From Patescibacteria group bacterium (GTDB taxonomy: Bacteria > Patescibacteriota > Patescibacteriia > PEXW01), in contig JBAZBR010000001.1 of NCBI GenBank assembly GCA_041671325.1, forward strand, positions 327,126 through 391,125: a stretch of DNA of 64,000 nt, in the 5' to 3' direction. A program made the position numbers and the translations under genes. The notes beneath the pieces are model-generated. The model was not told the origin of the DNA, made no database searches, and was given only the letters and a program-made list of their open reading frames with translations. Shown piece after piece: positions 1-64,000 of the stretch. How positions within the stretch are numbered: position 1 is the stretch's first letter; each line of letters opens with the position of its first letter.

Positions 1-2
1 TG

Positions 3-902
3 GTGACTTGGAACAGCGAAAAATGGCTTAAGGATTGCTTGCAGTCAATTTTCAACCAAACCCAAAAACCCGGGAAAATTTTTATTACTGACAATGCTTC
101 CAATGATAAAACCTTGGAAATTTTGGGTAATTACCCTGAACTTGAACTTACAAAATCCAGTGAAAACTCGGGTTATGCCAAGGCTCATAATTTGAATATT
201 AATAAAAGCCAAAGTGATTTCATTTTAGTCATCAACCCGGATATTATTTTGAGTAATGACTATGTGGAAGTTTTATTAAATTTTGCTGGAAAAGATCAAA
301 AGATTTCAGCTTTAGTTGGTGAAATAAAGCATTTTCAAAATAAAGCGATTGATACTTGTGGCTTGCAAATAAAACCCTGGCGCCTTGTTAAAGAAATTAA
401 AAAAGAATTCAATGAACCAGAAGAAGTTTTTGGAATTTCTGGAGCAATTGCTTTATACCGAAAAACAGCGCTAGAAAATATACAAATTCAGGGTCAACTT
501 TTTGATGAAAGTTTTTTTGCCTATAAAGAAGACGTACAATTAGCTTGGCGTTTGCGCTGGGCAGGTTGGCATGCCTTTTGCGTGCCTCAAGCCAAAGCAA
601 ATCATGTCAGATCCGTGCGCGATGATACACCAAGGCGAAACCGCGATTTTTTAAGGCGAAAATTGAGTTACCGCAATCATTGGCTATTGTATGCAACGTC
701 TGAAAATTCAAAAACTGTATTACCTGATCTTTGGGTAATTGTGCCAGCGGAGATTTTTAGGTTTTTATATCTGCTAATTATTGATGCAAAAATGGCAATG
801 TCCGCCCTTGCTGAAGTCAAGAAAATGTGGCATTCTGCAAGAACGTTCGCCAAGCAAGAAAAACGTCTGCTTAAAGCAAGCGAATTGCGTTCTAAATTTT
901 AA
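3..902 (+). CDS. Family-2 glycosyltransferase (GT2). The 5' end is truncated by the window edge.
   Basis: ORF runs from the window start. The N-terminal region has the GT2 fold pattern (FITDNASNDKT ... VINPD) and the C-terminal half a typical GT2 acceptor-side region. Confidence 0.7.
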   Translation: MTWNSEKWLKDCLQSIFNQTQKPGKIFITDNASNDKTLEILGNYPELELTKSSENSGYAKAHNLNINKSQSDFILVINPDIILSNDYVEVLLNFAGKDQKISALVGEIKHFQNKAIDTCGLQIKPWRLVKEIKKEFNEPEEVFGISGAIALYRKTALENIQIQGQLFDESFFAYKEDVQLAWRLRWAGWHAFCVPQAKANHVRSVRDDTPRRNRDFLRRKLSYRNHWLLYATSENSKTVLPDLWVIVPAEIFRFLYLLIIDAKMAMSALAEVKKMWHSARTFAKQEKRLLKASELRSKF

Positions 903-906
903 TTCA

Positions 907-1734
907 ATGGAAAACCAGCCAGAAGTTTCGATAATCATTTTAAATTACAAAACTCGGGGTTTATTGCGCCAGTGTTTGCGGGGGATTGCCAGTTCAGGGG
1001 ATAAAATTTCCAAGCAAATTATTGTGGTTGATAATGCTTCAAGTGACGGCAGTATTGATATGCTAGAAGCAGAATTTCCAGAAGTTGTAATAATTGCCTC
1101 ACCAGAAAATAGGGGATTTGGCGCAGGCATGAATTTGGGCTTAAAAAGAGCTACTGGTCGGTATGCGATTTTACTGAATACAGACGTGGCCATTATGGAA
1201 AAACCTTTTGATCGTTTGGTGACTTTTATGGATCAGCATCCACGGGTTGGTTTGGCTGGCCCTAAATTGTTAAATCCAGACGGTTCAGTCCAATATTCTT
1301 GCTATCGTTTTCACAAATGGTATACACCAATTTTAAGGCGATCACCCTTAGGGTCTTTACCAAAACTTCGGAACCATCTAAAAAAGTTTTTAATGAAGGA
1401 CTTCAGCCATAATGAGAATCTGGCAGTTGATTGGTTACTGGGCGCTTTTTTAATTGTCCGTTTGCAGGCCTTGCCGCAAGTTGGTTATTTTGATGAAAGA
1501 TTTTTTCTATATTTTGAAGATGTGGATTGGTGTCGGAGATTTTGGGCCAAGAACTGGGCGGTTTACTATGTTGCAGATGTGGAAGTTGTCCATTATCATA
1601 AGCGTGAATCAGCCGAGATTGCCGGTTTTAGCGGCATTTTTTCCTACCCAACCAGGTTGCATATAAAATCCTGGCTCAGGTATTTGGCAAAATACTCTGG
1701 TGATAAAATTCCAGTTAGATTTAATAATTTATGA
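907..1734 (+). CDS. Family-2 glycosyltransferase (GT2).
   Basis: MENQPEVSIIILNYK ... VVDNASSDGS ... DVDWCRR, matching the rhamnosyltransferase-like GT2 pattern. The start was moved from ORF-track 781 to the ATG at 907, which follows the stop of the upstream GT2. Confidence 0.75.
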   Translation: MENQPEVSIIILNYKTRGLLRQCLRGIASSGDKISKQIIVVDNASSDGSIDMLEAEFPEVVIIASPENRGFGAGMNLGLKRATGRYAILLNTDVAIMEKPFDRLVTFMDQHPRVGLAGPKLLNPDGSVQYSCYRFHKWYTPILRRSPLGSLPKLRNHLKKFLMKDFSHNENLAVDWLLGAFLIVRLQALPQVGYFDERFFLYFEDVDWCRRFWAKNWAVYYVADVEVVHYHKRESAEIAGFSGIFSYPTRLHIKSWLRYLAKYSGDKIPVRFNNL

Positions 1735-3689
1735 ATTTTTTAAATAGAATAAAAGGTTTTTTTAAAACTTCAAAATCTGAAAAAGTTATAAGAATTTTGA
1801 AGAGGATATGGGCTTATGCCTGGCCACCTTTATTAGCAATTTTAGTTTTAATGCTAGTTTTCGGAATATTATATGGTCCAGGTTTCAAAACTATTTATCG
1901 GGAAGCCGTGGCAGGCCAAAAGGATTTGGAATCAGCCCAAAAACTGATTGTCGCTCAAGAGTTCGTGGCAGGTCAAGACAAATTAAAAACCGGAAAAATC
2001 CATTTAGAAAATGCCCAAACCAGAGTGAGAAAAATGAATTCCTTAAAAAAATTGCCTTGGGTAAAAACCCAAATTAATGCCATGGATAATTTATTGGCTG
2101 CGGGCATTTCCACGACCTCGGGCATAAATCGTTTAAGTGCATGGGCTGAGACTGTAGTCAAGCCTTTTAAAGTCGGTAAAGCTTTTAATTTAGGGGCTTT
2201 AAAACCTGAACAGAAAAGCTTGATCTTAAAAGCAATTTATGAGGCTCAGCCCGATTTGCAGGCAGCTAAAGCTTCTGTTGATTTAGCCATCACCAACATT
2301 GAACAAATCCCGAATACGGGCGTAGTTTCCCAAATTGCGAGCAAAGTTAAAACTTTCAAAGAATTACTGCCGCAGTTGCAAGAGGGTATAGCCATGGCAA
2401 TTCCCGCTTCAAAAGTAATCCCGCCTTTACTGGGTTATCCTGATCAGCAAAATTATCTGTTTTTATTACAAAATAATTCTGAATTACGGCCAACCGGCGG
2501 GTTTATTGGAACCTATGGGATTTTAAAGATTAAGGATGGCGAAATCCTCTCTTTTACTACTGATAATGTTTATAATTTAGATAACAAAGCCAAATACTTG
2601 AATATCACCCCGCCGCAACCTTTAATCCGTTATAACAGAACTAGCAAATGGTTTTTCCGAGATTCTAACTGGTCACCAGATTTTCCGACTTCAGCTCAGG
2701 AGGCCCTGAGTTTTTATCGGAAAGAAAATGGCCCAGAAAGAAAAATTGACGGTGTCATTGCCATGGATCCAGAAGTGTTTAAAAATTTATTAAATTTAAC
2801 CGGTCCGATTACGATAGGAAAAACTAAATTTACCTCGGAAAATCTAGTTGATGAACTCCAGTATTTAACCGGTTTCGCTTACGTTGATAATAAGACTGTC
2901 GATACAACCCAAAGGAAAGGAGTTATTGGCCAATTGGGTAAAATCATGATTGATAAAGTAATCCACTTGTCAAAAGATAAATATTCAAAAGCCTGGGTGA
3001 TTTTTAATAACGCGACCGAACAAAAGCATCTTATGCTTTGGGCGGCAAATACCAATCGTCAGTTAACGCTTGAACAGCTTAAATGGACTGGTTCGATCAA
3101 AGATCCAGTTGGCGATAATTTAATGGTGGTAGATGCGAATATTGCCAGTCTAAAAACCGATCCTGCCGTAAAAAGGACAATTACTTATGAATTAAAAAGG
3201 CAGGATGATCAGTTGATTGCCAATTTAACTTTAAAGTACGAAAATATCGGCCAATTGACCTGGAAAACAACCCGTTATCGGACATATACCCGTGTCTACG
3301 TGCCTTTAGGCAGCAAGTTAATATCCACCGAAGGGGAGATGTATGAATGTAATTCCAAAAAAGCCGGACAAGTGGATAAATTTGAGGAGTTGAACCATAC
3401 TGGAATTGGAATCTTTACCTGCGTTGAAATAGGCGCGACCAAAGAGCTGAAATTAAAATACCAGCTTTCACCGAAAATTTATGCTCAATTAGAGCAGGGT
3501 GAATATAATTTGTTAATCCAGAAACAGCCAGGCACTTTGGCAAGCAATTTGAATATTAATATTAATGTTGGCAAGAATATTAAAAGTTTAGTGAAACTTG
3601 AAAAAAATGAGAAAGTCAGTGGCAAAAATTTTCAAGCTAAAACCGATTTATCAGTAGACCGTTCGTATATTTTTAAATTAGAAGATTAA
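1731..3689 (+). CDS. Large N-terminally membrane-anchored protein, possibly DUF4012-like. Function unknown.
   Basis: 652-aa ORF with one N-terminal TM helix and no catalytic motif recognised. It sits in a co-directional run with the glycosyltransferases. The family assignment is inference. Confidence 0.6.
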   Translation: MNFLNRIKGFFKTSKSEKVIRILKRIWAYAWPPLLAILVLMLVFGILYGPGFKTIYREAVAGQKDLESAQKLIVAQEFVAGQDKLKTGKIHLENAQTRVRKMNSLKKLPWVKTQINAMDNLLAAGISTTSGINRLSAWAETVVKPFKVGKAFNLGALKPEQKSLILKAIYEAQPDLQAAKASVDLAITNIEQIPNTGVVSQIASKVKTFKELLPQLQEGIAMAIPASKVIPPLLGYPDQQNYLFLLQNNSELRPTGGFIGTYGILKIKDGEILSFTTDNVYNLDNKAKYLNITPPQPLIRYNRTSKWFFRDSNWSPDFPTSAQEALSFYRKENGPERKIDGVIAMDPEVFKNLLNLTGPITIGKTKFTSENLVDELQYLTGFAYVDNKTVDTTQRKGVIGQLGKIMIDKVIHLSKDKYSKAWVIFNNATEQKHLMLWAANTNRQLTLEQLKWTGSIKDPVGDNLMVVDANIASLKTDPAVKRTITYELKRQDDQLIANLTLKYENIGQLTWKTTRYRTYTRVYVPLGSKLISTEGEMYECNSKKAGQVDKFEELNHTGIGIFTCVEIGATKELKLKYQLSPKIYAQLEQGEYNLLIQKQPGTLASNLNININVGKNIKSLVKLEKNEKVSGKNFQAKTDLSVDRSYIFKLED

Positions 3690-3690
3690 G

Positions 3691-4704
3691 ATGGGCATCT
3701 TTGGTAAAAAATTAGGTATTGACCTGGGGACGACTAATACTTTAGTGCATATCCCGAACCGCGGTATTGTTTTAAACGAACCGTCAGTCGTGGCGATTTC
3801 AGTCATGGATAAAAGAGTTTTGGCTGTTGGCTCAGAAGCTAAAGAAATGTTGGGTCGGACACCCGATACCATCATTGCCTCTCGGCCGTTGAAAGAAGGG
3901 GTGATTGCTGATTATAAGACGACTGAAGCCATGTTAAGGTATTTTATCAATAAAGCCCTGGGCGGAGTAAAATTTTTCAGACCAGAAGTCATGATTGCTG
4001 TGCCTGCAGGAATTACCTCCACAGAAAGGCGGGCGGTCATTGACGCAACTATCCAAGCCGGGGCGAAAGCCGCGTATATTATTAAAGAACCTATTGCTGC
4101 TGCAATTGGGGCAAATATTCCAATTGGTTCAGCTTCTGGGCATATGATTATTGACTTGGGCGGCGGAACTTCTGAAGTTGCCGTAATTTCGCTTGGCGGC
4201 ATTGTAGCCAACACTTCAGTCAGGATTGGTGGCAATAAGTTTGATTCAGCCATTCAGGAATATACCCGGAAAAAACATGGGGTAGCTATAGGCGAAAGGA
4301 CTTCTGAAGAATTAAAAATTCAAATTGGTTCAGCCCTGCCTCTGGAAGAAAAATTGGTTATGGATATTAAAGGCCGGGATATGGTCAGTGGCTTACCGAC
4401 TACTTTAAGATTGACCTCAGATGATGTTACTGCTGCAATCCAAAATGAATTGATGGGTATAATTCAGGCCGTCAAATCTGTTTTACAGAATACTCCGCCT
4501 GAACTTTCAGCGGATGTCATTGATAAGGGCATGGTTTTGAGCGGCGGTTCGGCTTTATTGCGGAATTTGGACAAGCTTTTGACCCAAGAAACTGGAGTGC
4601 CGGCTTATGTTGCTGATGATCCACTGTTGTGCGTGGCTAAAGGTACGGGGGTGGCCTTGGATAACCTTGATTCATACAAGCGTAGCATTTTATCAGCCAA
4701 TTAA
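3691..4704 (+). CDS. mreB: Rod-shape-determining actin homolog MreB.
   Basis: LGIDLGTTNT at the N-terminus, then DLGGGTSEVAV and LSGGSALLRNLD. These are the actin/MreB ATPase motifs. Confidence 0.9.
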   Translation: MGIFGKKLGIDLGTTNTLVHIPNRGIVLNEPSVVAISVMDKRVLAVGSEAKEMLGRTPDTIIASRPLKEGVIADYKTTEAMLRYFINKALGGVKFFRPEVMIAVPAGITSTERRAVIDATIQAGAKAAYIIKEPIAAAIGANIPIGSASGHMIIDLGGGTSEVAVISLGGIVANTSVRIGGNKFDSAIQEYTRKKHGVAIGERTSEELKIQIGSALPLEEKLVMDIKGRDMVSGLPTTLRLTSDDVTAAIQNELMGIIQAVKSVLQNTPPELSADVIDKGMVLSGGSALLRNLDKLLTQETGVPAYVADDPLLCVAKGTGVALDNLDSYKRSILSAN

Positions 4705-4707
4705 AAT

Positions 4708-5913
4708 ATGCGCATTGGCATTGATGCTTCACGTGCAAATTGCAAGGAAAAAACTGGGACAGAATGGTATGCTTTTTATTTGATAAAAGCTCTTTTTAAG
4801 CATATCCAACCCCAAGACCAGGTCATTCTTTATTTAAAAGATCAACCAATAGTTGACTGGGGGGAAATGCCCGTGAATTTCAATTTTAAAATCTTGAATT
4901 GGCCGCCCAAATTTTTATGGACCCAGATCCGTTTATCTCTTGAAATGTTGCTTAAGCCGGTGGATATATTGTTTGTGCCGGCACACACCATTCCCATTAT
5001 TTGTCCCAAGAATACCCTGACAACAATTCATGATATTGGTTTTGAGCATAATCAGAGTCTTTATGACCAGAAAGATATTAGCCGCAAAGGTTTGGGCAAG
5101 AATTTCTTAAATTTTATTGTCAGGCTAGTGACTTTAGGAAAATATGGAGCTAATGAATACGATTACCATCGTTTTTCGGCGAGATTGGCTTTTAAAAAAT
5201 GCAAAAATATCCTGACGGTTTCAGAATTTTCCAAGAAAGATATTATAAATACTTACAAAATCGAGCCGGAAAGGATAACGGTTATATACAACGGCGTGAA
5301 TACCGATAAATTTAATATTAGTGTGAAAAATGATTTGACTAAAATCCATGAGATTCAAGGGCGGATCGGCATCAAGCCGCCTTATTTAATGACTTTAGGC
5401 AGAATTGAAAAAAAGAAGAATTCGCTTGGTTTAGTCGAGGCTTTTTGTCTTTTGAAAAAAGAAAAAGGCTTTAATGATTTTAAATTGTTAATGGTAGGCA
5501 AACCAGGTTTTGGTTATTCGGAAATTCTTAATAAAATAAAATCATACGGGCTTGAAAAAGAAATTTATTTGCCTGGCTGGGTAGCCGATCAAGACATTCC
5601 CTATTTATTAGCAAGCGCAGAAGTTTTTTTATTACCTTCTTTTTTCGAAGGCTTTGGTGTTCCAGTCATCGAAGCCATGGCGGTCAATACCCCGGTAGTC
5701 TGTAGCAATCTGACGGCTTTTCCGGAAATTATCGGAAGTGCTGGGATTTTAATAGATCCATATAATCCAGGCAAGATTGCCCAAGCTATAAAAAAAATAT
5801 TTGAAGATCCTGAATTGATAAATCGATTGACCCAAGAGGGCCAGCAAAGGTCCAAAATTTTCAATTGGGACAAAAGCGCGAAATTGCTTTCAAGAATAAT
5901 TTATTCATTATAA
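4708..5913 (+). CDS. Family-1 glycosyltransferase (GT4-type, retaining).
   Basis: C-terminal EGFGVPVIEAMAVNTPVVCS, the E-x7-E motif of GT1/GT4 enzymes. Confidence 0.8.
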   Translation: MRIGIDASRANCKEKTGTEWYAFYLIKALFKHIQPQDQVILYLKDQPIVDWGEMPVNFNFKILNWPPKFLWTQIRLSLEMLLKPVDILFVPAHTIPIICPKNTLTTIHDIGFEHNQSLYDQKDISRKGLGKNFLNFIVRLVTLGKYGANEYDYHRFSARLAFKKCKNILTVSEFSKKDIINTYKIEPERITVIYNGVNTDKFNISVKNDLTKIHEIQGRIGIKPPYLMTLGRIEKKKNSLGLVEAFCLLKKEKGFNDFKLLMVGKPGFGYSEILNKIKSYGLEKEIYLPGWVADQDIPYLLASAEVFLLPSFFEGFGVPVIEAMAVNTPVVCSNLTAFPEIIGSAGILIDPYNPGKIAQAIKKIFEDPELINRLTQEGQQRSKIFNWDKSAKLLSRIIYSL

Positions 5914-5933
5914 ATTTATTTGAATATCAGGTC

Positions 5934-5962
5934 TTGCAAAAAAGTCAATTTTATTGTACTAT
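5934..5962 (+). promoter_or_regulatory. Putative sigma-70 promoter for holB.
   Basis: TTGCAA, a 17-bp spacer, then TACTAT. The ATG at 5994 is 32 bp downstream. Confidence 0.35.
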
Positions 5963-5993
5963 CATTACAGCATTTTAAGTACTTAACTTAAGT

Positions 5994-6887
5994 ATGGAAA
6001 AAATTGGGCAGAAAAGACTAGAACAAGCACTTTTAAAAATATTAAAAAATAGAAATTTTGGTCATGCCATAATTTTTTCCGGTAATGACCAATTAGCCGT
6101 TAAGCAGGTTTCAAAATGGTTTGCTGAAATGCTTATTTGCCAGAAACCTAAGTTAAACAAACCATGCAATAATTGCCCGGCGTGCCTAAGCATTGCCAGA
6201 AACGAACAAACCTTAATCACAATTTTGAATCCTGAAAATCAGCATTATTCAGTTGAGCAGATAAGGAACCTGAAAAAAGACTTAGCTTTAAAAAATAGTT
6301 TAAATTTGAACCGAGCGGTAGTTTTAAATGAAATACAGTATTTACGTGATTCAGCCGCCAATGCCTTATTGAAGGTTTTAGAAGAACCTGGAAAGAATAC
6401 TTATTTTATTTTCACTGCTAATAATATATTAAGCGTTTTAAAAACCTTAAGTTCACGCGCTATTCATTTCATAATTCAACCAGTAGCCAAAACAGTTATT
6501 GAAAAAGCATTAAAAAGTAAAGATTTTTCTAAAAAAGACATAGAGCTAGCCTTAAAATTATACCCAGGAAAATTTCTTAAAGTTCTAGAATTGCTGGAAA
6601 ATACCGCAGATTTTGAGGAATTTAAAAAAGATTATTTAAAAATCAGCAAATTGTTGACTTCTAACAGATTAGAACGTTTGAATTTAAGCGATATGTTAAA
6701 TAAAAATAAAACCGACCATAACCAGAAGGAAAATTTTCAAAAATTAATTAATATTTTAATTGCCCAGATAAGGTTGGATCCGGGATATATGAAATATCTG
6801 CCAAAGCTTATGCATTCCCTTAAATTACTGCAAACCAATGCTAATCCTAAATTATTGTTTGAATCAATTTTAATCCAAATTCCATGA
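5994..6887 (+). CDS. holB: DNA polymerase III delta-prime subunit.
   Basis: Cys4 zinc module CNNCPACLSIAR and an AAA+ clamp-loader-like N-terminal half, about 300 aa. Confidence 0.75.
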   Translation: MEKIGQKRLEQALLKILKNRNFGHAIIFSGNDQLAVKQVSKWFAEMLICQKPKLNKPCNNCPACLSIARNEQTLITILNPENQHYSVEQIRNLKKDLALKNSLNLNRAVVLNEIQYLRDSAANALLKVLEEPGKNTYFIFTANNILSVLKTLSSRAIHFIIQPVAKTVIEKALKSKDFSKKDIELALKLYPGKFLKVLELLENTADFEEFKKDYLKISKLLTSNRLERLNLSDMLNKNKTDHNQKENFQKLINILIAQIRLDPGYMKYLPKLMHSLKLLQTNANPKLLFESILIQIP

Positions 6888-7939
6888 AAAAAATATTTAT
6901 TTTAAGCGTTGCACTTATTTTTTTTACCGCTTGTGGAATTAAAGTGAATACTTCTTCCTCTGGTTCCACGTCCGATGGGGGAGTATTTTTTTCTCAAGAT
7001 CGTGGGGAAACTTGGGCACAAAAAGTTTTTGTCAGCCAAACCCAAGCTAAAACTACAACCATTGGCAATGTCAATGTCGGTTATATATATTTTCACCCAA
7101 ACAATCCAAATATAATAATCATCAGCACTTTAGAAAATGGCTTATGGAGAACTGAAAACCTAGGTGAATCCTGGTCAGCTATGGGCTTGAAGGCGGGCTA
7201 TGTGACGGGTTTTGAAATTGATCCAAAGAATACAGATGTTATGTATGCCGGGTTTCAAAATACAGTTCAAAAAAGTACAGATAATGGTCAGACTTGGAAC
7301 GTGGTTTATACCAATCAACCAGGCAACACCATAAATCAGGTCAGGCTTGATCCGCTTGACAACCGAATTGTTTTCGCCGCAACCAATGGGGGAATTTTGT
7401 TAAAAAGCGAGGATCAAGGCGTAACCTGGAGAATTATCAAGCAATTTCCAAGCAAAGATTTGCAAAAGTTGATAATTCTGAAAAATGATTCCAGGATCAT
7501 GTTTTTATTAACCGGAGATGGAATTTTACGTTCAACCGATGGCGGTACTTCTTGGAGTGATAATATGACCCAAGCCTTAACCAAAGTAAACGCTTTACCG
7601 ATTAATGATTTCATATTTTCCGAAAGAAATCCCTCCATTATGTATGTGGTCAGTAATGTTGGTATTGCCAAATCAACCGATGGCGGCACGTCCTGGCAGA
7701 TAATCCCAACGGTTATCCCGCCAAATACTGTTCCCATCCAATCAATAGCGGTTAATACTTATGATGAAAAAGAAATTTATTTTGTTGCTGGTTCAACTTT
7801 TTATAAATCCCAAGACCTTGGCGCTACCTGGCAGACGATTAGAAACGTGCCTTCTGGCAGGTTATTCAGGTATTTAGTAGCGCATCCAAAAAAACCAGGC
7901 ACATTGTTACTGAGCACCTTATTAGTTAAGAAGAAATAA
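6884..7939 (+). CDS. Lipoprotein with BNR/Asp-box repeats (beta-propeller, Ycf48-like).
   Basis: Lipobox MKKIFILSVALIFFTACG. Repeated S-x-D-x-G-x-T-W motifs: STDNGQTW, SEDQGVTW, STDGGTSW (twice), SQDLGATW. Confidence 0.75.
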   Translation: MKKIFILSVALIFFTACGIKVNTSSSGSTSDGGVFFSQDRGETWAQKVFVSQTQAKTTTIGNVNVGYIYFHPNNPNIIIISTLENGLWRTENLGESWSAMGLKAGYVTGFEIDPKNTDVMYAGFQNTVQKSTDNGQTWNVVYTNQPGNTINQVRLDPLDNRIVFAATNGGILLKSEDQGVTWRIIKQFPSKDLQKLIILKNDSRIMFLLTGDGILRSTDGGTSWSDNMTQALTKVNALPINDFIFSERNPSIMYVVSNVGIAKSTDGGTSWQIIPTVIPPNTVPIQSIAVNTYDEKEIYFVAGSTFYKSQDLGATWQTIRNVPSGRLFRYLVAHPKKPGTLLLSTLLVKKK

Positions 7940-7940
7940 T

Positions 7941-8495
7941 ATGGAAAATTTTGTTCAAAGGCATCAAGGCGATTTTGAAAAAGTTATAAGTTTTTTAAAG
8001 CAAGACTTGCAAAGCATCAGGACTGGCCGAGCAACGCCAGCCATAATTGAACCGTTGATCATTGATGCTTATGGTACGCCCACGCCTTTAATCCAATTAG
8101 CCAGCATATCATGTCCAGAACCAACCCAACTTTTCATTCAACCCTGGGATCCAAACTTGATAAAAAGCATTGAGAAAGCCATTCAGACTTCCTCGCTGGG
8201 TTTAATGCCGGTTGTACAGGGCCAGGGGATTAGACTGAATTTTCCATCATTAACTGAAGAGAGAAGGAATGAAATGGTAAAACTGACCAAGGAAAAAATT
8301 GAAAAAGCAAAAGTATCGGTTAGGGGAGTCAGGGAAATAGTCCAAAAAAGCATTAAACAATCCGAGCGTGATGGGGAAGTTTCGGAAGACCAATCAGCAA
8401 TTGAGTTAAAGCAACTTCAAGACAAGGTTGATGAATTAAATGAGGTAATAATTGAAATTGGCAAGCAAAAGGAAAAGGATTTAACCACCATATAA
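7941..8495 (+). CDS. frr: Ribosome recycling factor.
   Basis: 184 aa with RRF-like sequence throughout (LQSIRTGRATPAIIEPLIIDAYG ... VRGVRE). Confidence 0.9.
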   Translation: MENFVQRHQGDFEKVISFLKQDLQSIRTGRATPAIIEPLIIDAYGTPTPLIQLASISCPEPTQLFIQPWDPNLIKSIEKAIQTSSLGLMPVVQGQGIRLNFPSLTEERRNEMVKLTKEKIEKAKVSVRGVREIVQKSIKQSERDGEVSEDQSAIELKQLQDKVDELNEVIIEIGKQKEKDLTTI

Positions 8496-8501
8496 ATTTA
8501 C

Positions 8502-9602
8502 ATGTTAACAATTGTAATTTTTCTCTTAATTTTGGGCCTACTTGTTTTTGTACATGAATTGGGGCACTTTATTTCCGCCAGGATTTTAGGGATTGGGGTT
8601 GAAGAATTTGGCTTTGGCTTTCCCCCCAAAATTTTCAGCCTAAAAAGAAAAAAAACTATCTATAGTATCAATTGGATCCCTTTGGGAGGTTTTGTCCGTT
8701 TGCATGGCGAAGACGGCAAGCAGAAAGATCCTGAAAGTTTTATGGTACAGAAAGCCTGGAAAAGATTTATTGTCTTATTTTCAGGGGTGTTCATGAATAT
8801 CATTTTAGCCGTAGTGATATTTATCATAGGTTTCAATATAGGTCTGCCCTCAGACTTAAGCGGAGATTTGCCTGCTGGCGCAAAAGTCAGAAATGCCCAA
8901 ATACAAATTGTCGAAGTTTCTGAGAATTCAGCTGCTTCAAGCATAGGGCTTAACGTGGGTGATATTTTGTTAAAAGTAAATAATACTGCAATTAATACCA
9001 TTCAAAATGCTCAAGATCTTGCTAAACAGGCTGGGGAAAACATAGTAACTGTTGAGTATTCACGTTCAGGAAAAATTTATTCTAAACCTGTTAAGTTGCA
9101 AAAAATACCCGGAACTGATCGGGCTGGTTTAGGCGTTGCTTTAGCCCAGACCGGGCTAGTTTCCTTTTCTTTTGCCCGGGCGGTTGTACAGGGCATCCTG
9201 GCGGCCTTTCGGTCACTTTGGATGATTATACTGGCCTTTGCCCAAATTATCAGTGATTTATTCACTTACCATAAAGTCACCGCGGATGTGGCCGGACCTG
9301 TGGGTATTGCCATTTTGACTGGTCAAGTGGTAAAACTAGGGTTCGTCTATCTAATCCAATTCGCAGCCTTGCTTTCCTTAAATTTAGCGATTATCAATTT
9401 TTTACCAATTCCAGCTTTAGATGGCGGCCGAGCCTTATTTTTATTAATAGAAAAATTTAGAGGCAAGCCCATAAGCCAAATAATCGAAGCGAAAATTCAC
9501 AATACCGGGTTTGCGATTTTATTGGCCTTAATCGTGTTGGTAACTTTCAGGGATGTTTTTAAATTAAATGTTATCCAGCAAATTTGGAATAAGATATTTT
9601 AA
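8502..9602 (+). CDS. rseP: RIP site-2 zinc metalloprotease RseP.
   Basis: HELGHF (HExxH) in the first TM helix, a central PDZ-like region, and a C-terminal membrane domain. Confidence 0.85.
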   Translation: MLTIVIFLLILGLLVFVHELGHFISARILGIGVEEFGFGFPPKIFSLKRKKTIYSINWIPLGGFVRLHGEDGKQKDPESFMVQKAWKRFIVLFSGVFMNIILAVVIFIIGFNIGLPSDLSGDLPAGAKVRNAQIQIVEVSENSAASSIGLNVGDILLKVNNTAINTIQNAQDLAKQAGENIVTVEYSRSGKIYSKPVKLQKIPGTDRAGLGVALAQTGLVSFSFARAVVQGILAAFRSLWMIILAFAQIISDLFTYHKVTADVAGPVGIAILTGQVVKLGFVYLIQFAALLSLNLAIINFLPIPALDGGRALFLLIEKFRGKPISQIIEAKIHNTGFAILLALIVLVTFRDVFKLNVIQQIWNKIF

Positions 9603-9612
9603 ATAAATTATC

Positions 9613-10677
9613 ATGATACTTGATGGACTATTAGGAAAATTTTCAAGGGATTTGGGCATAGATTTAGGCACTTCTAGTACTTTAGTCTATGTCAAAGGTA
9701 AAGGCATAATGATCAATGAACCTTCAGTGGTTTCAGTTAATACGCGAACCCAGCAAATTTTAGCCGTCGGTACCGAGGCTAGGAAAATGGTCGGTAAAAC
9801 CCCAAGCCATATTATCGCCGCTAAGCCTTTGGTTGACGGGGTTATTTCTGACTTTGAAGTGACAGAAAAAATGTTGAGGTATTTTGTTGATAAAGTTCAT
9901 CGCGAAGGTTTCACTTTAATACCACGGCCACGCGTGGTAATCGGCATACCTTTGGGTGTAACTGAAGTTGAAAGGAAAGCCGTAGAAGACGCAACACTCC
10001 ATGCTGGCGCCAGAGAAGTCTATTTAATTGAACAGCCAATGGCTGCGGCCATCGGTTCAAGATTGCCTATTCAAGATGCCTCTGGCACTATGATTGTTGA
10101 CATTGGCGGCGGCACAACTGATATTGCCGTAATTTCCCTAGGTGGCGTGGTTACCTGGCGAAGTTTGCGCACAGCTGGTAATTCCTTTGATAACAGCATA
10201 ATCCAGTATTGCCGTTCACATTTCAATCTGTTAATTGGTGAAAGCATGGCTGAGGAAATAAAAATTTCCATTGGCACAGCAACCGAAGATAATGACGCTT
10301 TGGAAACTAAAGCCAGGGGCAGGGATTTAATAACAGGTTTGCCAAAAGAAATCACTATAACCGGTCAAAACATCAGGGAAGCTTTAGCCCGATCGTTAGG
10401 GATTTTAGTGGAGAATATCGGCAGTGTGATTGAAAGTACTCCACCGGAATTAGTTGCCGATATTCATCAACGAGGTATTTTGTTAACTGGTGGAGGAGCA
10501 TTATTAAGGGGTTTGGCTGATTTGATACAGCGGGAGACAAGAATAATTGTTCATGTGGCCGATGACCCTTTGACTGCAGTTGTCCGGGGTACGGGCATTG
10601 TCTTAGAGGATTTAGATGGTTTAAAAAATATTTTAGTTTTATCAACGGAAAACAGCAATTCAGGAGGTAAACGTTAG
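9613..10677 (+). CDS. mreB: Second MreB paralog (MreB/Mbl-like).
   Basis: LGIDLGTSSTLVY, DIGGGTTDIAV, LTGGGALLRGL. It lies directly upstream of mreC. Confidence 0.88.
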   Translation: MILDGLLGKFSRDLGIDLGTSSTLVYVKGKGIMINEPSVVSVNTRTQQILAVGTEARKMVGKTPSHIIAAKPLVDGVISDFEVTEKMLRYFVDKVHREGFTLIPRPRVVIGIPLGVTEVERKAVEDATLHAGAREVYLIEQPMAAAIGSRLPIQDASGTMIVDIGGGTTDIAVISLGGVVTWRSLRTAGNSFDNSIIQYCRSHFNLLIGESMAEEIKISIGTATEDNDALETKARGRDLITGLPKEITITGQNIREALARSLGILVENIGSVIESTPPELVADIHQRGILLTGGGALLRGLADLIQRETRIIVHVADDPLTAVVRGTGIVLEDLDGLKNILVLSTENSNSGGKR

Positions 10678-10679
10678 CA

Positions 10680-11483
10680 ATGCCAAATTTAAAGTTTCGT
10701 TTATCAACAATAGTAATACTGATCGGAGTAATTATTTTTTTTGTAATTTTAAGTTTAACCGGTGCTATTCAAATTGTTCAAAAAATTAGCCGACCGATTT
10801 TATTGCCAATTGCCAGACTGGCAAGTACTTCAACTAATAAAATCGGTGAACTTTTTAAAGGCCGCGAAGAAAAAGAAAACCTGATGACAGAAAATAAAAT
10901 TCTCCAGCAAAGGGTTATAGACTTGGAAATCAATCAGGCCAGCTTAAATCGTCAACTTTCAGAACTACAGATTTTAAAATCAGAAGAAGAGTTTCTAAAC
11001 AGAAATAAGCTTAAGGGAATACCAGTCAGGGTAATCGGCCGTTCACAAACTTCTGCCCAGCAGATTTTATTGGATGCCGGCAAACAGCAGGGGATTATCA
11101 TTGGTTCGCCAGTTTTAGCCGTTAATGGCGTATTAATTGGCATAATTTATGAGGTTGGCGAAGCTACCAGCAGCTTGAAATTATTGACCTCGGACGGCAT
11201 GAATGTAGCAGCCAGAGTTGAAAACGAAACTAGTAGTCCTGGGATTATTAACGGCGAAAAAGGCGTGGGCATTCGCTTAAATTTAGTACCTCAAAACCAA
11301 GTTTTAAAAGAAGCTCAGACTATCGTGACTTCAGATTTAGATCCAAAAGTCCCTAATGGCTTATTAATTGGCGCTATTTCTAAAATTGAACAGAATCCAG
11401 GCGCTTTATTCCAAAGCGCTTCAGTAATTCCATCTATTTCTTATGATAAATTGAATGTCCTAATGGTTTTGAACAACCAATGA
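10680..11483 (+). CDS. mreC: Rod-shape-determining protein MreC.
   Basis: N-terminal TM helix, a coiled-coil segment, then a beta-rich C-terminal domain. It occupies the position between mreB and mreD/PBP2. Confidence 0.7.
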   Translation: MPNLKFRLSTIVILIGVIIFFVILSLTGAIQIVQKISRPILLPIARLASTSTNKIGELFKGREEKENLMTENKILQQRVIDLEINQASLNRQLSELQILKSEEEFLNRNKLKGIPVRVIGRSQTSAQQILLDAGKQQGIIIGSPVLAVNGVLIGIIYEVGEATSSLKLLTSDGMNVAARVENETSSPGIINGEKGVGIRLNLVPQNQVLKEAQTIVTSDLDPKVPNGLLIGAISKIEQNPGALFQSASVIPSISYDKLNVLMVLNNQ

Positions 11484-12013
11484 AAAACTTTATAAAAAAC
11501 TTAATTTTTGTAATCATTTTTTTCGTCATTCAGATGGGTTTTTCAAACATTTTTTCAATTGGCTGGGTTTTAAACTTGCTTGGGACGTTCTTAATTATTG
11601 CCGTCTGGACGAATAATCATAGCATTATAAAAAACCAAATAATACCTTCTGCCATATTGGTTGACCTCATGCAAAGTTCCCGTTTTCCAATTTTAACCGT
11701 AACCCTTCTGGGCATTTGGTTGGTAGTTTCAATCGTAGAAAATCAATGGTTCACCAACCATTCAGGTGCATCATTATTCGGTTTGGCTTTAATAGGTGAA
11801 GCAGTCAGGATTTTTTTTACCTGGTCCTTAATTGGCCTGGCTTATTTGTTAAATTTTTCGAATACCAGGCCAAATTCAACCTGGTTTACCAAGCAAATTA
11901 TTACAATAGCTTTGATTGAAATTATTTTGGTATTTTTTGGCGGTATTTTTGCTAGATGGTTTAGTAAAAAAGTAATCCAAAAATTTTCTTATGGTTCAGC
12001 CCAATCCATTTGA
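11480..12013 (+). CDS. mreD: MreD-like polytopic membrane protein.
   Basis: 177 aa and very hydrophobic, sitting between mreC and PBP2. The assignment is by position and topology. Confidence 0.5.
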   Translation: MKNFIKNLIFVIIFFVIQMGFSNIFSIGWVLNLLGTFLIIAVWTNNHSIIKNQIIPSAILVDLMQSSRFPILTVTLLGIWLVVSIVENQWFTNHSGASLFGLALIGEAVRIFFTWSLIGLAYLLNFSNTRPNSTWFTKQIITIALIEIILVFFGGIFARWFSKKVIQKFSYGSAQSI

Positions 12014-13943
12014 AATTTTAAGCGATTCAAATTTTGGGAAATCAAAGATTATCAAATCCTATAAAAGTTTTGAGTTCAGCGATTCAACTTTAGAATCGAA
12101 AAACAGCGACTCACCAACTTTAAAACAGCAATTTTTGCCAAGCCGGATAAAACTTGTCGGTTATTTATTTTTAATTTTAATCATTATTTTGCTAGTCAGA
12201 GGTTTTTGGTTGCAATTAGCCAAAGGTATTCAATATCGTGATTCGGCAGAAAATAACCGATTAAGAATTGTCAGTACGCCATCCCCCCGAGGGATTATTT
12301 TTGACCGTAATGGGAAAAAATTAGTAGAAAATATTGGTGAATTCACTTTAGGGATTATTCCAGCTGATTTGCAAAAAGATCCAATTTTAAAGGAGAAACA
12401 GTTGTTGAAAATTTCTAAAAATTCAAAGATTCCTGTTGAAGAAATTTTACAGCCACTTAAAACCGTAAAAAGTACCAGTACGGATTTATTAACTATTAAG
12501 GAACATATTAATTACGATGAAGCTTTAAAATTAAAAATAAATTTTAAAGATGAAACAGCGGTAAAGGTTGAAGTCACGCCCAGGCGGCATTATCTAGATA
12601 GTTTAATTTTCAGCCAGTTGATCGGTTATACCGCAAAAATATCTGATCAGGAGTGGGCAAAACTCAGTAAACAAGAAAATAATGATTACCGATTTAATGA
12701 TTTAATCGGTAAAACAGGTCTGGAATACTTTTATGAGAATCAATTGCGGGGGATCAGTGGAAAATCTTCGGTTGAGGTAAACGCCCAAAAGCGCGAACAA
12801 AAGATAATTGCTGCTGAAGATCCTGTGCCTGGAAAAAATTTAGTTTTAACCGTCGATTCAAATTTGCAAAAGTTGCTTTATGATGCCGCAAATTCAGCGG
12901 TAAAAAATTCAAAAAATTTCGGCGCTACTGTGGTGGCTATAGATCCAAGGGACGGTGGCGTACTTGCAATGGTTAGCGTACCCGGTTATGACAATAATGC
13001 TTTTGTTTCCGGAATCACTCAAGAAAATTATAAAAAATTGGTAGATGATCCAAAGAAACCGTTGTATTTTCGGGCAATTGCCGGCGAATATCCTTCTGGT
13101 TCTACTATTAAACCAGTAATAGCCATAGCTGCATTGGATCAAGGAATTATCACACCCCAAACCACAGTTTTAAGTACCGGAGGAATTAAAATTGATAAAT
13201 GGTTTTTTCCAGATTGGAAAGCCGGCGGGCACGGGGTAACTAATGTCTATAAGGCTATTGCAGATTCAGTAAATACTTTTTTTTACACAATTGGCGGCGG
13301 TACAGAGTCTTTTGACGGGCTAGGTATTGATCGTATGACTCAATATGCCCGTGCTTTTGGCTTAGGTTCCCAAACAGGAATTGATTTACCCGGGGAAAGG
13401 CCTGGATTCCTGCCTAGCAAGGCTTGGAAAGAACAAACCAAAGGTGAAGCTTGGTATATTGGCGATACTTACCATTTTGCCATAGGCCAAGGTGATTTAT
13501 TGGTGACTCCATTGCAAATGGCATTAACTACAGCCACCGTGGCAAATGGAGGAGTTTTGTATAAACCGCATTTAGCTAAAAATTTTCAAGATAATAATGG
13601 TAATATTATTCAAGAAGTCCAACCCGAGATTATCCGTAAGCAAATCGCTAAGCCCGAAGATTTCAAAGTCGTTCAGGCTGCCATGCGTTTGGCTGTCAGC
13701 TCTGGGAGCGCTCGGGGCCTGCAAGCTCTTTCAGTCCCAGCCTGTGGAAAAACCGGCACTGCCCAATTTGGCAACGCTAATAAAACCCATGCTTGGTTTA
13801 TAGGTTTTGCGCCTTGTGAAAATTCGGAAATTGCCATCGCCGTGCTGGTTGAAGGCGGCGGAGAGGGTAATGTCCAAGCCTTGCCAATTGCTAGGAAAGG
13901 TTTTGAATATTGGTTTAGCCAGGCTAACAAGAACCGAGAATAG
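11991..13943 (+). CDS. mrdA: Penicillin-binding protein 2 (elongasome transpeptidase).
   Basis: SGSTIKP (the SxxK motif), KTGTAQ (KTG) and an N-terminal TM helix. The N-terminal start is uncertain. Confidence 0.85.
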   Translation: MVQPNPFEILSDSNFGKSKIIKSYKSFEFSDSTLESKNSDSPTLKQQFLPSRIKLVGYLFLILIIILLVRGFWLQLAKGIQYRDSAENNRLRIVSTPSPRGIIFDRNGKKLVENIGEFTLGIIPADLQKDPILKEKQLLKISKNSKIPVEEILQPLKTVKSTSTDLLTIKEHINYDEALKLKINFKDETAVKVEVTPRRHYLDSLIFSQLIGYTAKISDQEWAKLSKQENNDYRFNDLIGKTGLEYFYENQLRGISGKSSVEVNAQKREQKIIAAEDPVPGKNLVLTVDSNLQKLLYDAANSAVKNSKNFGATVVAIDPRDGGVLAMVSVPGYDNNAFVSGITQENYKKLVDDPKKPLYFRAIAGEYPSGSTIKPVIAIAALDQGIITPQTTVLSTGGIKIDKWFFPDWKAGGHGVTNVYKAIADSVNTFFYTIGGGTESFDGLGIDRMTQYARAFGLGSQTGIDLPGERPGFLPSKAWKEQTKGEAWYIGDTYHFAIGQGDLLVTPLQMALTTATVANGGVLYKPHLAKNFQDNNGNIIQEVQPEIIRKQIAKPEDFKVVQAAMRLAVSSGSARGLQALSVPACGKTGTAQFGNANKTHAWFIGFAPCENSEIAIAVLVEGGGEGNVQALPIARKGFEYWFSQANKNRE

Positions 13944-14030
13944 CCTTTAAAACCTCATGTTTTTAAGGAGTTGACAGATTTTCAGATATTGCATATTCTG
14001 TCTACCATACTAATTAATTTTAAGCTTTAT

Positions 14031-14486
14031 ATGGATAAACAATTTGTTACGCCTGAGGGTTTTGAGAAGTTAAAAAGCGAAATCCAGTTTTTAAAATCTG
14101 AAAAAAGGAAAGAACTCGCAGACCGTATACAAGAAGCTAAAGAACTAGGCGATCTTTCGGAAAATGCGGAATATCAAGAAGCAAAAAATGAACAGTCTTT
14201 TGTTGAAGGCCGGATTGTTGAATTAGAAAACATTATCAAAAACGCCGAAGTTATTTTACCAACCAACTCAAATATTATTCAAGTTGGTTCGACTGTCGAA
14301 GTTCTGGTAAATGATAAACCAAGGGTCTTTTGCATTGTTGGTTCAAACGAAGCGGATCCGGCCAATGGCAGGGTTTCTAACGTTTCACCTTTTGGCCATG
14401 CTTTTTTAGGTAAAAAGGTGGGTGATTCTGCGGTTATTAATACCCCGACTGGTGCTGTAGAAGCCAAAATAGTCAAAATAAAATAG
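14031..14486 (+). CDS. greA: Transcription elongation factor GreA.
   Basis: N-terminal coiled coil (GDLSENAEYQEAK) plus a C-terminal FKBP-like domain. The start was moved from 13971 to the ATG at 14031 (MDKQFVTPEG). Confidence 0.85.
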   Translation: MDKQFVTPEGFEKLKSEIQFLKSEKRKELADRIQEAKELGDLSENAEYQEAKNEQSFVEGRIVELENIIKNAEVILPTNSNIIQVGSTVEVLVNDKPRVFCIVGSNEADPANGRVSNVSPFGHAFLGKKVGDSAVINTPTGAVEAKIVKIK

Positions 14487-14544
14487 TTAAATATTAAATA
14501 GCCAAAACATTGTCATTTAGCAGAATAAATGATAAATTTTTACT

Positions 14545-16014
14545 ATGAAATACGATATTAACGACGAGCGAAGTGTTAGGCTTAAACGCTTGGAAGAGAT
14601 TAGAAAAGCCGGCATCAATCCTTATCCAAACAATTGCGCCAAAAGTTTTTCAATTGAAAAAATTCTTGTTGGTTTCAAAGAAGGTGATAAAACATTAAAT
14701 GCGGTCGGCCGGATTCGTGGCTTAAGAAGGCATGGTGGTTCGACTTTTATAGACCTGCAGGATCAAAGTGGGAACATCCAAATTTTCGTCAGCAAAAGTG
14801 ATTTGGAAAATAAGTATGAAATACTTGTTGAACGGTTGGATATTGGAGATTTCATACAAATCAGTGGTAAACCCTTTTTGACAAAAACTGGCCAAAAGAC
14901 TTTAAGAGCGCTTGAGGTTTTTTTGTTGAGCAAAGCCTTGCGGCCTTTACCAGATAAAATCCATGGCTTAACTGATGTGGAACAGCGCTACCGGCAAAAG
15001 GAAATTGATTTGTTATCAAATCCAGAATCAAAATTTACCGCTGAAATCAGGATAAAAATGCTGAAGGCAATGCGCCAATTTCTGGAAGAAGAAAATTTTA
15101 TTGAAGTTGAAACCCCGGTTTTACAAACTGTTGCTGGCGGAGCAACGGCTAAGCCCTTTATTACCCACCATAACGCCTTAAATGCAGACTTGTATTTAAG
15201 AGTCTCGCCTGAGCTGTATTTAAAACGCTTAATCATTGGCGGTTTTGAAAAAGTTTATGAAGTTGCCAGGTGTTTTAGGAATGAAGGCTTAAGCCCTCAG
15301 CACAATCCCGAATTCACCCAAATAGAATTTTATGCGGCTTACTGGGATTACCGGCAATTAATGGATTTTTGCGAAAAATTGGTCATTTCTACTTTTGAAA
15401 AAGTAAAGGGTAAACTGAATTTTGAATTTGATGGGAAAATGTTGGATTTTGAACCACCATTTGCAAGAGTTTCATATATTGAAGCCATCAAAAAAGCAAC
15501 CGGGATAGATGTCCTAGAAATATCAGATAAGGACTTACGGGCTACAATAAAAAAACTCGGTATAGAGGTTGATAAAAAAATGGGTCGGGGGAAATTAATA
15601 GATGAACTATGGAAAAGCAAAGTCAGGCCAAATGTCCATCATCCAACCTTTATTTACGATTATCCCGCTGAATTGTCGCCTTTGGCTAAAAGAAAAGCTG
15701 AAAATTCAAAAATAGTTGAAATGTTTCAACTAGTGATTTCTGGGGCTGAAGTGGTTAAGGCCTTTACTGAATTAAACGACCCAATTGACCAGGCACTACG
15801 CTTTCAAGAGCAAGAGGCTTTAAAAAAGCAAGGTGATGAGGAAGCCCAAGGCACAGATCCAATTTTTGTCGAGGCAATGGAATACGGCATGCCCCCAACG
15901 GCAGGCGCCGGCATTGGCATAGACCGTTTAGCCGCGATTTTAAGCAATAGCCATTCAATTAAAGAAGTTATTTTATTCCCGACTTTAAGGCCAGAAAATA
16001 AGAATAAAAAATGA
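14545..16014 (+). CDS. lysS: Lysyl-tRNA synthetase, class II.
   Basis: N-terminal OB-fold anticodon-binding domain and class-II motifs (FRNEG, GIGIDRL). Confidence 0.9.
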   Translation: MKYDINDERSVRLKRLEEIRKAGINPYPNNCAKSFSIEKILVGFKEGDKTLNAVGRIRGLRRHGGSTFIDLQDQSGNIQIFVSKSDLENKYEILVERLDIGDFIQISGKPFLTKTGQKTLRALEVFLLSKALRPLPDKIHGLTDVEQRYRQKEIDLLSNPESKFTAEIRIKMLKAMRQFLEEENFIEVETPVLQTVAGGATAKPFITHHNALNADLYLRVSPELYLKRLIIGGFEKVYEVARCFRNEGLSPQHNPEFTQIEFYAAYWDYRQLMDFCEKLVISTFEKVKGKLNFEFDGKMLDFEPPFARVSYIEAIKKATGIDVLEISDKDLRATIKKLGIEVDKKMGRGKLIDELWKSKVRPNVHHPTFIYDYPAELSPLAKRKAENSKIVEMFQLVISGAEVVKAFTELNDPIDQALRFQEQEALKKQGDEEAQGTDPIFVEAMEYGMPPTAGAGIGIDRLAAILSNSHSIKEVILFPTLRPENKNKK

Positions 16015-16571
16015 ATTTGCCTTCAAGAACTGATGCCTTAAAAATTTTAGATAAATGGGTTAAAAATCCAAATTTAAAAAAACATATGTTAGCCGTAGAA
16101 GGAGTAATGCGGAGTTATGCCAAAATTTTCAAAGAAGATGAAGAATATTGGGGGCAAGTTGGTTTATTGCACGATTTTGATTATGAAAGATATCCAGTTC
16201 TAAAAGACCATCCTTTTAAAGGCGTAGAGGAACTTAAAAGGCTTGGTTATCCTGAAAATTTTTTAAAAGCTATCTTGGCCCATGCAGAACATACGGGTGA
16301 ACCAAGAAACACATTGTTAAAGAAGGCCATTTTCGCAGTAGATGAATTATCAGGCTTTATCATTGCGGTCGCCTTAGTCAGGCCGACTAAAAAGCTTTCG
16401 GAAGTAAACATTGAAGCAGTCATGAAAAAATTAAAGGAAAAAAGTTTTGCCAGTAAAATAAATCGTGAAGAAATATTTAAAAGCGCCCAAGAATTGGGAA
16501 TTGAATTTTCAGAGCACATTAATAACGTTTTAAATAGCTTAAAGTCAATACATAGCGAACTGGGCTTATGA
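16011..16571 (+). CDS. HD-domain phosphohydrolase.
   Basis: H...HD motif (HMLAVE ... LLHDFD). Confidence 0.6.
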   Translation: MNLPSRTDALKILDKWVKNPNLKKHMLAVEGVMRSYAKIFKEDEEYWGQVGLLHDFDYERYPVLKDHPFKGVEELKRLGYPENFLKAILAHAEHTGEPRNTLLKKAIFAVDELSGFIIAVALVRPTKKLSEVNIEAVMKKLKEKSFASKINREEIFKSAQELGIEFSEHINNVLNSLKSIHSELGL

Positions 16572-17860
16572 TAGATTATAAAGATTTTATAAAAAATTCA
16601 GATAGATATTTTAATGCGTACAGAAAACGTGGCGGTTTGGCTTTGGAAAAAACCGCAAAATCTACCCTTAAAAAAATCCAAGAAACTCAAAAGCCTAATC
16701 TACTTACTGAATTAGAGAAATACCAAAGCGAAATTAACCAGGCAAACAAGCAAATAACCGCTTTAGATCCAGTTAATAAAAAAAAGAAAATCATTGAACT
16801 TAAAAAACTTTCAGACAAAATCAGTAAATTAAAGACTGCAGCCAGACAACAACATGAAATAATCACTAAATCAATAAAAAACCTGCCAAATATTTTGCAG
16901 GCAGATGTTCCGCCAGGAATTGATGCAAGTTCAAATAAGGTATTAAGAAAAGTAGGGGATAAGCCTAAAATCCAAAATCCCAAAGATTATTTAGCTTTAA
17001 GTGAGAAATTAGAAATTATTGACATTGAACGTGCGGCTAAAGTTTCTGGCTCAAGGTTTGGTTATATTAAAGCGGAAGCGGCTTTATTGGAATTTGCCCT
17101 GATTCAATATAGCTTTAGTAAATTAATAAAACAGGGTTTTACCCCGATTGTGCCGCCTGTAATCATTAACCAAGAATTTATGGAAGGCATGGGTTATTTG
17201 GCCCAAGGCGGTGAAGAAGAAGTCTACCATTTAGTTAAGGATAACCAGTATTTAGTCGGTACAGCTGAACAATCAGTGGGCCCGTATTTTGCCAATGAAT
17301 TAATTCTTGAAAAAGACTTACCAAAAAAGTTCATTGCTTTTTCTTCATGTTTTCGGCGTGAAGCTGGAAGCCACGGTAAAGACACAAAGGGCATTTTACG
17401 CGTGCACCAATTTGATAAATTGGAAATGTTCGTATTTTGCAAACCAGAAGATTCTGAATCACAGCACCAAAAACTTTTAAAATTTGGGGAAGAATTGGTG
17501 AAGGGTTTGGGCCTGCCATATCAAGTTGTGCAATTATGCGCGGGGGACCTGGGTTTCCCATCCTCTAAGACTTACGATATCGAATGCTGGATGCCTGGCC
17601 AAAACCAAGGTAAAGGCGAATATCGTGAGACCCATTCAACATCTAATACCACGGATTTTCAGGCCCGTGCACTGAATATCCGTTTTAAAGCTAAAGATGG
17701 AAAAAATTGTCATTTGCATATGATAAATGGGACGGCTTTTGCTATAGGCAGGATTTTAATTGCCATATTGGAGAATTACCAGCAACCTAATGGCGATATT
17801 TTGATACCTGGGGCTTTACAGCCGTTTATGCATGGAATCAGTAAAATTACAAAAAAGTAA
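16568..17860 (+). CDS. serS: Seryl-tRNA synthetase.
   Basis: N-terminal coiled-coil arm, and FRREAGSHGKDTKGILRVHQFDKLEM, which is class-II motif 2. Confidence 0.9.
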   Translation: MIDYKDFIKNSDRYFNAYRKRGGLALEKTAKSTLKKIQETQKPNLLTELEKYQSEINQANKQITALDPVNKKKKIIELKKLSDKISKLKTAARQQHEIITKSIKNLPNILQADVPPGIDASSNKVLRKVGDKPKIQNPKDYLALSEKLEIIDIERAAKVSGSRFGYIKAEAALLEFALIQYSFSKLIKQGFTPIVPPVIINQEFMEGMGYLAQGGEEEVYHLVKDNQYLVGTAEQSVGPYFANELILEKDLPKKFIAFSSCFRREAGSHGKDTKGILRVHQFDKLEMFVFCKPEDSESQHQKLLKFGEELVKGLGLPYQVVQLCAGDLGFPSSKTYDIECWMPGQNQGKGEYRETHSTSNTTDFQARALNIRFKAKDGKNCHLHMINGTAFAIGRILIAILENYQQPNGDILIPGALQPFMHGISKITKK

Positions 17861-17863
17861 ACA

Positions 17864-18679
17864 ATGGAAAAGAGGTTGCTGGATAAAAAGTATTACAATT
17901 TGCAGTACTTAGGTTCTAAGCGTGGCCATTGGCTGTTAAGGCATCCAAAATCAGTTTTAGCAATATTTGTTTTTTTTATAATCGCAGTTATTTATTTATT
18001 TTATGGTCTGCCTTCCTGGCAGATTAAAAAAGTTAAAATTAGCGGTGATTATAATTTTTCCGCAGCAGAGCTAAAAGATTTGACCTTGAGGCAAATGAAA
18101 GCCAGGTGGCTCTTGTTTTTTAAGCAGGACAAGCTTTGGGGATTTGATAAAAACGCTTACCAAAAACGATTAAAAGAAAGGTGGATTTTTTCTAAACTAG
18201 AAGTTTCTAAATCAATGCCTGATACTTTAATTCTTAAAGTTATTGAACAAAAGCCTAATTTTATTTTAAAGATTAACGACAAAATAATTGGAATTGACAG
18301 TGCTGGCATTCTGTCAAATTTTTTAATTCCAAATACAAACCAATCAGCCATTGAATTGCAATTAGAAACCTTACCGGAAAATATTTCTTTAGGCCAAAAT
18401 ATTGTTTCCAAAGCAGATATAAGTTTTTTAAATCAGTTTACTGAAGCCATAACTGGACAAAAAGAAAAAAAATTGACAATTCAATCTATACTGATTAAAA
18501 ATTCTCCTGATCGAACAGCGGTCATAAAGTTGATAGGGGAGAGGGAAATTAAGGTTGATCGCTCAAGTTCGGTTCAAAGGCAAATTGATGCTTTGATTTT
18601 AGCCTATTCAGAAAAAATAAAAAATAAAAATTTTCAATATATAGACGTAACTGTCCCTTCAAGAGTTTATTACAAATAA
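17864..18679 (+). CDS. ftsQ: FtsQ/DivIB-like cell division protein (POTRA domain).
   Basis: Short cytoplasmic N-terminus, one TM helix, then the POTRA-like stretch IKKVKISGDYNFSAAELKDL. Confidence 0.55.
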   Translation: MEKRLLDKKYYNLQYLGSKRGHWLLRHPKSVLAIFVFFIIAVIYLFYGLPSWQIKKVKISGDYNFSAAELKDLTLRQMKARWLLFFKQDKLWGFDKNAYQKRLKERWIFSKLEVSKSMPDTLILKVIEQKPNFILKINDKIIGIDSAGILSNFLIPNTNQSAIELQLETLPENISLGQNIVSKADISFLNQFTEAITGQKEKKLTIQSILIKNSPDRTAVIKLIGEREIKVDRSSSVQRQIDALILAYSEKIKNKNFQYIDVTVPSRVYYK

Positions 18680-18682
18680 CTT

Positions 18683-19129
18683 ATGTTACTTTCAGTTCAT
18701 GTTTTAGCCGGCTCGACAATTTCTTTAGCAATAGGTAATCCTGTCTTAAGCGCGCCAATATGTTTTGCGACACATTTTATTCTAGATGCTTTGCCACACT
18801 GGAATTATCCCATCCCAAAAAAATATACCCATAGCTTGAAAACCTATTATAAATTTTTTGGACCAGATCTGGTATTAACCATATTAATCGAAATTATCCT
18901 TTTAACTTTATTTAGAAGATATTGGTATTTCATCTTATGGGGTAGTTTTTGGTCAGCTTTGCCAGACTACTTAACTCTCTACAAAAATAAAAAACCCTAT
19001 AAAACGCTTTTAAAGGGTTATTTCAAATTCCACGATAAAGTACAGTTTGAGGTAGATAAAGCTTCTGGAATCGCACTACAGAGCCTTACAGTGGGGGTTT
19101 TGATAGTAATATTATCGGCTATTATCTAG
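18683..19129 (+). CDS. Small polytopic membrane protein, possibly a YdjM/DUF457-like membrane metal-dependent hydrolase.
   Basis: 148 aa and hydrophobic, with His/Asp motifs (HFILDALPHW). Confidence 0.4.
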   Translation: MLLSVHVLAGSTISLAIGNPVLSAPICFATHFILDALPHWNYPIPKKYTHSLKTYYKFFGPDLVLTILIEIILLTLFRRYWYFILWGSFWSALPDYLTLYKNKKPYKTLLKGYFKFHDKVQFEVDKASGIALQSLTVGVLIVILSAII

Positions 19130-19253
19130 ATTAAAGTTAATTGAGCTTTATAAGGTTATTTGATACTTATGTGTCGTCTAAGATATATTGTACGACAGTC
19201 AATTAGTATTAATATTTTTATTAAGCAACCCCCTACCCTAAGATTTTTACACA

Positions 19254-19288
19254 TAAAAAAATTCACCGCCTCAATACGAAGCGGTGAA
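19254..19288 (-). terminator. Rho-independent terminator for the 19322-19810 gene.
   Basis: Minus-strand hairpin TTCACCGC-N11-GCGGTGAA followed by TTTTTTT. An adjacent tandem duplication of GCGGTGAAAAG allows an alternative stem. Confidence 0.6.
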
Positions 19289-19321
19289 AAGCGGTGAAAA
19301 GTTTATTACTGAATTTTGGTT

Positions 19322-19810
19322 TTATGAAACCGGCTCGGTAAATGTCGTATCTACGGCAATAAGACTGTCAGCTATATTTACTTGGTCCAAAAGTCTAATT
19401 TGAGTCGAATCAAGAGGAAAGCCTGCATCTCGCTTTATTGCGATCATGGCTCCAATATTCGTCTTTTGCCAAAATTCCCGACAATAAATCTGATCAGCAA
19501 AGAGCCAAAGGTCATAAAGTCTTCCGTCTCGGTCATAAGTGGATATGCTGATTTTATTCATAGCCGGCCATGTTGTGATTTGTGAAATAAATAACGGCTG
19601 CTCCCATTTTTCGTCAGGCAAGGGTATGAAATTATCAGCTTTAACACGCCAGGCAAATCTCCAAAAATCCGACCGATCACTCACTTGCCTCCAATCAAGT
19701 TCACGAGTGATGCTTAAAATGCTTGGTTTCTCAGGAGATAATTGAAATACGAATATTAGAGCAAGAACAGCAACAATAAACGCAACTACTGCGGTAGTAG
19801 ACCTTCTCAT
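19322..19810 (-). CDS. Hypothetical exported or membrane-anchored protein.
   Basis: N-terminal hydrophobic segment (AVVAFIVAVLALIFV), 162 aa. GC is noticeably higher than the flanks. It has its own terminator. Confidence 0.55.
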   Translation of the reverse strand: MRRSTTAVVAFIVAVLALIFVFQLSPEKPSILSITRELDWRQVSDRSDFWRFAWRVKADNFIPLPDEKWEQPLFISQITTWPAMNKISISTYDRDGRLYDLWLFADQIYCREFWQKTNIGAMIAIKRDAGFPLDSTQIRLLDQVNIADSLIAVDTTFTEPVS

Positions 19811-19981
19811 AGCCTATTCTCCTTTTAGGATTCTCTTAATTTTGTCAATTTACAAACGGTAAGACTGTCTGGCCTTAAACTAATATTAACGTGAAAATAA
19901 GTCAATTCAGTTTATATCTAAAAAGCGTTAGTTATTACTAACATGGGTACTAAGCTAAATCTAAAAAGTTCTATGAGACTT

Positions 19982-21319
19982 TTAAGGCAAGTAGTCCAAC
20001 GGATTAACTGGAATACCATTTAACCGAACTTCAAAATGCAAATGAGCGCCAGTAGTCAACCTGCCTGATCCAGGCGTACCTGGCAAGCCACCGCTCAAAC
20101 CAATAATTTGCCCTTTTTTGACATAAGTGTCTTCGGCAACATTAATCTGGCTTACGTGTCCGTATACTGTAGAAATGCTGTTTGAATGAACAAGCATAAT
20201 ATAGCTGTAGCCAAATCCCCCATTCTTTGCTCTAGCTACATAGCCATCATCCACTGCGGCGATAGCCGTCCCTTGGTTGATCGGGATATCAATCGCTGGA
20301 TGTTCAAAATATTTTCGATAAGGGTAAGTCGGGTCATGAAAATATGCGCTTATACCCTTGCCTGGTGATATTGGCCAAGCCAGTTGAACATTCCGGTTGC
20401 CAGTAAAAATTGAAAGTTGATCCGCACTGTTTGTATTTTGATCCCCAAGTCTTGATTTTAATTTTTCTTGGAGGTTTCGAATATCATAATCCGCATTTAA
20501 TTGTTCCTGCTTAGATTGCTCTAAGAGATTGCTGTAGACCTGTTCATTGGATTTGGTTTCGTCTAGTATTTTGCCTTTATATTGTTTTTGTTCGTCAAGG
20601 TTTACGATAGTGCCTTCTAAATCTTTCTGTAAACCCTGTAATTCTAATTTTTGCCTTTCTCTTTCATTTTTTTCTCTTTCTAAATTACTTTTTACTGACC
20701 TAAGCTCATTTAAGGAATCTGAAACCTCATTTTGCAGGCTTGAGGTTGCACGAATATCATTAATAACTTCAGAAAATGAACTATGGGCAATCAACATTTC
20801 TAATTGGCCTTGCCTATCATAACGGTTAATAGTCCTGACTAAATCCTCTAAATAAGATCTTTGCTTTTTTAAATCATTTTCTTTGCCATCAATTGCTTTT
20901 TGGGTTGCACTGACTTGAAGCTGTTTTTCTTCAATCGTAAAGCCTAGGGCCTGAGTATCCAACTGGGTTTTTTCAATTTGCGCTTCTAAAAGTGACAATT
21001 CATTATTTAAGCTAGCTGCAGTTTTTTGCTTTTCAGCAATTATTTCCTTATATTTCTGAAGTCTTTCTTCAATTAATTTTTTCTGATCTTGCTTTTCCTG
21101 AATATTTTTATTAAGCTCATCAGTTGTAAAATTTTCTAAATCCGTGGTTAAAATTTGAGGAGCTATAATTTGCGTATTTGTATTATCCCCTATTATTGAA
21201 TTGGTATTTTGGTTCTGATTGGCTAATTGGGCTATTCCAAAGCTTGGGTACGCCAAAAAAGCACTCATAATGAGGGCTAAGCCGATTTTTACTGGTTTTT
21301 GTAGTTTATTTTTGATCAT
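19982..21319 (-). CDS. M23 family metallopeptidase with an N-terminal coiled coil (EnvC-like).
   Basis: Signal peptide and a long coiled-coil region. C-terminal M23 motifs HPAIDI and TGAHLHFEV. Confidence 0.85.
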   Translation of the reverse strand: MIKNKLQKPVKIGLALIMSAFLAYPSFGIAQLANQNQNTNSIIGDNTNTQIIAPQILTTDLENFTTDELNKNIQEKQDQKKLIEERLQKYKEIIAEKQKTAASLNNELSLLEAQIEKTQLDTQALGFTIEEKQLQVSATQKAIDGKENDLKKQRSYLEDLVRTINRYDRQGQLEMLIAHSSFSEVINDIRATSSLQNEVSDSLNELRSVKSNLEREKNERERQKLELQGLQKDLEGTIVNLDEQKQYKGKILDETKSNEQVYSNLLEQSKQEQLNADYDIRNLQEKLKSRLGDQNTNSADQLSIFTGNRNVQLAWPISPGKGISAYFHDPTYPYRKYFEHPAIDIPINQGTAIAAVDDGYVARAKNGGFGYSYIMLVHSNSISTVYGHVSQINVAEDTYVKKGQIIGLSGGLPGTPGSGRLTTGAHLHFEVRLNGIPVNPLDYLP

Positions 21320-21358
21320 AGCAAAAGCACTATATCACAAATTGCCAATAAAATCAAG

Positions 21359-22816
21359 TCATTTTAAAGAATTGATCGCATTATCTATCCTAGATAGGGT
21401 TTTGCCTTTCCCCAGCGCATAAGCAATATCAAAAACATCAGGACTTTTTTCCAAACCTGATAAAGCAACTCTTAATGGCCAGAGCATTTCTTGGTTAGAT
21501 TTGCCATTAAGCTTGATCCATTTGATAGTTTTTTCCTTGATTTTCAAGGCAGAAAGCCATTCCTCTGGTCCTAATTCAGTAAGATAATTCTTAATATTTA
21601 TTAGATTAGTTTTAGTAATATTAGCTTCAGCGTCTTTGGGGATTAATAATTCAGGTTTATAAGCAATATCGTCAGTGATCAAAAAACTGATGAGTTTAGG
21701 AATGTCAGAATTTTTTTCAGCCCTTTCCAGAGCCATGGGTAAATATTTTTTTAATTCTGAACTATCAAGTTTTAAATCAATCTTTTTTGCTAAATCTCCT
21801 ATCGGATATTGTTTTAAGTGTTCATGATTTAAAAAGTTCAATTTTTTTACTTCAAATATTGCCCCAGCTTTGTTTATTTTATTAATTTCAAAATCTTCGA
21901 TCATCTCATCAGGAGTTAGGTAAAATTCCCGGTTATTTTTTGGATTCCAACCCAGCAATGCGATGAAATTTAATATAGCATTGGGCAAATATTCCTTTAA
22001 ATAATCTTTTGCTGCTGTATCACCGTCACGCTTGGATAATTTTTTGTGAGTAGGACTTAGCATTAATGGCAAATGCGCAAATTCCGGCGGTTGCCAATTA
22101 AAAGTCTTATAGATTAAAAAATGCAAGGGTAAAGAAGGCAGCCATTCTTCACCGCGAATGACATGGCTGATTTCCATCAAATGATCATCGACAACATTGG
22201 CTAAATGATAGGTCGGAAAGCCGTCAGATTTTTGCAAGACCGCATCTTCCAAGACGATATGGTTAAAACTCACTTGACCTCGGATTAAGTCAATAATTTC
22301 AGTTTTTCCTTCTCTTGGCATCATAAACCTTACGACAAAATTCATGCCCGCCTTGATATTCCTTTCTATTTCAGCATTTGGAAGGTTGCGGCAGAAGCCA
22401 TCATAACCAGGAGGCAAATTTTGTTTTTCCTGGCTTTGCCTTAAAGCATTTAACCTTTCGGTGGTGCAAAAACAACGGTAAGCACTCCCCTGCTCTAGTA
22501 ATTCCTTGGTTGCTTTTTTGTAGTGTTCCAATCTTTTTGATTGGACGTAGGGACCATGATTGCCTTTTTCTTCAAGATTATTTCCAACCAAAATTGGACC
22601 CTCATCATAAGCGAGCCCATAAGCATTCAGAATGGTAATTATTTCTTCCAAGGCTCCGGGCACTGTTCTTTTTTGGTCAGTATCTTCAATCCTCAGGATA
22701 AAAGCCCCGTGATTTTTTTTTGCAAATAAGTAATTATATAATGCCGTCCTTAAGCCGCCGATATGCATGCTCCCGGTTGGTGAGGGAGCGAATCTGACCC
22801 GAATTTTGTTTATCAT
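21359..22816 (-). CDS. gltX: Glutamyl-tRNA synthetase.
   Basis: FAPSPTGSMHIGGLRTAL (HIGH motif) and KLSKR (KMSKS motif). Confidence 0.9.
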   Translation of the reverse strand: MINKIRVRFAPSPTGSMHIGGLRTALYNYLFAKKNHGAFILRIEDTDQKRTVPGALEEIITILNAYGLAYDEGPILVGNNLEEKGNHGPYVQSKRLEHYKKATKELLEQGSAYRCFCTTERLNALRQSQEKQNLPPGYDGFCRNLPNAEIERNIKAGMNFVVRFMMPREGKTEIIDLIRGQVSFNHIVLEDAVLQKSDGFPTYHLANVVDDHLMEISHVIRGEEWLPSLPLHFLIYKTFNWQPPEFAHLPLMLSPTHKKLSKRDGDTAAKDYLKEYLPNAILNFIALLGWNPKNNREFYLTPDEMIEDFEINKINKAGAIFEVKKLNFLNHEHLKQYPIGDLAKKIDLKLDSSELKKYLPMALERAEKNSDIPKLISFLITDDIAYKPELLIPKDAEANITKTNLINIKNYLTELGPEEWLSALKIKEKTIKWIKLNGKSNQEMLWPLRVALSGLEKSPDVFDIAYALGKGKTLSRIDNAINSLK

Positions 22817-23517
22817 AATTTAAATGAAATTGTATGCCAAAAACCAAAAGTAGCGTTCCAAATCCTTTTTAACCTTTTTGGATGGGTTATCAGCCTCCAA
22901 AGCCATTCTAAGCCTAATTGCCTAAAAAACCTAGGTGCTCTTTTCCTGGCCCCGGTAATAAAATCTACAGCTCCGCCAACCCCAATCGCAATTTTACAAT
23001 TTAAAGCATTTTTATTTTCGAATATCCAATTTTCTTGCATGGTTTGGCCTAAAGTTAAAAAAAGCAGGCTTAGATTTTGATTATTGATATCCTGAATCGT
23101 TGTTTCGTTTTGGTAAAAAATATAAATCTGAATTTGTGGAAATAATTTTAAAAATGCTTGTCTTATTTCATCTTCACTTGATAAGCCATTGGCTGATAAA
23201 AAGATGCCAACTTTAAGGTTATGCTTTTCGGCATAAGCGCATAAATCATGCATTATATCAACGCCTGGATAGCGCAATATTTTTTTTGCATATTTTTTTA
23301 ACGCCCAAGCCAAGCCAAAGCCATCAACTATCACTAATTCACAAGAATTGTTCAGGTTTATTAAGCCCACATTTTTACCGGCCTTTACTATAAATTCTGG
23401 ATTTAAAGTCAGGACCTGTTTGCAGCCGTTGGTCTGTAGACAATTGATAAGAGTTTGAAAAATTTGATCTTTATCGCCAATATCAATATTAAAACCTTTA
23501 TAATTTATCCTTTGCAT
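22813..23517 (-). CDS. WecB/TagA/CpsF family glycosyltransferase (GT26).
   Basis: About 230 aa with family-typical stretches (VGIFLSANG ... IAIGVGGAVDFITG). Confidence 0.7.
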   Translation of the reverse strand: MQRINYKGFNIDIGDKDQIFQTLINCLQTNGCKQVLTLNPEFIVKAGKNVGLINLNNSCELVIVDGFGLAWALKKYAKKILRYPGVDIMHDLCAYAEKHNLKVGIFLSANGLSSEDEIRQAFLKLFPQIQIYIFYQNETTIQDINNQNLSLLFLTLGQTMQENWIFENKNALNCKIAIGVGGAVDFITGARKRAPRFFRQLGLEWLWRLITHPKRLKRIWNATFGFWHTISFKL

Positions 23518-23600
23518 ACAATTAAATTAAAGAATTTTAGTAATTTAAGCAAGCATCAATCCTTGCAATTTATTAAAATTTTTTGTAGAGTATTAACACT

Positions 23601-24986
23601 ATGAAAATTAAAGCAATATTAAGCCTGAGCTTTTGTTTTAGCGGATTTTTGTTGTTAATTTCAGCAAACGCGGTTTTTGCTGCTTTTAATCCCGGCCGGA
23701 TTATAAGTGATGAAGAGTTTATCGATTCAGGCAGTATGAGCGTTGCCGATGTCCAGAACTTTTTAGCCAGGCGAGGCGGAACTTTGGCAAATAGGCAAAT
23801 TGAAGATTTTAATAAAGTTACTAAACCGGTTAGCGAGGCAATTATTGAAATCGGTAAATTATATAATATTAATCCGAAAGTAATCTTGGTGACTTTACAA
23901 AAAGAATCAAGCCTTTTAACCCATCAGGCTCCATCCCAAAGATTGCTTGATTATGCCATGGGATATGGTTGTCCTGACAGTGGCGGTTGCAGCACAAAAG
24001 CAGCCGGTTTTTACCGGCAAATGGATTTTGCTACTTGGCAATTTAGGCAATATTTTGATTTACCAGGAAATTATTCCTTTAAAGCCGGCGGCACCTATAC
24101 TTTTACGGATTTAAGCGGATCAAAAATTTCAACAGTCATCATTGAAAATCAAGCTACGGCTGGACTGTATAATTACACCCCACATGTTTATAACGGTAAT
24201 TATAATTTTTACACCCTTTATAACCAATGGTTTGCCAAAATTTACCCCGATGGCTCTTTGGTTAGAGTCGGCAAATCACCTGGCATTTGGTTGATCCAAA
24301 ATGGCGAACGTAGAGCAATCCAAACTCGTGCCGCTTTTGTAACTCGTTTTGGCGGTGATTATTCAAAAGTTTTGCCAATAACACAAGATGCTTTGGAAAA
24401 TTATCCTCGCGGAGTAAATATAAGACTGCCAAATTATTCTTTAGTTAGAACCCCAGATATGCAAATTTATTTGTTAAGCGGCGATGAGAAAAGATTGATT
24501 CAATCCCAGGAAATCTTTAAAAATTTAGGGTTTAACCCTGAAGAAGTTGAAGACGTTTCTTTTGAGGATCTGACTGATTATTTAGACGGGATTCAAGTCT
24601 CCAATGCAAGCGCCTACCCAGCTGGTGCTTTAGTGCAGATAAAAGGCAGTGGTGTAGTCTGGATTGAACAAGGCGTATGGTATCCGATTTTAGATAAATC
24701 AATATTAAAATCAAGGTTCCCAAACCGCCGCCCAACCTTGACCATAACCAACGAAGAGTTAAATAAATATTCAAAAGGTCAGCCTTTAAAGCTTAGGGAT
24801 GGTGAATTAGTTCAAGTCAAAGGCGAGGCAGGAATTTCAGTAATTTCTAATGGTTTACGCAGGGGCATACCTTCCCGTGAACTATTGAAACAATTTGGAT
24901 ATAACAAAAAGAATATAATACTTATCAATAGTCGCGTAGCTGAATTGCATCCAGTGGGTGAAAAGTTAAATAATGCTAATTTGTAA
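23601..24986 (+). CDS. Secreted protein with four tandem ~50-aa repeats, possibly cell-wall associated.
   Basis: Signal peptide. The C-terminal half has four repeats sharing G-x-RR-x-I ... F-x-x-G-(Y/F). Confidence 0.6.
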   Translation: MKIKAILSLSFCFSGFLLLISANAVFAAFNPGRIISDEEFIDSGSMSVADVQNFLARRGGTLANRQIEDFNKVTKPVSEAIIEIGKLYNINPKVILVTLQKESSLLTHQAPSQRLLDYAMGYGCPDSGGCSTKAAGFYRQMDFATWQFRQYFDLPGNYSFKAGGTYTFTDLSGSKISTVIIENQATAGLYNYTPHVYNGNYNFYTLYNQWFAKIYPDGSLVRVGKSPGIWLIQNGERRAIQTRAAFVTRFGGDYSKVLPITQDALENYPRGVNIRLPNYSLVRTPDMQIYLLSGDEKRLIQSQEIFKNLGFNPEEVEDVSFEDLTDYLDGIQVSNASAYPAGALVQIKGSGVVWIEQGVWYPILDKSILKSRFPNRRPTLTITNEELNKYSKGQPLKLRDGELVQVKGEAGISVISNGLRRGIPSRELLKQFGYNKKNIILINSRVAELHPVGEKLNNANL

Positions 24987-24988
24987 TT

Positions 24989-25783
24989 ATGGGCATTATC
25001 TTATCGGCACTAGTCCCCCATTCTCCACTTCTATTGCCGACTATTCACGAATCGAAAAAAAAGGCCTTAACCGAGCTAAGTTCTGCCTTTAAAAACTTGG
25101 CTGAAATTTTGCATTCCCAAAAAGTAGACATTATAATTTGTTTTAATCCGCATGCAACTAGCGTTGGTAATGTCTATACTTTTAACTTGGCAAAAGTATA
25201 TAAGGCAAATTTTGCTGAATTTGGCGATTTAACAACGAGTACGCAGGCTTTTGGTTCCCCGATTTTTACTTATCATCTTAAGGAATTAATGGAATCAACT
25301 TGGCCGGTTTCCACAATTATTAAGGAAGAGATTAATTATGGGGCTGGCATTCCTATTTTGCATCTGAATAATTTATTAAATGAAGTCAAATGGAGTTTAA
25401 TTTCAACTCGAAAAGCCAGTTTAAGAGAACATTTTGATTTTGGAATTAAACTGCAAAAAGAATTAATAAACTCAAATTTCAGGATAGCGGTCATTGCATC
25501 TGGTGACGTAGTCACTGGAATTACGGAGGCGTCGCCTGAGGGCGTACTTCCTGATGCTCAAATTTTTTATAATAATTGGAATAATGCTTTTAATAATAAT
25601 TCCTTAAAAGAATTTTTATTTTCGTTAGATCAAAAAACTATTGCCAAAGTAATGTCGTGCGGCGCTTACAGCTTAGCCCAGATGCTCGGGACTATTAATA
25701 GCCTTAATACTAAAGTTGAAACTTTATATAATAAAGCTCCATTTGGAATTGGCTATCAATTAAGTATTTGGCAACCACAATGA
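24989..25783 (+). CDS. LigB/Memo-like class III extradiol dioxygenase family protein.
   Basis: N-terminal LVPHSPLLLP pattern and about 260 aa, as in LigB/AmmeMemoRadiSam protein B. Low certainty. Confidence 0.4.
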   Translation: MGIILSALVPHSPLLLPTIHESKKKALTELSSAFKNLAEILHSQKVDIIICFNPHATSVGNVYTFNLAKVYKANFAEFGDLTTSTQAFGSPIFTYHLKELMESTWPVSTIIKEEINYGAGIPILHLNNLLNEVKWSLISTRKASLREHFDFGIKLQKELINSNFRIAVIASGDVVTGITEASPEGVLPDAQIFYNNWNNAFNNNSLKEFLFSLDQKTIAKVMSCGAYSLAQMLGTINSLNTKVETLYNKAPFGIGYQLSIWQPQ

Positions 25784-25973
25784 TTAGATACCAACATTTC
25801 ATTTCAAAAAATAAGCTGCCTGCACTGTAAAAGTTAAATTAAGAAACAATCAAGACTGCAATATTTGTGGGGTCAATTTTGGCTTAGGTCAATGCCTGGG
25901 CGGTTTTAAAGCGACAATAAAAGAAAATTAAACAAATATAGCATATATTCCCATAATTTTGTAAGATTAAAGC

Positions 25974-27716
25974 ATGCAAAATAATTTATTTTCAGTTGTC
26001 CCCTTAAGAAGATTACCGAAAAAGTTGTCTTTATTGGATTATCAATTTTCAAAAAAGGGTCAAAACCCTGATATCGGTGAAGTAGTCGAAATTCCTTTTG
26101 GCAAGCAAGCAATCAGGGGAGTGGTTTGGAATATTTTAAAAAAAGAAACCATCGATTTGAAAAAAATAAAATATTTGTCAAAACAGAAAAATTTTGAAAA
26201 ACTTTCAAGATTTCAAATTTTATTGAGTAATTGGCTTGCTGAGAACACCCTAACTCCCATAAGTCAAGTTTTATTAGGCATTACGCCAGATATAAAAGCA
26301 AGTGAATACTCTTTAAATCCAAGCAAAATCCAAGCAAAATTGTTTATTGCCCAAAATTTGCATGAAAGAGAAAAATTAATAAAAATTTGGTTAAAAAAAG
26401 TTAAGAAGGAAAATTATCCTAGTTTGGTTGTGATTCCAGCTTATCAGTATGCGGAAACTTGGCTAAAAAATTTTCCTGAAAATTCAATTTTTATACATTC
26501 AAAACTTTCAAAAAAAGAAAAGCTAAATGCCTTGCAAAAAATTCATAAAGTGAAATTAATTATCGTAACTCATAGTGGTTTGCTTTATCCCCTACCCCGC
26601 TTGGCCAGGGTAATAATTGATCAGGCTGATGACGATGGATACTTCGCCTTTGATCAAGCCCCAAGATTGGATGTTAGAAAGTTAGCCCAAGCAGTTGCAT
26701 ATATTCAAGGGGTGAATTTAACTTTATTAGCAAGGTGGCAAAGTCCTACGATTTTAAGTTTTAACCCAGTTTTAAAATTTAGAAAGATTAGTGAAAATTT
26801 AAAACCAATCATTATCGACAGAAACTTAGAATCTTTTGAAGAAAAAAAAGTTTATATAAATCAATCAGTTCTGGATCGAGTGGCAAACGGGAAAAACTTT
26901 TGGTTAGTTTTCCGCAAAGAAGAAGCAAGGTTATTAATTTGTGACGATTGCAAACTGCCAGTCTTTTGCCCAAAATGCAAAAATCCTTTAACGCCATCAA
27001 CGGGTTGTAACGGCGATAAACTCCTTAAATGCAAAATCGATAATTTAACAGTATTACCGCCTGAAATTTGCCCTAATTGTCATGGTTCAAATTTGAAATT
27101 AAAAGGCTTGGGCATCCAAAAAATTTCGCAAATATTAAAAAATATAATTAAAGATGGCAACATCTTGATTTTTGAGAAAAACAGCAAGGCTATAGCTCTT
27201 GATAATATTAAAAATATTGTCGGTACTTCAGCTATAACCAGGTATTTAAATGTTAAATTTGATAATTTAATAATTTTAAATCCCGAAACTGCCCGTAATA
27301 ACAGCGAATATCGCAATGAAGAATCGATAATAAATTCAATAATATCGGTAGCTCAGCACTTAAAGCCAAAAAACAGTTTTTTTATACAAACATATGAAAA
27401 AGAAAATTCAATTGCCAATTCACTGGTAAACCTAGATGAAACTGCCAACAGGATTTCAAAAGAACGGAAAAACTTTAATTACCCTCCTTTTGGAACGCTT
27501 ATATCATTAAAAACAAATTCAAGAAACAATATTGCTAAAATTCCCCTCAGTTCTTATGTCCGAAAACAAATAAGCCAAAAATTTAACCTAATTGAAAATC
27601 CTGGTAATTTTTTGATAAAAGGCCCTCTAAATGACTTTGATTGGATATTAAAGATTTTAAATGAAAATTTACCAGAGGATTATATGGTTAAGGTCAATCC
27701 ACCCTCAATCAGCTGA
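25974..27716 (+). CDS. priA: Primosomal protein N' (PriA)-like protein lacking a recognisable Walker A motif.
   Basis: N-terminal 3'-DNA-binding-domain-like stretch (DIGEVVEIPFGKQAIRGVVW). PriA-type CxxC zinc clusters (CDDCKLPVFCPKCKN ... CPNCHG). No GxxGSGKT P-loop. Confidence 0.6.
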   Translation: MQNNLFSVVPLRRLPKKLSLLDYQFSKKGQNPDIGEVVEIPFGKQAIRGVVWNILKKETIDLKKIKYLSKQKNFEKLSRFQILLSNWLAENTLTPISQVLLGITPDIKASEYSLNPSKIQAKLFIAQNLHEREKLIKIWLKKVKKENYPSLVVIPAYQYAETWLKNFPENSIFIHSKLSKKEKLNALQKIHKVKLIIVTHSGLLYPLPRLARVIIDQADDDGYFAFDQAPRLDVRKLAQAVAYIQGVNLTLLARWQSPTILSFNPVLKFRKISENLKPIIIDRNLESFEEKKVYINQSVLDRVANGKNFWLVFRKEEARLLICDDCKLPVFCPKCKNPLTPSTGCNGDKLLKCKIDNLTVLPPEICPNCHGSNLKLKGLGIQKISQILKNIIKDGNILIFEKNSKAIALDNIKNIVGTSAITRYLNVKFDNLIILNPETARNNSEYRNEESIINSIISVAQHLKPKNSFFIQTYEKENSIANSLVNLDETANRISKERKNFNYPPFGTLISLKTNSRNNIAKIPLSSYVRKQISQKFNLIENPGNFLIKGPLNDFDWILKILNENLPEDYMVKVNPPSIS

Positions 27717-27725
27717 GGAGCCTGG

Positions 27726-27922
27726 CCCCGCACCACTTTCTAATAATAGTTACGGTTATAAGTTTTAGGTGTAAACATCCGTATCGTCGGTAGTCGTGGT
27801 TTTAAGGATTTTTCTATATCCCTATAACTACAGCGATATCCCTGCCCGCCATTGCCGAACCTTAAGCGAAGGCGGCGGAGAAATCTACAACCAAAACCAA
27901 ATCCCTATAAAAGTGGTGTGCG
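27726..27922. ncRNA. Candidate structured non-coding RNA or leader element. Class and strand unknown.
   Basis: About 200-nt GC-enriched non-coding segment closed by a long-range inverted repeat (CCGCACCACTTT ... AAAGTGGTGTGCGG). No tRNA, tmRNA, SRP or RNase P hallmarks seen. Confidence 0.2.
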
Positions 27923-27923
27923 G

Positions 27924-27952
27924 TTGACAAAATAGATTTTTCATTTAGTATT
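27924..27952 (+). promoter_or_regulatory. Putative promoter of def-fmt. It may give a leaderless mRNA.
   Basis: TTGACA, 17 bp, TAGTAT. The -10 ends 5 bp before the def ATG. Confidence 0.4.
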
Positions 27953-27957
27953 TAAAA

Positions 27958-28440
27958 ATGGCAATTAAAAAAATAATCACTATCCCAAATCAAATTTTGA
28001 GAGCGCCAACTACATTAGTCGATCCTTTTTTGGTTAATCAAAAGAGCTTTAAGCTTTTAATTGAAGATTTAATGGATTCGATGTTAAGTTCTGATGGCAT
28101 TGGCATTGCCGCCACGCAAATCGGTTCGAATTTAAAGGTTTGCATTATTAATACTAAGGATAAGCCATTGGTCTTGATAAACCCCGCAATTGCCAAATTT
28201 TCATGGCGTAAGGCAATAATGGAAGAGGGTTGCCTTTCGGTACCAGGGGTTTGGGGTTTAGTAAAAAGGTCAAAAAAAATTACTGTCCAAACTATGAATG
28301 ATAAAGGTGAACAAAAAATATTTGAAGCCAAAGACATGTTTGCGCGAGTAATTCAACATGAGATTGATCATTTGAATGGGATTTTATTTATTGATAAAAC
28401 CTTAAAATACACCCAAGGTGAACCACCAAAAAATTCCTAA
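27958..28440 (+). CDS. def: Peptide deformylase.
   Basis: GIGIAATQIG, EGCLSVPG and HEIDHLNG, the three deformylase motifs. Confidence 0.92.
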   Translation: MAIKKIITIPNQILRAPTTLVDPFLVNQKSFKLLIEDLMDSMLSSDGIGIAATQIGSNLKVCIINTKDKPLVLINPAIAKFSWRKAIMEEGCLSVPGVWGLVKRSKKITVQTMNDKGEQKIFEAKDMFARVIQHEIDHLNGILFIDKTLKYTQGEPPKNS

Positions 28441-29368
28441 AAAGTGGCGGGTACTATTTGCCGGCACACCGAGTTATGCGATTCCGTCTCTAGCTGCCCT
28501 TTTAGGTTTGCCAAACATCGAAGTTGTTGGTGTTTTAACCCAAAAATCCAAACCTGCAGGTAGGGGCCAGGTTCCTAAATCTAGCCCGATTGAAGTTTAT
28601 GCAAAGGAAAAAGATTTATTTATTCTTTCTCCTGATTCCTTGAAAGACAATGATATTTTAGCCTTATTAAATTCATTCAAAGCTGATTGTGCAATTGTGA
28701 TTGCTTACGGGAAAATTATCCCCGAAAACTTACTAAATCTCTTGCCTTACGGTTGGTTAAATCTACATGCTTCACTTTTACCTCGATGGCGAGGCGCTTC
28801 GCCGATCCAATATGCCATCACTTCAGGCGATAAAAAAACCGGTGTAACCCTAATGAAAATTGATAAGGGCATGGACACGGGCCCAATTTTGATTTCAGAA
28901 GAATTACCAATTTTAAAAACTGAGACCAGCTTAAGTTTGGCAAAAAAACTATCTGATTTAAGCGCTGAAATTATTAATAAAAATTTGTTGGCTTATTTAC
29001 TTGGAAAATTAAATACCATAAATCAGCCAGAAGTGGGTATTACTATGGCACCAAAAATTGAAAAAATAGACGGTAAATTAACCTGGTACGAACCAGCGGA
29101 ATTAATAGAAAGGAAAATCAGGGCGCTTAATCCATGGCCAGGGACTTATACCACTTGGCAAAATCAAAAACTAGCAATATTTGAAGCTGAACTGGTGAAT
29201 ATAAAAAATGAAGTAAGCAAAGTTAGCAAAAACCCATCGGGCTGTATTATTGGCACGTCAAATGGCTCAATTATTCCAAAAAAAGTCCAATTGCCTGGCA
29301 AAAAAGTCTTAGAGATAAATGAATTCCTCAGGGGCCATCAAAATTTTATTGGCTCTTTTTTAGGTTAA
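28418..29368 (+). CDS. fmt: Methionyl-tRNA formyltransferase.
   Basis: N-terminal formyltransferase fold (VLFAGTP ... HASLLPRWRGASPIQ) plus a C-terminal domain. It overlaps def by 23 nt. Confidence 0.88.
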   Translation: MNHQKIPKKWRVLFAGTPSYAIPSLAALLGLPNIEVVGVLTQKSKPAGRGQVPKSSPIEVYAKEKDLFILSPDSLKDNDILALLNSFKADCAIVIAYGKIIPENLLNLLPYGWLNLHASLLPRWRGASPIQYAITSGDKKTGVTLMKIDKGMDTGPILISEELPILKTETSLSLAKKLSDLSAEIINKNLLAYLLGKLNTINQPEVGITMAPKIEKIDGKLTWYEPAELIERKIRALNPWPGTYTTWQNQKLAIFEAELVNIKNEVSKVSKNPSGCIIGTSNGSIIPKKVQLPGKKVLEINEFLRGHQNFIGSFLG

Positions 29369-29965
29369 TTAGTTTGCAAGAATTTCAATTTTTTGCATAA
29401 CATCACCCTGCTGGATCGCTTTAACTACTTCCATGCCTTTGGTGACTTTGCCGAATAAATTGTAACTTTTAGCTAAATTTTTTGTTTGATCAGCTAAAGT
29501 TATAAAAAACTGTGAGCCATTGGTATTTGGCCCAGAATTAGCCATAGCTACCATACCTTCAACATATTCTCCTTTAACTGGTTCATCTTCAAATTTGTAG
29601 CCTGGACCGCCGGTACCGTCGCCTTTAGGGTCTCCACCCTGGATGACAAAGCCTGGGACTACACGATGGAAAGTCAAACCATTATAAAAACCAAGTTCAG
29701 CAAGATAAATAAAGTTGCTAACAGTTTTGGGGGCATTTTTGTTATCTAAATTAAACTCAATTACACCTTTAGAGGTGGTAATCACCGCTTTTTTATCAGC
29801 GATTTTTTCATCGCTTAAAACCCCAGGAAATGCATGAGTCATAGTATTAGTGTTGTTATTTGAATTATTAATGTTTTTTGGCGCAAGGGTGCCAGACCAA
29901 ATAAATATAGCAACCCCAATAATTATTACTAAGGGTATAGATATGTATAAAACCTTTTTTCTCAT
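29369..29965 (-). CDS. Cyclophilin-type peptidyl-prolyl isomerase, membrane-anchored.
   Basis: N-terminal TM helix and FHRVVPGFVIQGGDP. Confidence 0.88.
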   Translation of the reverse strand: MRKKVLYISIPLVIIIGVAIFIWSGTLAPKNINNSNNNTNTMTHAFPGVLSDEKIADKKAVITTSKGVIEFNLDNKNAPKTVSNFIYLAELGFYNGLTFHRVVPGFVIQGGDPKGDGTGGPGYKFEDEPVKGEYVEGMVAMANSGPNTNGSQFFITLADQTKNLAKSYNLFGKVTKGMEVVKAIQQGDVMQKIEILAN

Positions 29966-29966
29966 A

Positions 29967-30500
29967 TTATTTTTTTAATTTATTAGTTAAATCGATTAAT
30001 TCTGAGATAAGCTGTTTTAATTTTTCTTTTATATTTTCATCATAAGCGCCGTTGATTGGAAAAGTTTTTTCAACATTTGGAACTGCAACGCTAGTTGGCA
30101 GTAAATAAACCCCAAAGGTCGGTAGACTTGAACGCATCACTGCTTGGGCTCGAATTCCGCCAATATTACCGTTTGAAACCGAAACCAAGCCAATTATTTT
30201 ATTCTTTATTTCGTATTTCCTTAAATAATCCAGGGCATTCAATATTGCGGGGCATGGCCGAAAATTATATTCAGGAAAAACTAAGATTAAGGCGTCTGGA
30301 GTTTTAATTGCATCAATCCAGGGCTGTTCTTGTTTTGGGTGAGATTCATCATAAATTGGCAAGTTGAAATCAAGCAGATCCAATTCTTTAACTTCAATCG
30401 GGAAATTTTTTGATAAGTCAACCAGGGCTTTAGCTGGTCGAATTGTTGCCCGGTTTTTCCTAACTGAGCCAATTACTATACCAAGTTTAATTTGTTTCAT
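29967..30500 (-). CDS. NADPH-dependent FMN reductase / flavodoxin-like fold protein.
   Basis: KLGIVIGSVRKNR N-terminus and about 180 aa, typical of the NAD(P)H-dependent FMN reductase family. Confidence 0.7.
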   Translation of the reverse strand: MKQIKLGIVIGSVRKNRATIRPAKALVDLSKNFPIEVKELDLLDFNLPIYDESHPKQEQPWIDAIKTPDALILVFPEYNFRPCPAILNALDYLRKYEIKNKIIGLVSVSNGNIGGIRAQAVMRSSLPTFGVYLLPTSVAVPNVEKTFPINGAYDENIKEKLKQLISELIDLTNKLKK

Positions 30501-30566
30501 TTAATTTTACATTATACTAAAGGCATACTAAAATATAATATACTATAATCCTTAAGGAGTAAAAAT

Positions 30567-31358
30567 ATGAAAAAAGTATTCGTCTCGGTTATTTTGACTA
30601 TACTAATCGGCATACCTGTCTATGCCCAAACCAATACTACCGTAGATGTGACAAATCCCATAATCTCGAGTGTTTCAGTTAGTAGTATTACTAAAAATAC
30701 CGCTTTAGTAAGCTGGAAAACCAATGAACCAGCCACGAGTTATGTAGATTTCGGCCCAACAGATATTTACGGAAATACTTTTGGATTGGGAGATTATATC
30801 ACCACCCATAGCGTTTCTCTTTCAAGCATGACTGCTGAAACTTTGTACCATTTCAGGATTCGCTCAAAAGATGCGGCTGGGAATGAGGCGGTTAGCACTG
30901 ATACGACTTTTACGACTTTAGCAAGCACAACTAACACAAACTTAAATACAAATACTGCGGTGAACTCTAATACGAACGCAAAAACCAATTTAAATGGCAA
31001 TATCAACACAAATAAGAATTCCAACGCTAACAAGAATACAAATTTAAACGCAAACAAAAACACTAACTTGAACAGCAATAAGAATACAAATTTAAACAGA
31101 AACGTCAATGTTAATACGAACGTTAATGCTAACCTGAATGGTAATACCAATGAAGATGCAAATTTAAATATTAATGAAGATATTACCAATGCCAATCTTG
31201 TTTCTGAGGCTGATTCAAACACAAATTCAAGCGAGGCCGAGACGACTAATGATGGTCGCATAGGCCTGTTATTGATTGTTGGCGGAGTTATTCTCTTGGT
31301 TGTGATTATAATATTTGCCTGGAAAAAATTAAGGCAACCACCAGCATTACGGCCTTAA
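30567..31358 (+). CDS. Surface protein with a signal peptide, FN3-like domain, Asn-rich low-complexity repeat region and C-terminal TM anchor.
   Basis: Signal peptide. FN3-like segment (ISSVSVSSITKNTALVSWKT ... YHFRIRSKDAAGNE). About 80 aa of NTNLN/NKNTNLN repeats. C-terminal hydrophobic helix followed by KKLRQ. Confidence 0.8.
   Translation: MKKVFVSVILTILIGIPVYAQTNTTVDVTNPIISSVSVSSITKNTALVSWKTNEPATSYVDFGPTDIYGNTFGLGDYITTHSVSLSSMTAETLYHFRIRSKDAAGNEAVSTDTTFTTLASTTNTNLNTNTAVNSNTNAKTNLNGNINTNKNSNANKNTNLNANKNTNLNSNKNTNLNRNVNVNTNVNANLNGNTNEDANLNINEDITNANLVSEADSNTNSSEAETTNDGRIGLLLIVGGVILLVVIIIFAWKKLRQPPALRP
30933..31182 (+). repeat. Imperfect tandem DNA repeats (about 24-27 bp units) encoding the Asn-rich region.
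   Basis: Repeated aacaagaatacaaatttaaacgcaaac-like units. Coding, in frame. Confidence 0.7.
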
Positions 31359-31360
31359 AA

Positions 31361-32425
31361 TTAAAGCGCATTTTCGATTACTGCGCTTCCTAAGCATTCT
31401 TGGTTTTTATAAAAAACTATGAATTGGCCAGGAGTTATGGCTTTGATAGGTTTTTTAAAATCAACTTTAATTTTGCTATTATTTACGTAAAGCCGGCAGC
31501 CTGACAGCGGTTGGCGATATCTAATTCTTGCGGAACATACCAGTTTTTTGATATTTGGTTTTTGGATAATCCAATGAACTTTTTTTATTATTAAACTTTT
31601 ATTTTTTAAAATTGGATCATTTTTTCCAATCGCTACGATTAAGGTGTTGGTTTTTTCAATTTTTCCAGCAACATAGTATGGTTTGGCGCCTGGGATATTT
31701 ATCCCCTGTCTTTGGCCAATAGTATAGAAACTCAAGCCTTTATGCCTGCCAATAATCTGGCCTTTTGAATCCATAACATTTCCAGGTTTTGCTTTTATTT
31801 CCTTACTTAATAAGTTTTTTAGCTTAATTTTCCCAATAAAACAAATTCCTTGGCTATCTGGCTTGCTGGCATTTGGCAATTTAACTTTTAAAGCTATCTT
31901 TCTTACTTGAGTTTTTGTTAAATTTCCAATGGGAAATAAGCTTTTAGATAATTGTTTTTGGTTTAAGAGGCTTAAAAAATAGCTTTGGTCTTTTTTCTTG
32001 TCCACACCTGTTAGCAAATGATAGCCAAATTGGTCATGTTTTATTCTGGCATAATGTCCAGTAGCGACCATGGCGTATCCGTTTTTTAAAGCTCTTTTTA
32101 AAAAAACTCCAAATTTTATTTCTTTATTGCACAAAATATCTGGATTTGGGGTTCGGTTGAAGCGGTATTCTTTATAGAAATATCCAAGAACTAATTTGGA
32201 ATATTGCCTTTCAAAATTCCAGGTTTCAAAAGGGATTTTCAATTTTTGGCAAATCTTTTTTGCATCATCCTGGTCTTTTTTCCAAGGACAATTTTTTTGA
32301 TGGGTTTCCAAGGATTCATAATTTTTCATAAAAACACCCTTAATTTCATGACCTGCTTTTTTCAGCAAAAAAGCTGCAACTGAAGAATCAACTCCGCCAC
32401 TCATGGCCACAATAATTTTAGCCAT
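31361..32425 (-). CDS. mnmA: tRNA-specific 2-thiouridylase MnmA.
   Basis: MSGGVDSSVAA PP-loop, and sequence similarity to MnmA throughout. Confidence 0.9.
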   Translation of the reverse strand: MAKIIVAMSGGVDSSVAAFLLKKAGHEIKGVFMKNYESLETHQKNCPWKKDQDDAKKICQKLKIPFETWNFERQYSKLVLGYFYKEYRFNRTPNPDILCNKEIKFGVFLKRALKNGYAMVATGHYARIKHDQFGYHLLTGVDKKKDQSYFLSLLNQKQLSKSLFPIGNLTKTQVRKIALKVKLPNASKPDSQGICFIGKIKLKNLLSKEIKAKPGNVMDSKGQIIGRHKGLSFYTIGQRQGINIPGAKPYYVAGKIEKTNTLIVAIGKNDPILKNKSLIIKKVHWIIQKPNIKKLVCSARIRYRQPLSGCRLYVNNSKIKVDFKKPIKAITPGQFIVFYKNQECLGSAVIENAL

Positions 32426-32426
32426 A

Positions 32427-34844
32427 TTATTTTACTTTTCGGTAAAAAAAGAAATTACCAGTATTTTGGATTAATTTGTAACTTGGATCTTTGGCTAAGT
32501 CCTCAGCTTGTAAATGATTTCTTTGCCATTCCAAAGTACCGGCTTTGGCCATTAAAATGAAAATATAATCAGCTTCCCCTATGCCTTGTGGAAATTGAAA
32601 TAAATATTGCCTATGGGCAAGTTGTGCGCCAACTGTATTGGTTGCAGAAACTTTGGCTTCAAACGGTACATTTTTTATGGCTTCTTTGACAATTGGGGCC
32701 ATAGGCGCTGGCCAATAAACTCGCATATCTTTGGTTTGGGAATAAGGAAGAGGGCTTAAACGGTAAGATTCAATGGCGGTAGTAATTATTAATAATATTA
32801 AGATACACATTTCTAAACTAAATTTAGAATTTTTTTGAATTTTTATTTGCCACCAGGGGCCAATTCTTTTTTTAATGGCGGCAATACCAAAGATTGTTGA
32901 GATGAATATAAATCCGGTTATAGTCGCTTGATAATGGTAATTAAGCAACCTTGGCTCAATCCGGTCATTGAATAAATTTACGGCAAAGTCTGGCCAAGCT
33001 ATGGCTAAAGTTAAAGGACTAGCTACTGGCAAAAATGCTACAGAGCCAAGTAAGCCGGCATAAAGATGGCGGGCTTGGTTGCCTGCCACCATTGATAAAA
33101 CCAACCTTGGATGCGAAAGCAGGTTTTTGGATATTGATTCAGGTTTATTGCCCAAAGTCTGGTATTGGTAGTTATATTTACTGGGTTGCCAATTCCTGGC
33201 CATTGGCATCAACCAAAATAAATTTAGGCTTAAATAAGCAAGCGACAAAATAATTATTGTTATGGCTTTTCGCCATTCTTTCCGTTCGTGCCATAAAATG
33301 AATATGCCGAAGGTTGCCACCATCAAGACCAATTCTTCTTTGCACATTGCCAATAATATTGAAAATAGAATAAATGTTTTCCAGCGTTTTTCAAGATAAG
33401 CAAGCATCATGCCTAATGAAAAAGTTGCTCCAAGGGTTAAAGCATGGAAATCAAACATCAGTGCCCTTTGCAAAGTTGGATAAAATAAATAAGCCAAAGC
33501 TAAAACTGCTGACAGCCATTCATGGCCAAGAATTTTTTTTGCAAGACGGAACACTAGCCAACCACCATAAGCCACAACTAGAACCTGAATGATTAATAGA
33601 ATATAGGGGCTTGAATAAATCCAATACAAAGGGGCAAAGAGCACTAAAATTAGGTCTGCATGATGTATGTACCTTAAAACAACATCTGTCCCATATGGAT
33701 TGGTAAATTGAAAAAACCTGCCCTGGCTGGTGTTCCAGACTACCTGGTCCATATTTCCCAAATCAAAGCGTCCGGTTATAACCTTTGAATGCATTAAGCA
33801 GCCCATAACCGTAAAATAAATTGCAAAAAATAAAATTGCTAAGATTACAACTCCTTTTGGTTTTCGTATAAAATTCCATAACCAAATAACAGGCTTTTTC
33901 AGGTATTTCCAAGCAAAGACTATGACCCAGAAGAATTCGACTAAAGTTAGGCCTAAGCGGGTAAAAGAAGCCACTAGGACCCCTGTAACGCCCAGAGAAG
34001 CCTTTAAAATAGCGGCTACGCTAGCTTCTCTTATTCCAATGCCGCTTGGGGTTATAAAGCTAACGTAGCCTAAAAACCAACCAATCGGCATGGCGGCTAA
34101 TATTAATAAAAACTGGTTTGGATTCAGTTTGAAAAAAGCAAGAGTTAGAAACAAGCCACCGAAGGCGTAAAAAGCCCATCCGACAATTAAGATAGTCAGT
34201 AATTGATAATTTTGAAATATAGAATAAGTAATAATTTCTGCAGGTTTTTTTAGCTTTATAAGTAACCAAGTAATTAGTTTTTTGAATATTTTTGAGAACC
34301 AAAAAATAGCAATAGAACCGATAGCTCCAATTATCACTAAAAGTTTGAACCAATTGGGCAAATCTTTTGCGAATAAACTAAAAATTCCTCCCACAACTAC
34401 TGATGCAGAAAGTAACGAAAGAATTTCCAATAAGGTTGCGTAAAACGATTGGTTTTTTGAAACTCCATATTTTTCACTTTGGCCTATCCGGCCTAAAACA
34501 CTCCAAATATTTCCAGGGACATATCTTGTGAATTCAGAAAGCATGATTATTTCCCCAGACTGTTTAAAACTTATTGAATGTCCAAGATCCCTTAGGATTT
34601 TCTTCCAAGCGTAGATCCTGAAAAAGTAATAAAAACTAAAACCCAAAAAAGCCAAAAATAACCAAAACCAGTTTGGTTTAGTGAAATTTTTTGAAACATC
34701 ATGCCAGTTACCCTGCAAAACTTTTACAAAAAACAAAAGAACAATAATTGATATTGCTAGGGTTAAAGTTCTCCTAATCCTGTTCTTATATTTAAACCAA
34801 AGGTTCATTGCCATTCCATTCGGCCCGAATCGGTAGGTTATCAT
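32427..34844 (-). CDS. Fusion membrane protein: flippase-like (LPG_synthase_TM / UPF0104) N-terminal domain plus DUF2079 GT-C-type glycosyltransferase-like C-terminal domain.
   Basis: N-terminal motifs RYVPGNIWSVLGR and TPSGIGIREASV. C-terminal polytopic region with FDLGNMDQVVWNT. 805 aa, more than 15 predicted TM helices. Confidence 0.7.
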   Translation of the reverse strand: MITYRFGPNGMAMNLWFKYKNRIRRTLTLAISIIVLLFFVKVLQGNWHDVSKNFTKPNWFWLFLAFLGFSFYYFFRIYAWKKILRDLGHSISFKQSGEIIMLSEFTRYVPGNIWSVLGRIGQSEKYGVSKNQSFYATLLEILSLLSASVVVGGIFSLFAKDLPNWFKLLVIIGAIGSIAIFWFSKIFKKLITWLLIKLKKPAEIITYSIFQNYQLLTILIVGWAFYAFGGLFLTLAFFKLNPNQFLLILAAMPIGWFLGYVSFITPSGIGIREASVAAILKASLGVTGVLVASFTRLGLTLVEFFWVIVFAWKYLKKPVIWLWNFIRKPKGVVILAILFFAIYFTVMGCLMHSKVITGRFDLGNMDQVVWNTSQGRFFQFTNPYGTDVVLRYIHHADLILVLFAPLYWIYSSPYILLIIQVLVVAYGGWLVFRLAKKILGHEWLSAVLALAYLFYPTLQRALMFDFHALTLGATFSLGMMLAYLEKRWKTFILFSILLAMCKEELVLMVATFGIFILWHERKEWRKAITIIILSLAYLSLNLFWLMPMARNWQPSKYNYQYQTLGNKPESISKNLLSHPRLVLSMVAGNQARHLYAGLLGSVAFLPVASPLTLAIAWPDFAVNLFNDRIEPRLLNYHYQATITGFIFISTIFGIAAIKKRIGPWWQIKIQKNSKFSLEMCILILLIITTAIESYRLSPLPYSQTKDMRVYWPAPMAPIVKEAIKNVPFEAKVSATNTVGAQLAHRQYLFQFPQGIGEADYIFILMAKAGTLEWQRNHLQAEDLAKDPSYKLIQNTGNFFFYRKVK

Positions 34845-35742
34845 GATCCGAGGACCTGACTAATAATTCAGCTAGTAAGCCGGTAAATACTAATTGAACT
34901 CCAACTAAAGCAATGAAAATTCCAAAAATTAACAATGGCCGAGTACCAATTGATTGGTGAAAAAACAAACGTAATATCGCCAAATAAATTAAAATGATTA
35001 AACCCATAAAACTCAAACTAATTCCCAAACCACCAAAAAGATGCAGGGGCCGACGGTTGTATTTTGTTAAAAACAAAACCGTAATCAGGTCTAACATGCC
35101 CCTCAAATACCTCTTACCCTTATATTTGGTTTCACCGTATTTTCTTGGCCGAGTATGGGTTGGAATCTCAGCAATTTTAAAGCCTTGGCTATTTAAAAGT
35201 ACGGGGATGTAGCGATGCAATTCGCCATATAATTTTAAACTTTTTGCCGCTTCCCGAATATAAATTTTAATAGCGGAATTAAAATCATGAAGTTTTAATC
35301 CGCTTAGTTTTCTAGTTATAAAATTGAAAAATTTTGAAGGTAGGCGCTTTTCCAAATTATCCGGCCGGTCAAATTTCCAACCACTTACCACATCATAACC
35401 TTCAGCCATTTTTTCAAGCATTTTTGGGATTTCATTTGGATCATTCTGTAGATCCGAATCTAGTGTTATGAAAATTTCGCCTTTAGCTTGTTGGAAGGCA
35501 GAATGCAGAGCTGCCGCTTTACCTAGATTTCTTCGATGACAAATTACATGAAGTTTTTTATCCTCCTTGGTTTTTAATTTTAAGTAATCAAAAGATCCAT
35601 CAGTTGATCCGTCATCGACAATGATTATTTCGTATGGAATATTTAAATTTTTACCAGCTTGATGTAGCTCGGAGATTAATTCTGGTAAACTATCTTTTTC
35701 ATTAAAAGCCGGGGCAATAAACGATATGGAGCTTGTCTTCAT
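34792..35742 (-). CDS. GT2 polyprenyl-phosphate sugar synthase (DPM1/ArnC/GtrB-like).
   Basis: IVDDGSTDGS and DSDLQNDP motifs, with two C-terminal TM helices. Confidence 0.85.
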   Translation of the reverse strand: MKTSSISFIAPAFNEKDSLPELISELHQAGKNLNIPYEIIIVDDGSTDGSFDYLKLKTKEDKKLHVICHRRNLGKAAALHSAFQQAKGEIFITLDSDLQNDPNEIPKMLEKMAEGYDVVSGWKFDRPDNLEKRLPSKFFNFITRKLSGLKLHDFNSAIKIYIREAAKSLKLYGELHRYIPVLLNSQGFKIAEIPTHTRPRKYGETKYKGKRYLRGMLDLITVLFLTKYNRRPLHLFGGLGISLSFMGLIILIYLAILRLFFHQSIGTRPLLIFGIFIALVGVQLVFTGLLAELLVRSSDHDNLPIRAEWNGNEPLV

Positions 35743-36265
35743 AACTACACATTAACAAAATCACTTAATTAAATCAATCCAACGCCACTTTTCATAAAAA
35801 TATTACTTGAAAATATAGTTATTTTTATTATTAAGAATATCTAAAACTATCTTAAAATTCATTTTGGAAAGTGGTGTTGGGTCAATTCTGATTAATGAAA
35901 AAATCTTTATTTTCATGACGTATACTTACATCCCAATTGGTTTCCTAGACAATCGAGCTTTTAGCGCCATTATATCAATTTTAGTAAATCTTTTTAAAAG
36001 TATGAAGAAGATGAGATACCTCGGTAATAGTCTTGAATGGCAAAAATACCCTGTCCCAGTACGAGCCATGCTGATTAACCTCTTGGTGGTAAGCGATGAC
36101 AGATGTTGGAAGATCATCCAAAAGTCCTTAAATAAGCCAAAATAACCACATGGACGCGCCTACTCTCCCACAAGACATTAGTAATATCCTTAAAGGCCTC
36201 TTTCCACCCCTGGTTGCCTCTGAGATAATAAAAGTGTTACCGATGACCCCTTCTTATACAAAGTA

Positions 36266-36294
36266 TTGACCGATAATATAATAAATGCTAACAT
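36266..36294 (+). promoter_or_regulatory. Putative promoter of the orphan 96-aa gene.
   Basis: TTGACC, 17 bp, TAACAT. An AAGAGG Shine-Dalgarno sits 7 nt upstream of the ATG at 36341. Confidence 0.4.
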
Positions 36295-36340
36295 ATTTTG
36301 AATATAAACACAGTGTCCTTTTCTAAAAAAGAGGTTTTGT

Positions 36341-36631
36341 ATGAGTAATATAAATGAACAGATTCTTATTTCGATTAAAAAATGGATCGAGGTTAATAAA
36401 CCAGATGATCGCCATTTTTTAACTCAGACCGGAGCCTTAACCGTTGATCAAATAATGAAACAAATCGAAGAAAAAACGGTTTGGGGGCTAGATTTCGCAA
36501 TGGTTGTTAAATTGAAATACTTGGGTTATGTTGCCCGTCATTCTTTGTCCACAGAGGAAGAGAAGGAGCGAATAATTTATACTTTTGTTGCTGAATCCAT
36601 GAAAAATCTTCAAACGCTTTCTGTTCAATAA
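36341..36631 (+). CDS. Small acidic hypothetical protein (96 aa), monocistronic.
   Basis: Good SD (aaaagaggttttgtATG). Its own terminator follows immediately. No family recognised. Confidence 0.6.
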   Translation: MSNINEQILISIKKWIEVNKPDDRHFLTQTGALTVDQIMKQIEEKTVWGLDFAMVVKLKYLGYVARHSLSTEEEKERIIYTFVAESMKNLQTLSVQ

Positions 36632-36648
36632 GAATTATCGAATATAAA

Positions 36649-36680
36649 AACGTGTACCTATTTGGGTTCACGTTTTTTTT
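36649..36680 (+). terminator. Rho-independent terminator, probably bidirectional.
   Basis: AACGTGTACC-TATTTG-GGTTCACGTT followed by TTTTTTTT, with an A-run on the 5' side. A second GC-rich hairpin, CCCCGGAT-N13-ATCCGGGG, lies at 36694-36722. Confidence 0.7.
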
Positions 36681-36875
36681 CTATTCCAGGAAACCCCGGA
36701 TGCAGCAAAGCGGAATCCGGGGAGTAGGTCATTATTTTATAAAATTCGGCATACAATTACATCTCCATGCGAAAATACCGTTGTTATTAATTGAATCTAT
36801 TGCGTTGTTATTATCAAATCGTTCAAATAATAAAAAACGCAAAACACGAGCACAGCCTCAGTAAAAACTGTATTT

Positions 36876-38534
36876 TTAAAATTTAACGGTTTTACCGAAA
36901 GGTATTGCTGCGCTTTGATCGCTTGGTTGTGGAGGCTGAGGCTTGAAATTTTGGTTTTCCCTACGGTTTTGAGGTTTAAAACGGTTTGGCCGAAAACCTT
37001 GATTTCTTGGTGGTCCAAAATTACGATTTCCCTGAAAATGTTGGGCTACAGGCTGTTTGTTTAATTCAGAAAGTTTGATCGGCGAAACTTCAGATTCATT
37101 AATAACTGGCTCTACGGTAACTTCTGGACTTTGAAAAAGGTCTTTGGGGGGTCGTTTCTTTTTGCCTTCGGTTCGATAAATGGATTCTTCCTTTTCAACT
37201 GCCTGGTTTTCTTCCTCGGCGGAAGCCCGATAAACATCTTCAACCCCACTCCAACGTAAAACTTTTTCTTCAACATCAGCTCGTTTTAATGTATATCGTT
37301 CCCTGGATACGGCAATTACCTTTTCACGATTGTTTGTCGGGATAAGTTCCATCGGCGGTAAAGTGGTGGCGCTGAATGGCTGTGAAGCTACGCCGTCTAT
37401 CATTAATTTCAAATAAACTTCATATTTTGGCAAATTGACCAAATCAACCTGGGTAAAGGTCGGAAAAAATTCTTTTTCTAAAAATTCAGCATCTGCTCCG
37501 CCAACCCGGAAAGCCATAATTGTGCCTACGTTGCCAAAAACTGCAGGGGCAACAGTTTCATCCAGCTGCTCAATGTATTGGTGGGCGATAATTAAATTCA
37601 AGCGGTATTTTCTGGCTTCTGAAAGAATATTGGCAAAACTTTCAGTGGCGAAATTTTGAAATTCATCTACGTACAAGAAAAAATCCGAACGTTCATTTTC
37701 CGGCAAATCCACTCGGCTCATGGCCGCTAATTGTAAACGGGTTATCATCATGGCACCCAATAAAGCCGAATTATCTTCGCCTATCCGGCCTTTAGCCAGA
37801 TTAAAAAGTAAAATTTTATTGCTATCCATTACTTCTCTTAAATCAATCGTACTTTTAGTTTGACCGACGATATTGCGGATAATTGCGCTGGATAAAAATT
37901 GACCGACTTTGTTTTGGATTGGGGCAACAGCTTCATTCCTGAACTTATCGTTATAATTCGCAAATTCATCGACCCAGAAACCTTTTACTATCGGATCGGT
38001 CACTTTAGTTAAGACTCGAGTCCGGTATCGGGCATCAACTAGCATCCTGGCAATGCCAAGCATGGTGGAACCGGGGTATTCCAATAAAGCTAAAATCGTA
38101 TTATTTAATATGTATTCCATCCGGGCGCTCCAGACCCCTTCCCAGATTTTTGTAAAGACACCCATCAAGCCAGAGGCAACTAAATGCCTTTGGGTTTCAT
38201 CAACAGTTTCTAGAACATTAAAACCAATTGGATGCTCAATGTCGGCAGGATTAAAGTAAACAACATCATTAATTCTGTTATTAGGTATGTAATCTAAAAC
38301 TTTTTCAACCAAATCACCGTGCGGATCGACTAGGGCAATTCCGTTGCCTGCATTTAAATCGTTAATTATCATCCGTTCGATTACTGTAGATTTGCCCATA
38401 CCGGTTTTTCCAATCAAATACATATGCCGCCTGCGGTCGTCCGTCTTAATGCCAAAACGCCGGAAATATCCCCGGTAATTGGTTTGGGCAAAAACATTAA
38501 CATCTTTTAAATCGTATGGCATATTATTCGACAA
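36876..38534 (-). CDS. Type IV coupling-protein-like P-loop ATPase (VirD4/TraG/TraD family, TraG-D_C-like), lacking a TM domain.
   Basis: Walker A GKTGMGKST and ALVDPHGDL (DPKGD-like). Walker B LYVDEFQNF, then ARKYRLNLIIAHQYIEQL. Pro/Gln/Asn-rich C-terminal tail. Confidence 0.65.
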   Translation of the reverse strand: MSNNMPYDLKDVNVFAQTNYRGYFRRFGIKTDDRRRHMYLIGKTGMGKSTVIERMIINDLNAGNGIALVDPHGDLVEKVLDYIPNNRINDVVYFNPADIEHPIGFNVLETVDETQRHLVASGLMGVFTKIWEGVWSARMEYILNNTILALLEYPGSTMLGIARMLVDARYRTRVLTKVTDPIVKGFWVDEFANYNDKFRNEAVAPIQNKVGQFLSSAIIRNIVGQTKSTIDLREVMDSNKILLFNLAKGRIGEDNSALLGAMMITRLQLAAMSRVDLPENERSDFFLYVDEFQNFATESFANILSEARKYRLNLIIAHQYIEQLDETVAPAVFGNVGTIMAFRVGGADAEFLEKEFFPTFTQVDLVNLPKYEVYLKLMIDGVASQPFSATTLPPMELIPTNNREKVIAVSRERYTLKRADVEEKVLRWSGVEDVYRASAEEENQAVEKEESIYRTEGKKKRPPKDLFQSPEVTVEPVINESEVSPIKLSELNKQPVAQHFQGNRNFGPPRNQGFRPNRFKPQNRRENQNFKPQPPQPSDQSAAIPFGKTVKF

Positions 38535-40083
38535 AAGGCAGGTTGACGGGCACTTCTGGTTCTTTTATTTCAGGTTGTTGGATTGAAGTTTGAGGTTGAG
38601 CCGGAAATTGCTGTTGAGGTGCTGTATACATTGGTTGTTTAGGCAGGGCCATGGGTGGGCTGGCTTTTGGGTGCATAGAAACTGAGTGAACTTTTTGGAT
38701 AGGCAGAGGACTTTCAAAAGGCAGGGATGAGGGTGCGCCAGAACGTTTAGTTTCGGTCTTTTGAACTTGTCCGGCTTTTACATCAATGGTTGGGGGGTGG
38801 AATATAGTCGCTAGTTCTTCAACATTCAAGTACATTGGAGTACGTCCGCGCCATATTGACCTAGATCTATAATTGTTTAAATTCCTTTTCTTTCTCAAAA
38901 TCAGCCTTCTTTCTTTGAAAAAGACGATATCGCTGGTTTTTGTAAATTTATTGAATGTAAACAAATTACAATCTTGCAGGGTAAATTGTTTCAAGGCACC
39001 GACTACGCCATTAACACCCCTGGCCTTGCTAAATGGTTTAATGCCGTCTGGCCCAGGGGTTTTCTTGCCCCAATAAATAAATCTCCCTTTCACTTTAAAT
39101 GCCACTTTGGTCAATTTCATTTGGACTTGGGTGACGGTATCTCTTTCCCCCGGTGATAAATGAAGCATTAAGGTCGGTGGCTCTTCCCTTTTAAATTTTT
39201 CCTGTTCATGACTAATTGGGATCAAAGAGGCAGTAAGTGATTCACGTACTCCTTTGACTACATTCGCGGGAATTTCAAAAGGATTACCGGAACTTTTTCC
39301 TTTTCTGCCAATTAGTTTATTAACAATATTTTTTGCTTGCTCGCGCCATTCGGCGGGATAATCCACTGTCTCTTGTTGCAAAACCCATTGGAGCCAAATT
39401 TGTTCATCCGGGCTGATGCGGTTCATTATTTCTAAAAGCGCAGCCATCGGGTCTATTAATTTTTGACTCATGCTGTGCTCAAATAACGGATAAGTCCGAA
39501 TAGGATAACAGCTCGGCATAAGAAGTTGAATTTGGGCAGACCAGCAATCCCATTCCTCATGTGGTATTTCGGCTGGCTTGGGCATTAAATCAACATAATC
39601 TTCTACTTCAGTAATTTCCGCATCTGGGTATTGGGCGTAAACTGCAGACTCGATAATTTCCCGATGAACTATTAGACATCTCACAAAGAATTGGACATAA
39701 CCGCCCAGACTGACGACTTCAACTGACATGCTGGGTGGGACAAAACCATAACCAAAAAATTCAGTAAATGGTAAGCCCCATTTTTCAGGGAATATGGGAG
39801 CTTTTGAAATACCATTAAAATGGGCGAACATCTGCTCAGCGGCTTTCGGGGTTTGTTCACTGTCTTTAGGTACATCAATGGCCAAAAGCACGTACCTGCC
39901 TGCATAGTATTTATTTATGTACCGCCTGGTAACAAAATCCCACCAAACATATTTTAAACCAACTATAAAGGTTATGACGACTGCAATCCAGCCTCCATTC
40001 TGAAAGAGAAACCACATCATTAAAATTGGGTTGGCTGATGAAGTTCGGAAAGCTTCAGCCATGCCTGAAAGATCTATTATCAT
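38524..40083 (-). CDS. Membrane-anchored hypothetical protein (519 aa). Candidate membrane partner of the ATPase.
   Basis: N-terminal hydrophobic hairpin (ILMMWFLFQNGGWIAVVITFIVGL) and a large soluble region without known motifs. Pro/Gln-rich C-terminus. It overlaps the ATPase gene by 11 nt. Confidence 0.6.
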   Translation of the reverse strand: MIIDLSGMAEAFRTSSANPILMMWFLFQNGGWIAVVITFIVGLKYVWWDFVTRRYINKYYAGRYVLLAIDVPKDSEQTPKAAEQMFAHFNGISKAPIFPEKWGLPFTEFFGYGFVPPSMSVEVVSLGGYVQFFVRCLIVHREIIESAVYAQYPDAEITEVEDYVDLMPKPAEIPHEEWDCWSAQIQLLMPSCYPIRTYPLFEHSMSQKLIDPMAALLEIMNRISPDEQIWLQWVLQQETVDYPAEWREQAKNIVNKLIGRKGKSSGNPFEIPANVVKGVRESLTASLIPISHEQEKFKREEPPTLMLHLSPGERDTVTQVQMKLTKVAFKVKGRFIYWGKKTPGPDGIKPFSKARGVNGVVGALKQFTLQDCNLFTFNKFTKTSDIVFFKERRLILRKKRNLNNYRSRSIWRGRTPMYLNVEELATIFHPPTIDVKAGQVQKTETKRSGAPSSLPFESPLPIQKVHSVSMHPKASPPMALPKQPMYTAPQQQFPAQPQTSIQQPEIKEPEVPVNLPFVE

Positions 40084-40089
40084 GTTGGT

Positions 40090-41232
40090 TTAATTGGGAT
40101 TTGCTTTTTCAAGTAAAATATATTCACCTGATGGAAGTTTTGTAAATTTACTGTGATTTGTTAAAGCTAATTGAATAGTATTTTTTTTCACCATCCGCTG
40201 CTTTAAAACTTCTTCAACTAATTCATCTCTTTTCATTGACCGTCCTGATTTTTTTAAAACCTCGGCCAAAATATCAGCAACAACGCCTGGCTTATATCCC
40301 CATTCTTTTAAGGCATATATTCCCCTACCGACTAAAACATACCGGCTGTTTAAAATCAGTTCATTATGCACAGTTGGTGGATAAGCAACCCGATGATCAA
40401 ACTTTGTTTGATTTATAAGTTTGGTAATTTCGTTAAAATGCAAAGGTTTATTAGCTTTCTTTAAAATCAGATATATTTTGTCATTCATCCTTTTTGGAAT
40501 TATAGAACCCCATCCGACCAGGCCATATTCATTATATGGATTTTTTGCAATTTGCTTGCTTATATCAATATAAGATAAAATAGCCTCATCACTTAATTGG
40601 AACCTGTGTTCCTCGCCAAATTTTGTTTTTCTAATTTTTTCTATTAATTCCGAAACTTTTAAAGGTTTGCTTTCTGCTTGTAAAATTTCTTCAGCTTGAG
40701 TTATGGTCTCAGTCACTAAATGAATGGGTGCAGTTTTTAATTGCCATGCAGTATGAAAATTTTCATTAATAACGAAATTCTTTAGTTTATCTGTTAATAT
40801 AAAACGCATGACAAATAAAGTTGCGGATTTAGCCGATTGTTGGTCTTCCTTGATATCCAAAATTTGGCTTAGGAAATTTTCTTCCTTAATGATTCCCCCA
40901 TGATTATTGATTACATTAATAATTGCATCAGCCAAATGTTGGACTTGATTGGCGGTTTGAGTGAATTTTTTTATTTTTGAAATTGCCCCGGACTCAATTT
41001 GCCGGATTCTCTCTCTGGTCACTTTATAAATTTCACCGATTTGTTCAAGGGTTTCAGCTGGTTTTCCGTGCAGACCATAGCGACGACGTAAAACATCTTC
41101 TTCTCTTGAAGATAAGCTTTTTAGCAAATTCGAAATCACTTCAACAGGGTTGAAATGCTCAATTTCTTGATTTTGTTTCTGGTTTAAAACTCTGTCCAGA
41201 ATTGAACCTGTATTAGAAATCGGTCCACTCAT
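40090..41232 (-). CDS. DNA-binding protein with N-terminal sigma-70 region-4-like HTH and C-terminal HARE-HTH (RNAP delta-like) domain.
   Basis: REEDVLRRRYGL ... TLEQIGEIYKVTRERIRQIESGAISKIKK has the sigma region 4 pattern. The C-terminus PLHFNEITKLI ... YVLVGRGIYALKEWGY matches the HARE-HTH of RpoE/delta. Confidence 0.6.
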   Translation of the reverse strand: MSGPISNTGSILDRVLNQKQNQEIEHFNPVEVISNLLKSLSSREEDVLRRRYGLHGKPAETLEQIGEIYKVTRERIRQIESGAISKIKKFTQTANQVQHLADAIINVINNHGGIIKEENFLSQILDIKEDQQSAKSATLFVMRFILTDKLKNFVINENFHTAWQLKTAPIHLVTETITQAEEILQAESKPLKVSELIEKIRKTKFGEEHRFQLSDEAILSYIDISKQIAKNPYNEYGLVGWGSIIPKRMNDKIYLILKKANKPLHFNEITKLINQTKFDHRVAYPPTVHNELILNSRYVLVGRGIYALKEWGYKPGVVADILAEVLKKSGRSMKRDELVEEVLKQRMVKKNTIQLALTNHSKFTKLPSGEYILLEKANPN

Positions 41233-41348
41233 AAGGCTAAATATTAATAACTTGTATTAATATAGCACTTTATTGTTATACTGTCAAGTTTTTATTATAA
41301 AACAAAATTTAACCTTACTTGAAGTTCAAGCTTTATAATATATTAGTC

Positions 41349-42251
41349 TTAATTTTTTTTCTTTTGCCTGAAATTGTTCCAAGTAACCAATATTGGAGAA
41401 GCTACAAAGATTGATGAATATGTACCTGAAGCAATGCCTATAAGCAATGCTAAAACAAAGTTCCTGATTGTATTGCCTCCGAATAACACTAAAGCAAATA
41501 AAATTAACAGAGCCGTCATGGAAGTATTTATTGATCTGACCATAGTTTGGTTCATGCTCTCATTGACCACTTCTTCATAAGTTTTGCCAGTTGAGGAAAT
41601 TAATCTTTCCCGAATTCTATCGTAAACAACAATCGTATCATGCACTGAAAAACCTAAAATTGTAAGCAAAGCAGTAACGAATAGGGTGTCAATTTCTATG
41701 CCAAAAAAATGCCCGAAGATTGAAAAAATACCTATGACCATAATCATATCGTGAACCAAAGCGATAATGGCACTGACGCCATATATCCAAGAAGGAACAG
41801 GACCTACAGACACTTTTCTGAATGCCCAAGTAATGTATAAAATAATCAAAATTAAAACTATGGCCATTGCGGTTATGGATTTTCTTTTCAACTCGGAGCC
41901 GATGGTTGGGCCGATTGTTTCAAAACTGTTTTCAGTTATTTTTTCATCAAATTTTTTCAAGTTGCTTAATATTTTTTCTTTTTGTGCATTGGTTATTGGT
42001 TCTAATCTCAGGCTTAAACCTTTTTCACCAGTCAATTGAATGCTGACATTTTTTACTTCCGCAACTTTTACAGCCTCGGTAATTTGCTGGGTTGAGGGAA
42101 CATTTTTTGAAAATTCCAAGCGCATTAATGATCCTCCGGTGAAATCAATGCCAAATTTAAAACCCCAAATAAACATTGAAAGAATTCCTGGAATCAATAA
42201 CAACAATGATAAGGTGTAATAATATTTCCTTTTCTGGATAATTGCGTACAT
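41349..42251 (-). CDS. secF: Protein translocase subunit SecF.
   Basis: 300 aa with six TM helices and SecF-like sequence throughout. It directly follows secD. Confidence 0.88.
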   Translation of the reverse strand: MYAIIQKRKYYYTLSLLLLIPGILSMFIWGFKFGIDFTGGSLMRLEFSKNVPSTQQITEAVKVAEVKNVSIQLTGEKGLSLRLEPITNAQKEKILSNLKKFDEKITENSFETIGPTIGSELKRKSITAMAIVLILIILYITWAFRKVSVGPVPSWIYGVSAIIALVHDMIMVIGIFSIFGHFFGIEIDTLFVTALLTILGFSVHDTIVVYDRIRERLISSTGKTYEEVVNESMNQTMVRSINTSMTALLILFALVLFGGNTIRNFVLALLIGIASGTYSSIFVASPILVTWNNFRQKKKN

Positions 42252-42255
42252 AATT

Positions 42256-43950
42256 TTATTCTTTAGATTTTTGCGGGTCTCTTAAGCCAAACCATTTTGG
42301 GTTTTTAACCCAATTAAATGTGGTTACCAACCTCAAGAGCATCCGGGTAACCGTGATTGCGGAAAATAAACTGACCACGATACCAATCAACAAGGTTATG
42401 GCAAAACCCTTGACAATACTTGAACCAAACCAAACTAAAATAAGCGAAGTGATTATGCTTGAAACATTTGAATCGCGAATTGACAGCCAAGCGCGTTTAA
42501 AGCCTTCTTCAATAGCAATTTCCAACGGCCGGCCGTTGTGCAGCTCTTCTTTGGTTCTTTCAAAAATTAAAATATTGGCGTCTAAAGCAATGCCTATTGA
42601 AAGGATAAACCCGGCTATGCCCGCTAAAGTCAAAGTAACCGGCCAAAGTTTGAAAATCGCCACAACTATTAGGGTGTATAAAACCAGAGCTAAAGAGGCT
42701 AATAATCCAGGTAGCCGATAAAAAACTATCATGAAAATAGCAACTACGATGATACCTAATAAGCCGGCAAAAATACTTCTAGCAATTGAATCATTACCCA
42801 GGGTTGCCCCGACAGTTTGTTGGCTAATCAAGTTAACTGGAACCGGTAAGGCCCCGGCGTTTAGTCTTTTCGCTAAATCTTTCGCCTCTTTTAAAGTGAA
42901 ACTTCCGCTTATGACTGCTTCTCCGCCTGTAATTTCTTGATTAACCGTAGGATTACTGATAATTTGGCCGTCTAAAAAAATTGCCACGTTTTTGCCAATA
43001 TTTCTTTTGGTTATTTCTGCAAAAAGTTTTGTACCTTCGCTATTAAAACTTAAACTGACTTCAGGTTCACCGGTTGACTGGTTAAAAGCCACGCCGGCCC
43101 TTTGTAATTGTTTTCCTGAAAGCCCAGTATCTTTAAAGGCTATTTGGGTTTGGTCATTCGCAATAGTAAATAAAATATGCGCTCCTCTAACTTCTAAAAT
43201 ATCTTTTCCATCTTCCTGAATAGTTTTATCTTCAATTCTTTTAATGATATGGTAGCCGAATTCAGTTTTGACCAATTTTGGGTAAACTTGATCGTTTTTT
43301 AATTCATCAAAAAGAACTTTTTCGAATTCGGCGACAAAAGTGCCTTTTTTGGCAAAACCTAAATCCCCACCCTTTTGTTTTCCTGCTGAATCAGCATTGC
43401 TCGGATCTTGGGAATATTCATTAGCTAAAGCTGAAAAATCAGCATTTTTTACTAAAGCTTTTTTCAAAACTTCTTCTGCCTGTTTTTTAGTTGCCGCCTC
43501 TGCATCTATCTGAGCTTTTTTTTGAGCCTCAGTTTGGGTTTGATTTTGGTCAACTTCCTTAAATTCTAAAATTGGCGTATCGCCAATCATTTTAATTGCC
43601 TGGTCAATGTCTTTAATCCCGGCTAATTCAACAATTATCCGCCAACTATTTCCAGATTTACTGGTTTGAACCACTGGCTCAGAAACCCCAAAAGCGTTAA
43701 CTCGTCTTTCAATGACATCCCTAACGCTTTCCAAGGCTTGGGCTTGGTCACCGCTAACGATATTTTTTGTGTCAGCTTCGTAAATTAAAGATGAACCGCC
43801 TTGCAAGTCTAAGCCGAGCCGAAGGTCAAATTGTTTGCCAAATATTTTAATATTTGGAAGCAAATTTTTTGGTAAAGCAATATAGCTAACTACCAAACCA
43901 AGCACGATTATTAGCGAAAAATTAAGCCAAAGTTTTTTTCTAGAAGTCAT
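42256..43950 (-). CDS. secD: Protein translocase subunit SecD.
   Basis: N-terminal TM helix, large periplasmic domain and a C-terminal six-TM bundle. Paired with secF. Confidence 0.88.
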   Translation of the reverse strand: MTSRKKLWLNFSLIIVLGLVVSYIALPKNLLPNIKIFGKQFDLRLGLDLQGGSSLIYEADTKNIVSGDQAQALESVRDVIERRVNAFGVSEPVVQTSKSGNSWRIIVELAGIKDIDQAIKMIGDTPILEFKEVDQNQTQTEAQKKAQIDAEAATKKQAEEVLKKALVKNADFSALANEYSQDPSNADSAGKQKGGDLGFAKKGTFVAEFEKVLFDELKNDQVYPKLVKTEFGYHIIKRIEDKTIQEDGKDILEVRGAHILFTIANDQTQIAFKDTGLSGKQLQRAGVAFNQSTGEPEVSLSFNSEGTKLFAEITKRNIGKNVAIFLDGQIISNPTVNQEITGGEAVISGSFTLKEAKDLAKRLNAGALPVPVNLISQQTVGATLGNDSIARSIFAGLLGIIVVAIFMIVFYRLPGLLASLALVLYTLIVVAIFKLWPVTLTLAGIAGFILSIGIALDANILIFERTKEELHNGRPLEIAIEEGFKRAWLSIRDSNVSSIITSLILVWFGSSIVKGFAITLLIGIVVSLFSAITVTRMLLRLVTTFNWVKNPKWFGLRDPQKSKE

Positions 43951-44013
43951 TTAAAATATAAAAAAACGCCAAGTTAGATTATTCTAACATGCTCAGATTA
44001 AATTTGGCAAGAC

Positions 44014-45411
44014 TTAATTTTGAACTCTGACTGGAGTGCTGATTTCTGCCCATTTAAAAACTTCTTTTGATTCTGCGGGTGACAACCTAATGCAACCGTG
44101 TGAAACTCTAATGCCTAAATGTTTGACACCTTCATAATAAATGCCACCATTTTTTAACTTCCAGTATGGCAAGGAATGGATGCCATATGCGCCATCTGAT
44201 GTAAATGCCATCCAGTTATCCATATATAAACTGTATTTTCTTGAATAAGCAACGTTCATTTTATTTTTTATTGAAAAGTTACCCAAGGGCGTAGGCATTG
44301 ACCATTTACCCGTTGAAACCCTATAGGTTTTTATTAATTTGCCATTTTCATAGCGTTTCAGTTTTTGTTCGGAAATATCAACGACAATCAGCTTTCCAGA
44401 ACCGACGTTTTCATCCATTTGCTCAGAGCCTACGGGAACAACAATTATTTCTTGGTCACTATCTCCATCAACATTTGCGGTAGCCACAGAAAGCCCTTGG
44501 GTATAATTTTTCCCATACGGGAAGAATTTTATTTTACCTTTTTGGCCATTTGGCAAATAACTAATAACTTGGGCGGAAGTTCCTGGCGCATCAGCTAAAA
44601 CTATTTCATTTTTTGAACCCAAGGTGTTTTGATTTGAAATTTTCAAATTATTTGGAAAAATGTTAGAAGTTTTAAAAGTAGAAGTCAAATTACCATCAGC
44701 TTGGAAAACTTTGATTAAGGAATTTTTTTCAATTTTTGTAGTTACTATTTCAAAATTTCCATCATTGTTCAGGTCAAATGCCAAGGGAATCACACCAGTA
44801 CGGACATTTTTTGGATAAGCCCAAAATTCAGAAAGTTTTTTACCATCTTGATTAAAAATGGCCACTCTCGGTCCACCGCCTTTGCCAGGCGCAGTAATAA
44901 TTTCATCAATTTTATCGCCATTAACATCGGCAACGTCCATATATACCCCGCCCTTAAATCCTTTTTCATAAGCTAAAAAAGTTTTAAGTTTTTTACCATT
45001 TAAATCAAATATCCAGATTTCAGGTGTAGTACCTTGGCCAAAGCTTGTAATGATTTCTTTTTTCCCATCATTATTAATATCACCGATTGCAACCCTGATA
45101 GCCGGTTTATTTTTAACATTTTTTAAATTGATGTTTTTTAAAATCCAACCGTCATTTTTCAAAATCCTTATCCCGGGATTTTTTCCGGTTGCGGTCCCGT
45201 AAATTATTTCAACTGCGCCATCATTATTCAAATCCGCCGCGGCAATATTTACACCAGCTGGGATATTTGAGATTTTCCTAATTAGCTTGCCATTAGCTTC
45301 AAAAATTCCAGCTTGAATAGTAGCGGCTTGGCTGTTTTTAATGACAACAAATGACCCCAGTAAAAAAATACTGAATATAAAAAGTCTAATAATTACTAGT
45401 TTTTTATTCAT
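44014..45411 (-). CDS. Secreted L,D-transpeptidase (YkuD domain) with N-terminal FG-GAP/VCBS-like repeats.
   Basis: The C-terminus has the YkuD catalytic motif SHGCIRL. Repeated DxNxDGxxEI motifs. Signal peptide MNKKLVII... The start was moved to the ATG at 45411. Confidence 0.8.
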   Translation of the reverse strand: MNKKLVIIRLFIFSIFLLGSFVVIKNSQAATIQAGIFEANGKLIRKISNIPAGVNIAAADLNNDGAVEIIYGTATGKNPGIRILKNDGWILKNINLKNVKNKPAIRVAIGDINNDGKKEIITSFGQGTTPEIWIFDLNGKKLKTFLAYEKGFKGGVYMDVADVNGDKIDEIITAPGKGGGPRVAIFNQDGKKLSEFWAYPKNVRTGVIPLAFDLNNDGNFEIVTTKIEKNSLIKVFQADGNLTSTFKTSNIFPNNLKISNQNTLGSKNEIVLADAPGTSAQVISYLPNGQKGKIKFFPYGKNYTQGLSVATANVDGDSDQEIIVVPVGSEQMDENVGSGKLIVVDISEQKLKRYENGKLIKTYRVSTGKWSMPTPLGNFSIKNKMNVAYSRKYSLYMDNWMAFTSDGAYGIHSLPYWKLKNGGIYYEGVKHLGIRVSHGCIRLSPAESKEVFKWAEISTPVRVQN

Positions 45412-45442
45412 TTTTATTTTTATTTTAAGCCTTAATATTACT

Positions 45443-45471
45443 ATCTTAACACAAAATTGACATAAAGTCAA
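45443..45471 (-). promoter_or_regulatory. Putative promoter of the L,D-transpeptidase gene.
   Basis: On the minus strand: TTGACT, 17 bp, TAAGAT, about 30 bp upstream of the ATG. Confidence 0.4.
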
Positions 45472-45503
45472 CAAAGTTATGCTGTTTTAATTATATTAAT
45501 TTA

Positions 45504-45764
45504 TTAGATTTTATTTCCTTTTAACTTCTGAACTCTTTGAATAAATTCTTTAATATCATCTGGATGTATGCCAATTATTTCAGTTTCACCACCAATTTTC
45601 TTAGTTTGGAACCTTAATCCTTCACCTAGATTCCCATATCCAAGCAAACCAAGCGCATAGCGCTTGGCATATTGAGTCTGCATGCCAAGTCTGTTCAAAC
45701 AGATATCTGTAAAATCTAGATAATTTCCAGTATTACTTTCTGCCTTGTTTTCAAAAGATTCCAT
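45504..45764 (-). CDS. Small hypothetical protein (86 aa).
   Basis: Intact ORF in a co-directional run. No recognisable motif. Confidence 0.4.
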   Translation of the reverse strand: MESFENKAESNTGNYLDFTDICLNRLGMQTQYAKRYALGLLGYGNLGEGLRFQTKKIGGETEIIGIHPDDIKEFIQRVQKLKGNKI

Positions 45765-45782
45765 TTTTAATAATGTTTAAAT

Positions 45783-46211
45783 TTATAGATCTTCTTCGGA
45801 AATTACTTTGATCTTGTGCTTTTTTAATAGTTTTGTTGTAACCCCATCACCTTTGATTATTTTTCCAGAAAAAGAACCGTCGTAAATTTGGCCAGAGCCG
45901 CAGGAAGGGCTTCTTTGTTTTAAAATGGCTTGTCTTGCTTTAAACATTTTCGCGATTTTTAAAACCTGGGTTGCGCCCTGACTAAAATTTTTTGTTACGT
46001 CTTTACCCGATTTGGTAAAAACTTTTTTGCCTTTTTGTTCAGCTGGTTCTCTAGGGGTAGTTAAACCACCAAGCTGTTCAGGACAAACTGGAATTAAATA
46101 ACTATCTTTTGAAAGTTTAATAAATTTCTTATTGCTTTTAATTTTACCATCATAACGACATTTAATACCCAGTAAACATGCGCTGCAAATTATCTTTTCT
46201 TTTTTTGACAT
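45783..46211 (-). CDS. DUF523 family protein (TudS-like 2-thiouracil desulfidase fold, putative Fe-S).
   Basis: N-terminal CSACLLGIKCRYDG, the cysteine signature of DUF523/YbbK. Confidence 0.6.
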   Translation of the reverse strand: MSKKEKIICSACLLGIKCRYDGKIKSNKKFIKLSKDSYLIPVCPEQLGGLTTPREPAEQKGKKVFTKSGKDVTKNFSQGATQVLKIAKMFKARQAILKQRSPSCGSGQIYDGSFSGKIIKGDGVTTKLLKKHKIKVISEEDL

Positions 46212-46226
46212 AAGTATATTTTAATT

Positions 46227-46799
46227 TTAATCCCACGGAATAACCTTAAGCTTTGGCCAAACTTTTACCCAGCCCTTAACTTTGTCTTCATAGATTTTTT
46301 TGGTAATCAATGGTTTATTTGGCCTGACCACCATATTAAAGAGATCATCGAAATCAAAGGGCGAATAAACTTGAATTTTTCCAGCAGTGTCCTTTTTGAT
46401 GCCGACACAGGTTGCGGTTGTGGGCCAGGTACTAATAGCTTCTTCCACGGATTTATATTGTTCAATTGATTTACCAAAATGTTTTTCATACCAAAGGTAA
46501 ACCCTGGCCTCATTTACTATTTCCACCAAAACTGGAATTTCTTTAAATAAAACTTTGCCTTTCTGGATATACTTGTCCTCAGCCTCATATGAAGTGTCTG
46601 TGGCATCATAATAGACTAGGTCATAATCTTTTATGCCGTTTTCTGGATCAAATCCAGATTTAATATTCCATATTGTCTGCGAAATGCAACCAGCGCCAAG
46701 ATACCAATCTGGCATGTTTAATTCCTGAGCATGAGCCAATATAAATTGAATGCTCTGATTTTTTTCAAGCATTTGTAATAGCAACTTTTCTTTTATCAT
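46227..46799 (-). CDS. NTP_transf_6-like minimal nucleotidyltransferase.
   Basis: WYLGAGCISQTIWN, DYDLVYYDATD, WPTTATCVGI and DDLFNMVVRPN match the family pattern. Confidence 0.55.
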   Translation of the reverse strand: MIKEKLLLQMLEKNQSIQFILAHAQELNMPDWYLGAGCISQTIWNIKSGFDPENGIKDYDLVYYDATDTSYEAEDKYIQKGKVLFKEIPVLVEIVNEARVYLWYEKHFGKSIEQYKSVEEAISTWPTTATCVGIKKDTAGKIQVYSPFDFDDLFNMVVRPNKPLITKKIYEDKVKGWVKVWPKLKVIPWD

Positions 46800-47341
46800 A
46801 ATAAACTAAGATAATCCAATCCTAAATACCCAACTTCTACATCTGTCATTTTGCCGCTTCTAAGTAGTTTTCGAAATTCGGTTAATCCAAGCAGTTTAAC
46901 TTCAGCAAATTCAGTATCATCTAACGATGGCTTTCCTACTTTCTTACATTCAGTAGCTACAAAGCAATATCGGTTAATTGTAGAATAAGCGCAGTCATAA
47001 CATCTAGTAACCAATTTAAGCTTACCTTTATAGCCGGTTTCTTCTAACAATTCCCTTTTGGCCGCTTCAATCGGACGTTCGTTTTTCTCAACTGCGCCGC
47101 CTGGCAATTCTAACAAAATTTTATCAGGACCTGGCCGATACTGTTTAACTAGGATTACCTGCTTTTTCTTTGTTAACGCCAAAATTCCTGCAGGAATGCT
47201 TTCGGCCTTCAGGTAAAAATCACTTTTTTTGCCACTGGGTAATTTATAAACTACTTTTTCAATTCCTCGACCATACTTCTTAAAAACCATCTCTTGAGAT
47301 AAAACTTTCCATTTTTTTAATTTAGTTGTATTCTTTTTCAC
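46796..47341 (-). CDS. NUDIX hydrolase.
   Basis: Nudix box GGAVEKNERPIEAAKRELLEETGY. Confidence 0.85.
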   Translation of the reverse strand: MKKNTTKLKKWKVLSQEMVFKKYGRGIEKVVYKLPSGKKSDFYLKAESIPAGILALTKKKQVILVKQYRPGPDKILLELPGGAVEKNERPIEAAKRELLEETGYKGKLKLVTRCYDCAYSTINRYCFVATECKKVGKPSLDDTEFAEVKLLGLTEFRKLLRSGKMTDVEVGYLGLDYLSLL

Positions 47342-47345
47342 GTTA

Positions 47346-47939
47346 TTATTTCTTAGATTTCTTTGCTTTTTTTATTACATTTTTTACAAATTTTGCTTTT
47401 TTAGCCGTATAAATTTCTCTTGAATTTTTATACTTATTAGCCAATTGTTCTTTTAATTTAGAATATACTCTCGCTTCTTTTTTATGATTGCGGAGATAAT
47501 CCCTAAACAAAATCATATCTAAGACGTAATTGCTACCGCTTTCGCCAATATGGAGGTAGTGTGTTCGGGATTCTTCTGGACCTTTTGTGAAAAATAATCT
47601 TTCTTTCCTTAGGTCGTTTTTCTTTTTTTGATAGCCAATCGCTTTCAACTTTTTCTCGTGGTTTGTTACTTTTTGAAGCGAATTAACGACTAAAACTATA
47701 TCAATAATTGGTTTAGCTTGTATTCCTGGAATAGCTGTGCTTCCGACATGTTGAATTTCTAAAGCGTCCAAACTAAAAATCTTGCTCAGTTTCTTTTGCT
47801 CCAAAAGGAAGCTCTGTAACCATTTTTGGTCATAACTAACTAATTTAACCGTTCCTCTTTTCAAGCCAATATTTGATTTGCTGATCCTACGCCCCATGGC
47901 ATTTTTTATCCCAGTAGTAGAGAAATAAGAATTTCTCAC
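47346..47939 (-). CDS. GrpB (UPF0157) family nucleotidyltransferase-fold protein.
   Basis: HVGSTAIPGIQAKPIIDI motif. The true start may be the internal Met near 47897. Confidence 0.7.
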   Translation of the reverse strand: MRNSYFSTTGIKNAMGRRISKSNIGLKRGTVKLVSYDQKWLQSFLLEQKKLSKIFSLDALEIQHVGSTAIPGIQAKPIIDIVLVVNSLQKVTNHEKKLKAIGYQKKKNDLRKERLFFTKGPEESRTHYLHIGESGSNYVLDMILFRDYLRNHKKEARVYSKLKEQLANKYKNSREIYTAKKAKFVKNVIKKAKKSKK

Positions 47940-48010
47940 TACGGGATTGCGCTACCCTGTCTTGCTTAAAAAATTTTATTTCCATCTAAATTCTATTTAA
48001 TGAATTTAAA

Positions 48011-50719
48011 TTATTGGCCATGGCACCGCTTATATTTTTTTCCACTCTGACAAGGACATGGATCATTCCTACCGATTTTTTTGCTGGCAAACGGGTTAGT
48101 TGAACTTTGGGAAACTTCAGGCATAGCCGTGGAAGTTGAGGAATTATCAATCGCTTCTTTGGCTGGTGCTGAAAGAGTTAAATTCTTCGGCTGGCTTTGG
48201 TTTTGCTCAACAATATTTTGGGAAACGTGGGCTTTGAAAATCGTATGGACTAATTGCGAACGGATAGAATTCAATAATTGGCTGAATAATAAATATGCTT
48301 CTTTTTTATATTCAACCAAGGGATCTCTTTGGCCATAACCCCTTAAGCCAATGCCTTGGCGCAAGTGATCCATTAAATCCAAGTGCTCAATCCACAGCGT
48401 ATCAATAACTCTTAATTCTACGGCTCTTTCAACCAAGCGCATTAAATTTTGACCCGTGTCTTTAGCTTGACGGCCAGTTGGTGACTCACATACATCTTTT
48501 TCTAGTCTGATGTATGCTTCTTCCAATAATTTTTGCAAATGTTCAGTTATGGCATTTCTGGTTGCGGCAGTTGATGTGACAACGTTTGCTTCTTGCCTAA
48601 ATGATTCCAGTTTCAATCTGGATTGAAATGGAATTGAAAAAATTGAATCTACGGATTCATAAATTTCATCGAGATTCCATTGGTCTTCTTTATCGCTGGC
48701 GGTATGGGTAGAAACCAGCTGGTTAATTTCATCCTTCAGAGACTCTAAAATTGTTTGCTTACGGCCTTCTGGATTATTTAAACTATTCAAAGTGGCACGA
48801 CGCCGTGAATATATGACTTCTCGATGCTTATTAATAACGTCGTCATATTCAACTAAGTGTTTTCGGATATCAAAGTTATGGCCTTCAACTTTTTTTTGAG
48901 CGCCTTCAATTGAACGGGAAATCATCTTGTTTTCAATTGGCATGTCTTCTGGCACGCCAAGCCTTTCCATTAAACCTTTGACCCTGTCACCGCCAAAAAT
49001 ACGCATCAAGTCATCCTCTAGTGATAAAAAGAATTGGGAAGAACCAGGATCGCCTTGGCGGCCAGCACGACCGCGTAACTGGTTATCAATTCGCCTGGAC
49101 TCATGCCTTTCTGTGCCTATGACGTGTAAACCGCCTAATTTTTTAACTTTTTCCGCTTCTTCAGCAACATATGGATTCCCGCCTAAGATTATATCCACAC
49201 CCCGACCAGCCATATTAGTAGCAACTGTTACGCCACCTAAGCGACCTGCCTGGGAAATCACGCCTGCTTCTTTTTCGTGGTTTTTTGCGTTTAATAAATT
49301 ATGCGGAATGCCTTCTCGATCCAATAACTGGCTTAACATTTCGTTTTTAGCAATGGAAATCGTGCCAATTAAAATAGGCTGGCCAAGGTCATGCCTAACT
49401 TTGACATCACGGGCAATGGCCTCATATTTACCCATTTCGGTTTTATACACGCTATCTGCAACATCATTCCTGATCATGGATTTATTGGTTGGAATGGTAA
49501 CAACTTCCAGATTATAAATTTTTGAAAATTCCTCAGCTTCGGTAGAGGCTGTGCCAGTCATGCCAGAAAGCTTTTTGTACATGCGGAAATAATTCTGGAA
49601 AGTGATGGTGGCTAAAGTTTGAGATTCCTGTTTTATCTCAACGTGCTCTTTAGCTTCAATGGCTTGATGTAAACCTTCAGAATACCTTCGGCCATGCATC
49701 ATGCGTCCGGTAAATTCGTCTACAATTATCACTTCATTTTCTTTAACCACATAATCCCGATCACGTTTGAATAAAGCATGGGCTTTTAAGGCTTGCTCAA
49801 TGTGGTGGACAATTTCCACTCCGCCCGCTTCATAAATATTCCCGACGCCAAGCCAGCCCTCAATCTTGCTAATCCCCTGTTCGGTTAAAGTTGAAGCCCG
49901 TAATTTTTCATCAATATTATAATCCGGACCTTCTTCAAGCCTTTGGACTAAATCTGCAAAACGGTAATATTGTTCGCTTGGCGTATCCGAAGGGCCGGAA
50001 ATTATCAATGGTGTCCGAGCCTCATCAATTAAAATTGAATCAACTTCATCGACAATGCCATAAACCAAATCTCTCTGGGCTAAATATTGCGGATCGGGAA
50101 CCATATTATCCCGCAAATAATCAAAACCGAATTCATTATTGGTTCCGTAGGTGATGTCTGCCTTATAGGCGCTTGGACGGTCAACTGGCTTAAGGTTTTT
50201 AGTCAATTCATCGCCCTCATAACTTGGGTCATAAATAAATGCTGCTTCATGCTGGATAGTACCCACTGAAAGCCCAAGAAAATGATAAATTTGCCCCATC
50301 CAACGGGTATCACGTTTGGCTAAATAATCATTAACGGTCACCACATGGACGCCCTCGCCAGTAACAGCATTTAGATAAGCTGGCAAGGTGGCTACTAGGG
50401 TTTTTCCCTCACCAGTACGCATTTCTGAGATTTTTCCCTGATGCAAAACAATACCGCCCATCAACTGCACGTCAAAATGCCTTTGGCCCAAAGTCCTTTT
50501 GGCAGCTTCTCTGACTAAGGCAAAAGCTTCAGGCAAGAGCTTGTCCAAGGATTCGCCTTTGGTATAGCGATCGTAAAATTCCTTAGTTTTTTCCGGAAAT
50601 CTGGAGTCTGGGAATTTACTGACCTCGCTTTCAAAAACATTAATTTGCTTAACCAAAGGCTCGAGGTCTTTTACCACCTTATCATTGGGGTTGCCAAAAA
50701 TTGTATTAATTAATCCCAT
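48011..50719 (-). CDS. secA: Preprotein translocase ATPase SecA.
   Basis: DEAD-like motor motifs (MRTGEGKTLVA, DEVDSILIDEARTPLIISG) and C-terminal zinc finger CPCQSGKKYKRCHG. Confidence 0.95.
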   Translation of the reverse strand: MGLINTIFGNPNDKVVKDLEPLVKQINVFESEVSKFPDSRFPEKTKEFYDRYTKGESLDKLLPEAFALVREAAKRTLGQRHFDVQLMGGIVLHQGKISEMRTGEGKTLVATLPAYLNAVTGEGVHVVTVNDYLAKRDTRWMGQIYHFLGLSVGTIQHEAAFIYDPSYEGDELTKNLKPVDRPSAYKADITYGTNNEFGFDYLRDNMVPDPQYLAQRDLVYGIVDEVDSILIDEARTPLIISGPSDTPSEQYYRFADLVQRLEEGPDYNIDEKLRASTLTEQGISKIEGWLGVGNIYEAGGVEIVHHIEQALKAHALFKRDRDYVVKENEVIIVDEFTGRMMHGRRYSEGLHQAIEAKEHVEIKQESQTLATITFQNYFRMYKKLSGMTGTASTEAEEFSKIYNLEVVTIPTNKSMIRNDVADSVYKTEMGKYEAIARDVKVRHDLGQPILIGTISIAKNEMLSQLLDREGIPHNLLNAKNHEKEAGVISQAGRLGGVTVATNMAGRGVDIILGGNPYVAEEAEKVKKLGGLHVIGTERHESRRIDNQLRGRAGRQGDPGSSQFFLSLEDDLMRIFGGDRVKGLMERLGVPEDMPIENKMISRSIEGAQKKVEGHNFDIRKHLVEYDDVINKHREVIYSRRRATLNSLNNPEGRKQTILESLKDEINQLVSTHTASDKEDQWNLDEIYESVDSIFSIPFQSRLKLESFRQEANVVTSTAATRNAITEHLQKLLEEAYIRLEKDVCESPTGRQAKDTGQNLMRLVERAVELRVIDTLWIEHLDLMDHLRQGIGLRGYGQRDPLVEYKKEAYLLFSQLLNSIRSQLVHTIFKAHVSQNIVEQNQSQPKNLTLSAPAKEAIDNSSTSTAMPEVSQSSTNPFASKKIGRNDPCPCQSGKKYKRCHGQ

Positions 50720-50770
50720 AAAGTCAGTCTATCTTATGCTTATTATTGCTAAATGCAAGGCTTAATATTA

Positions 50771-51091
50771 TCACAAGCCATGATGACCGGCTCTTTTTGA
50801 AAGCCATAATTCCTTAGCATCTCGCAATTGCCTTTCCAGCTTTTCCTTGACTAAATCAATAGCTTCGTACATATCATCGGCTTTAACCCCGGCTTTATAA
50901 GTTTTGCCGAGCCATAAAACTGATGCTTCAACTCGGTAGATATCTCCGGAATGCTGATTTCTATCAAAATCCAGCCTGACTTTCATTTCGGTTATTGGTT
51001 GGCGGCTTAACTTGTGCAGTGGATATAATTTTTCTTCAGCATAAGTTTTCAGGCTGGTCGTTAATTTAATATTTTTGGCTGAAATAATCAT
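50771..51091 (-). CDS. hpf: Ribosome hibernation-promoting factor (RaiA/HPF, short form).
   Basis: 106 aa, beta-alpha-beta-beta-beta-alpha pattern, with an N-terminus typical of the family. Confidence 0.75.
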   Translation of the reverse strand: MIISAKNIKLTTSLKTYAEEKLYPLHKLSRQPITEMKVRLDFDRNQHSGDIYRVEASVLWLGKTYKAGVKADDMYEAIDLVKEKLERQLRDAKELWLSKRAGHHGL

Positions 51092-51103
51092 ATTGGTAAA
51101 TTT

Positions 51104-52003
51104 TTAAAAACCTAAATATCTGACTTCTTCTTCTAATTGTATATTGAACTGATCCCGGATTTGCTGTTTTATGTAGCTTATTAATATTACAATATCCTCG
51201 GCAGTGGCATGGCCAGTATTTAAAATAAAATTTCCATGTTCTTCGGATATTTTTGCACCACCGATTTTTTTGCCTTTTAAACCAGCTTCCTCAATTAATT
51301 TACCAGCGACTTTGTCAGTCGGATTTTTGAATATGCAACCTGCGCACCAGGCGCCTTTAGGCTGCCATGATCTTTTTTCCAAAACGGATTTAATTAAAGC
51401 TTGGGATTCAGCGGGATTGCCTATTTGAAGTTTTAAAACTGCGGAAATAATAATTTCATCCGACGCATATTTAAAACGAGTGTAACGGTAAGAAACATCC
51501 AGTTGGTTTCGTTCGTATGAATTTAATACACCATTTTTATCAATGTATTTCAGTTTTTTGACAAATTCGGCAATGCCATGTCCGCTAGTACCGGCATTCC
51601 CAGCCACTGCCCCCCCAAAAGAACCTGGGATGCCTACGGCAAATTCCAAGCCAATTAAATTATAATTCAAAGCCATTTGAATAACTTTTGCTAAGCTAGT
51701 GCCGGCATCAGCCATAAGCATATCCGGTTCAATAAATTCACAAGCCGAAGAATTAAGCTTGATGATCAGGCCATCATAACCCTTGTCCGAAACTAGGATA
51801 TTGCTGCCTCCGCCTAAAGCTGAATAAGGAATTTGGTTTTTTATAGCAATCTTAACGGCTTTTTCAATGAAGACGGGATTATTGGTTTCCAAAAAATAGG
51901 CAGCTGGTCCACCGACTTGGAAGGTGGTATATTTGGCCAAAATTTCGTCTTTCCTTATTTCGGGCAGGGCGTCTAATTCTGGATTTGAAATATTTGTTGA
52001 CAT
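51104..52003 (-). CDS. murB: UDP-N-acetylenolpyruvoylglucosamine reductase MurB.
   Basis: FAD-binding N-terminal domain (TTFQVGGPAAYF) and MurB C-terminal domain. Confidence 0.88.
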   Translation of the reverse strand: MSTNISNPELDALPEIRKDEILAKYTTFQVGGPAAYFLETNNPVFIEKAVKIAIKNQIPYSALGGGSNILVSDKGYDGLIIKLNSSACEFIEPDMLMADAGTSLAKVIQMALNYNLIGLEFAVGIPGSFGGAVAGNAGTSGHGIAEFVKKLKYIDKNGVLNSYERNQLDVSYRYTRFKYASDEIIISAVLKLQIGNPAESQALIKSVLEKRSWQPKGAWCAGCIFKNPTDKVAGKLIEEAGLKGKKIGGAKISEEHGNFILNTGHATAEDIVILISYIKQQIRDQFNIQLEEEVRYLGF

Positions 52004-52076
52004 ATTCTAGTTAATTATTTACACTATAGCGCAATTTAACACAAAAACTAAATTTGCCGTTAGGAGGTGAATAAAG

Positions 52077-53078
52077 TTGCTTTTACAATCTTTTATCCAG
52101 CAAATCTGGTTGTGGACTTGGGAACATCCCTGGATTTTAGTCTTAGTCGGCATACTGATTGGCTTTTTATTCAGTACTATATTTTTGGCGGCCAGAAGTA
52201 AAGCTATCAATCGTTATATCCGGCTGGTTCGAACTTCAACTATTGAGGAATTCGAATCAAGGATTTTTGGCGTAAGGGTTCTTTGCCGTAAAGTTTTCCC
52301 GAGCACTAGAAACCTAAATGCCTTGAATGTCCCTCCGCCAGCTTTAAACTCAGGGAACGCTTCAAATTCAACCGCCCAAATCTTGATTAGCCAGCCAAAC
52401 GAACAGATATACTATCTGCCGAATAAGGCCGGTATTGCTACTGGACTTGCTTTTCCGCCGTTTGTGAAAATCGTGCACGGCAACCCGCCAATTCTGGAAA
52501 TGACCCAGATTTTGCCGGTTGATATCATTCCAGCTCCAGCAAACGGCGTCTGGATCCCCGGCCGCGTTGGTTCCAATAACATCAGTTTAACTATGGAGGG
52601 ATTGCGGACCAAAAAATTCTGGAAAGGCAGCAGGAATTTCTACATCCTGGATTTTTTTGAAAAAAACGACTGTCTTGGTTTTATCCAACCAATTGAGAAA
52701 AAATCCCAGCCAATTCCGGTCCTGGCTCCTGCCAGTGGCTACATCCTCCAGTTCGGTGCTTTGGAACGAACACCGATTGTTGCTGGCGCCAGCGTAATGC
52801 TTGTTGCCAAGTTGGAAACCCACCGAATTTTGTCTGAGAACGTCGGGACTTTCTTCGATTCAGTAGATAGCAAGCTTTACGCTGAACTTGGTAAAACTGT
52901 TCGAGCCGGGGAAATTCTGGGTGTGATTAAATACCTGGGGAAATTAAATCCCCTGGTGCATAAAGTAATTGCGCCTTGCGACTTGATCTTGTTAAGGTCA
53001 TTTGCCCATGCCCAAAACCCGGAAGATGGCGCTCCAGTTGGTTTCAATAGTAAGTTATTTACTTTTCAGGCTCTTTAG
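52077..53078 (+). CDS. Membrane-anchored hypothetical protein, possibly a degenerate LytM (M23-like, non-catalytic) domain protein. GC-rich.
   Basis: N-terminal TM helix. The C-terminal half has the M23-like pattern PVLAPASGYILQFG ... VRAGEILGVIKYLG without the HxxxD/HxH residues. GC is markedly higher than the flanks. Opposite strand to the flanking dcw genes. Confidence 0.55.
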   Translation: MLLQSFIQQIWLWTWEHPWILVLVGILIGFLFSTIFLAARSKAINRYIRLVRTSTIEEFESRIFGVRVLCRKVFPSTRNLNALNVPPPALNSGNASNSTAQILISQPNEQIYYLPNKAGIATGLAFPPFVKIVHGNPPILEMTQILPVDIIPAPANGVWIPGRVGSNNISLTMEGLRTKKFWKGSRNFYILDFFEKNDCLGFIQPIEKKSQPIPVLAPASGYILQFGALERTPIVAGASVMLVAKLETHRILSENVGTFFDSVDSKLYAELGKTVRAGEILGVIKYLGKLNPLVHKVIAPCDLILLRSFAHAQNPEDGAPVGFNSKLFTFQAL

Positions 53079-53090
53079 AAAATCCCCTGC

Positions 53091-54458
53091 TTAACCGTTG
53101 GGGATTTTATTTTTTGCAAAAGAATAAAAATTGGTTATATCACCCGCCCCAACGGTTAAAATAATATCCTTAGGCTTAAGTAATTTTTTTGTAATCTCAA
53201 CTGCATCAGCAATATTTTTTGCGTAATAAGCGTTACTCCCAGCCAAATCAACAATTTCTTGGCTGGATATGTTTAAATTTTCTTCCCGGCCGGCAACTTG
53301 GTAAATTTCAGGGATGATTTTTAAATCAGCTAATTTTAAAACTTGAACAAATTCACGTAAAAATTGCTGTGTCCGAATTTTTTGATGCGGTTGAAAAACG
53401 CAAATTATCCTACGATTAGGAAAGGCTTGCCGGGTAGCCCCTAAAGTCGCCCTTAATTCTGTGGGATGGTGGGCATAATCATCAATCACAATTGCACCTT
53501 GCCATTCGCCTCTTTTTTCAAACCGACGCCAACAGCCAGAAAAATTTTGGATGGCTTTTTTGGCTATTTCAAATTTAATATTCAAAACTTTTGCTACACC
53601 TAAGGCGGCTAATACATTTAAAATATTATGTTGGCCAAAAAGTGAGGTTTGGATGTGGCCGGAGTACAAGCCATTTACATCAAAGGTCAGGCCTTGTTCT
53701 GAGGATATTATATTAGATGCTGTTAAATCTGCACCTAATAAGGCAAAGGTTATCACTTTGGCCTTAGTCGAATTCACTAATTCATTTGAATTCTTATCTG
53801 ATTTATTTAAAATTAAAAATCCATCTTTGGGCAAGCGTCCGGCAAAAGTTTTAAAAACCTGTAAATATTCGCTTTCATTTTTATAAACATCCACATGATC
53901 AAAATCGATATTCAAAATTGCGGCTATGTTGGGCTTATAATCTAAGAAAGCCCTTCTGTATTCATCAGCCTCGACCAAAAATTCCTTGCCTTGGCCAATC
54001 CTTTCATTGGTTCCGTTTAAAATCCTCAAACGCGTACCAACAATAATAGTTGGGTCTTTTCTAGCTTCAATCAAGATTTGGGCTAATAAACCGGTGGTTG
54101 TGGATTTGCCATGTGTACCAGCTATGGCAATGCCGTTTTTGTTCTGCATTAATTCATTAATTGCTTGGGGATATGAAATACAAGGGATATTGCGTTTTTT
54201 GGCGGAAATCAATTCAATATTATTTTCAGGAATTGCGTTGCTATAAATAACTAAATCGCAGCCTTGTCGGAGATTTCCTGCTTTATGTTGTCCAATTTTT
54301 ATATTAGCGCCATGATCTATTAACCATCGCGAAGTCAATTGGATTGATAAATCTGAACCCGTGACTTGCTTATTATTTTCCAAAGCCCATTTGGCAATGG
54401 CCGAAATGCCAATGCCAGATATGCCGATAAAATGTATGTGTTTAGCGGTTAGTAACAT
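53091..54458 (-). CDS. murC: UDP-N-acetylmuramate--L-alanine ligase MurC.
   Basis: HFIGISGIGISAIA and GTHGKSTTT P-loop. Confidence 0.9.
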   Translation of the reverse strand: MLLTAKHIHFIGISGIGISAIAKWALENNKQVTGSDLSIQLTSRWLIDHGANIKIGQHKAGNLRQGCDLVIYSNAIPENNIELISAKKRNIPCISYPQAINELMQNKNGIAIAGTHGKSTTTGLLAQILIEARKDPTIIVGTRLRILNGTNERIGQGKEFLVEADEYRRAFLDYKPNIAAILNIDFDHVDVYKNESEYLQVFKTFAGRLPKDGFLILNKSDKNSNELVNSTKAKVITFALLGADLTASNIISSEQGLTFDVNGLYSGHIQTSLFGQHNILNVLAALGVAKVLNIKFEIAKKAIQNFSGCWRRFEKRGEWQGAIVIDDYAHHPTELRATLGATRQAFPNRRIICVFQPHQKIRTQQFLREFVQVLKLADLKIIPEIYQVAGREENLNISSQEIVDLAGSNAYYAKNIADAVEITKKLLKPKDIILTVGAGDITNFYSFAKNKIPNG

Positions 54459-55509
54459 TGTTCGTTTTAAGGATTAATTCAGCAATTTTATCGGCCCCAT
54501 CAGTTTGCCAGATATTTGCGATATTTCGGCTCAAAATTTCTAATTTTTCTGGGTTTAAGATATTTTCAGCAATTATTTTAGCAAATATTTCAGGCTCCAG
54601 CTTATCCTGGGAAATGACCAAGCCGCCGCAAGCGTGCAAATATTCAGCATTTTTTTCTTGCTGGGTGTTTGGCAAAGGAACTATCAGGGCTGGTTTTTTT
54701 AAAGCTACCAATTCAGCCAAGGCATTGCTTCCCGCTCGTGAAACAATAAAATTAGCCGCTGCATAAAGATCTGGCAATTCATTGTTTGTAAAAGATATAC
54801 TGTGGTAATTTTGTCGATTTTCAGTTGAAACACTTTTGCCTACTCCGGTTATGTGCAAAATTTGAATTTCAGCAGGTAAAAATTTTATACAAGCTACAAA
54901 TTTGTGATTTAAACTTAAAGCACCCGAGCTTCCGCCAATCACTAGCAGGACTGGTTTTTGAGGATTTAAATTATACTTTCTATAAGTATTTTCAGCCCTG
55001 CCAAATAATAATTCTTTCCTGATAGCAAAACCTAAAGTGTCTGATTCGCCTGGAATATTTTTTGCGATTAATCCGGCTGTGGCAATTCTTTTTACGGCAA
55101 TTTTTGAAATGTATTTATTCGCCATGCCAAGTTCTGCGTCTTGTTGGTACATCAAGACTTTCAGGTTCAGCTTTTTAGCCGCCCAGGCAACCGGTACTGC
55201 TACAAAACTTCCTGCTGTTAATATCCAATCCGGTTTCATTATTTTTAACTTTTGATAGACAAAAAAACCTGCATAAATAATCTTAAAAAAATCCATTATA
55301 TTCAAAAACGAAAAATACCTTCGATATTTTCCAGAAGGTATGGGGATCAATTCAAAACCATATTCTTCCACGAATTGTTTTTCAAAAGGATTTTTGCTTC
55401 CCCAAAAAACAATATCAATTGCAGTGTCTTTAATTTTTATAGCAGAAGCAATTGCTAATAGTGGGTTAACCGATCCAAGCGTACCGCCCCCAACCAATAG
55501 AATTTTCAT
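54442..55509 (-). CDS. murG: Undecaprenyl-PP-MurNAc-pentapeptide GlcNAc transferase MurG.
   Basis: MKILLVGGGTLGSVNPLLAIA and GT28 C-terminal domain. Confidence 0.9.
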   Translation of the reverse strand: MKILLVGGGTLGSVNPLLAIASAIKIKDTAIDIVFWGSKNPFEKQFVEEYGFELIPIPSGKYRRYFSFLNIMDFFKIIYAGFFVYQKLKIMKPDWILTAGSFVAVPVAWAAKKLNLKVLMYQQDAELGMANKYISKIAVKRIATAGLIAKNIPGESDTLGFAIRKELLFGRAENTYRKYNLNPQKPVLLVIGGSSGALSLNHKFVACIKFLPAEIQILHITGVGKSVSTENRQNYHSISFTNNELPDLYAAANFIVSRAGSNALAELVALKKPALIVPLPNTQQEKNAEYLHACGGLVISQDKLEPEIFAKIIAENILNPEKLEILSRNIANIWQTDGADKIAELILKTNNVTNR

Positions 55510-56603
55510 GATCGTATTTGCTTAGTGACATTCAATAATACTCCAATGGAGCCAAGTGAAACAATTAAAGCACTGCCGCCATTGGAGATAAAGGGCAAAG
55601 GGATTCCGGTCAACGGCAAAATGCCTGTTAAAGCGCCGATATTAACAAATGCTTGAGCTGTAATCCAAATAACCACTCCCATAATAATTAACCTTCCTCC
55701 TGGATCCGAAATTTTTTTTGCTAGTTTTCTGCCCCTGATATAAATAGCAGTGTATAAAAAAACAATGCCCAAAACGACAATAAAACCCAATTCTTCAGCA
55801 GCTACTGCAAATATTGAATCCCCCGCTGCTTCGGGCAAGTAATTGAATTTTTGGATTGATTTTCCTAAGCCTCTGCCAAACCAACCGCCTGAACCAATAG
55901 CTAAAAGCGAACGATTTATATGATAGCTAGAATCTTGGGAGTCTTGCTGTGGATTCAGAAAAGTAGTCAGTCGTTCGGCTCGATATGGCTCAAATTTTAT
56001 TAATAGCAAGATAACTAAAATTATGCCAACCAAAATCCAAAGCAGATGTTTTACGGGTGCGCCAGCTATAAAATACATTGCCGTGGCAATTATAAAAATT
56101 ATAAGGGTTGTACCCAAATCTCTTTGTAACATAAGCATCAAAGCGCAGCCAGCAATCAGTATTGAGAAAGGTACAAGGGTTTTTTTATAATCACGCCAAT
56201 TATTTTGGATTTTTGGCAGCCAGGCGGCTAAATAAATTATCATGCCGATTTTCAAAACTTCTGAGGGTTGGAAAAAAAAGCCCCCGATACTTATCCAGCG
56301 CTTTGCACCCAGGAGTTCTTTCCCAATTCCAGGTACGAAAGGCAAAAATAAAATTAAAATTGATAGTATCAATAAAATGTTTGACCATTTAATCCAATGA
56401 CGATAATCAATCATTTGGGCAAAATACAAAATAGCAAAACCAATTATTAAAGGCAGTATCTGCTTAATTAACATGCTATTAGGGTCTCCAAGGGTTCGAA
56501 ATGATTCAGCCGTACTGGCAGAAGAAAAAATTATCACTCCAATTACGCAAAGAGTGATAATTATGGCTAAAAAAATTGAATCTGGCCTTCGGTATGAAAT
56601 CAT
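55506..56603 (-). CDS. ftsW: SEDS family peptidoglycan polymerase (FtsW/RodA).
   Basis: 365 aa with 10 TM helices, in the dcw position between murD and murG. Confidence 0.85.
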   Translation of the reverse strand: MISYRRPDSIFLAIIITLCVIGVIIFSSASTAESFRTLGDPNSMLIKQILPLIIGFAILYFAQMIDYRHWIKWSNILLILSILILFLPFVPGIGKELLGAKRWISIGGFFFQPSEVLKIGMIIYLAAWLPKIQNNWRDYKKTLVPFSILIAGCALMLMLQRDLGTTLIIFIIATAMYFIAGAPVKHLLWILVGIILVILLLIKFEPYRAERLTTFLNPQQDSQDSSYHINRSLLAIGSGGWFGRGLGKSIQKFNYLPEAAGDSIFAVAAEELGFIVVLGIVFLYTAIYIRGRKLAKKISDPGGRLIIMGVVIWITAQAFVNIGALTGILPLTGIPLPFISNGGSALIVSLGSIGVLLNVTKQIRS

Positions 56604-58714
56604 TTGAGGTTTTTTACGGCTTGGACAAATTTTTCACCCCGATCAAATTCATTCTTGAATAGGCCAAAACTGGCCGCTCCAGGATTTAAAATTATAGAAT
56701 CTTTTGATTTTGAAATTTCCCAAGCTTTGTTCACTGCTTCAACCATTGAACTCGCAATATATTTTGGTGCTTTTACTCTGCTTTGCATTTTATTCGTTGC
56801 TGAACCGGGTAAGAAGATTACATACCCAGCCTTCTTGTTTATTTCCTTAACATATTCAGCAAATTCTAAATTTTTATCGCTGCCACCGCAAATTACAATC
56901 GGTTTAGTTTTTATGCTTCTTAAAGCCATGACGGCCGCTATTGGATTTGTAGCTGTAGTATTATTGATAAAATTTCGTCCTTTAAAAAATTTTACCAACT
57001 CGAACCTCTCATTAACCCCTTTAAAGTTTTTTAATTTATTTTTAATAGTTTTCAAGGGTAAACCCAGTAAATAACCGGCTAAAGCTACGTTAATTGCGTT
57101 TCTCAAAGAAGCTTGGTCTTGCAACTTCATTTGTTTTATTGAAATTATCTTGATTTTTTTATTGTTAATCTTTAGGACAATATCTGATTTTTCAATCCAG
57201 GCCGAAGAATTGGGCAGATATGAAAAACTGGTCCAGTAAATTTTAGGCTTTATTGGCAATTTATTAAATTTTTTCCAAAAACTGTCTAATGGCAATATGG
57301 CGATGTCGTTTGCTGATTGACCTTCAAAAATACGGGCTTTAATTTTTGAATATTTAAACAGGCTTTTATGCCGATTTAAATGATCTGGGTAAAGATTCGT
57401 AACAATCGTCAATTTCGCATTTAAAGACAAAGACAAGTCTTCCAGCTGAAAAGATGATAATTCAAAAATCACAGGTGTTTTTCCATCAAAAGCCTTGGCT
57501 TGTAATAATGGTGAAATTTTCAAATTACCAGCAAGGACGGGATTTGTTTTTTCTTTTATCAAATAGGCAAGCCAAGTTGCAGTAGTGGTTTTGCCTTTAG
57601 TACCGGTTATTGCGTATATCGGATTGGCGCTATTCGCTTTAAAAATTGAGATATCGTTAGTCATTGGAATCTTGGCTTTTTTTAATTTAACAATAATTTT
57701 ATTGTTTGGATTAATGCCAGGATTTTTGACAATTAAATCTGCTTTGCTTAAAGCTTTAAAATCAATTTTACCGAAATAGTATTTTATAGGCAGCCCTCTT
57801 AGCTTTTTTAATGTTTCTTTAAAAAATATCCTTGGCTTATCATCAAAAATACTGACTTTAGCATTTGCTTTGACAGCAAACCGTACGCTTGACTCACCTC
57901 CTCCTTGAATGCCTAAACCATATATGGCTATCTTTTTTCCAGCCAAAAAAGATTCCAAAGGCTTTTTCGCTATGACAGTCAAAGTATTTTTATGCAATTT
58001 AAAACCATCTCTTCTGGCTGAGGGCAGCTGTTTACTTTCAAAAGTGCATAAAGGTGAAATTTCGATATTATTTCTTAATACCCCACAAGATAGTAATTGT
58101 TTAATCAAGCCGGCTTTCAAATTAATAAAGTGTTTACTTCCAACTTTTATTGATTTAATCTTTAATTTTTTTTCAAACAAGCGTATTCGATTTAAGTTGT
58201 TGACAAAGTAACATTTTTGACAAATTCCAGGCCCTAGCCAAATTCGCAAATTTGAAACTGCTACGCCTTTAGCTTTTAAGATTTTTATTGCTTTTGGCAC
58301 AATTTCTTTAATCATGCCTTTCCAACCTGTGTGTAGCGCGCCTAACCAACCAGTTTTTGGATCATAAAGTAACACAGGGATACAATCGGCTGTTAAGACC
58401 CCTAATGCTATGTTTGCTTTCTGAGTTAAAAGCCCGTCAGTTTTGGGAAGATAATTGCGTTGATGAAAAGCACCAGCTCCCAGATTTTTTTCGTCAATAA
58501 TTCTAATATTATTGCCATGGACTTGCTGACCCAGAACTAGTTGATTTAAATTTAATTTCAATTCGCCTAAAAATTTCTTCCTGGAATTGATCACCTTTTC
58601 ACCATTTTCACCTACAAAACTTAATGGCTGGTAACTTTCCGATGCCGTAGCCTGGATAATTTCTGGGAATTTTTTAAGTTTTTTTGACTGGAAAAATACC
58701 ATATTTAAAAGCAT
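56600..58714 (-). CDS. murD: Fusion protein: N-terminal PgeF/YfiH (DUF152 laccase-domain, peptidoglycan editing factor) plus C-terminal UDP-MurNAc-L-Ala--D-Glu ligase MurD.
   Basis: The N-terminal ~250 aa has the YfiH pattern (QVHGNNI ... LTADCIPVLLYD ... ALHTGWKG). The C-terminal ~450 aa has MurD motifs (IAIYGLGIQG, ITGTKGKTTT). Confidence 0.8.
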   Translation of the reverse strand: MLLNMVFFQSKKLKKFPEIIQATASESYQPLSFVGENGEKVINSRKKFLGELKLNLNQLVLGQQVHGNNIRIIDEKNLGAGAFHQRNYLPKTDGLLTQKANIALGVLTADCIPVLLYDPKTGWLGALHTGWKGMIKEIVPKAIKILKAKGVAVSNLRIWLGPGICQKCYFVNNLNRIRLFEKKLKIKSIKVGSKHFINLKAGLIKQLLSCGVLRNNIEISPLCTFESKQLPSARRDGFKLHKNTLTVIAKKPLESFLAGKKIAIYGLGIQGGGESSVRFAVKANAKVSIFDDKPRIFFKETLKKLRGLPIKYYFGKIDFKALSKADLIVKNPGINPNNKIIVKLKKAKIPMTNDISIFKANSANPIYAITGTKGKTTTATWLAYLIKEKTNPVLAGNLKISPLLQAKAFDGKTPVIFELSSFQLEDLSLSLNAKLTIVTNLYPDHLNRHKSLFKYSKIKARIFEGQSANDIAILPLDSFWKKFNKLPIKPKIYWTSFSYLPNSSAWIEKSDIVLKINNKKIKIISIKQMKLQDQASLRNAINVALAGYLLGLPLKTIKNKLKNFKGVNERFELVKFFKGRNFINNTTATNPIAAVMALRSIKTKPIVICGGSDKNLEFAEYVKEINKKAGYVIFLPGSATNKMQSRVKAPKYIASSMVEAVNKAWEISKSKDSIILNPGAASFGLFKNEFDRGEKFVQAVKNLK

Positions 58715-58747
58715 ACCATGCTTTTTGGCCTATTTAAAAAATAAAAA

Positions 58748-59833
58748 CTAGGTTTTATCTATTAGAAATACTGATACGCCAACCACCGCGCAAACACCGG
58801 AAATTACCCAAAAACGCATGACAATCTTTGATTCAGGCCAGCCAATTGCTTCCAAATGATGGTGAATGGGCGCAGAAATAAAAACTTTTTTCTTAAAAAC
58901 TTTCTTAGAGATAATTTGGATGATTACGCTTAAAGCTTCTAAGACAAAAAGCAAGCCAATAACCGGTAAAAGCAAGGCTTGATTCGTGAGCATTGCCACA
59001 ATGCCTAAAGTCACCCCTAATGACATGGCGCCAGTATCACCCATGAAAAATCTGGCAGGTGGAATATTAAACCAAAGAAATGCCAACAAGGCCCCAACTA
59101 TCACCCCGCAAAGCGTGGCTAATTCAAACCTTTGCTGGGCAAAAGCAATTGCGCCATAAGCCACAAAAGCAGATAGTAGTGTTCCTCCTGATAAACCGTC
59201 TAAGCCATCGATTTCATTTACTGAAAAAGCGGTTGCCACCATAATAAAAATAAATAGCGGAATATACCACCAGCTGATTTCAAAATTCCCCAAAAAAGGC
59301 ACGTGAATTTGGCTAAAGCCTAATTTAAAGTAAAACCAAAAAGCCCCGACAATCGCAATGGCTGTATAAATAAGAAGTTTATGTCTGACTTGAAAACCAC
59401 CGCCTTTGGGTCCCCAACCTTTTACATTAAAAAAATCATCAACCAGACCGACCAAAGCCGCAGCTCCCAGCGCGGCTAAAGGCAGCCAGGTTTGCTGCCG
59501 AGTCAAAAAATTTAAATCATGCCAAAAACCACCGGATATTAATTGCCGGATTATAAAAAATAAAATCGCAAAAACACAAACCGTAAACCAGACAATAACC
59601 CCACCCATGGTTGGTGTGCCAGACTTTTTTTCATGGAGTTTGGCAAATACTGGGGCAGATTCCGAACTCCTAATTTTTTTACCTAACTTATATTTATATA
59701 AAATTCCAGCCCAAACTGGAGTCAGCGCTATGGCTGTTAAAAAAGCCAGAGTTGAAAGAAAAAATATTCGAATTACCGGCAACTGGTCAATCATGATAAT
59801 ATTTGCTGAAATTGTAAAAGCCAAACTAGCCAA
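58748..59833 (-). CDS. mraY: Phospho-N-acetylmuramoyl-pentapeptide transferase MraY.
   Basis: Polytopic, with GTPTMGG and the DD-containing loop (VGLVDDF). Confidence 0.9.
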   Translation of the reverse strand: MASLAFTISANIIMIDQLPVIRIFFLSTLAFLTAIALTPVWAGILYKYKLGKKIRSSESAPVFAKLHEKKSGTPTMGGVIVWFTVCVFAILFFIIRQLISGGFWHDLNFLTRQQTWLPLAALGAAALVGLVDDFFNVKGWGPKGGGFQVRHKLLIYTAIAIVGAFWFYFKLGFSQIHVPFLGNFEISWWYIPLFIFIMVATAFSVNEIDGLDGLSGGTLLSAFVAYGAIAFAQQRFELATLCGVIVGALLAFLWFNIPPARFFMGDTGAMSLGVTLGIVAMLTNQALLLPVIGLLFVLEALSVIIQIISKKVFKKKVFISAPIHHHLEAIGWPESKIVMRFWVISGVCAVVGVSVFLIDKT

Positions 59834-60207
59834 AGTATCCCCAAACTAATAATAAGATTAGCATAGTGTACAAGGATCAAGCCCTTAATTGTTGAATTAC
59901 GGAACCAGGGTAAAAAAACTAATGTGTTTATCAAAAAGAAAAAGAAAGCAATTAATGGCAAAAGCCAAATAACCCACCAATAACCGATCATATCAATACC
60001 AAAGGGAATGTTATAATGGATTACGACATTAGAAGTTCCTGGAGGGAAATATTTAATTGCAATTATCCCGCTAATTACCATGCTTACTAAACACACACTT
60101 AAAGAAAAAATTTCCCATTTCTTGAAGCCGGAAAAAAGCCAATTTTTTAGTTTTGAAATTCCCAAACTTTGGCGAAGTATTCTTGTTGGTTTTCTGCTAA
60201 TAATCAT
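59791..60207 (-). CDS. Small hydrophobic membrane protein. Start ambiguous (60207 or internal Met at 60081).
   Basis: Three to four predicted TM helices. It overlaps the mraY start and the divergent GT39-like gene. Confidence 0.4.
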   Translation of the reverse strand: MIISRKPTRILRQSLGISKLKNWLFSGFKKWEIFSLSVCLVSMVISGIIAIKYFPPGTSNVVIHYNIPFGIDMIGYWWVIWLLPLIAFFFFLINTLVFLPWFRNSTIKGLILVHYANLIISLGILWLVWLLQFQQILS

Positions 60208-61924
60208 GGCTATTCTTCAGATTACCTCAATCCGCCAAGAAGTCCAAACCATTGATGAAGGCGCTCATTTGGCCGCAGGCGTTTCTTACTGGCTGAAACG
60301 CGACTTCCGGCTAAATGAAGAACATCCGCCTTTAATAAAGCTTTTAGCGGCTTTACCAGTGGTTCTAACCCAGCCCAAAGTATCTTTTGATACCACGGCT
60401 TGGAATGAATCAAACCAATGGCAATTTGCCAGGGAATTTTTTTACCAAAACGGCAATAATGCCGACAAACTTTTCTTTTTAGGCCGCTTGCCCATGATTG
60501 CCTTAAGCCTGTTGCTGGGGTTATTTATTTACTTTTGGGCTAATAAATTAGCCAATCCCTTAGCCGGACTTTTGGCCTTGGCCTGGTATATTTTTGACCC
60601 GAATTTTCTGGCTCACGGCAGGTATATCACTACTGATGTTCCAGTAGCTTTAGGTGTTATTGCCAGCCTTTATTTTATAGTTAAATATTTGGAAAATTCA
60701 AACTGGCGAAATGCTGTTTATTTTTCCGCTATTTTTGGCTTAACCCAAGTGACAAAATTTTCTGCAGTTTTTTTATGGCTGTTGATAATTATTATCCCGA
60801 TTATTTGGTTTGTTAAAAGAAACTATACCAGCAAAAAAATCTTGGGAAAGACATGGCGAATTTTTTATTTAGCCATTATCGGAACAATTATTTCCATCAC
60901 CCTTGTTTATGCCGGCCAAATTAAGCAAGGGAAAAACGATCCTTGGATAAATTCATTATATGCAGAGCGCGAACAAATCGTTAACCAACAAGGTGGATCA
61001 AACGAATCGTTAGTCCAAAAATTAATCAAATTATCTGACGGAAAAACAAAAATTGGGAAAATCACTAATTATGTAGTTAAAGAACTGCCAGTGCCAGGTT
61101 GGTCATATTTTAAAGGTTTAGCGCTGGTAATTAACCACGATTATTGGGGGCACTTAGCTTATTTAGACGGCCAATATTCAAACTTTGGCTGGTGGTATTA
61201 TTTCCCGGCTGCTTTTTTAGTAAAAACTCCTTTTGCGACTTTGATTATATTTCTCCTATCCCTTATTGCTCTAAGCATTTCTATAAAAAATCTAGATTCA
61301 AAAAAATTTCAGCAAATTTTATGGATACCTTTAGTCAGCGCGCTGCTGTATTTTTTATGGAGCTTGACCAGCCATATCAACCTCGGCCTAAGGCATATAT
61401 ACCCCGTCTATCCACCGATCTTTATTTTGGTTGGAATTTTTATTGCCTCAGTTTTGAAATTTAGCAATAAAATCCTCAAAATTACTGCTTTATTAATTTT
61501 TATTTTTTATACCACAACCAGCTTTTTAGCATATCCAAATTATACCGCTTATTTTTCAGAATTAATTGGCGGTTCAAACAATGGTCCAAATTATCTAGTT
61601 GATTCCAATATTGATTGGGGCCAAGATTTAAAGAAACTTAAAAATTTCTTAACTGAAAATAATATCCCCTATGTCTGCATGAGTTATTTCGGCCAAGCAG
61701 AAATGAGCTTTTACAATCTGGATTTCCGATACATACCTAATAAAAATGATCCCCACGAACCAAATGACGTCAATTGCGTAATAGCAATTAGTGTAACCAG
61801 TTTGTTGTCTGAAGATGGGGCTTATTGGTGGTTGAAAAAGTACGAACCTGATGCCAGGATTGGCGGCTCGATTTATGTCTATGATTTTCGTAATAGCCGA
61901 AGCCCCAGCACTAAAGTTAAATAA
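60080..61924 (+). CDS. GT-C membrane glycosyltransferase of the GT39/GT83 (PMT/ArnT-like) type.
   Basis: Polytopic. First-loop motif DEGAHLAAGVSY ... EHPPLIKLL. The start may instead be the ATG at 60206. Confidence 0.75.
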   Translation: MLTKHTLKEKISHFLKPEKSQFFSFEIPKLWRSILVGFLLIIMAILQITSIRQEVQTIDEGAHLAAGVSYWLKRDFRLNEEHPPLIKLLAALPVVLTQPKVSFDTTAWNESNQWQFAREFFYQNGNNADKLFFLGRLPMIALSLLLGLFIYFWANKLANPLAGLLALAWYIFDPNFLAHGRYITTDVPVALGVIASLYFIVKYLENSNWRNAVYFSAIFGLTQVTKFSAVFLWLLIIIIPIIWFVKRNYTSKKILGKTWRIFYLAIIGTIISITLVYAGQIKQGKNDPWINSLYAEREQIVNQQGGSNESLVQKLIKLSDGKTKIGKITNYVVKELPVPGWSYFKGLALVINHDYWGHLAYLDGQYSNFGWWYYFPAAFLVKTPFATLIIFLLSLIALSISIKNLDSKKFQQILWIPLVSALLYFLWSLTSHINLGLRHIYPVYPPIFILVGIFIASVLKFSNKILKITALLIFIFYTTTSFLAYPNYTAYFSELIGGSNNGPNYLVDSNIDWGQDLKKLKNFLTENNIPYVCMSYFGQAEMSFYNLDFRYIPNKNDPHEPNDVNCVIAISVTSLLSEDGAYWWLKKYEPDARIGGSIYVYDFRNSRSPSTKVK

Positions 61925-61942
61925 ATTTTAAGATAAAAGAAA

Positions 61943-61974
61943 ACGACCCGCACCATTGCTACGACGCGGGTCGT
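61943..61974 (-). terminator. Rho-independent terminator, possibly bidirectional, for the convergent genes.
   Basis: ACGACCCGC-N14-GCGGGTCGT perfect 9-bp stem. The minus strand is followed by TTTTCTTTTATCTT. The plus-strand T-tract is weak. Confidence 0.65.
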
Positions 61975-62000
61975 TGTTTACCTAAAGGACTAATTACTTG

Positions 62001-62594
62001 CTACTTTTGAAGTACGCCTGCCGGATTGTCGGCGTCCCAGATGCCATGGGCGATCCGGCGATAGCCCCAATGCCAGGAACCATCATCTTCCCGATAGAGG
62101 TGGAGGATATATTGCTCACCATTCGTTTCCTGCAGGATAGTGTCAAAAAACGATAGAAAAGTAATGCTCTTAGTGGCATATAACCATTTGAGTGTTGTAT
62201 GCCCTTCTTCCTGCCACAGGGTAATGAAGTCATTAGCACCAAGTTGAACATCTGTTGGTTCTGCCTTGACACGGCGGAGGTATTCTTCGCCATTGATAGA
62301 AGACTCTCCTTTTTTAAGGTAGTCTTTCGCTATTATTTTTTCGGCGTTTAAGTAACCCCTCGAATGTAGCTTTTCATAAATCACCCAGCCCTTCCACGAG
62401 AAAAGTTCCTCCGGGTTGAAAGATTTAAGCCGGAGAACGTGAGTGATGATGATTTCTGCAGATCCATGAAGGTAGCTTAGAATTTTCTGCAGCTGCTCTG
62501 ACTGCCCAAGAAGTGTAACATCATGAGCAGTGAAATTTTCTTTTTCCAGTCTTTCCATCAACTGATGGGACTGACCTTCTGAGTAAGAAGACAT
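62001..62594 (-). CDS. Hypothetical protein (about 197 aa), GC-rich.
   Basis: The start was placed at the internal Met (MSSYSEG) because a strong SD AAGGAGG sits 5 nt upstream. The ORF track extends to 62618. No family recognised. Confidence 0.6.
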   Translation of the reverse strand: MSSYSEGQSHQLMERLEKENFTAHDVTLLGQSEQLQKILSYLHGSAEIIITHVLRLKSFNPEELFSWKGWVIYEKLHSRGYLNAEKIIAKDYLKKGESSINGEEYLRRVKAEPTDVQLGANDFITLWQEEGHTTLKWLYATKSITFLSFFDTILQETNGEQYILHLYREDDGSWHWGYRRIAHGIWDADNPAGVLQK

Positions 62595-62654
62595 GTCTTC
62601 CTCCTTAGTTTGGCACATGTGCCGTTGTTTCTTGGCCAGAGGGCCACCACCTTG

Positions 62655-62781
62655 GTAGTCATAGCCAGAAAGTACTAATAAATATTATATGTCATGCTGA
62701 ACTTGTTTCAGCATCTCATTCTGTAGACCCTGAAACGAGTTCAGGGTGACAAGATGATAAGTGCCTTTTGGCTATGACTAC
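62655..62781. promoter_or_regulatory. Nested inverted-repeat element: a 13-16 bp outer inverted repeat enclosing two hairpins with shared CTGAA-N5-TTCAG arms. Overlaps a minus-strand TATAAT box.
   Basis: Outer arms GTAGTCATAGCCA (62655-62667) and TGGCTATGACTAC (62769-62781). Hairpin 1 ATGCTGAA-CTTGT-TTCAGCAT (62694-62714). Hairpin 2 ACCCTGAA-ACGAG-TTCAGGGT (62727-62747). Confidence 0.5.
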
Positions 62782-62895
62782 GCTGCTTTTTTAAAGTGCA
62801 AAATAACAAGGAAGAATATCATGGATTAACCGTTTTGTCAATGGACATCAGGGAATACTTAGCAAGTTTTACTGTACAAACAGCCTGTTTTTTAT

Positions 62896-62901
62896 TATAA
62901 T
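62896..62901 (+). promoter_or_regulatory. Candidate -10 box (TATTATAAT) upstream of pilB.
   Basis: TATAAT 33 nt upstream of the ATG at 62934. The -35 is weak. Confidence 0.3.
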
Positions 62902-62933
62902 TTCATCATGCTTGCCTTAGAAAATAAAATCCA

Positions 62934-64000
62934 ATGAAAAGCAAACTTTTAGCTAGGATAATTACCGAGGCGAATCTTTTGGCTCCTGACCAGCTAAAAT
63001 CAGCAACTGAGGTGGCTGAACAGCAAAACGTTGAACTTGACCGTTATTTAGTTGATGAAAACTTGATTTCTGAAAATGTACTTTACGAAGCTATAGCCAG
63101 CTATTACAAGCTGCCTTTTGTAGACTTAAAACAATCAACAATCCGTAAAGACGTTTTGGAGGCTGTGCCCGAACCATTAGTCCAAGTCCATCAGTTGGTG
63201 GCATATGACATGGACCCCAAAAAAATAAAGATAGCAACCCTTGACCCAAGAGATTTGCAGACTTTTGAATTTATTAAGAAAAAAACCGGCTTAAATCCTG
63301 AAATTGCCATCACTACGCCCTCCAGCATAAAAAATGCCCTTGGCCAATTTCATAAAGGCTTATCCGCAACTTTCAAGGAAATAACCAAAGAAACTGAAGA
63401 ATCCGAAGAAACTGGCGGTGAAAAAAAATTAAGCGAACTTGCTGAGGATTTGCCAATAGTCAGGATTGTTGACAGCATGCTTGAATACGCAGTTTTTGAA
63501 AGCGCTTCGGATATCCATATTGAGCCGCAAGAAAATGAATTAATTGTCAGGTACCGAATTGATGGCCGTTTAAAGCAAGTAATGACCTTACCTAAAAATA
63601 CCCAATCAGGCATTATTGCCAGAATAAAAATCCTTTCAAACTTAAAAATTGACGAGCATCGACTGCCCCAAGACGGCCGTTTTACTATCGCTTCAAAAGA
63701 TTACAAAGTTGCTTTCCGGGTTTCAATTTTGCCGGTTTACGACGGGGAAAAGGCAGTCCTACGTTTGTTGAATGAGTCCGCACAAGTTTTGACTTTGGAA
63801 CAATTGGGATTACAGCCAAACCCCCTGGAAATTCTGAAAAGAAACATAAAAAAACCACACGGAATTATCTTAGTAACCGGCCCGACTGGCTCAGGTAAAA
63901 CCACAACCCTTTACACAGTCCTAAATATTTTGAATAAGCCCGAAGTGAATATTTCCACAGTTGAAGATCCAATTGAATATCGAATGCCCAGAGTCAACCA
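62934..64000 (+). CDS. pilB: Type IV pilus / type II secretion assembly ATPase (PilB/GspE family). The 3' end is truncated by the window edge.
   Basis: N-terminal T2SSE_N-like domain. LPQDGRF ... ILVTGPTGSGKTTTLY Walker A. The ORF runs off the window end and was not listed in the track because it has no stop. Confidence 0.85.
   Translation, partial: MKSKLLARIITEANLLAPDQLKSATEVAEQQNVELDRYLVDENLISENVLYEAIASYYKLPFVDLKQSTIRKDVLEAVPEPLVQVHQLVAYDMDPKKIKIATLDPRDLQTFEFIKKKTGLNPEIAITTPSSIKNALGQFHKGLSATFKEITKETEESEETGGEKKLSELAEDLPIVRIVDSMLEYAVFESASDIHIEPQENELIVRYRIDGRLKQVMTLPKNTQSGIIARIKILSNLKIDEHRLPQDGRFTIASKDYKVAFRVSILPVYDGEKAVLRLLNESAQVLTLEQLGLQPNPLEILKRNIKKPHGIILVTGPTGSGKTTTLYTVLNILNKPEVNISTVEDPIEYRMPRVN

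Follow-up and report, generated by a model that had tools for sequence, protein, structure and literature searches.

Two adjacent genes, B and C, probably encode an ATPase in two pieces that belongs to the type IV coupling protein (T4CP) lineage and is tethered to the membrane; the pair would be chromosomal, vertically inherited and widespread in Patescibacteria (probability about 0.55).

B and C lie behind a third gene, A, in the window, by which the whole analysed stretch of 64,000 nucleotides is meant (Table 1). The ORF coordinates agree with the three tightly packed minus-strand ORFs described in the initial annotation. The 6-bp spacing between A and B stands as reported there, and the 11-bp overlap between B and C applies only if C begins at TTG. 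From the alternative start, an ATG at 38522, C has 548 aa and begins after a gap of 1 nt past the stop codon of B. This ATG is the choice of public gene callers and is the likely start of C. The B and C genes are translationally coupled or overlapping. One promoter-like site upstream of A matches 11 of 12 hexamer positions and is the top-scoring site of the region, and the total number of such sites in the region was not above shuffle expectation. By its sequence, this site is only suggestive as a candidate promoter of the operon.

Table 1. Features of the locus and its upstream flank, in positions of the window.
Feature	Position	Strand	Description
secD-secF	41349..43950	-	directly upstream, same strand; conserved genomic context
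Promoter-like site	41259..41287	-	TTGACA, 17-nt spacer, TATATT, extended -10 TG; in 116-bp secF-A spacer
Gene A	40090..41232	-	380 aa; accessory operon member
A sigma region 4 (residues 36-89)	40966..41127	-	Sigma70_r4 match
A two HARE-HTH / RNAP-delta-like winged-helix domains (residues 248-380)	40093..40491	-	Pfam, NCBIfam
Gene B	38524..40083	-	519-aa DUF8128-family membrane protein
B N-terminal membrane anchor (residues 19-52)	39928..40029	-	short hydrophobic helix, invariant NGGW, long transmembrane helix
B alpha/beta domain (residues about 61-440)	38764..39903	-	predicted VirB4 N-terminal-domain fold (model)
B disordered P/Q-rich tail (residues 441-519)	38527..38763	-	ends in conserved PPxNLP[FIV]
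Gene C	36876..38534	-	552 aa counted from TTG; T4CP (TrwB/VirD4)-like ATPase
C Walker A GKTGMGKS (residues 42-49)	38388..38411	-	invariant
C Walker B YVDEFQ (residues 288-293)	37656..37673	-	invariant; then SEARKYR and AHQ
C variable P/Q/N/R-rich tail (residues about 431-552)	36879..37244	-	low-complexity with conserved islands

C showed Pfam matches to TrwB_AAD_bind (6.7e-12), T4SS-DNA_transf (1.5e-7), TraG-D_C (7e-6) and DUF87 (4e-7), all four above the gathering score, and no Pfam match to FtsK_SpoIIIE, AAA_10 or CagE_TrbE_VirB. The hydrophobicity of the sequence revealed no hydrophobic or transmembrane segment, so the original description of C as a T4CP-like protein without a transmembrane domain is retained. 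The Walker A, Walker B, ARKYR and AHQ motifs were invariant across 15 orthologues. Among PDB sequences, the only relatives at significant E-value were the T4CPs TrwB and DotL. VirB4, FtsK and HerA did not match at E <= 1 in these sequences, and TrwK was present in the set yet unmatched. By hhalign, C aligned with TrwB over 265 columns at 93.5% probability (E 2.3e-7), starting at Walker A and passing through the region holding the all-alpha domain of TrwB to Walker B, and the Walker B and AHQ parts of C fell on the Walker B and AGLQ regions of TrwB. This alignment suggests an all-alpha domain in C; the structure model of C had a pLDDT of 47.6. C also aligned over 292 columns with TrsK, the T4CP of pGO1 that lacks a transmembrane domain. 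The top NCBIfam match of C was the CD1115 VirD4-like family, which is the name of TrsK in the pGO1 record (47.5 bits, far under the 250 cut-off). Against TrwK/VirB4 the alignment covered the P-loop only (E 0.028), and against TrsE/VirB4 of pGO1 it covered 100 columns around Walker B (E 1.4e-5). Judged by these matches, C is T4CP-like and not VirB4-like, and its motifs are those of a catalytically intact P-loop ATPase.

Low-complexity tails rich in P and Q, and in C also in N, end both B and C, as was first noted. In C, the tail contains conserved islands, one ISLxEAL-like and another, PGQV[IV]KF-like, at its end; some orthologues have a treble-clef zinc finger inserted here, which is annotated in two. 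Of the 35 C tails that could be measured, 32 were net basic and 20 had at least two CxxC motifs, the treble-clef zinc finger pattern. Of 81 proteins, 67 carry the PPxNLP[FIV] motif of B at their very C-terminal end.

B had been described as a transmembrane hairpin followed by a long stretch of no recognisable motif. It belongs to Pfam DUF8128; beyond the anchor, nothing was above threshold in the local Pfam and NCBIfam copies. Residues 19-52 are its sole hydrophobic stretch, and the AlphaFold model has a short helix at 19-28 and a single long helix at 32-60. Thus the N-terminal membrane anchor was confirmed, and the two-span hairpin was not established. Because the stretch after the anchor is rich in basic residues, the large domain is probably cytoplasmic. 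The model is of medium confidence (mean pLDDT 63.8, core 70-90), and its top 8 Foldseek matches were all TrwK, the VirB4 ATPase of R388. No P-loop ATPases were among the structural matches, which points to the N-terminal rather than the C-terminal domain of VirB4. At about 380 aa, the B domain is as large as the N-terminal domain of TrwK, which spans residues 15-400 (PMC9259494). The domain is therefore predicted to have the VirB4 N-terminal-domain fold, and B is no longer a protein without recognisable features. By hhalign, B did not match TrwK, TrsD, TrsE or TrsJ.

The likeness of B to VirB4 raises the possibility that B and C are a split, highly diverged VirB4 paralogue working in assembly, such as pilus or channel biogenesis, and not in coupling. 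The alignment of C with TrsE would fit this, and split or partial VirB4 N-terminal domains are known from TrsD and CedB/CedD. However, the alignments of C with T4CPs span its entire core, including the stretch where TrwB has its all-alpha domain, and C carries neither of the VirB4-type Pfam domains, so that this explanation is improbable.

For A, the described order of a sigma region 4 followed by HARE-HTH was supported by Pfam matches to Sigma70_r4 (residues 36-89, E 2e-13) and HARE-HTH (E 4.8e-11). The TIGR04567 score of 45.5 bits passed the cut-off of 42. Region 4 of A aligned with that of SigA/RpoD at E about 1e-13, and its 4.2 recognition helix, VTRERIRQIE, has the same sequence as in primary sigma factors. 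No match to sigma region 2 was found in A, which rules it out as a sigma factor, and the lack of an acidic C-terminal tail rules it out as a canonical RNAP delta subunit. A thus shares HARE-HTH, at the TIGR04567 cut-off, with the delta subunit (RpoE) and the recognition helix with primary sigma-70 factors, but unlike either it is a multi-winged-helix fusion. NCBI names it 'sigma factor-like HTH DNA-binding protein'. A is probably an accessory DNA-binding protein, acting as a regulator at -35-like sites or else as a DNA adaptor.

Conservation of gene order was assessed in 80 related loci, with evaluable loci as denominators. C directly followed B in 65 of 77 loci and was apart from it in about 12, with B-C gaps mostly between -14 and +100 bp. 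A stood just before B in 44 of 73 loci and was missing from whole lineages, so of the trio first proposed only the B-C part is regularly kept. secF was upstream in 47 of 71 loci. The median identity of C across lineages was 65%, versus 48% for SecF. The B-C pair also occurs in a Doudnabacteria MAG, as well as in a different genomic context, and no viral contigs with the family were found. Rather than being the isolated minimal module first suggested, the genes are embedded in a conserved chromosomal block, secA/secD-secF-(A)-B-C-mnmA. These results indicate that B and C are the functional core pair and A is accessory, and that many ultrasmall Patescibacteria keep B-C as a vertically inherited housekeeping operon of the chromosome. 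The initial annotation had named a HerA/FtsK-type ATPase, or neighbours that are not co-conserved, as findings that would count against it; instead, C matches T4CPs and B and C are co-conserved neighbours.

The window comes from a Patescibacteria (CPR) MAG. Of its 55 ORFs of at least 150 aa, 43 were scanned, including every ORF of at least 297 aa. No relaxase, VirB4 or mobile-element genes were found among them, consistent with the earlier view that this is not a canonical conjugative locus, and all the family-matching ones were housekeeping genes. No adaptor or chaperone genes were found near B-C, and the GC profile had no clear compositional step at the locus. The PilB gene noted 22 kb away is present as a partial PilB/GspE-type ATPase running off the window end (about 62.9-64.0 kb), and no link to the three genes was found. 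The absence of relaxase, VirB4 and other T4SS genes nearby would suit an integrated conjugative element in decay, or a chance neighbourhood. Both are very improbable: no ORF of the three is disrupted, the catalytic motifs do not vary, housekeeping genes flank the locus, and fortuitous adjacency of B and C is already contradicted by the conserved neighbourhood in many lineages.

T4CPs that lack a transmembrane domain but have a membrane-anchor partner form an established class (PMC7431656), in which TraI anchors TraJ (PMC7431656, PMC13037476). In the Gram-positive MPF-FATA systems TraJ/TraI (pIP501) and TrsK/TrsJ (pGO1), as in B-C, the gene of the membrane protein is immediately upstream of, and overlaps or abuts, that of the soluble T4CP. 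Their anchors are small: the protein encoded just upstream of TrsK has 154 aa, versus 519 aa for B, and B has a VirB4-like model and no similarity to that protein. Unlike pIP501 and pGO1, the B-C locus is chromosomal and housekeeping and has no tra operon or relaxase. Like TrwB/VirD4 of R388 and the Ti plasmid, C has a nucleotide-binding domain with both Walker motifs, and its alignment crosses the region where TrwB has its all-alpha domain. Unlike these proteins, C lacks the N-terminal transmembrane domain, its long, disordered and basic tail ends in a motif of its own, and it is unlinked to relaxase or mating-pair-formation genes.

The three N-terminal helices of B, the last one transmembrane, recall VirB3, and with a VirB4-like fold of similar size they recall VirB3-VirB4 (TrwM-TrwK), where the partner is a related hexameric ATPase, as C probably is. 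In contrast to VirB3-VirB4, the ATPase half is of T4CP type and has a polypeptide of its own, and the sequence of B shows no detectable similarity to either VirB3 or VirB4. EccE of the mycobacterial ESX (type VII) system also has N-terminal membrane helices and a cytoplasmic alpha/beta domain, and shares a complex with the FtsK-like ATPase EccC. It belongs to a different system, scored much weaker than VirB4 against B, and lacks sequence similarity to B. The VirB4 N-terminal domain is also spread over separate proteins in CedB/CedD (PMC11868833) and TrsD (PMC12102498). TrsD, from pGO1 and Patescibacteria T4SS clusters, and CedB/CedD, from the crenarchaeal DNA importer, have the same fold or parts of it and, as is proposed for B, work with FtsK/HerA-superfamily ATPases (PMC12102498, PMC11868833). 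However, TrsD accompanies a bona fide VirB4 and has no detectable similarity to B. In CedB and CedD, HerA/VirB4-type ATPase domains are part of the same proteins, whereas B has none and its proposed partner is T4CP-type. Given the role of TraI for TraJ and that of VirB3 together with the VirB4 N-terminal domain for the VirB4 motor, B and C look like a split VirB3-VirB4 with a coupling-protein-type motor half.

In such an arrangement, the anchor would hold B in the membrane and its large domain would face the cytoplasm, where B would recruit and organise a C hexamer. C would spend ATP to feed substrate into a membrane channel, which may be the patescibacterial T4SS, encoded at another locus, or a different conduit. 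A nucleic acid or nucleoprotein complex is the most likely substrate, because of the family precedent, the basic and often zinc-finger tails of C and the frequent DNA-binding neighbour A.

Two other roles were considered. Patescibacterial T4SSs mostly lack relaxases and are thought to be repurposed (PMC12102498), so B-C might be the substrate receptor of a chromosomal T4SS that delivers protein effectors, not DNA, into host bacteria. T4CPs like DotL, which C matches, recruit protein effectors, and the short conserved C-terminal motifs of B and C resemble protein-docking peptides. This role is unlikely, since T4CP genes are seldom near virB4, adaptor and chaperone genes are absent nearby and neighbour A is a DNA-binding protein. 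Moreover, in Ca. Southlakia epibionticum the T4CP homologue is dispensable for epibiotic growth while the T4SS is essential (PMC12102498).

Somewhat less doubtful, though still a minority reading, is an autonomous membrane-associated DNA pump independent of any T4SS, either for FtsK-like chromosome handling at division or for taking up scavenged DNA together with ComEC and type IV pili. T4CP homologues occur in 2,918 and VirB4 in 2,417 of 3,035 genomes, and the former are rarely near virB4 (PMC12102498). The extreme conservation of C within a housekeeping block, its basic, CxxC-containing tails and the archaeal Ced importer ATPases with VirB4-N-terminal-domain-like parts (PMC11868833) also fit a pump. 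Against it, C has no FtsK_SpoIIIE signal, no channel partner was identified and the VirB4-like fold of B hints at T4SS-type docking. Competence in Ca. Southlakia epibionticum, the one manipulated species, is ComEC-dependent and non-essential (PMC12857230). With the T4CP homologue dispensable and competence ComEC-dependent, neither an obligatory T4SS coupling role nor a DNA-uptake motor role is supported in this species.

The membrane-tethered, T4CP-lineage pair remains the preferred reading. Although the module was first described as possibly new, anchor-paired T4CPs and the distance of T4CP homologues from virB4 had been published. The latter survey counted 5,713 T4CP homologues in these 2,918 Patescibacteria genomes, mostly distant from virB4 (PMC12102498). 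B is a candidate dedicated partner for the many unexplained "orphan" coupling proteins of Patescibacteria.

Genes A, B and C encode a protein with sigma-70 region 4 and HARE-HTH domains (A), a membrane protein putatively of the DUF8128 family (B) and an ATPase resembling type IV coupling proteins (T4CPs) (C). The three minus-strand ORFs described in the initial annotation are all present, with the positions and lengths listed below. The 6-bp gap given there for A and B was confirmed, and the 11-bp overlap of B and C exists only when C starts at TTG. The alternative ATG at 38522, one nucleotide past the B stop codon, gives a product of 548 aa and no overlap, and it is the start chosen by public gene callers. 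Whichever start of C applies, the three genes are tightly coupled. The top sigma-70-type promoter match of the region (TTGACA, a 17-nt spacer, TATATT and an upstream TG) lies in the 116 bp that separate secF from A. The next gene after C is 1.1 kb downstream, past convergent small ORFs, so A-B-C can be one transcription unit, into which readthrough from secDF may occur.

Features of the locus and its surroundings (window positions; C' paralogues are listed by related locus, L plus number, in other genomes)
Feature	Position	Strand	Description
Gene A	40090-41232	-	ORF, 380 aa
Gene B	38524-40083	-	ORF, 519 aa
Gene C	36876-38534	-	ORF, 552 aa from TTG start
SecD	42256-43950	-	PpiC/parvulin-type PPIase domain (residues 143-240) inside the extracytoplasmic P1 region
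Cu-oxidase_4/Mur ligase fusion	56600-58714	-	704 aa; Cu-oxidase_4 (PF02578; residues 34-237) and MurD-like Mur ligase (260-676)
LPG_synthase_TM/DUF2079 fusion	32427-34844	-	805 aa; LPG_synthase_TM domain and DUF2079 membrane domain
GT2 glycosyltransferase	34792-35742		upstream of the LPG_synthase_TM/DUF2079 gene
MreB, first	3691-4704	+	full length
MreB, second	9613-10677	+	full length; followed by MreC and PBP2
PilB/GspE-type ATPase	~62900-64000	+	partial, runs off window end; Walker A GPTGSGKTT
ORF	23601-24986	+	461 aa; no Pfam match
ORF	52077-53078	+	333 aa; no Pfam match
ORF	30567-31358	+	263 aa; no Pfam match
ORF	36341-36631	+	96 aa; no Pfam match; just downstream of C
C' in L062	8259-9704
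C' in L071	4332-5711
C' in L030	3-1124
C' in L026	3-692

The window comes from a 618-kb contig in a Patescibacteria MAG. Of the 55 window ORFs with 150 aa or more, 43 were scanned for families, including all ORFs of at least 297 aa. The scanned ORFs that matched a family are all housekeeping genes, for example those of SecA, SecD, SecF, Mur ligases, MurG, MurB, FtsW, PBP2, MreB, MreC, aminoacyl-tRNA synthetases and MnmA. The 43 scanned ORFs of the 64-kb window include no gene for VirB4 or a relaxase and no mobile-element gene, in agreement with the initial annotation, which had noted neither relaxase nor VirB4 beside the trio. The PilB gene it placed at the window edge is present as a partial ATPase, and no link between this gene and the trio was found. 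Neither Rfam families nor tRNAs were found in the window. A distance of 5 kb separates the two MreB paralogues. The PpiC/parvulin-type insert also occurs in SecD of L082, L083 and L087, and the SecD of the Doudnabacteria locus L085 (424 aa) is without it. The GT2 and LPG_synthase_TM/DUF2079 genes separate C from mnmA here, and in L085 C adjoins mnmA. The 96-aa ORF is not conserved across 80 related loci.

A scan with a B profile, using one genome per species, gave at least 578 loci, and the best 80 were analysed. They are named Kerfeld-, Buchanan-, Uhr-, Magasanik-, Falkow-, Kuenen- and Komeilibacteria, together with the Parcubacteria group. C lies directly downstream of B on the same strand in 65 of the 77 evaluable loci, with gaps mostly of -14 to +100 bp, and secF lies upstream of A or of B in 47/71. 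This conserved neighbourhood shows that the B-C adjacency is not fortuitous. A was found directly upstream of B in just 44 of 73 evaluable loci; A is thus an accessory member, and the trio proposed initially as one unit is reduced to a conserved pair. The gene order in the Doudnabacteria MAG is secA-secD-secF-A-B-C-mnmA. In another lineage the pair B-C stands by itself in other genomic surroundings, and the tail of C there contains a treble-clef zinc finger. Relative to the window proteins, C has a median identity of 65%, followed by SecF (48%), A (41%) and B (36%). A viral or mobile origin was rejected on the basis of the housekeeping flanks and of 2.9 million viral contigs, in which no relatives of B were found. 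A defence system was also considered; PADLOC returned only generic ATPases (mad8, HerA) and, through sigma region 4, MzaA, and there is no defence context, so this reading was rejected. The B-C module, unlike plasmid-borne T4CPs, is vertically inherited and under strong constraint.

C was initially described as a coupling ATPase, and the profile searches bear this out. The Pfam models TrwB_AAD_bind (45.4 bits versus a cut-off of 20.5), T4SS-DNA_transf (31.1 bits, cut-off 20.1) and TraG-D_C (26.4 bits, cut-off 22) all matched above their thresholds. FtsK/SpoIIIE and HerA are not the best match for C; the DUF87/HerA score was below those of the T4CP models, there was no Pfam match to FtsK_SpoIIIE, and PADLOC HerA matched only partial stretches. 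Among all PDB sequences, TrwB and DotL were the only ones to give a significant E-value, with either a single sequence or a 15-sequence profile. In hhalign, C aligned with TrwB, the coupling protein of R388, at 93.5% probability (E 2.3e-7, 265 columns) across Walker A, the TrwB all-alpha region, Walker B and the AGLQ motif, versus 1.8% (E 0.028, P-loop alone) for TrwK, the VirB4 of R388. Among pGO1 proteins, C aligned over 292 columns with TrsK, a T4CP without a transmembrane domain (TMD), and over 100 columns around Walker B only (E 1.4e-5) with TrsE, a VirB4. Judged by sequence, C is closer to T4CPs than to VirB4, FtsK and HerA, with the TrsE match as a caveat. The best NCBIfam match was the CD1115 VirD4-like family, of which C falls short at equivalog level (47.5 bits versus a cut-off of 250).

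Walker A and Walker B of C are about 240 residues apart, and this stretch aligns with TrwB 118-393, which includes the TrwB all-alpha domain. The AlphaFold model of C, made with 15 orthologues, is helical between the two motifs at low confidence (pLDDT 47.6). Walker A, Walker B, SEARKYR and AHQ are invariant in C, and a hydrophobic-window scan found no hydrophobic segment or N-terminal TMD, as the initial annotation had stated. Taken together, the T4CP profile matches, the invariant motifs and the lack of a hydrophobic segment indicate that C is a catalytically intact T4CP-type ATPase without TMD, which is a recognised exception class (PMC7431656). Of 35 C tails that could be measured, 32 are net basic and 20 carry at least two CxxC motifs, which is the treble-clef zinc-finger pattern; in two orthologues this finger is annotated by Pfam. 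Some relatives also encode C', a T4CP-like paralogue that lacks the tail and shares about 40% identity with C; its gene immediately follows C or is found at another site among housekeeping genes. No T4SS genes were found beside C' in the relatives' loci checked. C' is consistent with a 2025 survey in which 96% of genomes had T4CP homologues, about two in each and almost none close to virB4 (PMC12102498), and hetero-oligomers of C and C' are a possibility.

Over 1,700 homologues of B are found in a database clustered at 90%, and at 50% identity the family forms about 3,000 clusters. The named homologues are all from Patescibacteria, and we take the few records labelled Gammaproteobacteria or Binatia, which are third-party MAG labels, as mis-assignments. 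Homologues at 40-45% identity carry precomputed PF26449 (DUF8128), and B is a putative member of this family by homology (E about 1e-110); no match is recorded for the window protein itself. No papers on DUF8128 or PF26449 were found in the literature searched. In the family alignment, the hydrophobic N-terminal segment contains an invariant NGGW, several acidic and aromatic motifs are likewise invariant, and the disordered tail has the terminal motif PPxNLP[FIV], which is at the extreme C-terminus in 67/81 proteins. In the AlphaFold model (mean pLDDT 63.8, core 70-90), N-terminal helices at residues 5-15, 19-28 and 32-60 are followed by an alpha/beta domain of about 380 residues. The transmembrane hairpin proposed initially is therefore retained only as an N-terminal membrane anchor, since helix 32-60 alone is long enough to span the membrane. 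A basic stretch directly follows this helix, which suggests that the large domain is cytoplasmic.

When the B model was searched with Foldseek, the top eight matches were exclusively TrwK chains (E 6e-6 to 3e-4). There were no P-loop ATPases among the matches and B itself has no P-loop, so the match was provisionally assigned to the VirB4 N-terminal domain, and the modelled fold is best described as VirB4/TrwK N-terminal-domain-like. In TrwK this domain comprises residues 15-400 and is wrapped by VirB3, which has three helices, two of them transmembrane (PMC9259494). At the sequence level, Pfam CagE_TrbE_VirB had no match in B, hhalign of B with TrsD and TrsE of pGO1 and TrwK of R388 gave a probability of at most 2%, no similarity was detected to the protein encoded upstream of TrsK, and the B profile matched no PDB sequence even at E 10. 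Because of these negative profile comparisons, B is described by its fold and not as a member of the VirB4, TrsD or TrsK-upstream families, and the case for homology to VirB4 is a structural one. The initial annotation had recognised no motif in B; this holds for a sequence link to VirB4 or TrsD, but not for the DUF8128 homologues and the VirB4-like model. In the Magasanikbacteria-type loci L046, L054, L066 and L080, B is not followed by C and its tail ends in ...KFG, which is unlike the usual PPxNLP and resembles PGQV[IV]KF, the terminal motif of C. The short terminal motifs of B and C may serve interchangeably as peptides that dock a third partner.

The initial annotation had assigned A an N-terminal sigma region 4 HTH and a C-terminal HARE-HTH, and both were located. 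Residues 36-89 match Sigma70_r4 (Pfam), with a recognition helix, VTRERIRQIE, identical to that of primary sigma factors, and residues 248-380 form two HARE-HTH/RNAP-delta-like winged helices (TIGR04567, 45.5 bits, cut-off 42). Sigma70_r4 was the sole sigma match in Pfam, with no region 2, and NCBIfam sigma models scored far under their cut-offs with only the C-terminal model ends matched. The last 90 residues are K/L-rich and the chain ends within a winged-helix domain, with no acidic C-terminal tail. Lacking region 2, A is not a sigma-70 family sigma factor, and lacking the acidic tail it is not a canonical RNAP delta subunit (RpoE) despite its HARE-HTH. Its many homologues carry the NCBI name 'sigma factor-like helix-turn-helix DNA-binding protein'. 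The tail of F-plasmid TraD docks TraM. Docking of A by PGQV[IV]KF of C was considered and is unsupported, since the motif is equally present in loci without A.

These data suggest a model in which B would enter the membrane by its N-terminal helices, and its cytoplasmic VirB4-like domain would recruit and organise a C hexamer there. TraI is proposed to do the same for TraJ, the TMD-less T4CP of pIP501 (PMC7431656, PMC13037476), and VirB3 and the VirB4 N-terminal domain do so for the VirB4 motor (PMC9259494). Given these parallels, B and C together would resemble a split VirB3-VirB4 with a motor of the coupling-protein type. As in TraJ/TraI and TrsK/TrsJ, the gene of the membrane protein immediately precedes that of the soluble T4CP and is coupled to it, but B is unrelated to and much larger than the protein encoded upstream of TrsK. 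In VirB4 the N-terminal domain is joined to its own ATPase, whereas B has no P-loop and the ATPase is a separate T4CP-type gene. VirB4 N-terminal-domain pieces on separate proteins are known from TrsD and from CedB/CedD of the crenarchaeal DNA importer (PMC12102498, PMC11868833). The T4CP family precedent, the basic CxxC-bearing C tails and the DNA-binding neighbour A weakly favour nucleic acid or nucleoprotein as substrate.

On whether such ATPases dock to a T4SS or work alone, the published data cut both ways. T4CP homologues were found in 2,918/3,035 genomes versus 2,417 with VirB4, only 148 of 5,713 T4CP homologues are near virB4, and in Ca. Southlakia epibionticum the T4CP homologue is dispensable and the T4SS essential (PMC12102498); competence of this organism requires ComEC (PMC12857230). 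We give a probability of about one in four to the reading that B-C acts autonomously as a vertically inherited core machine of Patescibacteria, in which a coupling-type motor works outside conjugation on a VirB3/VirB4-N-terminal-domain-like platform supplied in trans.

Abundant orphan T4CP homologues in Patescibacteria are already known, as are TMD-less T4CPs able to pair with a membrane anchor, and the 2025 survey suggested exaptation for these T4CPs and went no further (PMC12102498). The literature searched yielded no dedicated DUF8128 partner of a T4CP, no VirB4 N-terminal-domain-like fold of a DUF8128 model, no pairing of such a fold with a T4CP-type instead of a VirB4-type motor, and no conserved secDF-linked chromosomal operon of B-C. 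A large part of bacterial diversity belongs to the Patescibacteria, whose way of life relies on envelope machines. The present analysis defines a testable two-component system, one T4CP with a dedicated, co-conserved DUF8128 partner, modelled with a VirB4 N-terminal-domain-like fold, in a conserved housekeeping block beside secDF; it offers the first functional hypothesis for DUF8128 and a putative new arrangement in the modular evolution of VirB4/VirD4 ATPases. If the autonomous machine exists, its architecture would be one not recognised before that links the VirB4 and VirD4 lineages, with a VirB4 N-terminal module either older than the VirB4/VirD4 split or exchanged between them. It would have a role outside conjugation, for example in nucleic-acid trafficking supporting the host-dependent lifestyle, and would explain why T4CP homologues are near-universal in the phylum and far from T4SS genes.

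Follow-up and report, generated by a model that had tools for sequence, protein, structure and literature searches.

A sigma-70 region 4 head on four winged helices: a Patescibacterial protein family encoded beside a split VirB4/VirD4-like membrane motor

The 380-aa protein described here is a typical representative of an extensive, uncharacterised family of Patescibacterial proteins, in which a sigma-70 region 4 domain (“sigma-4”) is followed by four winged helices (“wH1” to “wH4”). It is neither a sigma factor, having no region 2, nor an RNA polymerase (RNAP) delta subunit, having no acidic tail, and the genes of its family almost always stand beside those of a split VirB4/VirD4-like motor. 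With slightly less than even confidence, we read the protein as a reader of −35-type DNA with a second surface on wH3–wH4, which would work with or control the motor and would in addition have an essential role independent of it. The window, the whole 64,000-nt stretch of DNA that we analysed, contains the following parts of the gene:

40090..41232, minus strand: target gene, encoding the 380-aa protein of sigma-4 and four winged helices (HARE-HTH); ORF list, Pfam, NCBIfam, AlphaFold2 (AF2)
41149..41211, minus strand: N-terminal helix with the “SILDxV” motif, about aa 8–28; AF2 model, close relatives only
40963..41148, minus strand: sigma-70 region 4 (4.1 and 4.2 HTH), aa 29–90; Pfam, NCBIfam, PDB search, AF2 model
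40738..40956, minus strand: winged helix 1, aa 93–165; AF2 secondary structure, poorly conserved
40513..40725, minus strand: winged helix 2, about aa 170–240, a divergent HARE-HTH repeat; hhalign
40288..40503, minus strand: winged helix 3, about aa 244–315, the canonical HARE-HTH; TIGR04567, conservation, pI
40114..40287, minus strand: winged helix 4, about aa 316–373, the second Pfam HARE-HTH stretch; Pfam aa 317–351, AF2, pI
41259..41287, minus strand: sigma-A-type promoter of the three-gene unit; TTGACA, 17 nt, extended −10 TGcTATATT

The coordinates and the length of the open reading frame (40090–41232, 380 aa) had been given exactly by the first-pass annotation: on the minus strand, it runs from an ATG at 41232 to a TAA stop at 40092–40090. 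The identical protein in the NCBI gene call has 345 aa and starts at Leu36; because conservation among homologues extends 5′ of Leu36, translation starts at the ATG at 41232 instead. The promoter is near-consensus, with 11 of 12 matches plus the TG in a promoter scan, and it ends 27 nt before the target ATG. Of 71 homologous loci, 63 have a TTGAC[AT] in the 200 nt preceding the target gene; the background rate, taken over every ORF of 200 aa or more, is 20%, so the trio is usually a transcription unit of its own. Two or more copies of TTGACA, which we sought as a sign of autoregulation, are found in only 8 of the 71 loci; nearly every locus has one consensus −35. Rfam and tRNA scans of the window gave no matches.

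That aa ~40–90 represent sigma region 4.2, as proposed from the sequence at first reading, is borne out by the Pfam, NCBIfam and PDB searches. Pfam Sigma70_r4 matches aa 36–89 (E = 2e-13, 50.1 bits, gathering score 24.1), and the PDB sequence search finds SigA/RpoD region 4 at 5.5e-12 with the target and at 4.7e-20 with the family profile. In NCBIfam, aa 10–95 match only the C-terminal ends of RpoD/RpoS-type sigma models. Regions 4.1 and 4.2 are both intact and are nearest to those of group-1 sigma factors, and the recognition helix, VTRERIRQIE, is identical to residues 582–591 of E. coli sigma-70. A LuxR/GerE or generic HTH is ruled out as the N-terminal domain: the top NCBIfam and PDB matches are all region 4 of RpoD, SigA or RpoS, and the GerE/LuxR family is absent from the Pfam matches of the target at E ≤ 0.1. 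The predicted absence of sigma region 2 also holds. The protein begins only ~30 aa before region 4, and neither Sigma70_r2 nor Sigma70_r3 matches it at E ≤ 0.1, while both are clear under the same search in a fusion protein, P0229, described below. Because regions 1.2, 2 and 3 are absent, the protein cannot bind the beta-prime coiled-coil or melt a −10 element.

The −35-reading end, in comparison, is preserved residue by residue. HMMER aligns aa 35–89 of the target with residues 546–600 of E. coli sigma-70, with R43, R51, L62, E63 and T72 corresponding to sigma-70 R554, R562, L573, E574 and T583, and R73, E74, R75, R77 and Q78 to R584, E585, R586, R588 and Q589. We take these ten sigma-70 residues to be −35 DNA contacts; the Taq sigma-A region 4/DNA structure published by Campbell et al. 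in 2002 reportedly shows such contacts. Nine of the ten positions are at least 90% conserved among 138 family representatives (at most 50% mutual identity), with R43 at 70–90%, and TRERxRQI is present in 126 of the 138. As a mere protein anchor would not need −35-contact residues, sigma-4 probably still binds TTGACA-like DNA, to judge from residue conservation. The helix preceding sigma-4 carries the SILDxV motif, which we compared with sigma region 3.2, and RpoS alignments reach target aa 7–11 (HMMER). A profile of the motif by itself matched no sigma factor in the PDB, and its strict form occurs in only 42 of the 138 diverse representatives.

The AF2 model, calculated with 53 homologues as input (mean pLDDT 86.5, pTM 0.68), is confident and gives the order N-terminal helix (aa 11–25), sigma-4 (aa 29–89), and then four winged helices (aa 93–165, 170–238, 249–308 and 317–373). 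Only one HARE-HTH, at aa ~255–330, had been described in the first-pass annotation; the HARE-HTH assignment stands, above the Pfam and NCBIfam thresholds, but there are four winged helices, and wH2 to wH4 are all HARE-HTH repeats. Pfam HARE-HTH (PF05066) covers two stretches with 43.3 bits, above its gathering score of 25.9, and TIGR04567, the NCBIfam model for the N-terminal domain (NTD) of the low-GC RNAP delta subunit, scores 45.5 bits over aa 248–311 against a cut-off of 42, so the C-terminal segment matches HARE-HTH profiles. The delta-NTD-like domain, wH3, is internal in the target rather than N-terminal. Profile–profile alignment with hhalign relates wH2 to wH3 (E = 3e-7) and to wH4 (E = 9e-7), and detects no relation of wH1 to wH2–wH4. 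The whole protein has a pI of 9.41, wH3 of 10.0 and wH4 of 9.6, with wH1–wH2 mildly acidic; the chain ends 7 residues past wH4, leaving no acidic tail.

Conservation is distributed unevenly along the chain. Across the 138 representatives, the positions conserved at 90% or more cluster in sigma-4.2 (TLE.IG....TRERvRQIe, plus R51) and in wH3, with fewer in wH4. There are 21 such positions in wH3, including those of DK..P.HF, TvHNELI and vLvGRG.YaL.eWGy, making it the most conserved part of the protein, and 7 in wH4; conservation is low in wH1, in wH2 and over the N-terminal motif. Purifying selection falls mainly on wH3 and on the recognition helix of sigma-4.2. Other tandem winged-helix proteins that can be listed beside this anatomy are UFL1/DDRGK1, the C-terminus of SelB, Dcc1, and the WHB domains of cullins.

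Patescibacteria are ultrasmall bacteria that account for a large part of the diversity of bacteria. Far from being the “unusual” fusion for which it was initially taken, the protein belongs to a lineage-wide core family and is not a peculiarity of its source genome: relatives are encoded at no fewer than 597 loci in contigs sampled as one genome per species, and fall into 466 clusters at 50% identity. These clusters were obtained at E ≤ 1e-30 with the winged-helix block (aa 96–380) as query against 1.84 billion 50%-identity representatives, and relaxing the threshold to E ≤ 1e-10 brings their number to 804. Among the best 150 representatives, almost all are proteins of 340–400 aa in which the conserved block, some 280 aa long, begins near residue 75–110, so the sigma-4 head is a constant feature of the family. 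The search with the whole protein gave 5,666 matches, ordinary sigma factors included; the best 120 are full-length, of similar length and 49–100% identical, and all except P0090 have both Pfam domains in the precomputed annotation. Those with a name come from Patescibacteria and are listed as “sigma factor-like helix-turn-helix DNA-binding protein” (NCBI) and “RNA polymerase delta subunit” (JGI).

The genomes with these 597 or more loci all have titles of Patescibacteria type or placeholder labels; the best 80 of the loci are titled Patescibacteria, Kerfeld-, Buchanan-, Doudna-, Kuenen-, Uhr-, Falkow- and Andersenbacteria, Saccharibacteria, and Microgenomates. Some loci carry placeholder labels, for example “uncultured Gammaproteobacteria”; these are probably mislabels, because both synteny and identity match the other loci. 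Among 2.9 million viral contigs (IMG/VR) there was one match, and this near-absence, together with the conserved chromosomal synteny, points to vertical inheritance of the family. A defence system or a phage origin was also considered and rejected: PADLOC returned generic matches only (MzaA sigma-4, mad8/HerA), and the IMG/VR match is single.

Downstream of the target, on the same strand, are two genes that we best describe as a split VirB4/VirD4-type membrane motor, composed of a DUF8128 anchor with the fold of the VirB4 N-terminal domain and a P-loop motor. The neighbours in the window are:

38524..40083, minus strand: partner 1, a 519-aa membrane protein with an N-terminal TM helix; homologues carry PF26449, VirB4-N-terminal-domain-like fold
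36876..38534, minus strand: partner 2, a 552-aa VirD4/TrwB-like P-loop ATPase; Pfam, PDB; start at TTG 38534 or ATG 38522
41349..43950, minus strand: secD-secF, directly upstream of the target; Pfam; conserved synteny, not claimed as part of the system

In the window, partner 1 starts 6 nt past the target stop, and its own stop overlaps or abuts the ATPase start. The ATPase is above the Pfam thresholds for TrwB_AAD_bind (45 bits), T4SS-DNA_transf, DUF87 and TraG-D_C, matches TrwB in the PDB at 2e-6, and has the Walker A motif GKTGMGKST and the Walker B motif LYVDEF. A single 824-position profile, phrog_5156, spans both partners, and distant homologues of the ATPase are found in Bacillus phage G and in SPO1-like phages.

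We compared the window neighbours with 80 homologous loci by tblastn. In 76–77 of the 80, target, membrane protein and ATPase follow one another in this order on one strand; each of the three exceptions is cut off by a contig edge. Directly upstream, secD-secF is present in 56–57, and the other neighbours decay much faster. Identity is highest for the ATPase (57–77%, found in 77 of the 80 loci), followed by the target (35–57%) and the membrane protein (25–44%). The gap between membrane protein and ATPase is typically 1–9 nt, and that between target and membrane protein has a median of ~50 nt. Among the neighbours scanned, which reach ~10 kb to either side and include secA, secDF, L,D-transpeptidase, glycosyltransferase and mnmA, no relaxase, VirB6/VirB8 channel component or oriT was found. 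A sigma factor adjoining the target gene was considered as well, and dismissed: it occurs at 1 of the 80 loci and is absent from the window. Orphan coupling-protein genes of this kind are common in the lineage, with 5,713 VirD4-like homologues in 2,918 Patescibacteria genomes, of which only 148 are near virB4 (PMC12102498). The authors of that survey left it possible that the orphan VirD4-like genes were exapted for another function (PMC12102498).

The only published trace of the family in the literature we searched is an undiscussed row in a Tn-seq table. In Southlakia epibionticum ML1, SEML1_0294 (1050 bp, 349 aa) is annotated “RNA polymerase sigma factor RpoS” (PMC10633639, Tables S1/S2), with PF04545 at aa 27–72 and PF05066 at aa 225–283 (PMC10633639). 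It is parsed there as one sigma-4-containing domain plus three winged domains, and is flagged as core and Patescibacteria-enriched (PMC10633639). By Tn-seq it is essential at all three time points (ES/ES/ES), with 24 insertions in the input and 1 at T0 (PMC10633639). Directly downstream is SEML1_0293 (2766 bp), with VirD4-type Pfam domains at aa 402–719 (PMC10633639), which thus has the membrane domain and the ATPase fused in one 921-aa protein. SEML1_0293 is non-essential (NE), its normalised reads going from 5817 to 2940 to 1372 over passages, and the text of Wang et al. 2023 discusses neither gene (PMC10633639).

SEML1_0294 resembles the target in having the same PF04545 and PF05066, a similar length, and a position directly upstream of a VirD4-like ATPase gene; its locus differs in that membrane domain and ATPase are a single protein and secDF is not upstream. 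If SEML1_0294 is orthologous to the target, for which the Pfam pair, length, domain parse and neighbour speak rather than an alignment, then the target is not merely a regulator or adaptor of the motor, unless its loss makes the motor toxic, because SEML1_0294 is essential and SEML1_0293 is not. The suggestion of the first-pass annotation that the protein might be dedicated to the downstream ATPase operon is not supported: the link is very strong, with the gene order kept in 76–77 of 80 loci, but the S. epibionticum counterpart is essential where the adjacent ATPase is dispensable. An anti-sigma-like or delta-like RNAP-binding regulator, the other role put forward there, is a putative one: the acidic tail that defines delta is missing, and within sigma-4 conservation is highest in the helix that contacts DNA. 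The remark that no member of this architecture had been characterised is upheld, as our literature search yielded neither a characterised homologue nor a mechanistic proposal. What is known already consists of the domains, the cataloguing of the family in databases, and the essential-gene row in the one Tn-seq table.

In the mechanism that we tentatively favour, the sigma-4 HTH would bind TTGACA-like (−35-type) DNA, the basic and highly conserved wH3–wH4 pair would form a second surface for nucleic acid or a partner, and wH1–wH2 would serve as spacers. The protein would be a DNA-recognising or controlling subunit of the membrane motor, comparable to an accessory protein of a type IV coupling protein (T4CP) or to the FtsK gamma domain, and would in addition fill an essential role that does not depend on the motor, for which promoters or the nucleoid are the most plausible sites. 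FtsK gamma, the C-terminal winged helix of Streptomyces TraB, and the relaxosome proteins TraM, TrwA and PcfF are DNA-binding partners or modules of FtsK/VirD4-type motors. By analogy, the target too is a predicted DNA-reading module encoded with a hexameric P-loop translocase anchored in the membrane. It has, however, no homology to any of them (TraM, TrwA and PcfF are ribbon-helix-helix proteins), it is a separate five-domain protein with no relaxase or oriT evident, and its counterpart is essential even though the motor is not. The last point counts against a reading centred on the motor, as a protein that only adapted the motor would be expected to be dispensable along with it, and the motor link is itself weakened in that stable gene order in small genomes may explain part of the synteny.

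On balance unlikely, but worth serious consideration, is that the protein is a lineage-specific general transcription factor docked on RNAP, with sigma-4 at the beta-flap tip, its place in the holoenzyme, wH3 near the beta-prime shelf/jaw, where the delta NTD binds, and the ATPase only loosely connected. It would then be the Patescibacterial counterpart of the CarD/RbpA-type essential factors, or an analogue of delta. Both of its domain types bind RNA polymerase in characterised contexts, which favours this alternative: regions 4.1 and 4.2 are intact and nearest to group-1 sigma factors, wH3 is above the delta equivalog cut-off, and the delta NTD binds RNA polymerase (PMC7749165). The S. epibionticum counterpart, moreover, shares essentiality with RpoD but not with the ATPase. 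A docked sigma-4 would nevertheless have region 4 of sigma-A as a competitor, both at the flap and at the −35 element, and an anchor to the flap only would not need the DNA-facing residues on which conservation peaks. Neither the missing acidic tail nor the near-universal motor synteny, which is left unexplained, fits easily.

Comparison with the known factors draws the limits of such a role. With the group-1 sigma-70 factors (RpoD/SigA) the target shares the sequence and fold of regions 4.1/4.2, and the −35-contacting residues are conserved family-wide, but regions 1.2, 2 and 3 are missing, and sigma-4 is N-terminal and is followed by the four winged helices. Delta (RpoE) of Firmicutes, at ~170 aa, consists of one HARE-HTH and a disordered polyanionic tail (net −47), and it is the tail that performs nucleic-acid displacement (PMC7749165). 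The target has a HARE-HTH of the delta-NTD type (TIGR04567, 45.5 bits), but it has three or four winged helices, is basic (pI 9.4), is Patescibacterial, and has no acidic tail. To CarD and RbpA of Actinobacteria the target family is likened in belonging to one large lineage, in which it is near-universal, and in being essential in the one organism tested; there is no relation in sequence or fold, and the docking of the target on RNAP is putative.

One lineage also has a direct connection to a sigma factor. In the 800-aa P0229, a complete primary-like sigma factor (regions 2, 3 and 4) stands in front of the sigma-4/four-winged-helix protein, whose recognition helix, the second in the fusion, is degenerate (VTRQRIQQIK). 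P0229 is present on 5 contigs (4 listed, from 3 to 4 sample accessions), adjoins parB, and has no motor pair downstream. A complete sigma fused to the protein in a lineage without the ATPase pair would agree with docking on RNAP, but P0229 is a single 90% cluster, the only one of the full-sigma fusion kind; we give it little weight and regard it as a lead rather than as evidence, one that hints at a link of the family to sigma and RNA polymerase. A further candidate for a Rosetta-stone fusion, P0268, was ruled out as SecF read-through.

It is improbable that the protein is an autoregulator or safety catch of its operon, binding the −35 of its own promoter, or the motor, and restraining the ATPase; it would then be essential only because unrestrained expression or activity of the motor would be toxic. 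The target is the first gene of its unit with a consensus TTGACA −35 directly upstream, TTGAC[AT] recurs in the 63 of 71 loci mentioned above, and an essential regulator whose target can be lost would suit an antitoxin-like scheme. For an autorepressor, however, 380 aa in five domains and a very strongly conserved wH3 are elaborate, TTGACA is a general promoter hexamer and not operon-specific, and the protein is retained, with no motor, in the sigma-fused lineage.

Elements of several readings would be combined if the family were a Patescibacteria-specific essential transcription component, docked on RNAP via sigma-4 (at the beta flap and the −35 element) and the delta-like winged helix, that physically tethers promoter DNA or transcribing polymerase to the membrane-anchored VirB4/VirD4-type motor. 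We consider this a long shot; if true, transcription would be coupled to a secretion-type ATPase, an arrangement without a described counterpart.

Coupling proteins recruit substrates encoded nearby, and the protein might on that ground be a secreted substrate of the coupling-protein-like motor, delivered to the host cell to act against host RNAP or promoters. This we find scarcely credible: Patescibacteria are epibionts with an essential type IV secretion system (PMC10633639; PMC12857230), and contact with the RNA polymerase or promoters of another organism is conceivable for a sigma-4 module, but the motor is dispensable where the protein is essential, the family, unlike typical effectors, stays highly conserved in lineages whose hosts differ greatly, we identified no secretion signal in the target, and most such T4CP homologues are not near virB4 (PMC12102498).

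Under the reading that we favour, as a −35-type DNA reader tied to the motor, and under its rivals alike, the family has consequences beyond the locus described. The one cultivated Patescibacteria model has a single annotated sigma factor, and a lineage-wide protein that is listed as essential and retains the promoter-reading end of sigma is undiscussed in the literature searched. The family also offers a handle on the thousands of “orphan” type IV coupling-protein homologues that lie far from any secretion system. The SEML1_0294/0293 pair is found in a genetically tractable organism, where the rival models are directly testable.

Alignment of its homologues supports the ATG at position 41232 as the start of the gene for the 380-aa sigma-4/four-winged-helix (HARE-HTH) protein. 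In the public NCBI annotation, the protein (P0001) instead begins with the TTG at Leu36, is 345 aa long, and lacks the conserved N-terminal 35 residues (41127–41232, minus strand).

One homologue, P0229, is fused to a further sigma factor:

L081 6001–8403: P0229, 800 aa, a complete primary-like sigma factor (regions 2, 3, and 4) joined to a sigma-4/four-winged-helix protein

The complete sigma factor lies in front and the sigma-4/four-winged-helix part behind, the recognition helix of the latter being degenerate. The gene adjoins parB, and no ATPase pair lies downstream of it. This type of fusion forms a single cluster, with no other of the same kind.

In the window, the membrane protein and the VirD4/TrwB-like ATPase (together 36876–40083, minus strand) share a single 824-position profile, that of the phage protein family phrog_5156, the membrane protein aligning with one half and the ATPase with the next. 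Bacillus phage G (gp156) and the SPO1-like phages CP-51, CampHawk, and SP82G encode remote homologues of the ATPase, at 21–27% identity. The ATPase has two candidate starts at 38520–38534 (minus strand): a TTG at 38534, which produces an 11-nt overlap with the membrane-protein gene, and an ATG at 38522, 1 nt past the stop codon of that gene. The two genes look translationally coupled, whichever start holds.

Upstream of the trio formed by the genes for the sigma-4/four-winged-helix protein, the membrane protein, and the ATPase are:

42256–43950, minus strand: secD, encoding SecD with a PPIC-type peptidyl-prolyl isomerase domain (Rotamase_3/Rotamase) at aa 143–240
44014–45474, minus strand: a 486-aa protein with FG-GAP repeats and a C-terminal YkuD L,D-transpeptidase domain
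48011–50719, minus strand: secA, ≈ 7–8 kb upstream of the trio

The PPIC-type insert is placed between the first periplasmic segment of SecD and its P1 head. Because the spacing of secA from the trio recurs in 19 of the 80 homologous loci compared (among L005–L079), we regard secA, secD, and secF, together with the trio, as a loosely conserved block. The FG-GAP/YkuD protein is likewise encoded upstream of secD in 19/80 loci.

Across the whole 64 kb (1–64000), the tRNA scan found no tRNA genes and no Rfam family reached its gathering threshold. On the other side of the trio lies an ORF that neighbors a family-2 glycosyltransferase gene:

32427–34844, minus strand: an 805-aa ORF with a lysyl-phosphatidylglycerol-synthase-type TM region and DUF2079

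What the first reader, a model, noticed from the sequence alone, without database searches (positions are those of the whole stretch)
56600..58714. PgeF(YfiH)-MurD fusion inside an otherwise canonical mraY-murD-ftsW-murG-murC run
The 704-aa ORF has a complete DUF152/YfiH-type domain at its N-terminus. It carries the conserved QVHG, ADC and HxGWKG motifs.

In frame with it is a full MurD ligase with its P-loop and Rossmann-like N-domain.

PgeF edits mis-charged UDP-MurNAc-peptide precursors. It is usually a stand-alone gene, and dcw synteny places it after ftsZ in many bacteria. A covalent PgeF-MurD enzyme would couple precursor proof-reading to D-Glu addition. A missed frameshift or stop is also possible, but none is visible: the junction region ...KKPLESFLAGKKIAIYGLG... 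reads through cleanly.
Basis: partly seen in the sequence, partly recalled or inferred. Interest (0 to 1): 0.5.

Follow-up and report, generated by a model that had tools for sequence, protein, structure and literature searches.

The report
Cell-wall proofreading enzyme fused to MurD
In one group of tiny uncultured bacteria (Patescibacteria), the enzyme that removes a wrongly added first amino acid from cell-wall precursors (PgeF) is permanently joined to MurD, the next enzyme in the pathway, giving a natural system for testing whether proofreading is physically tied to synthesis.

Summary
Window 56600-58714 (-) is one 704-aa ORF. Residues ~5-250 are a complete PgeF/YfiH domain (PF02578, E 3e-48). 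Residues 261-704 are a complete MurD (TIGR01087, 323 bits against a cut-off of 212). It sits in a mraY-X-ftsW-murG-murC operon.

It is not an artefact. The identical protein was assembled from three independent datasets. About 20 orthologous fusions (42-57% identity, genomic GC 37-61%) keep the same architecture and synteny.

Both halves are equally conserved (49% and 51% mean pairwise identity), and all catalytic residues are kept. The junction length is fixed at 33-34 residues. AlphaFold2 predicts one compact body (pLDDT 96, pTM 0.89).

The origin is clear. In other Patescibacteria, pgeF lies immediately upstream of murD with a 1-2 nt gap, so losing the stop codon fuses them. One subclade later lost the PgeF domain by an in-frame deletion.

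The fusion is rare: about 6 clusters at 50% identity among more than 13,000 MurD-like representatives. Databases annotate it only as MurD. It is absent from the published survey of Mur chimeras.

Functional coupling of editing to D-Glu addition is plausible but untested. This is a new variant of a known kind, of moderate interest.

The parts
56600..58714 (-). Whole 704-aa PgeF~MurD fusion ORF. The stop codon is at 56600-56602 and overlaps the ftsW start (ATGA).
   Evidence: The identical protein P0001 was found in three independent assemblies.
57965..58714 (-). PgeF/YfiH/YlmD-type editing-amidase domain, aa 1-250. The last beta-strand is aa 244-250 (NTLTVIA).
   Evidence: PF02578 E 2.9e-48. 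TIGR00726 141.8 bits. PDB sequence hits 6dzd, 7fbg, 6t0y/1t8h. The AF2 model matches these with target-normalised TM 0.82-0.85.
58514..58525 (-). QVHG motif, aa 64-67. Gln64 corresponds to E. coli YfiH Gln69 (the L-Ser specificity determinant) and His66 to His71.
   Evidence: Alignment with E. coli YfiH. Q64 and H66 are invariant in 18/18 fusions. Residue roles from PMC8844914.
58382..58390 (-). ADC beta-turn, aa 109-111. The catalytic nucleophile Cys111 corresponds to E. coli Cys107; the oxyanion-hole residues are Ala109 and Asp110.
   Evidence: C111 is kept in 18/18 fusions. Role from PMC8844914 and PMC12280929.
58316..58333 (-). HTGWKG motif, aa 128-133. His128 corresponds to the catalytic His124. 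Trp131 and Lys132 correspond to the UDP-diphosphate contacts Trp127 and Arg128.
   Evidence: H128 and W131 are invariant; position 132 is K or R.
57935..57964 (-). Junction, aa 251-260 (KPLESFLAGK). The native PgeF C-terminus abuts the native MurD N-terminus. There is no flexible linker and no conserved internal start codon.
   Evidence: pLDDT is 86 for this block, with no disorder. Junction identity is 55%, at least as high as the domains. The SxRR-to-GxG spacing is fixed at 33-34 aa in the 22 fusions that resemble the window protein; the divergent P0209 has 40.
56603..57934 (-). [quoted passage not shown] Rossmann-like N-domain 260-351, ATP-binding central domain 369-538, C-domain 570-676.
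   Evidence: TIGR01087 323 bits against cut-off 212. Pfam. Target-normalised TM up to 0.90 to E. coli MurD 4uag. Catalytic residues mapped to E. coli MurD.
57584..57604 (-). MurD P-loop GTKGKTT, aa 371-377 (E. coli GSNGKST, Lys115).
   Evidence: G371, T372, K373, G374, K375 and T377 are invariant.
58748..59833 (-). mraY, the upstream gene of the operon.
   Evidence: PF00953 and MraY_sig1.
55506..56603 (-). ftsW, the downstream gene, with a translationally coupled 4-nt overlap.
   Evidence: PF01098 E 5e-101.
53091..55509 (-). murG (54442-55509) and murC (53091-54458). MurC is the enzyme whose mis-ligation products PgeF edits.

Best explanation
The ORF encodes one bifunctional polypeptide.

Its N-terminal domain is a PgeF/YfiH-type Cys-His-Asp amidase. 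It hydrolyses UDP-MurNAc-L-Ser and UDP-MurNAc-Gly, the by-products of the error-prone MurC ligase, back to UDP-MurNAc.

Its C-terminal part is MurD. It uses ATP to add D-Glu to the correct product, UDP-MurNAc-L-Ala.

The two activities compete for the same pool of UDP-MurNAc-monopeptides. Once D-Glu is attached, PgeF barely acts on the precursor, so the MurD step closes the editing window. Fusing the two enzymes fixes them at 1:1 stoichiometry and in rigid proximity. This resembles a cis-editing domain on an aminoacyl-tRNA synthetase.

The fusion arose in an ancestor of a Kerfeldbacteria-related clade of Patescibacteria. Adjacent, co-transcribed pgeF and murD genes lost the pgeF stop codon. 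One subclade later lost the PgeF domain by an in-frame deletion.

Shown here: the architecture, its conservation, intact catalytic residues, the origin and the secondary loss. Inferred: both activities, and any kinetic benefit of the fusion.
For: Architecture and family membership.

The fusion is real. The identical protein comes from three independent assemblies. About 19 full-length orthologues at 42-57% identity come from NCBI, JGI, ENA and Logan. A further fusion at about 30% identity is in L012. The exhaustive HMM search finds 6 fusion clusters at 50% identity.

Both halves are under equal constraint. Mean pairwise identity is 49% for PgeF and 51% for MurD.

PgeF residues, in E. coli numbering, among 18 fusions: Q69, H71, C107, H124, W127 and R228 are kept in 18/18, and D89 in 17/18. 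MurD residues (P-loop K, N138, E157, H183, carbamylated K198, K348 equivalents) are invariant.

The coupling looks rigid. Junction spacing is 33-34 aa in the 22 fusions that resemble the window protein (the divergent P0209 has 40). The junction is 55% identical, and only 2 of the 18 aligned fusions have a Met there, at different positions. AF2 gives pLDDT 96.2, pTM 0.89, and pLDDT 86 for the linker.

Origin: stand-alone pgeF lies directly upstream of murD in L007 (1-nt gap), L013 (2-nt gap) and L008.

Secondary deletion: P0020 and P0021 lack the domain. They nest inside the fusion clade with 100/100 bootstrap and keep the PgeF N-terminal 'MLLNMAVF..KK' peptide and the matching 5' DNA.

Kinetic logic, from PMC8844914 Table 1: YfiH specific activities are 274,084 on UDP-MurNAc-Ser, 23,451 on UDP-MurNAc-Ala, 89 on the Ser-Glu dipeptide and 27 on the Ala-Glu dipeptide (nmol/min/mg). 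PMC12280929 shows that bacterial PgeF homologues, including Gram-positive YlmD, prefer the monopeptide forms.
Against: No enzymology was done, and no coordinates or PAE were available, so the geometry of the two active sites is unknown.

In E. coli, pulldowns found no PgeF-MurD or PgeF-MurC interaction (PMC12280929).

The equivalent of Arg235, the substrate-carboxylate clamp of E. coli YfiH, aligns to Asn243 in the fusions (17/18 Asn). R235A retains about 11% activity.

The TIGR00726 score only just clears its cut-off.

The PgeF domain was lost again in one subclade, so fusion in cis is not indispensable.

Many other Mur chimeras join non-sequential enzymes, so fusion alone does not prove channeling (PMC10214165).

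Only 64 kb of the ~618-kb genome could be checked for a second pgeF or murD; none was found in the window.
Confidence: 0.6

Rival explanations
1. The fusion is neutral. Both domains work as ordinary PgeF and MurD, but joining them is only a tolerated accident of stop-codon loss between two abutting genes. It brings no kinetic or regulatory advantage beyond the co-expression the operon already gave.
For: The ancestral genes are separated by only 1-2 nt, so fusion is mutationally easy. One subclade lost the PgeF domain again. The fusion is rare, about 6 clusters at 50% identity. E. coli PgeF and MurD do not interact detectably. Mur chimeras often link non-sequential enzymes.
Against: The fusion has persisted across a divergence down to ~30% identity and genomic GC from 37% to 61%. 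Its junction length is invariant and its junction sequence is well conserved. AF2 predicts a single compact body rather than beads on a string. An unrelated hydrolase domain is fused at the same MurD N-terminus in another Kerfeldbacteria-labelled lineage.
Confidence: 0.25
2. The N-terminal domain has a function other than Ser/Gly editing. It might bind UDP-MurNAc ligands as a sensor or regulator of MurD. It might act on a different UDP-MurNAc-peptide. It might carry the weak purine-nucleoside-phosphorylase or oxidase activities once ascribed to DUF152 proteins.
For: The Arg235 equivalent is Asn. TIGR00726 is only marginally passed. The closest stand-alone Patescibacteria PgeFs even lack the Gln69 equivalent, so the family drifts in this phylum. 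PNP activity has been reported for YfiH, YlmD and FAMIN (PMC6978800, listed). Vertebrate homologues with a conserved active site lack editing activity.
Against: The full catalytic triad, the Gln69 specificity determinant and the UDP-contact residues are invariant in the fusions. The closest solved relatives are Gram-positive YlmD/PgeF proteins, and PMC12280929 shows such homologues (B. subtilis and G. stearothermophilus YlmD) edit PG precursors. PNP activity was weak and physiologically irrelevant in bacteria. The gene context is purely PG synthesis.
Confidence: 0.1
3. The fusion is an artefact or only apparent. Either a sequencing or assembly error removed a stop or frameshift, or the ORF is continuous but MurD is made separately from an internal start.
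For: Two in-frame TTG codons lie in the junction, so internal initiation cannot be formally excluded. Patescibacteria MAGs can carry errors.
Against: The identical 704-aa product comes from three independent runs or assemblies. About 20 diverged orthologues have the same uninterrupted frame. Only 2 of the 18 aligned fusions have a Met in the junction, at different positions, so there is no conserved start codon, and no Shine-Dalgarno-like sequence is visible in the window's junction. The only apparently truncated homologue (P0022) is interrupted by scaffold Ns, not by a mutation.
Confidence: 0.03

Closest known systems
Stand-alone PgeF / YfiH (E. coli) and YlmD (Bacillus, Geobacillus): peptidoglycan editing factor, PF02578/DUF152, TIGR00726
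   Same: Same fold, with target-normalised TM 0.82-0.85 to 6dzd, 7fbg and 1t8h/6t1b. The same Cys-His-Asp triad, the Gln69 specificity residue and the UDP-contact residues are present. The domain has the same length as the free enzymes.
   Different: Here the domain is covalently joined through its C-terminal strand to MurD. The Arg235 carboxylate clamp is replaced by Asn in the alignment. Sequence identity to any stand-alone PgeF is at most 38%. In Firmicutes the gene lies downstream of ftsZ (my own knowledge), and in E. coli it lies next to rluD. In Patescibacteria it lies between mraY and murD.
MurD, UDP-N-acetylmuramoyl-L-alanine:D-glutamate ligase (TIGR01087; E. coli P14900; PDB 1uag-4uag)
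   Same: Three-domain Mur ligase with the P-loop and the equivalents of N138, E157, H183, carbamyl-Lys198 and K348. The AF2 model has target-normalised TM 0.90 to 4uag. It occupies the same operon position between mraY and ftsW.
   Different: It carries a 250-aa N-terminal enzymatic domain and has no start codon of its own.
Natural Mur chimeras: MurE-MurF, MurC-Ddl, MurC-MurB, MurG-MurC, MurD-FtsW, MraY-MurG (survey and MurE-MurF structure, PMC10214165)
   Same: Fusion of neighbouring dcw-cluster genes into one polypeptide. It is of the linker-less type, with the termini directly juxtaposed, like the B. pertussis MurE-MurF.
   Different: All catalogued chimeras join two biosynthetic enzymes. 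This one joins a ligase to the hydrolase that undoes the error of the previous ligase. It is not in that survey, which excluded unidentified species and does not mention YfiH/PgeF.
Cis-editing domains of aminoacyl-tRNA synthetases (AlaRS editing domain versus free-standing AlaXp). The analogy is drawn by the authors of PMC12280929 for PgeF in trans.
   Same: The logic is the same. An Ala-adding enzyme discriminates poorly against Ser and Gly, and a hydrolytic editor corrects it. Both fused and free-standing forms of the editor exist.
   Different: The proteins are unrelated. Here the editor is fused to the next enzyme in the pathway (MurD), not to the error-making enzyme (MurC). The similarity is in how it works, not in family membership.
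Alpha/beta-hydrolase~MurD fusion found here (P0203 in GCA_016214565.1, 'Candidatus Kerfeldbacteria'; P0339)
   Same: A hydrolase domain of about 255 aa is fused without a linker to the MurD N-terminus. The synteny is the same: T2SSE, PMT, mraY, X~murD, ftsW, murG, murC, murB, secA.
   Different: The fold is non-homologous, a Ser-Asp-His alpha/beta hydrolase weakly resembling proline iminopeptidases. Its MurD lies in a different Patescibacteria MurD subclade. Its function is unknown.

Membership tests
PgeF / YfiH / YlmD (PF02578, TIGR00726) | Match to the curated family profile above its cut-off | tested here: met
   PF02578 scores 164.8 bits against a cut-off of 22.9. TIGR00726 (equivalog) scores 141.8 against 141.15, which passes only marginally.
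PgeF / YfiH / YlmD (PF02578, TIGR00726) | Catalytic Cys107-His124-Asp89 triad and the ADC beta-turn (oxyanion hole) | tested here: met
   C111, H128 and D93, with A109-D110-C111. Among the fusions these are kept in 18/18, 18/18 and 17/18. Definition from PMC8844914.
PgeF / YfiH / YlmD (PF02578, TIGR00726) | Gln69 specificity determinant and His71 (QVHG) | tested here: met
   Q64 and H66 are invariant in 18/18 fusions. Some stand-alone Patescibacteria PgeFs (P0121, P0125, P0133) lack the Gln.
PgeF / YfiH / YlmD (PF02578, TIGR00726) | UDP-MurNAc groove residues Trp127, Arg128 and Arg228 | tested here: met
   W131 (18/18), K/R132 and R234 (18/18). Tyr227 is replaced by Ala233.
PgeF / YfiH / YlmD (PF02578, TIGR00726) | Arg235 salt bridge to the carboxylate of the first amino acid | tested here: inconclusive
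   It aligns to Asn243, which is Asn in 17/18 fusions. His241 (14/18) and Arg250 (17/18) are nearby and might substitute. No coordinates were available to check. R235A keeps about 11% activity.
PgeF / YfiH / YlmD (PF02578, TIGR00726) | DUF152 fold (two central beta-sheets flanked by helices) | tested here: met
   The AF2 model (pLDDT 96) matches 6dzd, 7fbg and 1t8h/6t1b with target-normalised TM 0.82-0.85 and rmsd 2.5-3.2 A.
PgeF / YfiH / YlmD (PF02578, TIGR00726) | Amidase activity on UDP-MurNAc-L-Ser/Gly with a preference over L-Ala | not testable with these tools
   This needs enzymology or complementation of E. coli delta-pgeF.
MurD (TIGR01087) | Equivalog profile above its cut-off, with the three Mur-ligase domains | tested here: met
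   323.4 bits against 211.95, covering 440/441 model positions. Pfam MurD-like_N, Mur_ligase_M and Mur_ligase_C.
MurD (TIGR01087) | ATP P-loop, Mg/substrate residues (N138, E157, H183), carbamylated Lys198, and D-Glu site (K348, C-terminal SxxxF region) | tested here: met
   GTKGKTT at 371-377, N397, E418, H445, K459, K614 and PGAASFGLF at 678-686. All are invariant in the fusions and align to the E. coli residues.
MurD (TIGR01087) | Genomic position between mraY and ftsW in the dcw cluster | tested here: met
   The same holds in L001, L004, L090 and L091.
Catalogued Mur chimeras (PMC10214165) | Fusion of two PG-biosynthetic dcw genes (MurE-MurF, MurC-Ddl, MurC-MurB, MurG-MurC, MurD-FtsW, MraY-MurG) | tested here: not met
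   The partner is PgeF, a hydrolytic editor that is not in the catalogue. The paper does not mention YfiH, laccase or oxidase.

The most novel reading that the evidence does not exclude
This is a true cis-editing Mur ligase. The PgeF groove and the MurD UDP-MurNAc-L-Ala site would be held in a fixed geometry. Each UDP-MurNAc-monopeptide released by MurC would then be partitioned on one protein, with Ala forms elongated and Ser/Gly forms hydrolysed. That would be physically integrated proofreading in non-ribosomal peptide-stem synthesis.

The unrelated alpha/beta-hydrolase fused at the same MurD N-terminus in another Kerfeldbacteria-labelled lineage would be a convergent, non-homologous editing domain.
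Probability: 0.2. Interest if true: 0.7.

Novelty: new variant of a known kind. Interest (0 to 1): 0.5.

Why it matters
PgeF was established only recently (2017-2025) as the proofreader that keeps L-Ala at position 1 of the peptidoglycan stem. How it gets access to mis-ligated precursors before MurD, MurE and MurF carry them forward is still open. The authors of the 2025 PNAS study looked for a PgeF-MurC or PgeF-MurD complex in E. coli and found none.

A natural, conserved, linker-less PgeF~MurD polypeptide is independent 'Rosetta-stone' evidence that the editing step belongs functionally at the MurC/MurD boundary. It also offers a ready-made construct for testing whether proximity or stoichiometry improves fidelity.

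The finding extends the catalogue of Mur chimeras to a ligase-editor pair. It shows that current annotation of these proteins ('MurD' only) hides the second activity. In these reduced Patescibacteria genomes that could make pgeF look absent.

Tried and rejected
(1) Assembly or frameshift artefact: rejected.

(2) P0022 (559 aa) looked like a fusion with a decayed PgeF N-terminus. Its locus L090 shows a run of scaffold Ns inside an otherwise intact frame, so it is not a pseudogene.

(3) The second homologue search, using the N-domain alone, did not list the fusions themselves for reasons I cannot see. I used it only to find the nearest stand-alone PgeFs.

It yielded three fusion loci (L010, L011, L012) but no exhaustive taxonomy. 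L010 is labelled 'Gammaproteobacteria', probably a mis-binned MAG; I did not check this.

(5) The afdb50 fold library was unavailable, so I could not see whether UniProt/AFDB already holds such fusions under another name.

(6) I considered whether the alpha/beta-hydrolase~MurD fusion replaced PgeF within the same lineage. The MurD tree places it in a different subclade, next to unfused MurDs, and its closest unfused relative has mraY directly followed by murD. It is therefore an independent acquisition, not a swap.

(7) A Biopython bootstrap timed out. I redid it with numpy distances and NJ. These are distance trees only, not maximum likelihood.

(8) I found no second pgeF or murD in the window. 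The rest of the genome could not be scanned.


Full report
**1. The observation**

Window 56600-58714 on the minus strand is a single 704-codon ORF.

Pfam finds a nearly full-length PF02578 (Cu-oxidase_4/DUF152/YfiH) match at aa 34-237 (E 2.9e-48). It also finds the three MurD domains: MurD-like_N at 260-351, Mur_ligase_M at 369-538 and Mur_ligase_C at 570-676.

NCBIfam's equivalog models agree. murD TIGR01087 scores 323 bits against a cut-off of 212 and covers 440/441 model positions. PgeF TIGR00726 scores 141.8 bits against 141.15, which only just passes.

The DNA across the junction reads through cleanly.

The flanking genes on the same strand are mraY, ftsW, murG and murC. There is a 33-nt gap upstream and an ATGA overlap with ftsW.

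**2. Not an artefact**

The identical 704-aa protein is encoded on contigs from three separate datasets: ERZ27249449 (a 618-kb contig), SRR6484324 and SRR18595301.

A search of 5.8 billion proteins returned about 19 full-length orthologues. They are 691-707 aa long, 42-57% identical, and come from NCBI, JGI, ENA and Logan. All carry PF02578 plus the Mur-ligase domains.

A scan of GTDB species genomes added a much more diverged fusion, about 30% identical in the N-domain, in a high-GC Candidatus Kerfeldbacteria MAG (L012).

An exhaustive HMM search of 1.84 billion 50%-identity representatives found six fusion clusters (P0008, P0002, P0193, P0194, P0195, P0209). This is out of more than 13,000 MurD-like representatives.

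One homologue (P0022) looked truncated, but it is interrupted only by scaffold Ns.

Loci with the fusion range from 37% to 61% GC and keep the same synteny.

**3. Both halves are functional by every sequence and structure criterion available**

*Conservation.* Among 18 full-length fusions, mean pairwise identity is 49% in the PgeF part and 51% in the MurD part.

*PgeF residues.* I aligned the N-domain to E. coli YfiH, fetched from MG1655, and took residue roles from the YfiH-substrate structures (PMC8844914).
- Kept in 18/18 fusions: Gln69 (the L-Ser specificity determinant), His71, Cys107, His124, Trp127 and Arg228.
- Kept in 17/18: Asp89.
- Arg128 is Lys or Arg.
- The one defining residue not matched is Arg235, which clamps the substrate carboxylate. 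It aligns to Asn243.
- His241 or Arg250 might substitute for Arg235. I could not check this without coordinates.
- R235A keeps about 11% of wild-type activity.

*MurD residues.* The P-loop and the equivalents of N138, E157, H183, carbamylated K198 and K348 are invariant.

*Structure.* AlphaFold2 gives pLDDT 96.2 and pTM 0.89.
- The model's MurD part superposes on E. coli MurD 4uag with target-normalised TM 0.90.
- Its N-domain superposes on Bacillus and Geobacillus YfiH/YlmD/PgeF structures with TM 0.82-0.85.
- No PDB chain covers both parts.

**4. The junction**

The last beta-strand of PgeF (aa 244-250) is followed by ten residues and then the first strand of MurD (261-265).
- That block has pLDDT 86 and is not disordered.
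- The spacing from the PgeF SxRR motif to the MurD GxG loop is 33-34 residues in the 22 fusions that resemble the window protein, including those only ~30% identical. It is 40 in the outlier P0209.
- The junction is 55% identical on average, at least as conserved as the domains.
- Only 2 of the 18 aligned fusions have a Met in the junction, at different positions, so there is no conserved internal start.

This pattern fits a rigid two-enzyme body, not beads on a string. The caveat is that no PAE or coordinates were available.

**5. Origin and later history**

The nearest stand-alone PgeFs are at most 38% identical and come from Patescibacteria and Berkelbacteria. They sit immediately upstream of murD, between mraY and murD.
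- L007 has a 1-nt gap.
- L013 has a 2-nt gap.
- L008 has a 105-nt gap.

Loss of the pgeF stop codon therefore suffices to make the fusion.

In NJ trees of the MurD moiety, the core fusions form a clade with 200/200 and 100/100 bootstrap support.

The closest 'unfused' MurDs are P0020 and P0021, the latter from Candidatus Kerfeldbacteria GCA_002774575.1.
- They nest inside that clade, next to the window protein.
- They share its synteny.
- They still begin with the PgeF N-terminal peptide, MLLNMAVF..KK, on matching 5' DNA.

They are therefore secondary in-frame deletions of about 218 codons.

P0194 and P0195 are deep or separate fusions. P0209 has a longer linker and a more typical bacterial MurD, and may be an independent fusion.

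**6. Mechanism**

Published work shows that bacterial PgeF is a cytoplasmic amidase. It removes L-Ser or Gly that MurC has mis-ligated onto UDP-MurNAc (PMC12280929, PMC8844914).

Its specific activity falls about 1,000-3,000-fold once D-Glu has been added. The values are 274,084 on UDP-MurNAc-Ser and 23,451 on UDP-MurNAc-Ala, against 89 and 27 nmol/min/mg on the corresponding dipeptides.

PgeF and MurD therefore compete for the same monopeptide pool, and MurD closes the editing window.

My best explanation is a bifunctional enzyme in which the two competing activities are held at 1:1 and close together. It is functionally analogous to a cis-editing domain.
- Shown: the architecture, the conservation and the evolutionary route.
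- Inferred: the two activities and any fidelity gain.

The main rival is a neutral fusion of abutting genes. It is supported by:
- the ease of the event;
- the later loss of the domain in one subclade;
- the negative E. coli pulldowns;
- the existence of Mur chimeras between non-sequential enzymes.

**7. Comparison with what is known**

The two domains are members of known families; the membership table gives the details. The architecture is the new element.
- The systematic survey of natural Mur chimeras lists MurE-MurF, MurC-Ddl, MurC-MurB, MurG-MurC, MurD-FtsW and MraY-MurG. It excluded unidentified species and does not mention YfiH/PgeF (PMC10214165).
- The PgeF papers do not mention fusions.
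- Three full-text searches found no report.
- Public records name these proteins only 'UDP-N-acetylmuramoyl-L-alanine--D-glutamate ligase'.

I rate this as a new variant of a known kind.

**8. Side finding**

The exhaustive search also surfaced an alpha/beta-hydrolase~MurD fusion: P0203 from 'Candidatus Kerfeldbacteria' GCA_016214565.1, and P0339, which is 61% identical.
- The GxSxG, Asp and His triad is conserved.
- The synteny is the same, with an added NUDIX gene between mraY and the fusion.
- Its MurD lies in a different Patescibacteria MurD subclade, beside unfused MurDs. It is an independent acquisition.

It is suggestive that a second, unrelated hydrolase has been attached at the same point of MurD. 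I did not establish its function.

**9. Verdict**

The finding is real and well supported. The evolutionary story is clear. The mechanistic proposal is plausible and testable but unproven. Interest is moderate (0.5).

Noticed in passing
L095:5001-7142 (GCA_016214565.1, 'Candidatus Kerfeldbacteria'); P0203 and P0339: A 713-aa alpha/beta-hydrolase~MurD fusion. The hydrolase part matches Hydrolase_4/S33 and weakly resembles proline iminopeptidases, and its GxSxG, Asp and His residues are conserved between two clusters that are 61% identical. It sits in the same synteny as the window's PgeF~MurD. Its MurD is in a different subclade, so it is an independent N-terminal hydrolase acquisition. It might be an analogous editing domain.
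   Followed up: partly
L095:4529-4936 and L096:4460-4927: A small NUDIX hydrolase gene lies between mraY and the hydrolase~murD fusion. UDP-MurNAc derivatives are nucleoside-diphosphate-X compounds, so a role in precursor clean-up is conceivable. No specific family was matched.
   Followed up: partly
L001:6001-7422 (P0021, Candidatus Kerfeldbacteria GCA_002774575.1) and P0020: These MurDs have lost the PgeF domain through an in-frame deletion of about 218 codons. They retain the first ~13 PgeF codons and a possible 'SRRN' remnant of the SARRD motif. Whether these genomes keep a pgeF elsewhere is unknown.
   Followed up: partly
window 42256-43950 (-): A SecD protein with a parvulin-type PPIase domain (PF13616/PF00639, aa 143-240). 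The domain is inserted between the SecD_1st and P1-head subdomains, giving a translocon-chaperone chimera.
   Followed up: no
window 52077-53078 (+): A 333-aa ORF with no Pfam match, on the opposite strand between murC and murB. A similar-sized gene occupies the same place in L001, L004 (faint BSH_YhbJ hit) and L090. It is a conserved unknown embedded in the PG-synthesis cluster.
   Followed up: no
window 59791-60207 (-): A 138-aa hydrophobic ORF with no Pfam match, directly upstream of and overlapping mraY. Small ORFs of 66-137 aa occupy the same position in related loci (L001, L004, L090, L095, L097).
   Followed up: no
window 32427-34844 (-) and 44014-45474 (-): Two further multidomain envelope proteins. 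One is an LPG_synthase_TM + DUF2079 fusion (805 aa). The other is an FG-GAP-repeat + YkuD L,D-transpeptidase (486 aa).
   Followed up: no
P0121, P0125, P0133 (stand-alone Patescibacteria/Berkelbacteria PgeF; L007:6001-6747): The stand-alone Patescibacteria PgeFs closest to the fusion lack the Gln69 specificity determinant, having Ser, Ala or Val there. They also lack the Arg235 equivalent. The fused PgeF domains keep Gln invariantly. Substrate preference in this phylum may differ between the free and fused forms.
   Followed up: partly
L036, L066, L068, L069 (around 5000-6700): Stop-to-stop open frames of 535-555 aa span the pgeF match and about 300 upstream codons. The loci are from Alphaproteobacteria, Anoxymicrobiaceae and Merdibacter MAGs. 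They may be other N-terminal fusions or overlaps of pgeF with an upstream gene, as with rluD-yfiH in E. coli.
   Followed up: no
P0279, P0247, P0224, P0309: Other unusual MurD architectures turned up in the 50% representative library: GrpB~MurD (600 aa), MurD~lactonase beta-propeller (855 aa), and two multi-Mur-ligase proteins (887 and 1330 aa).
   Followed up: no
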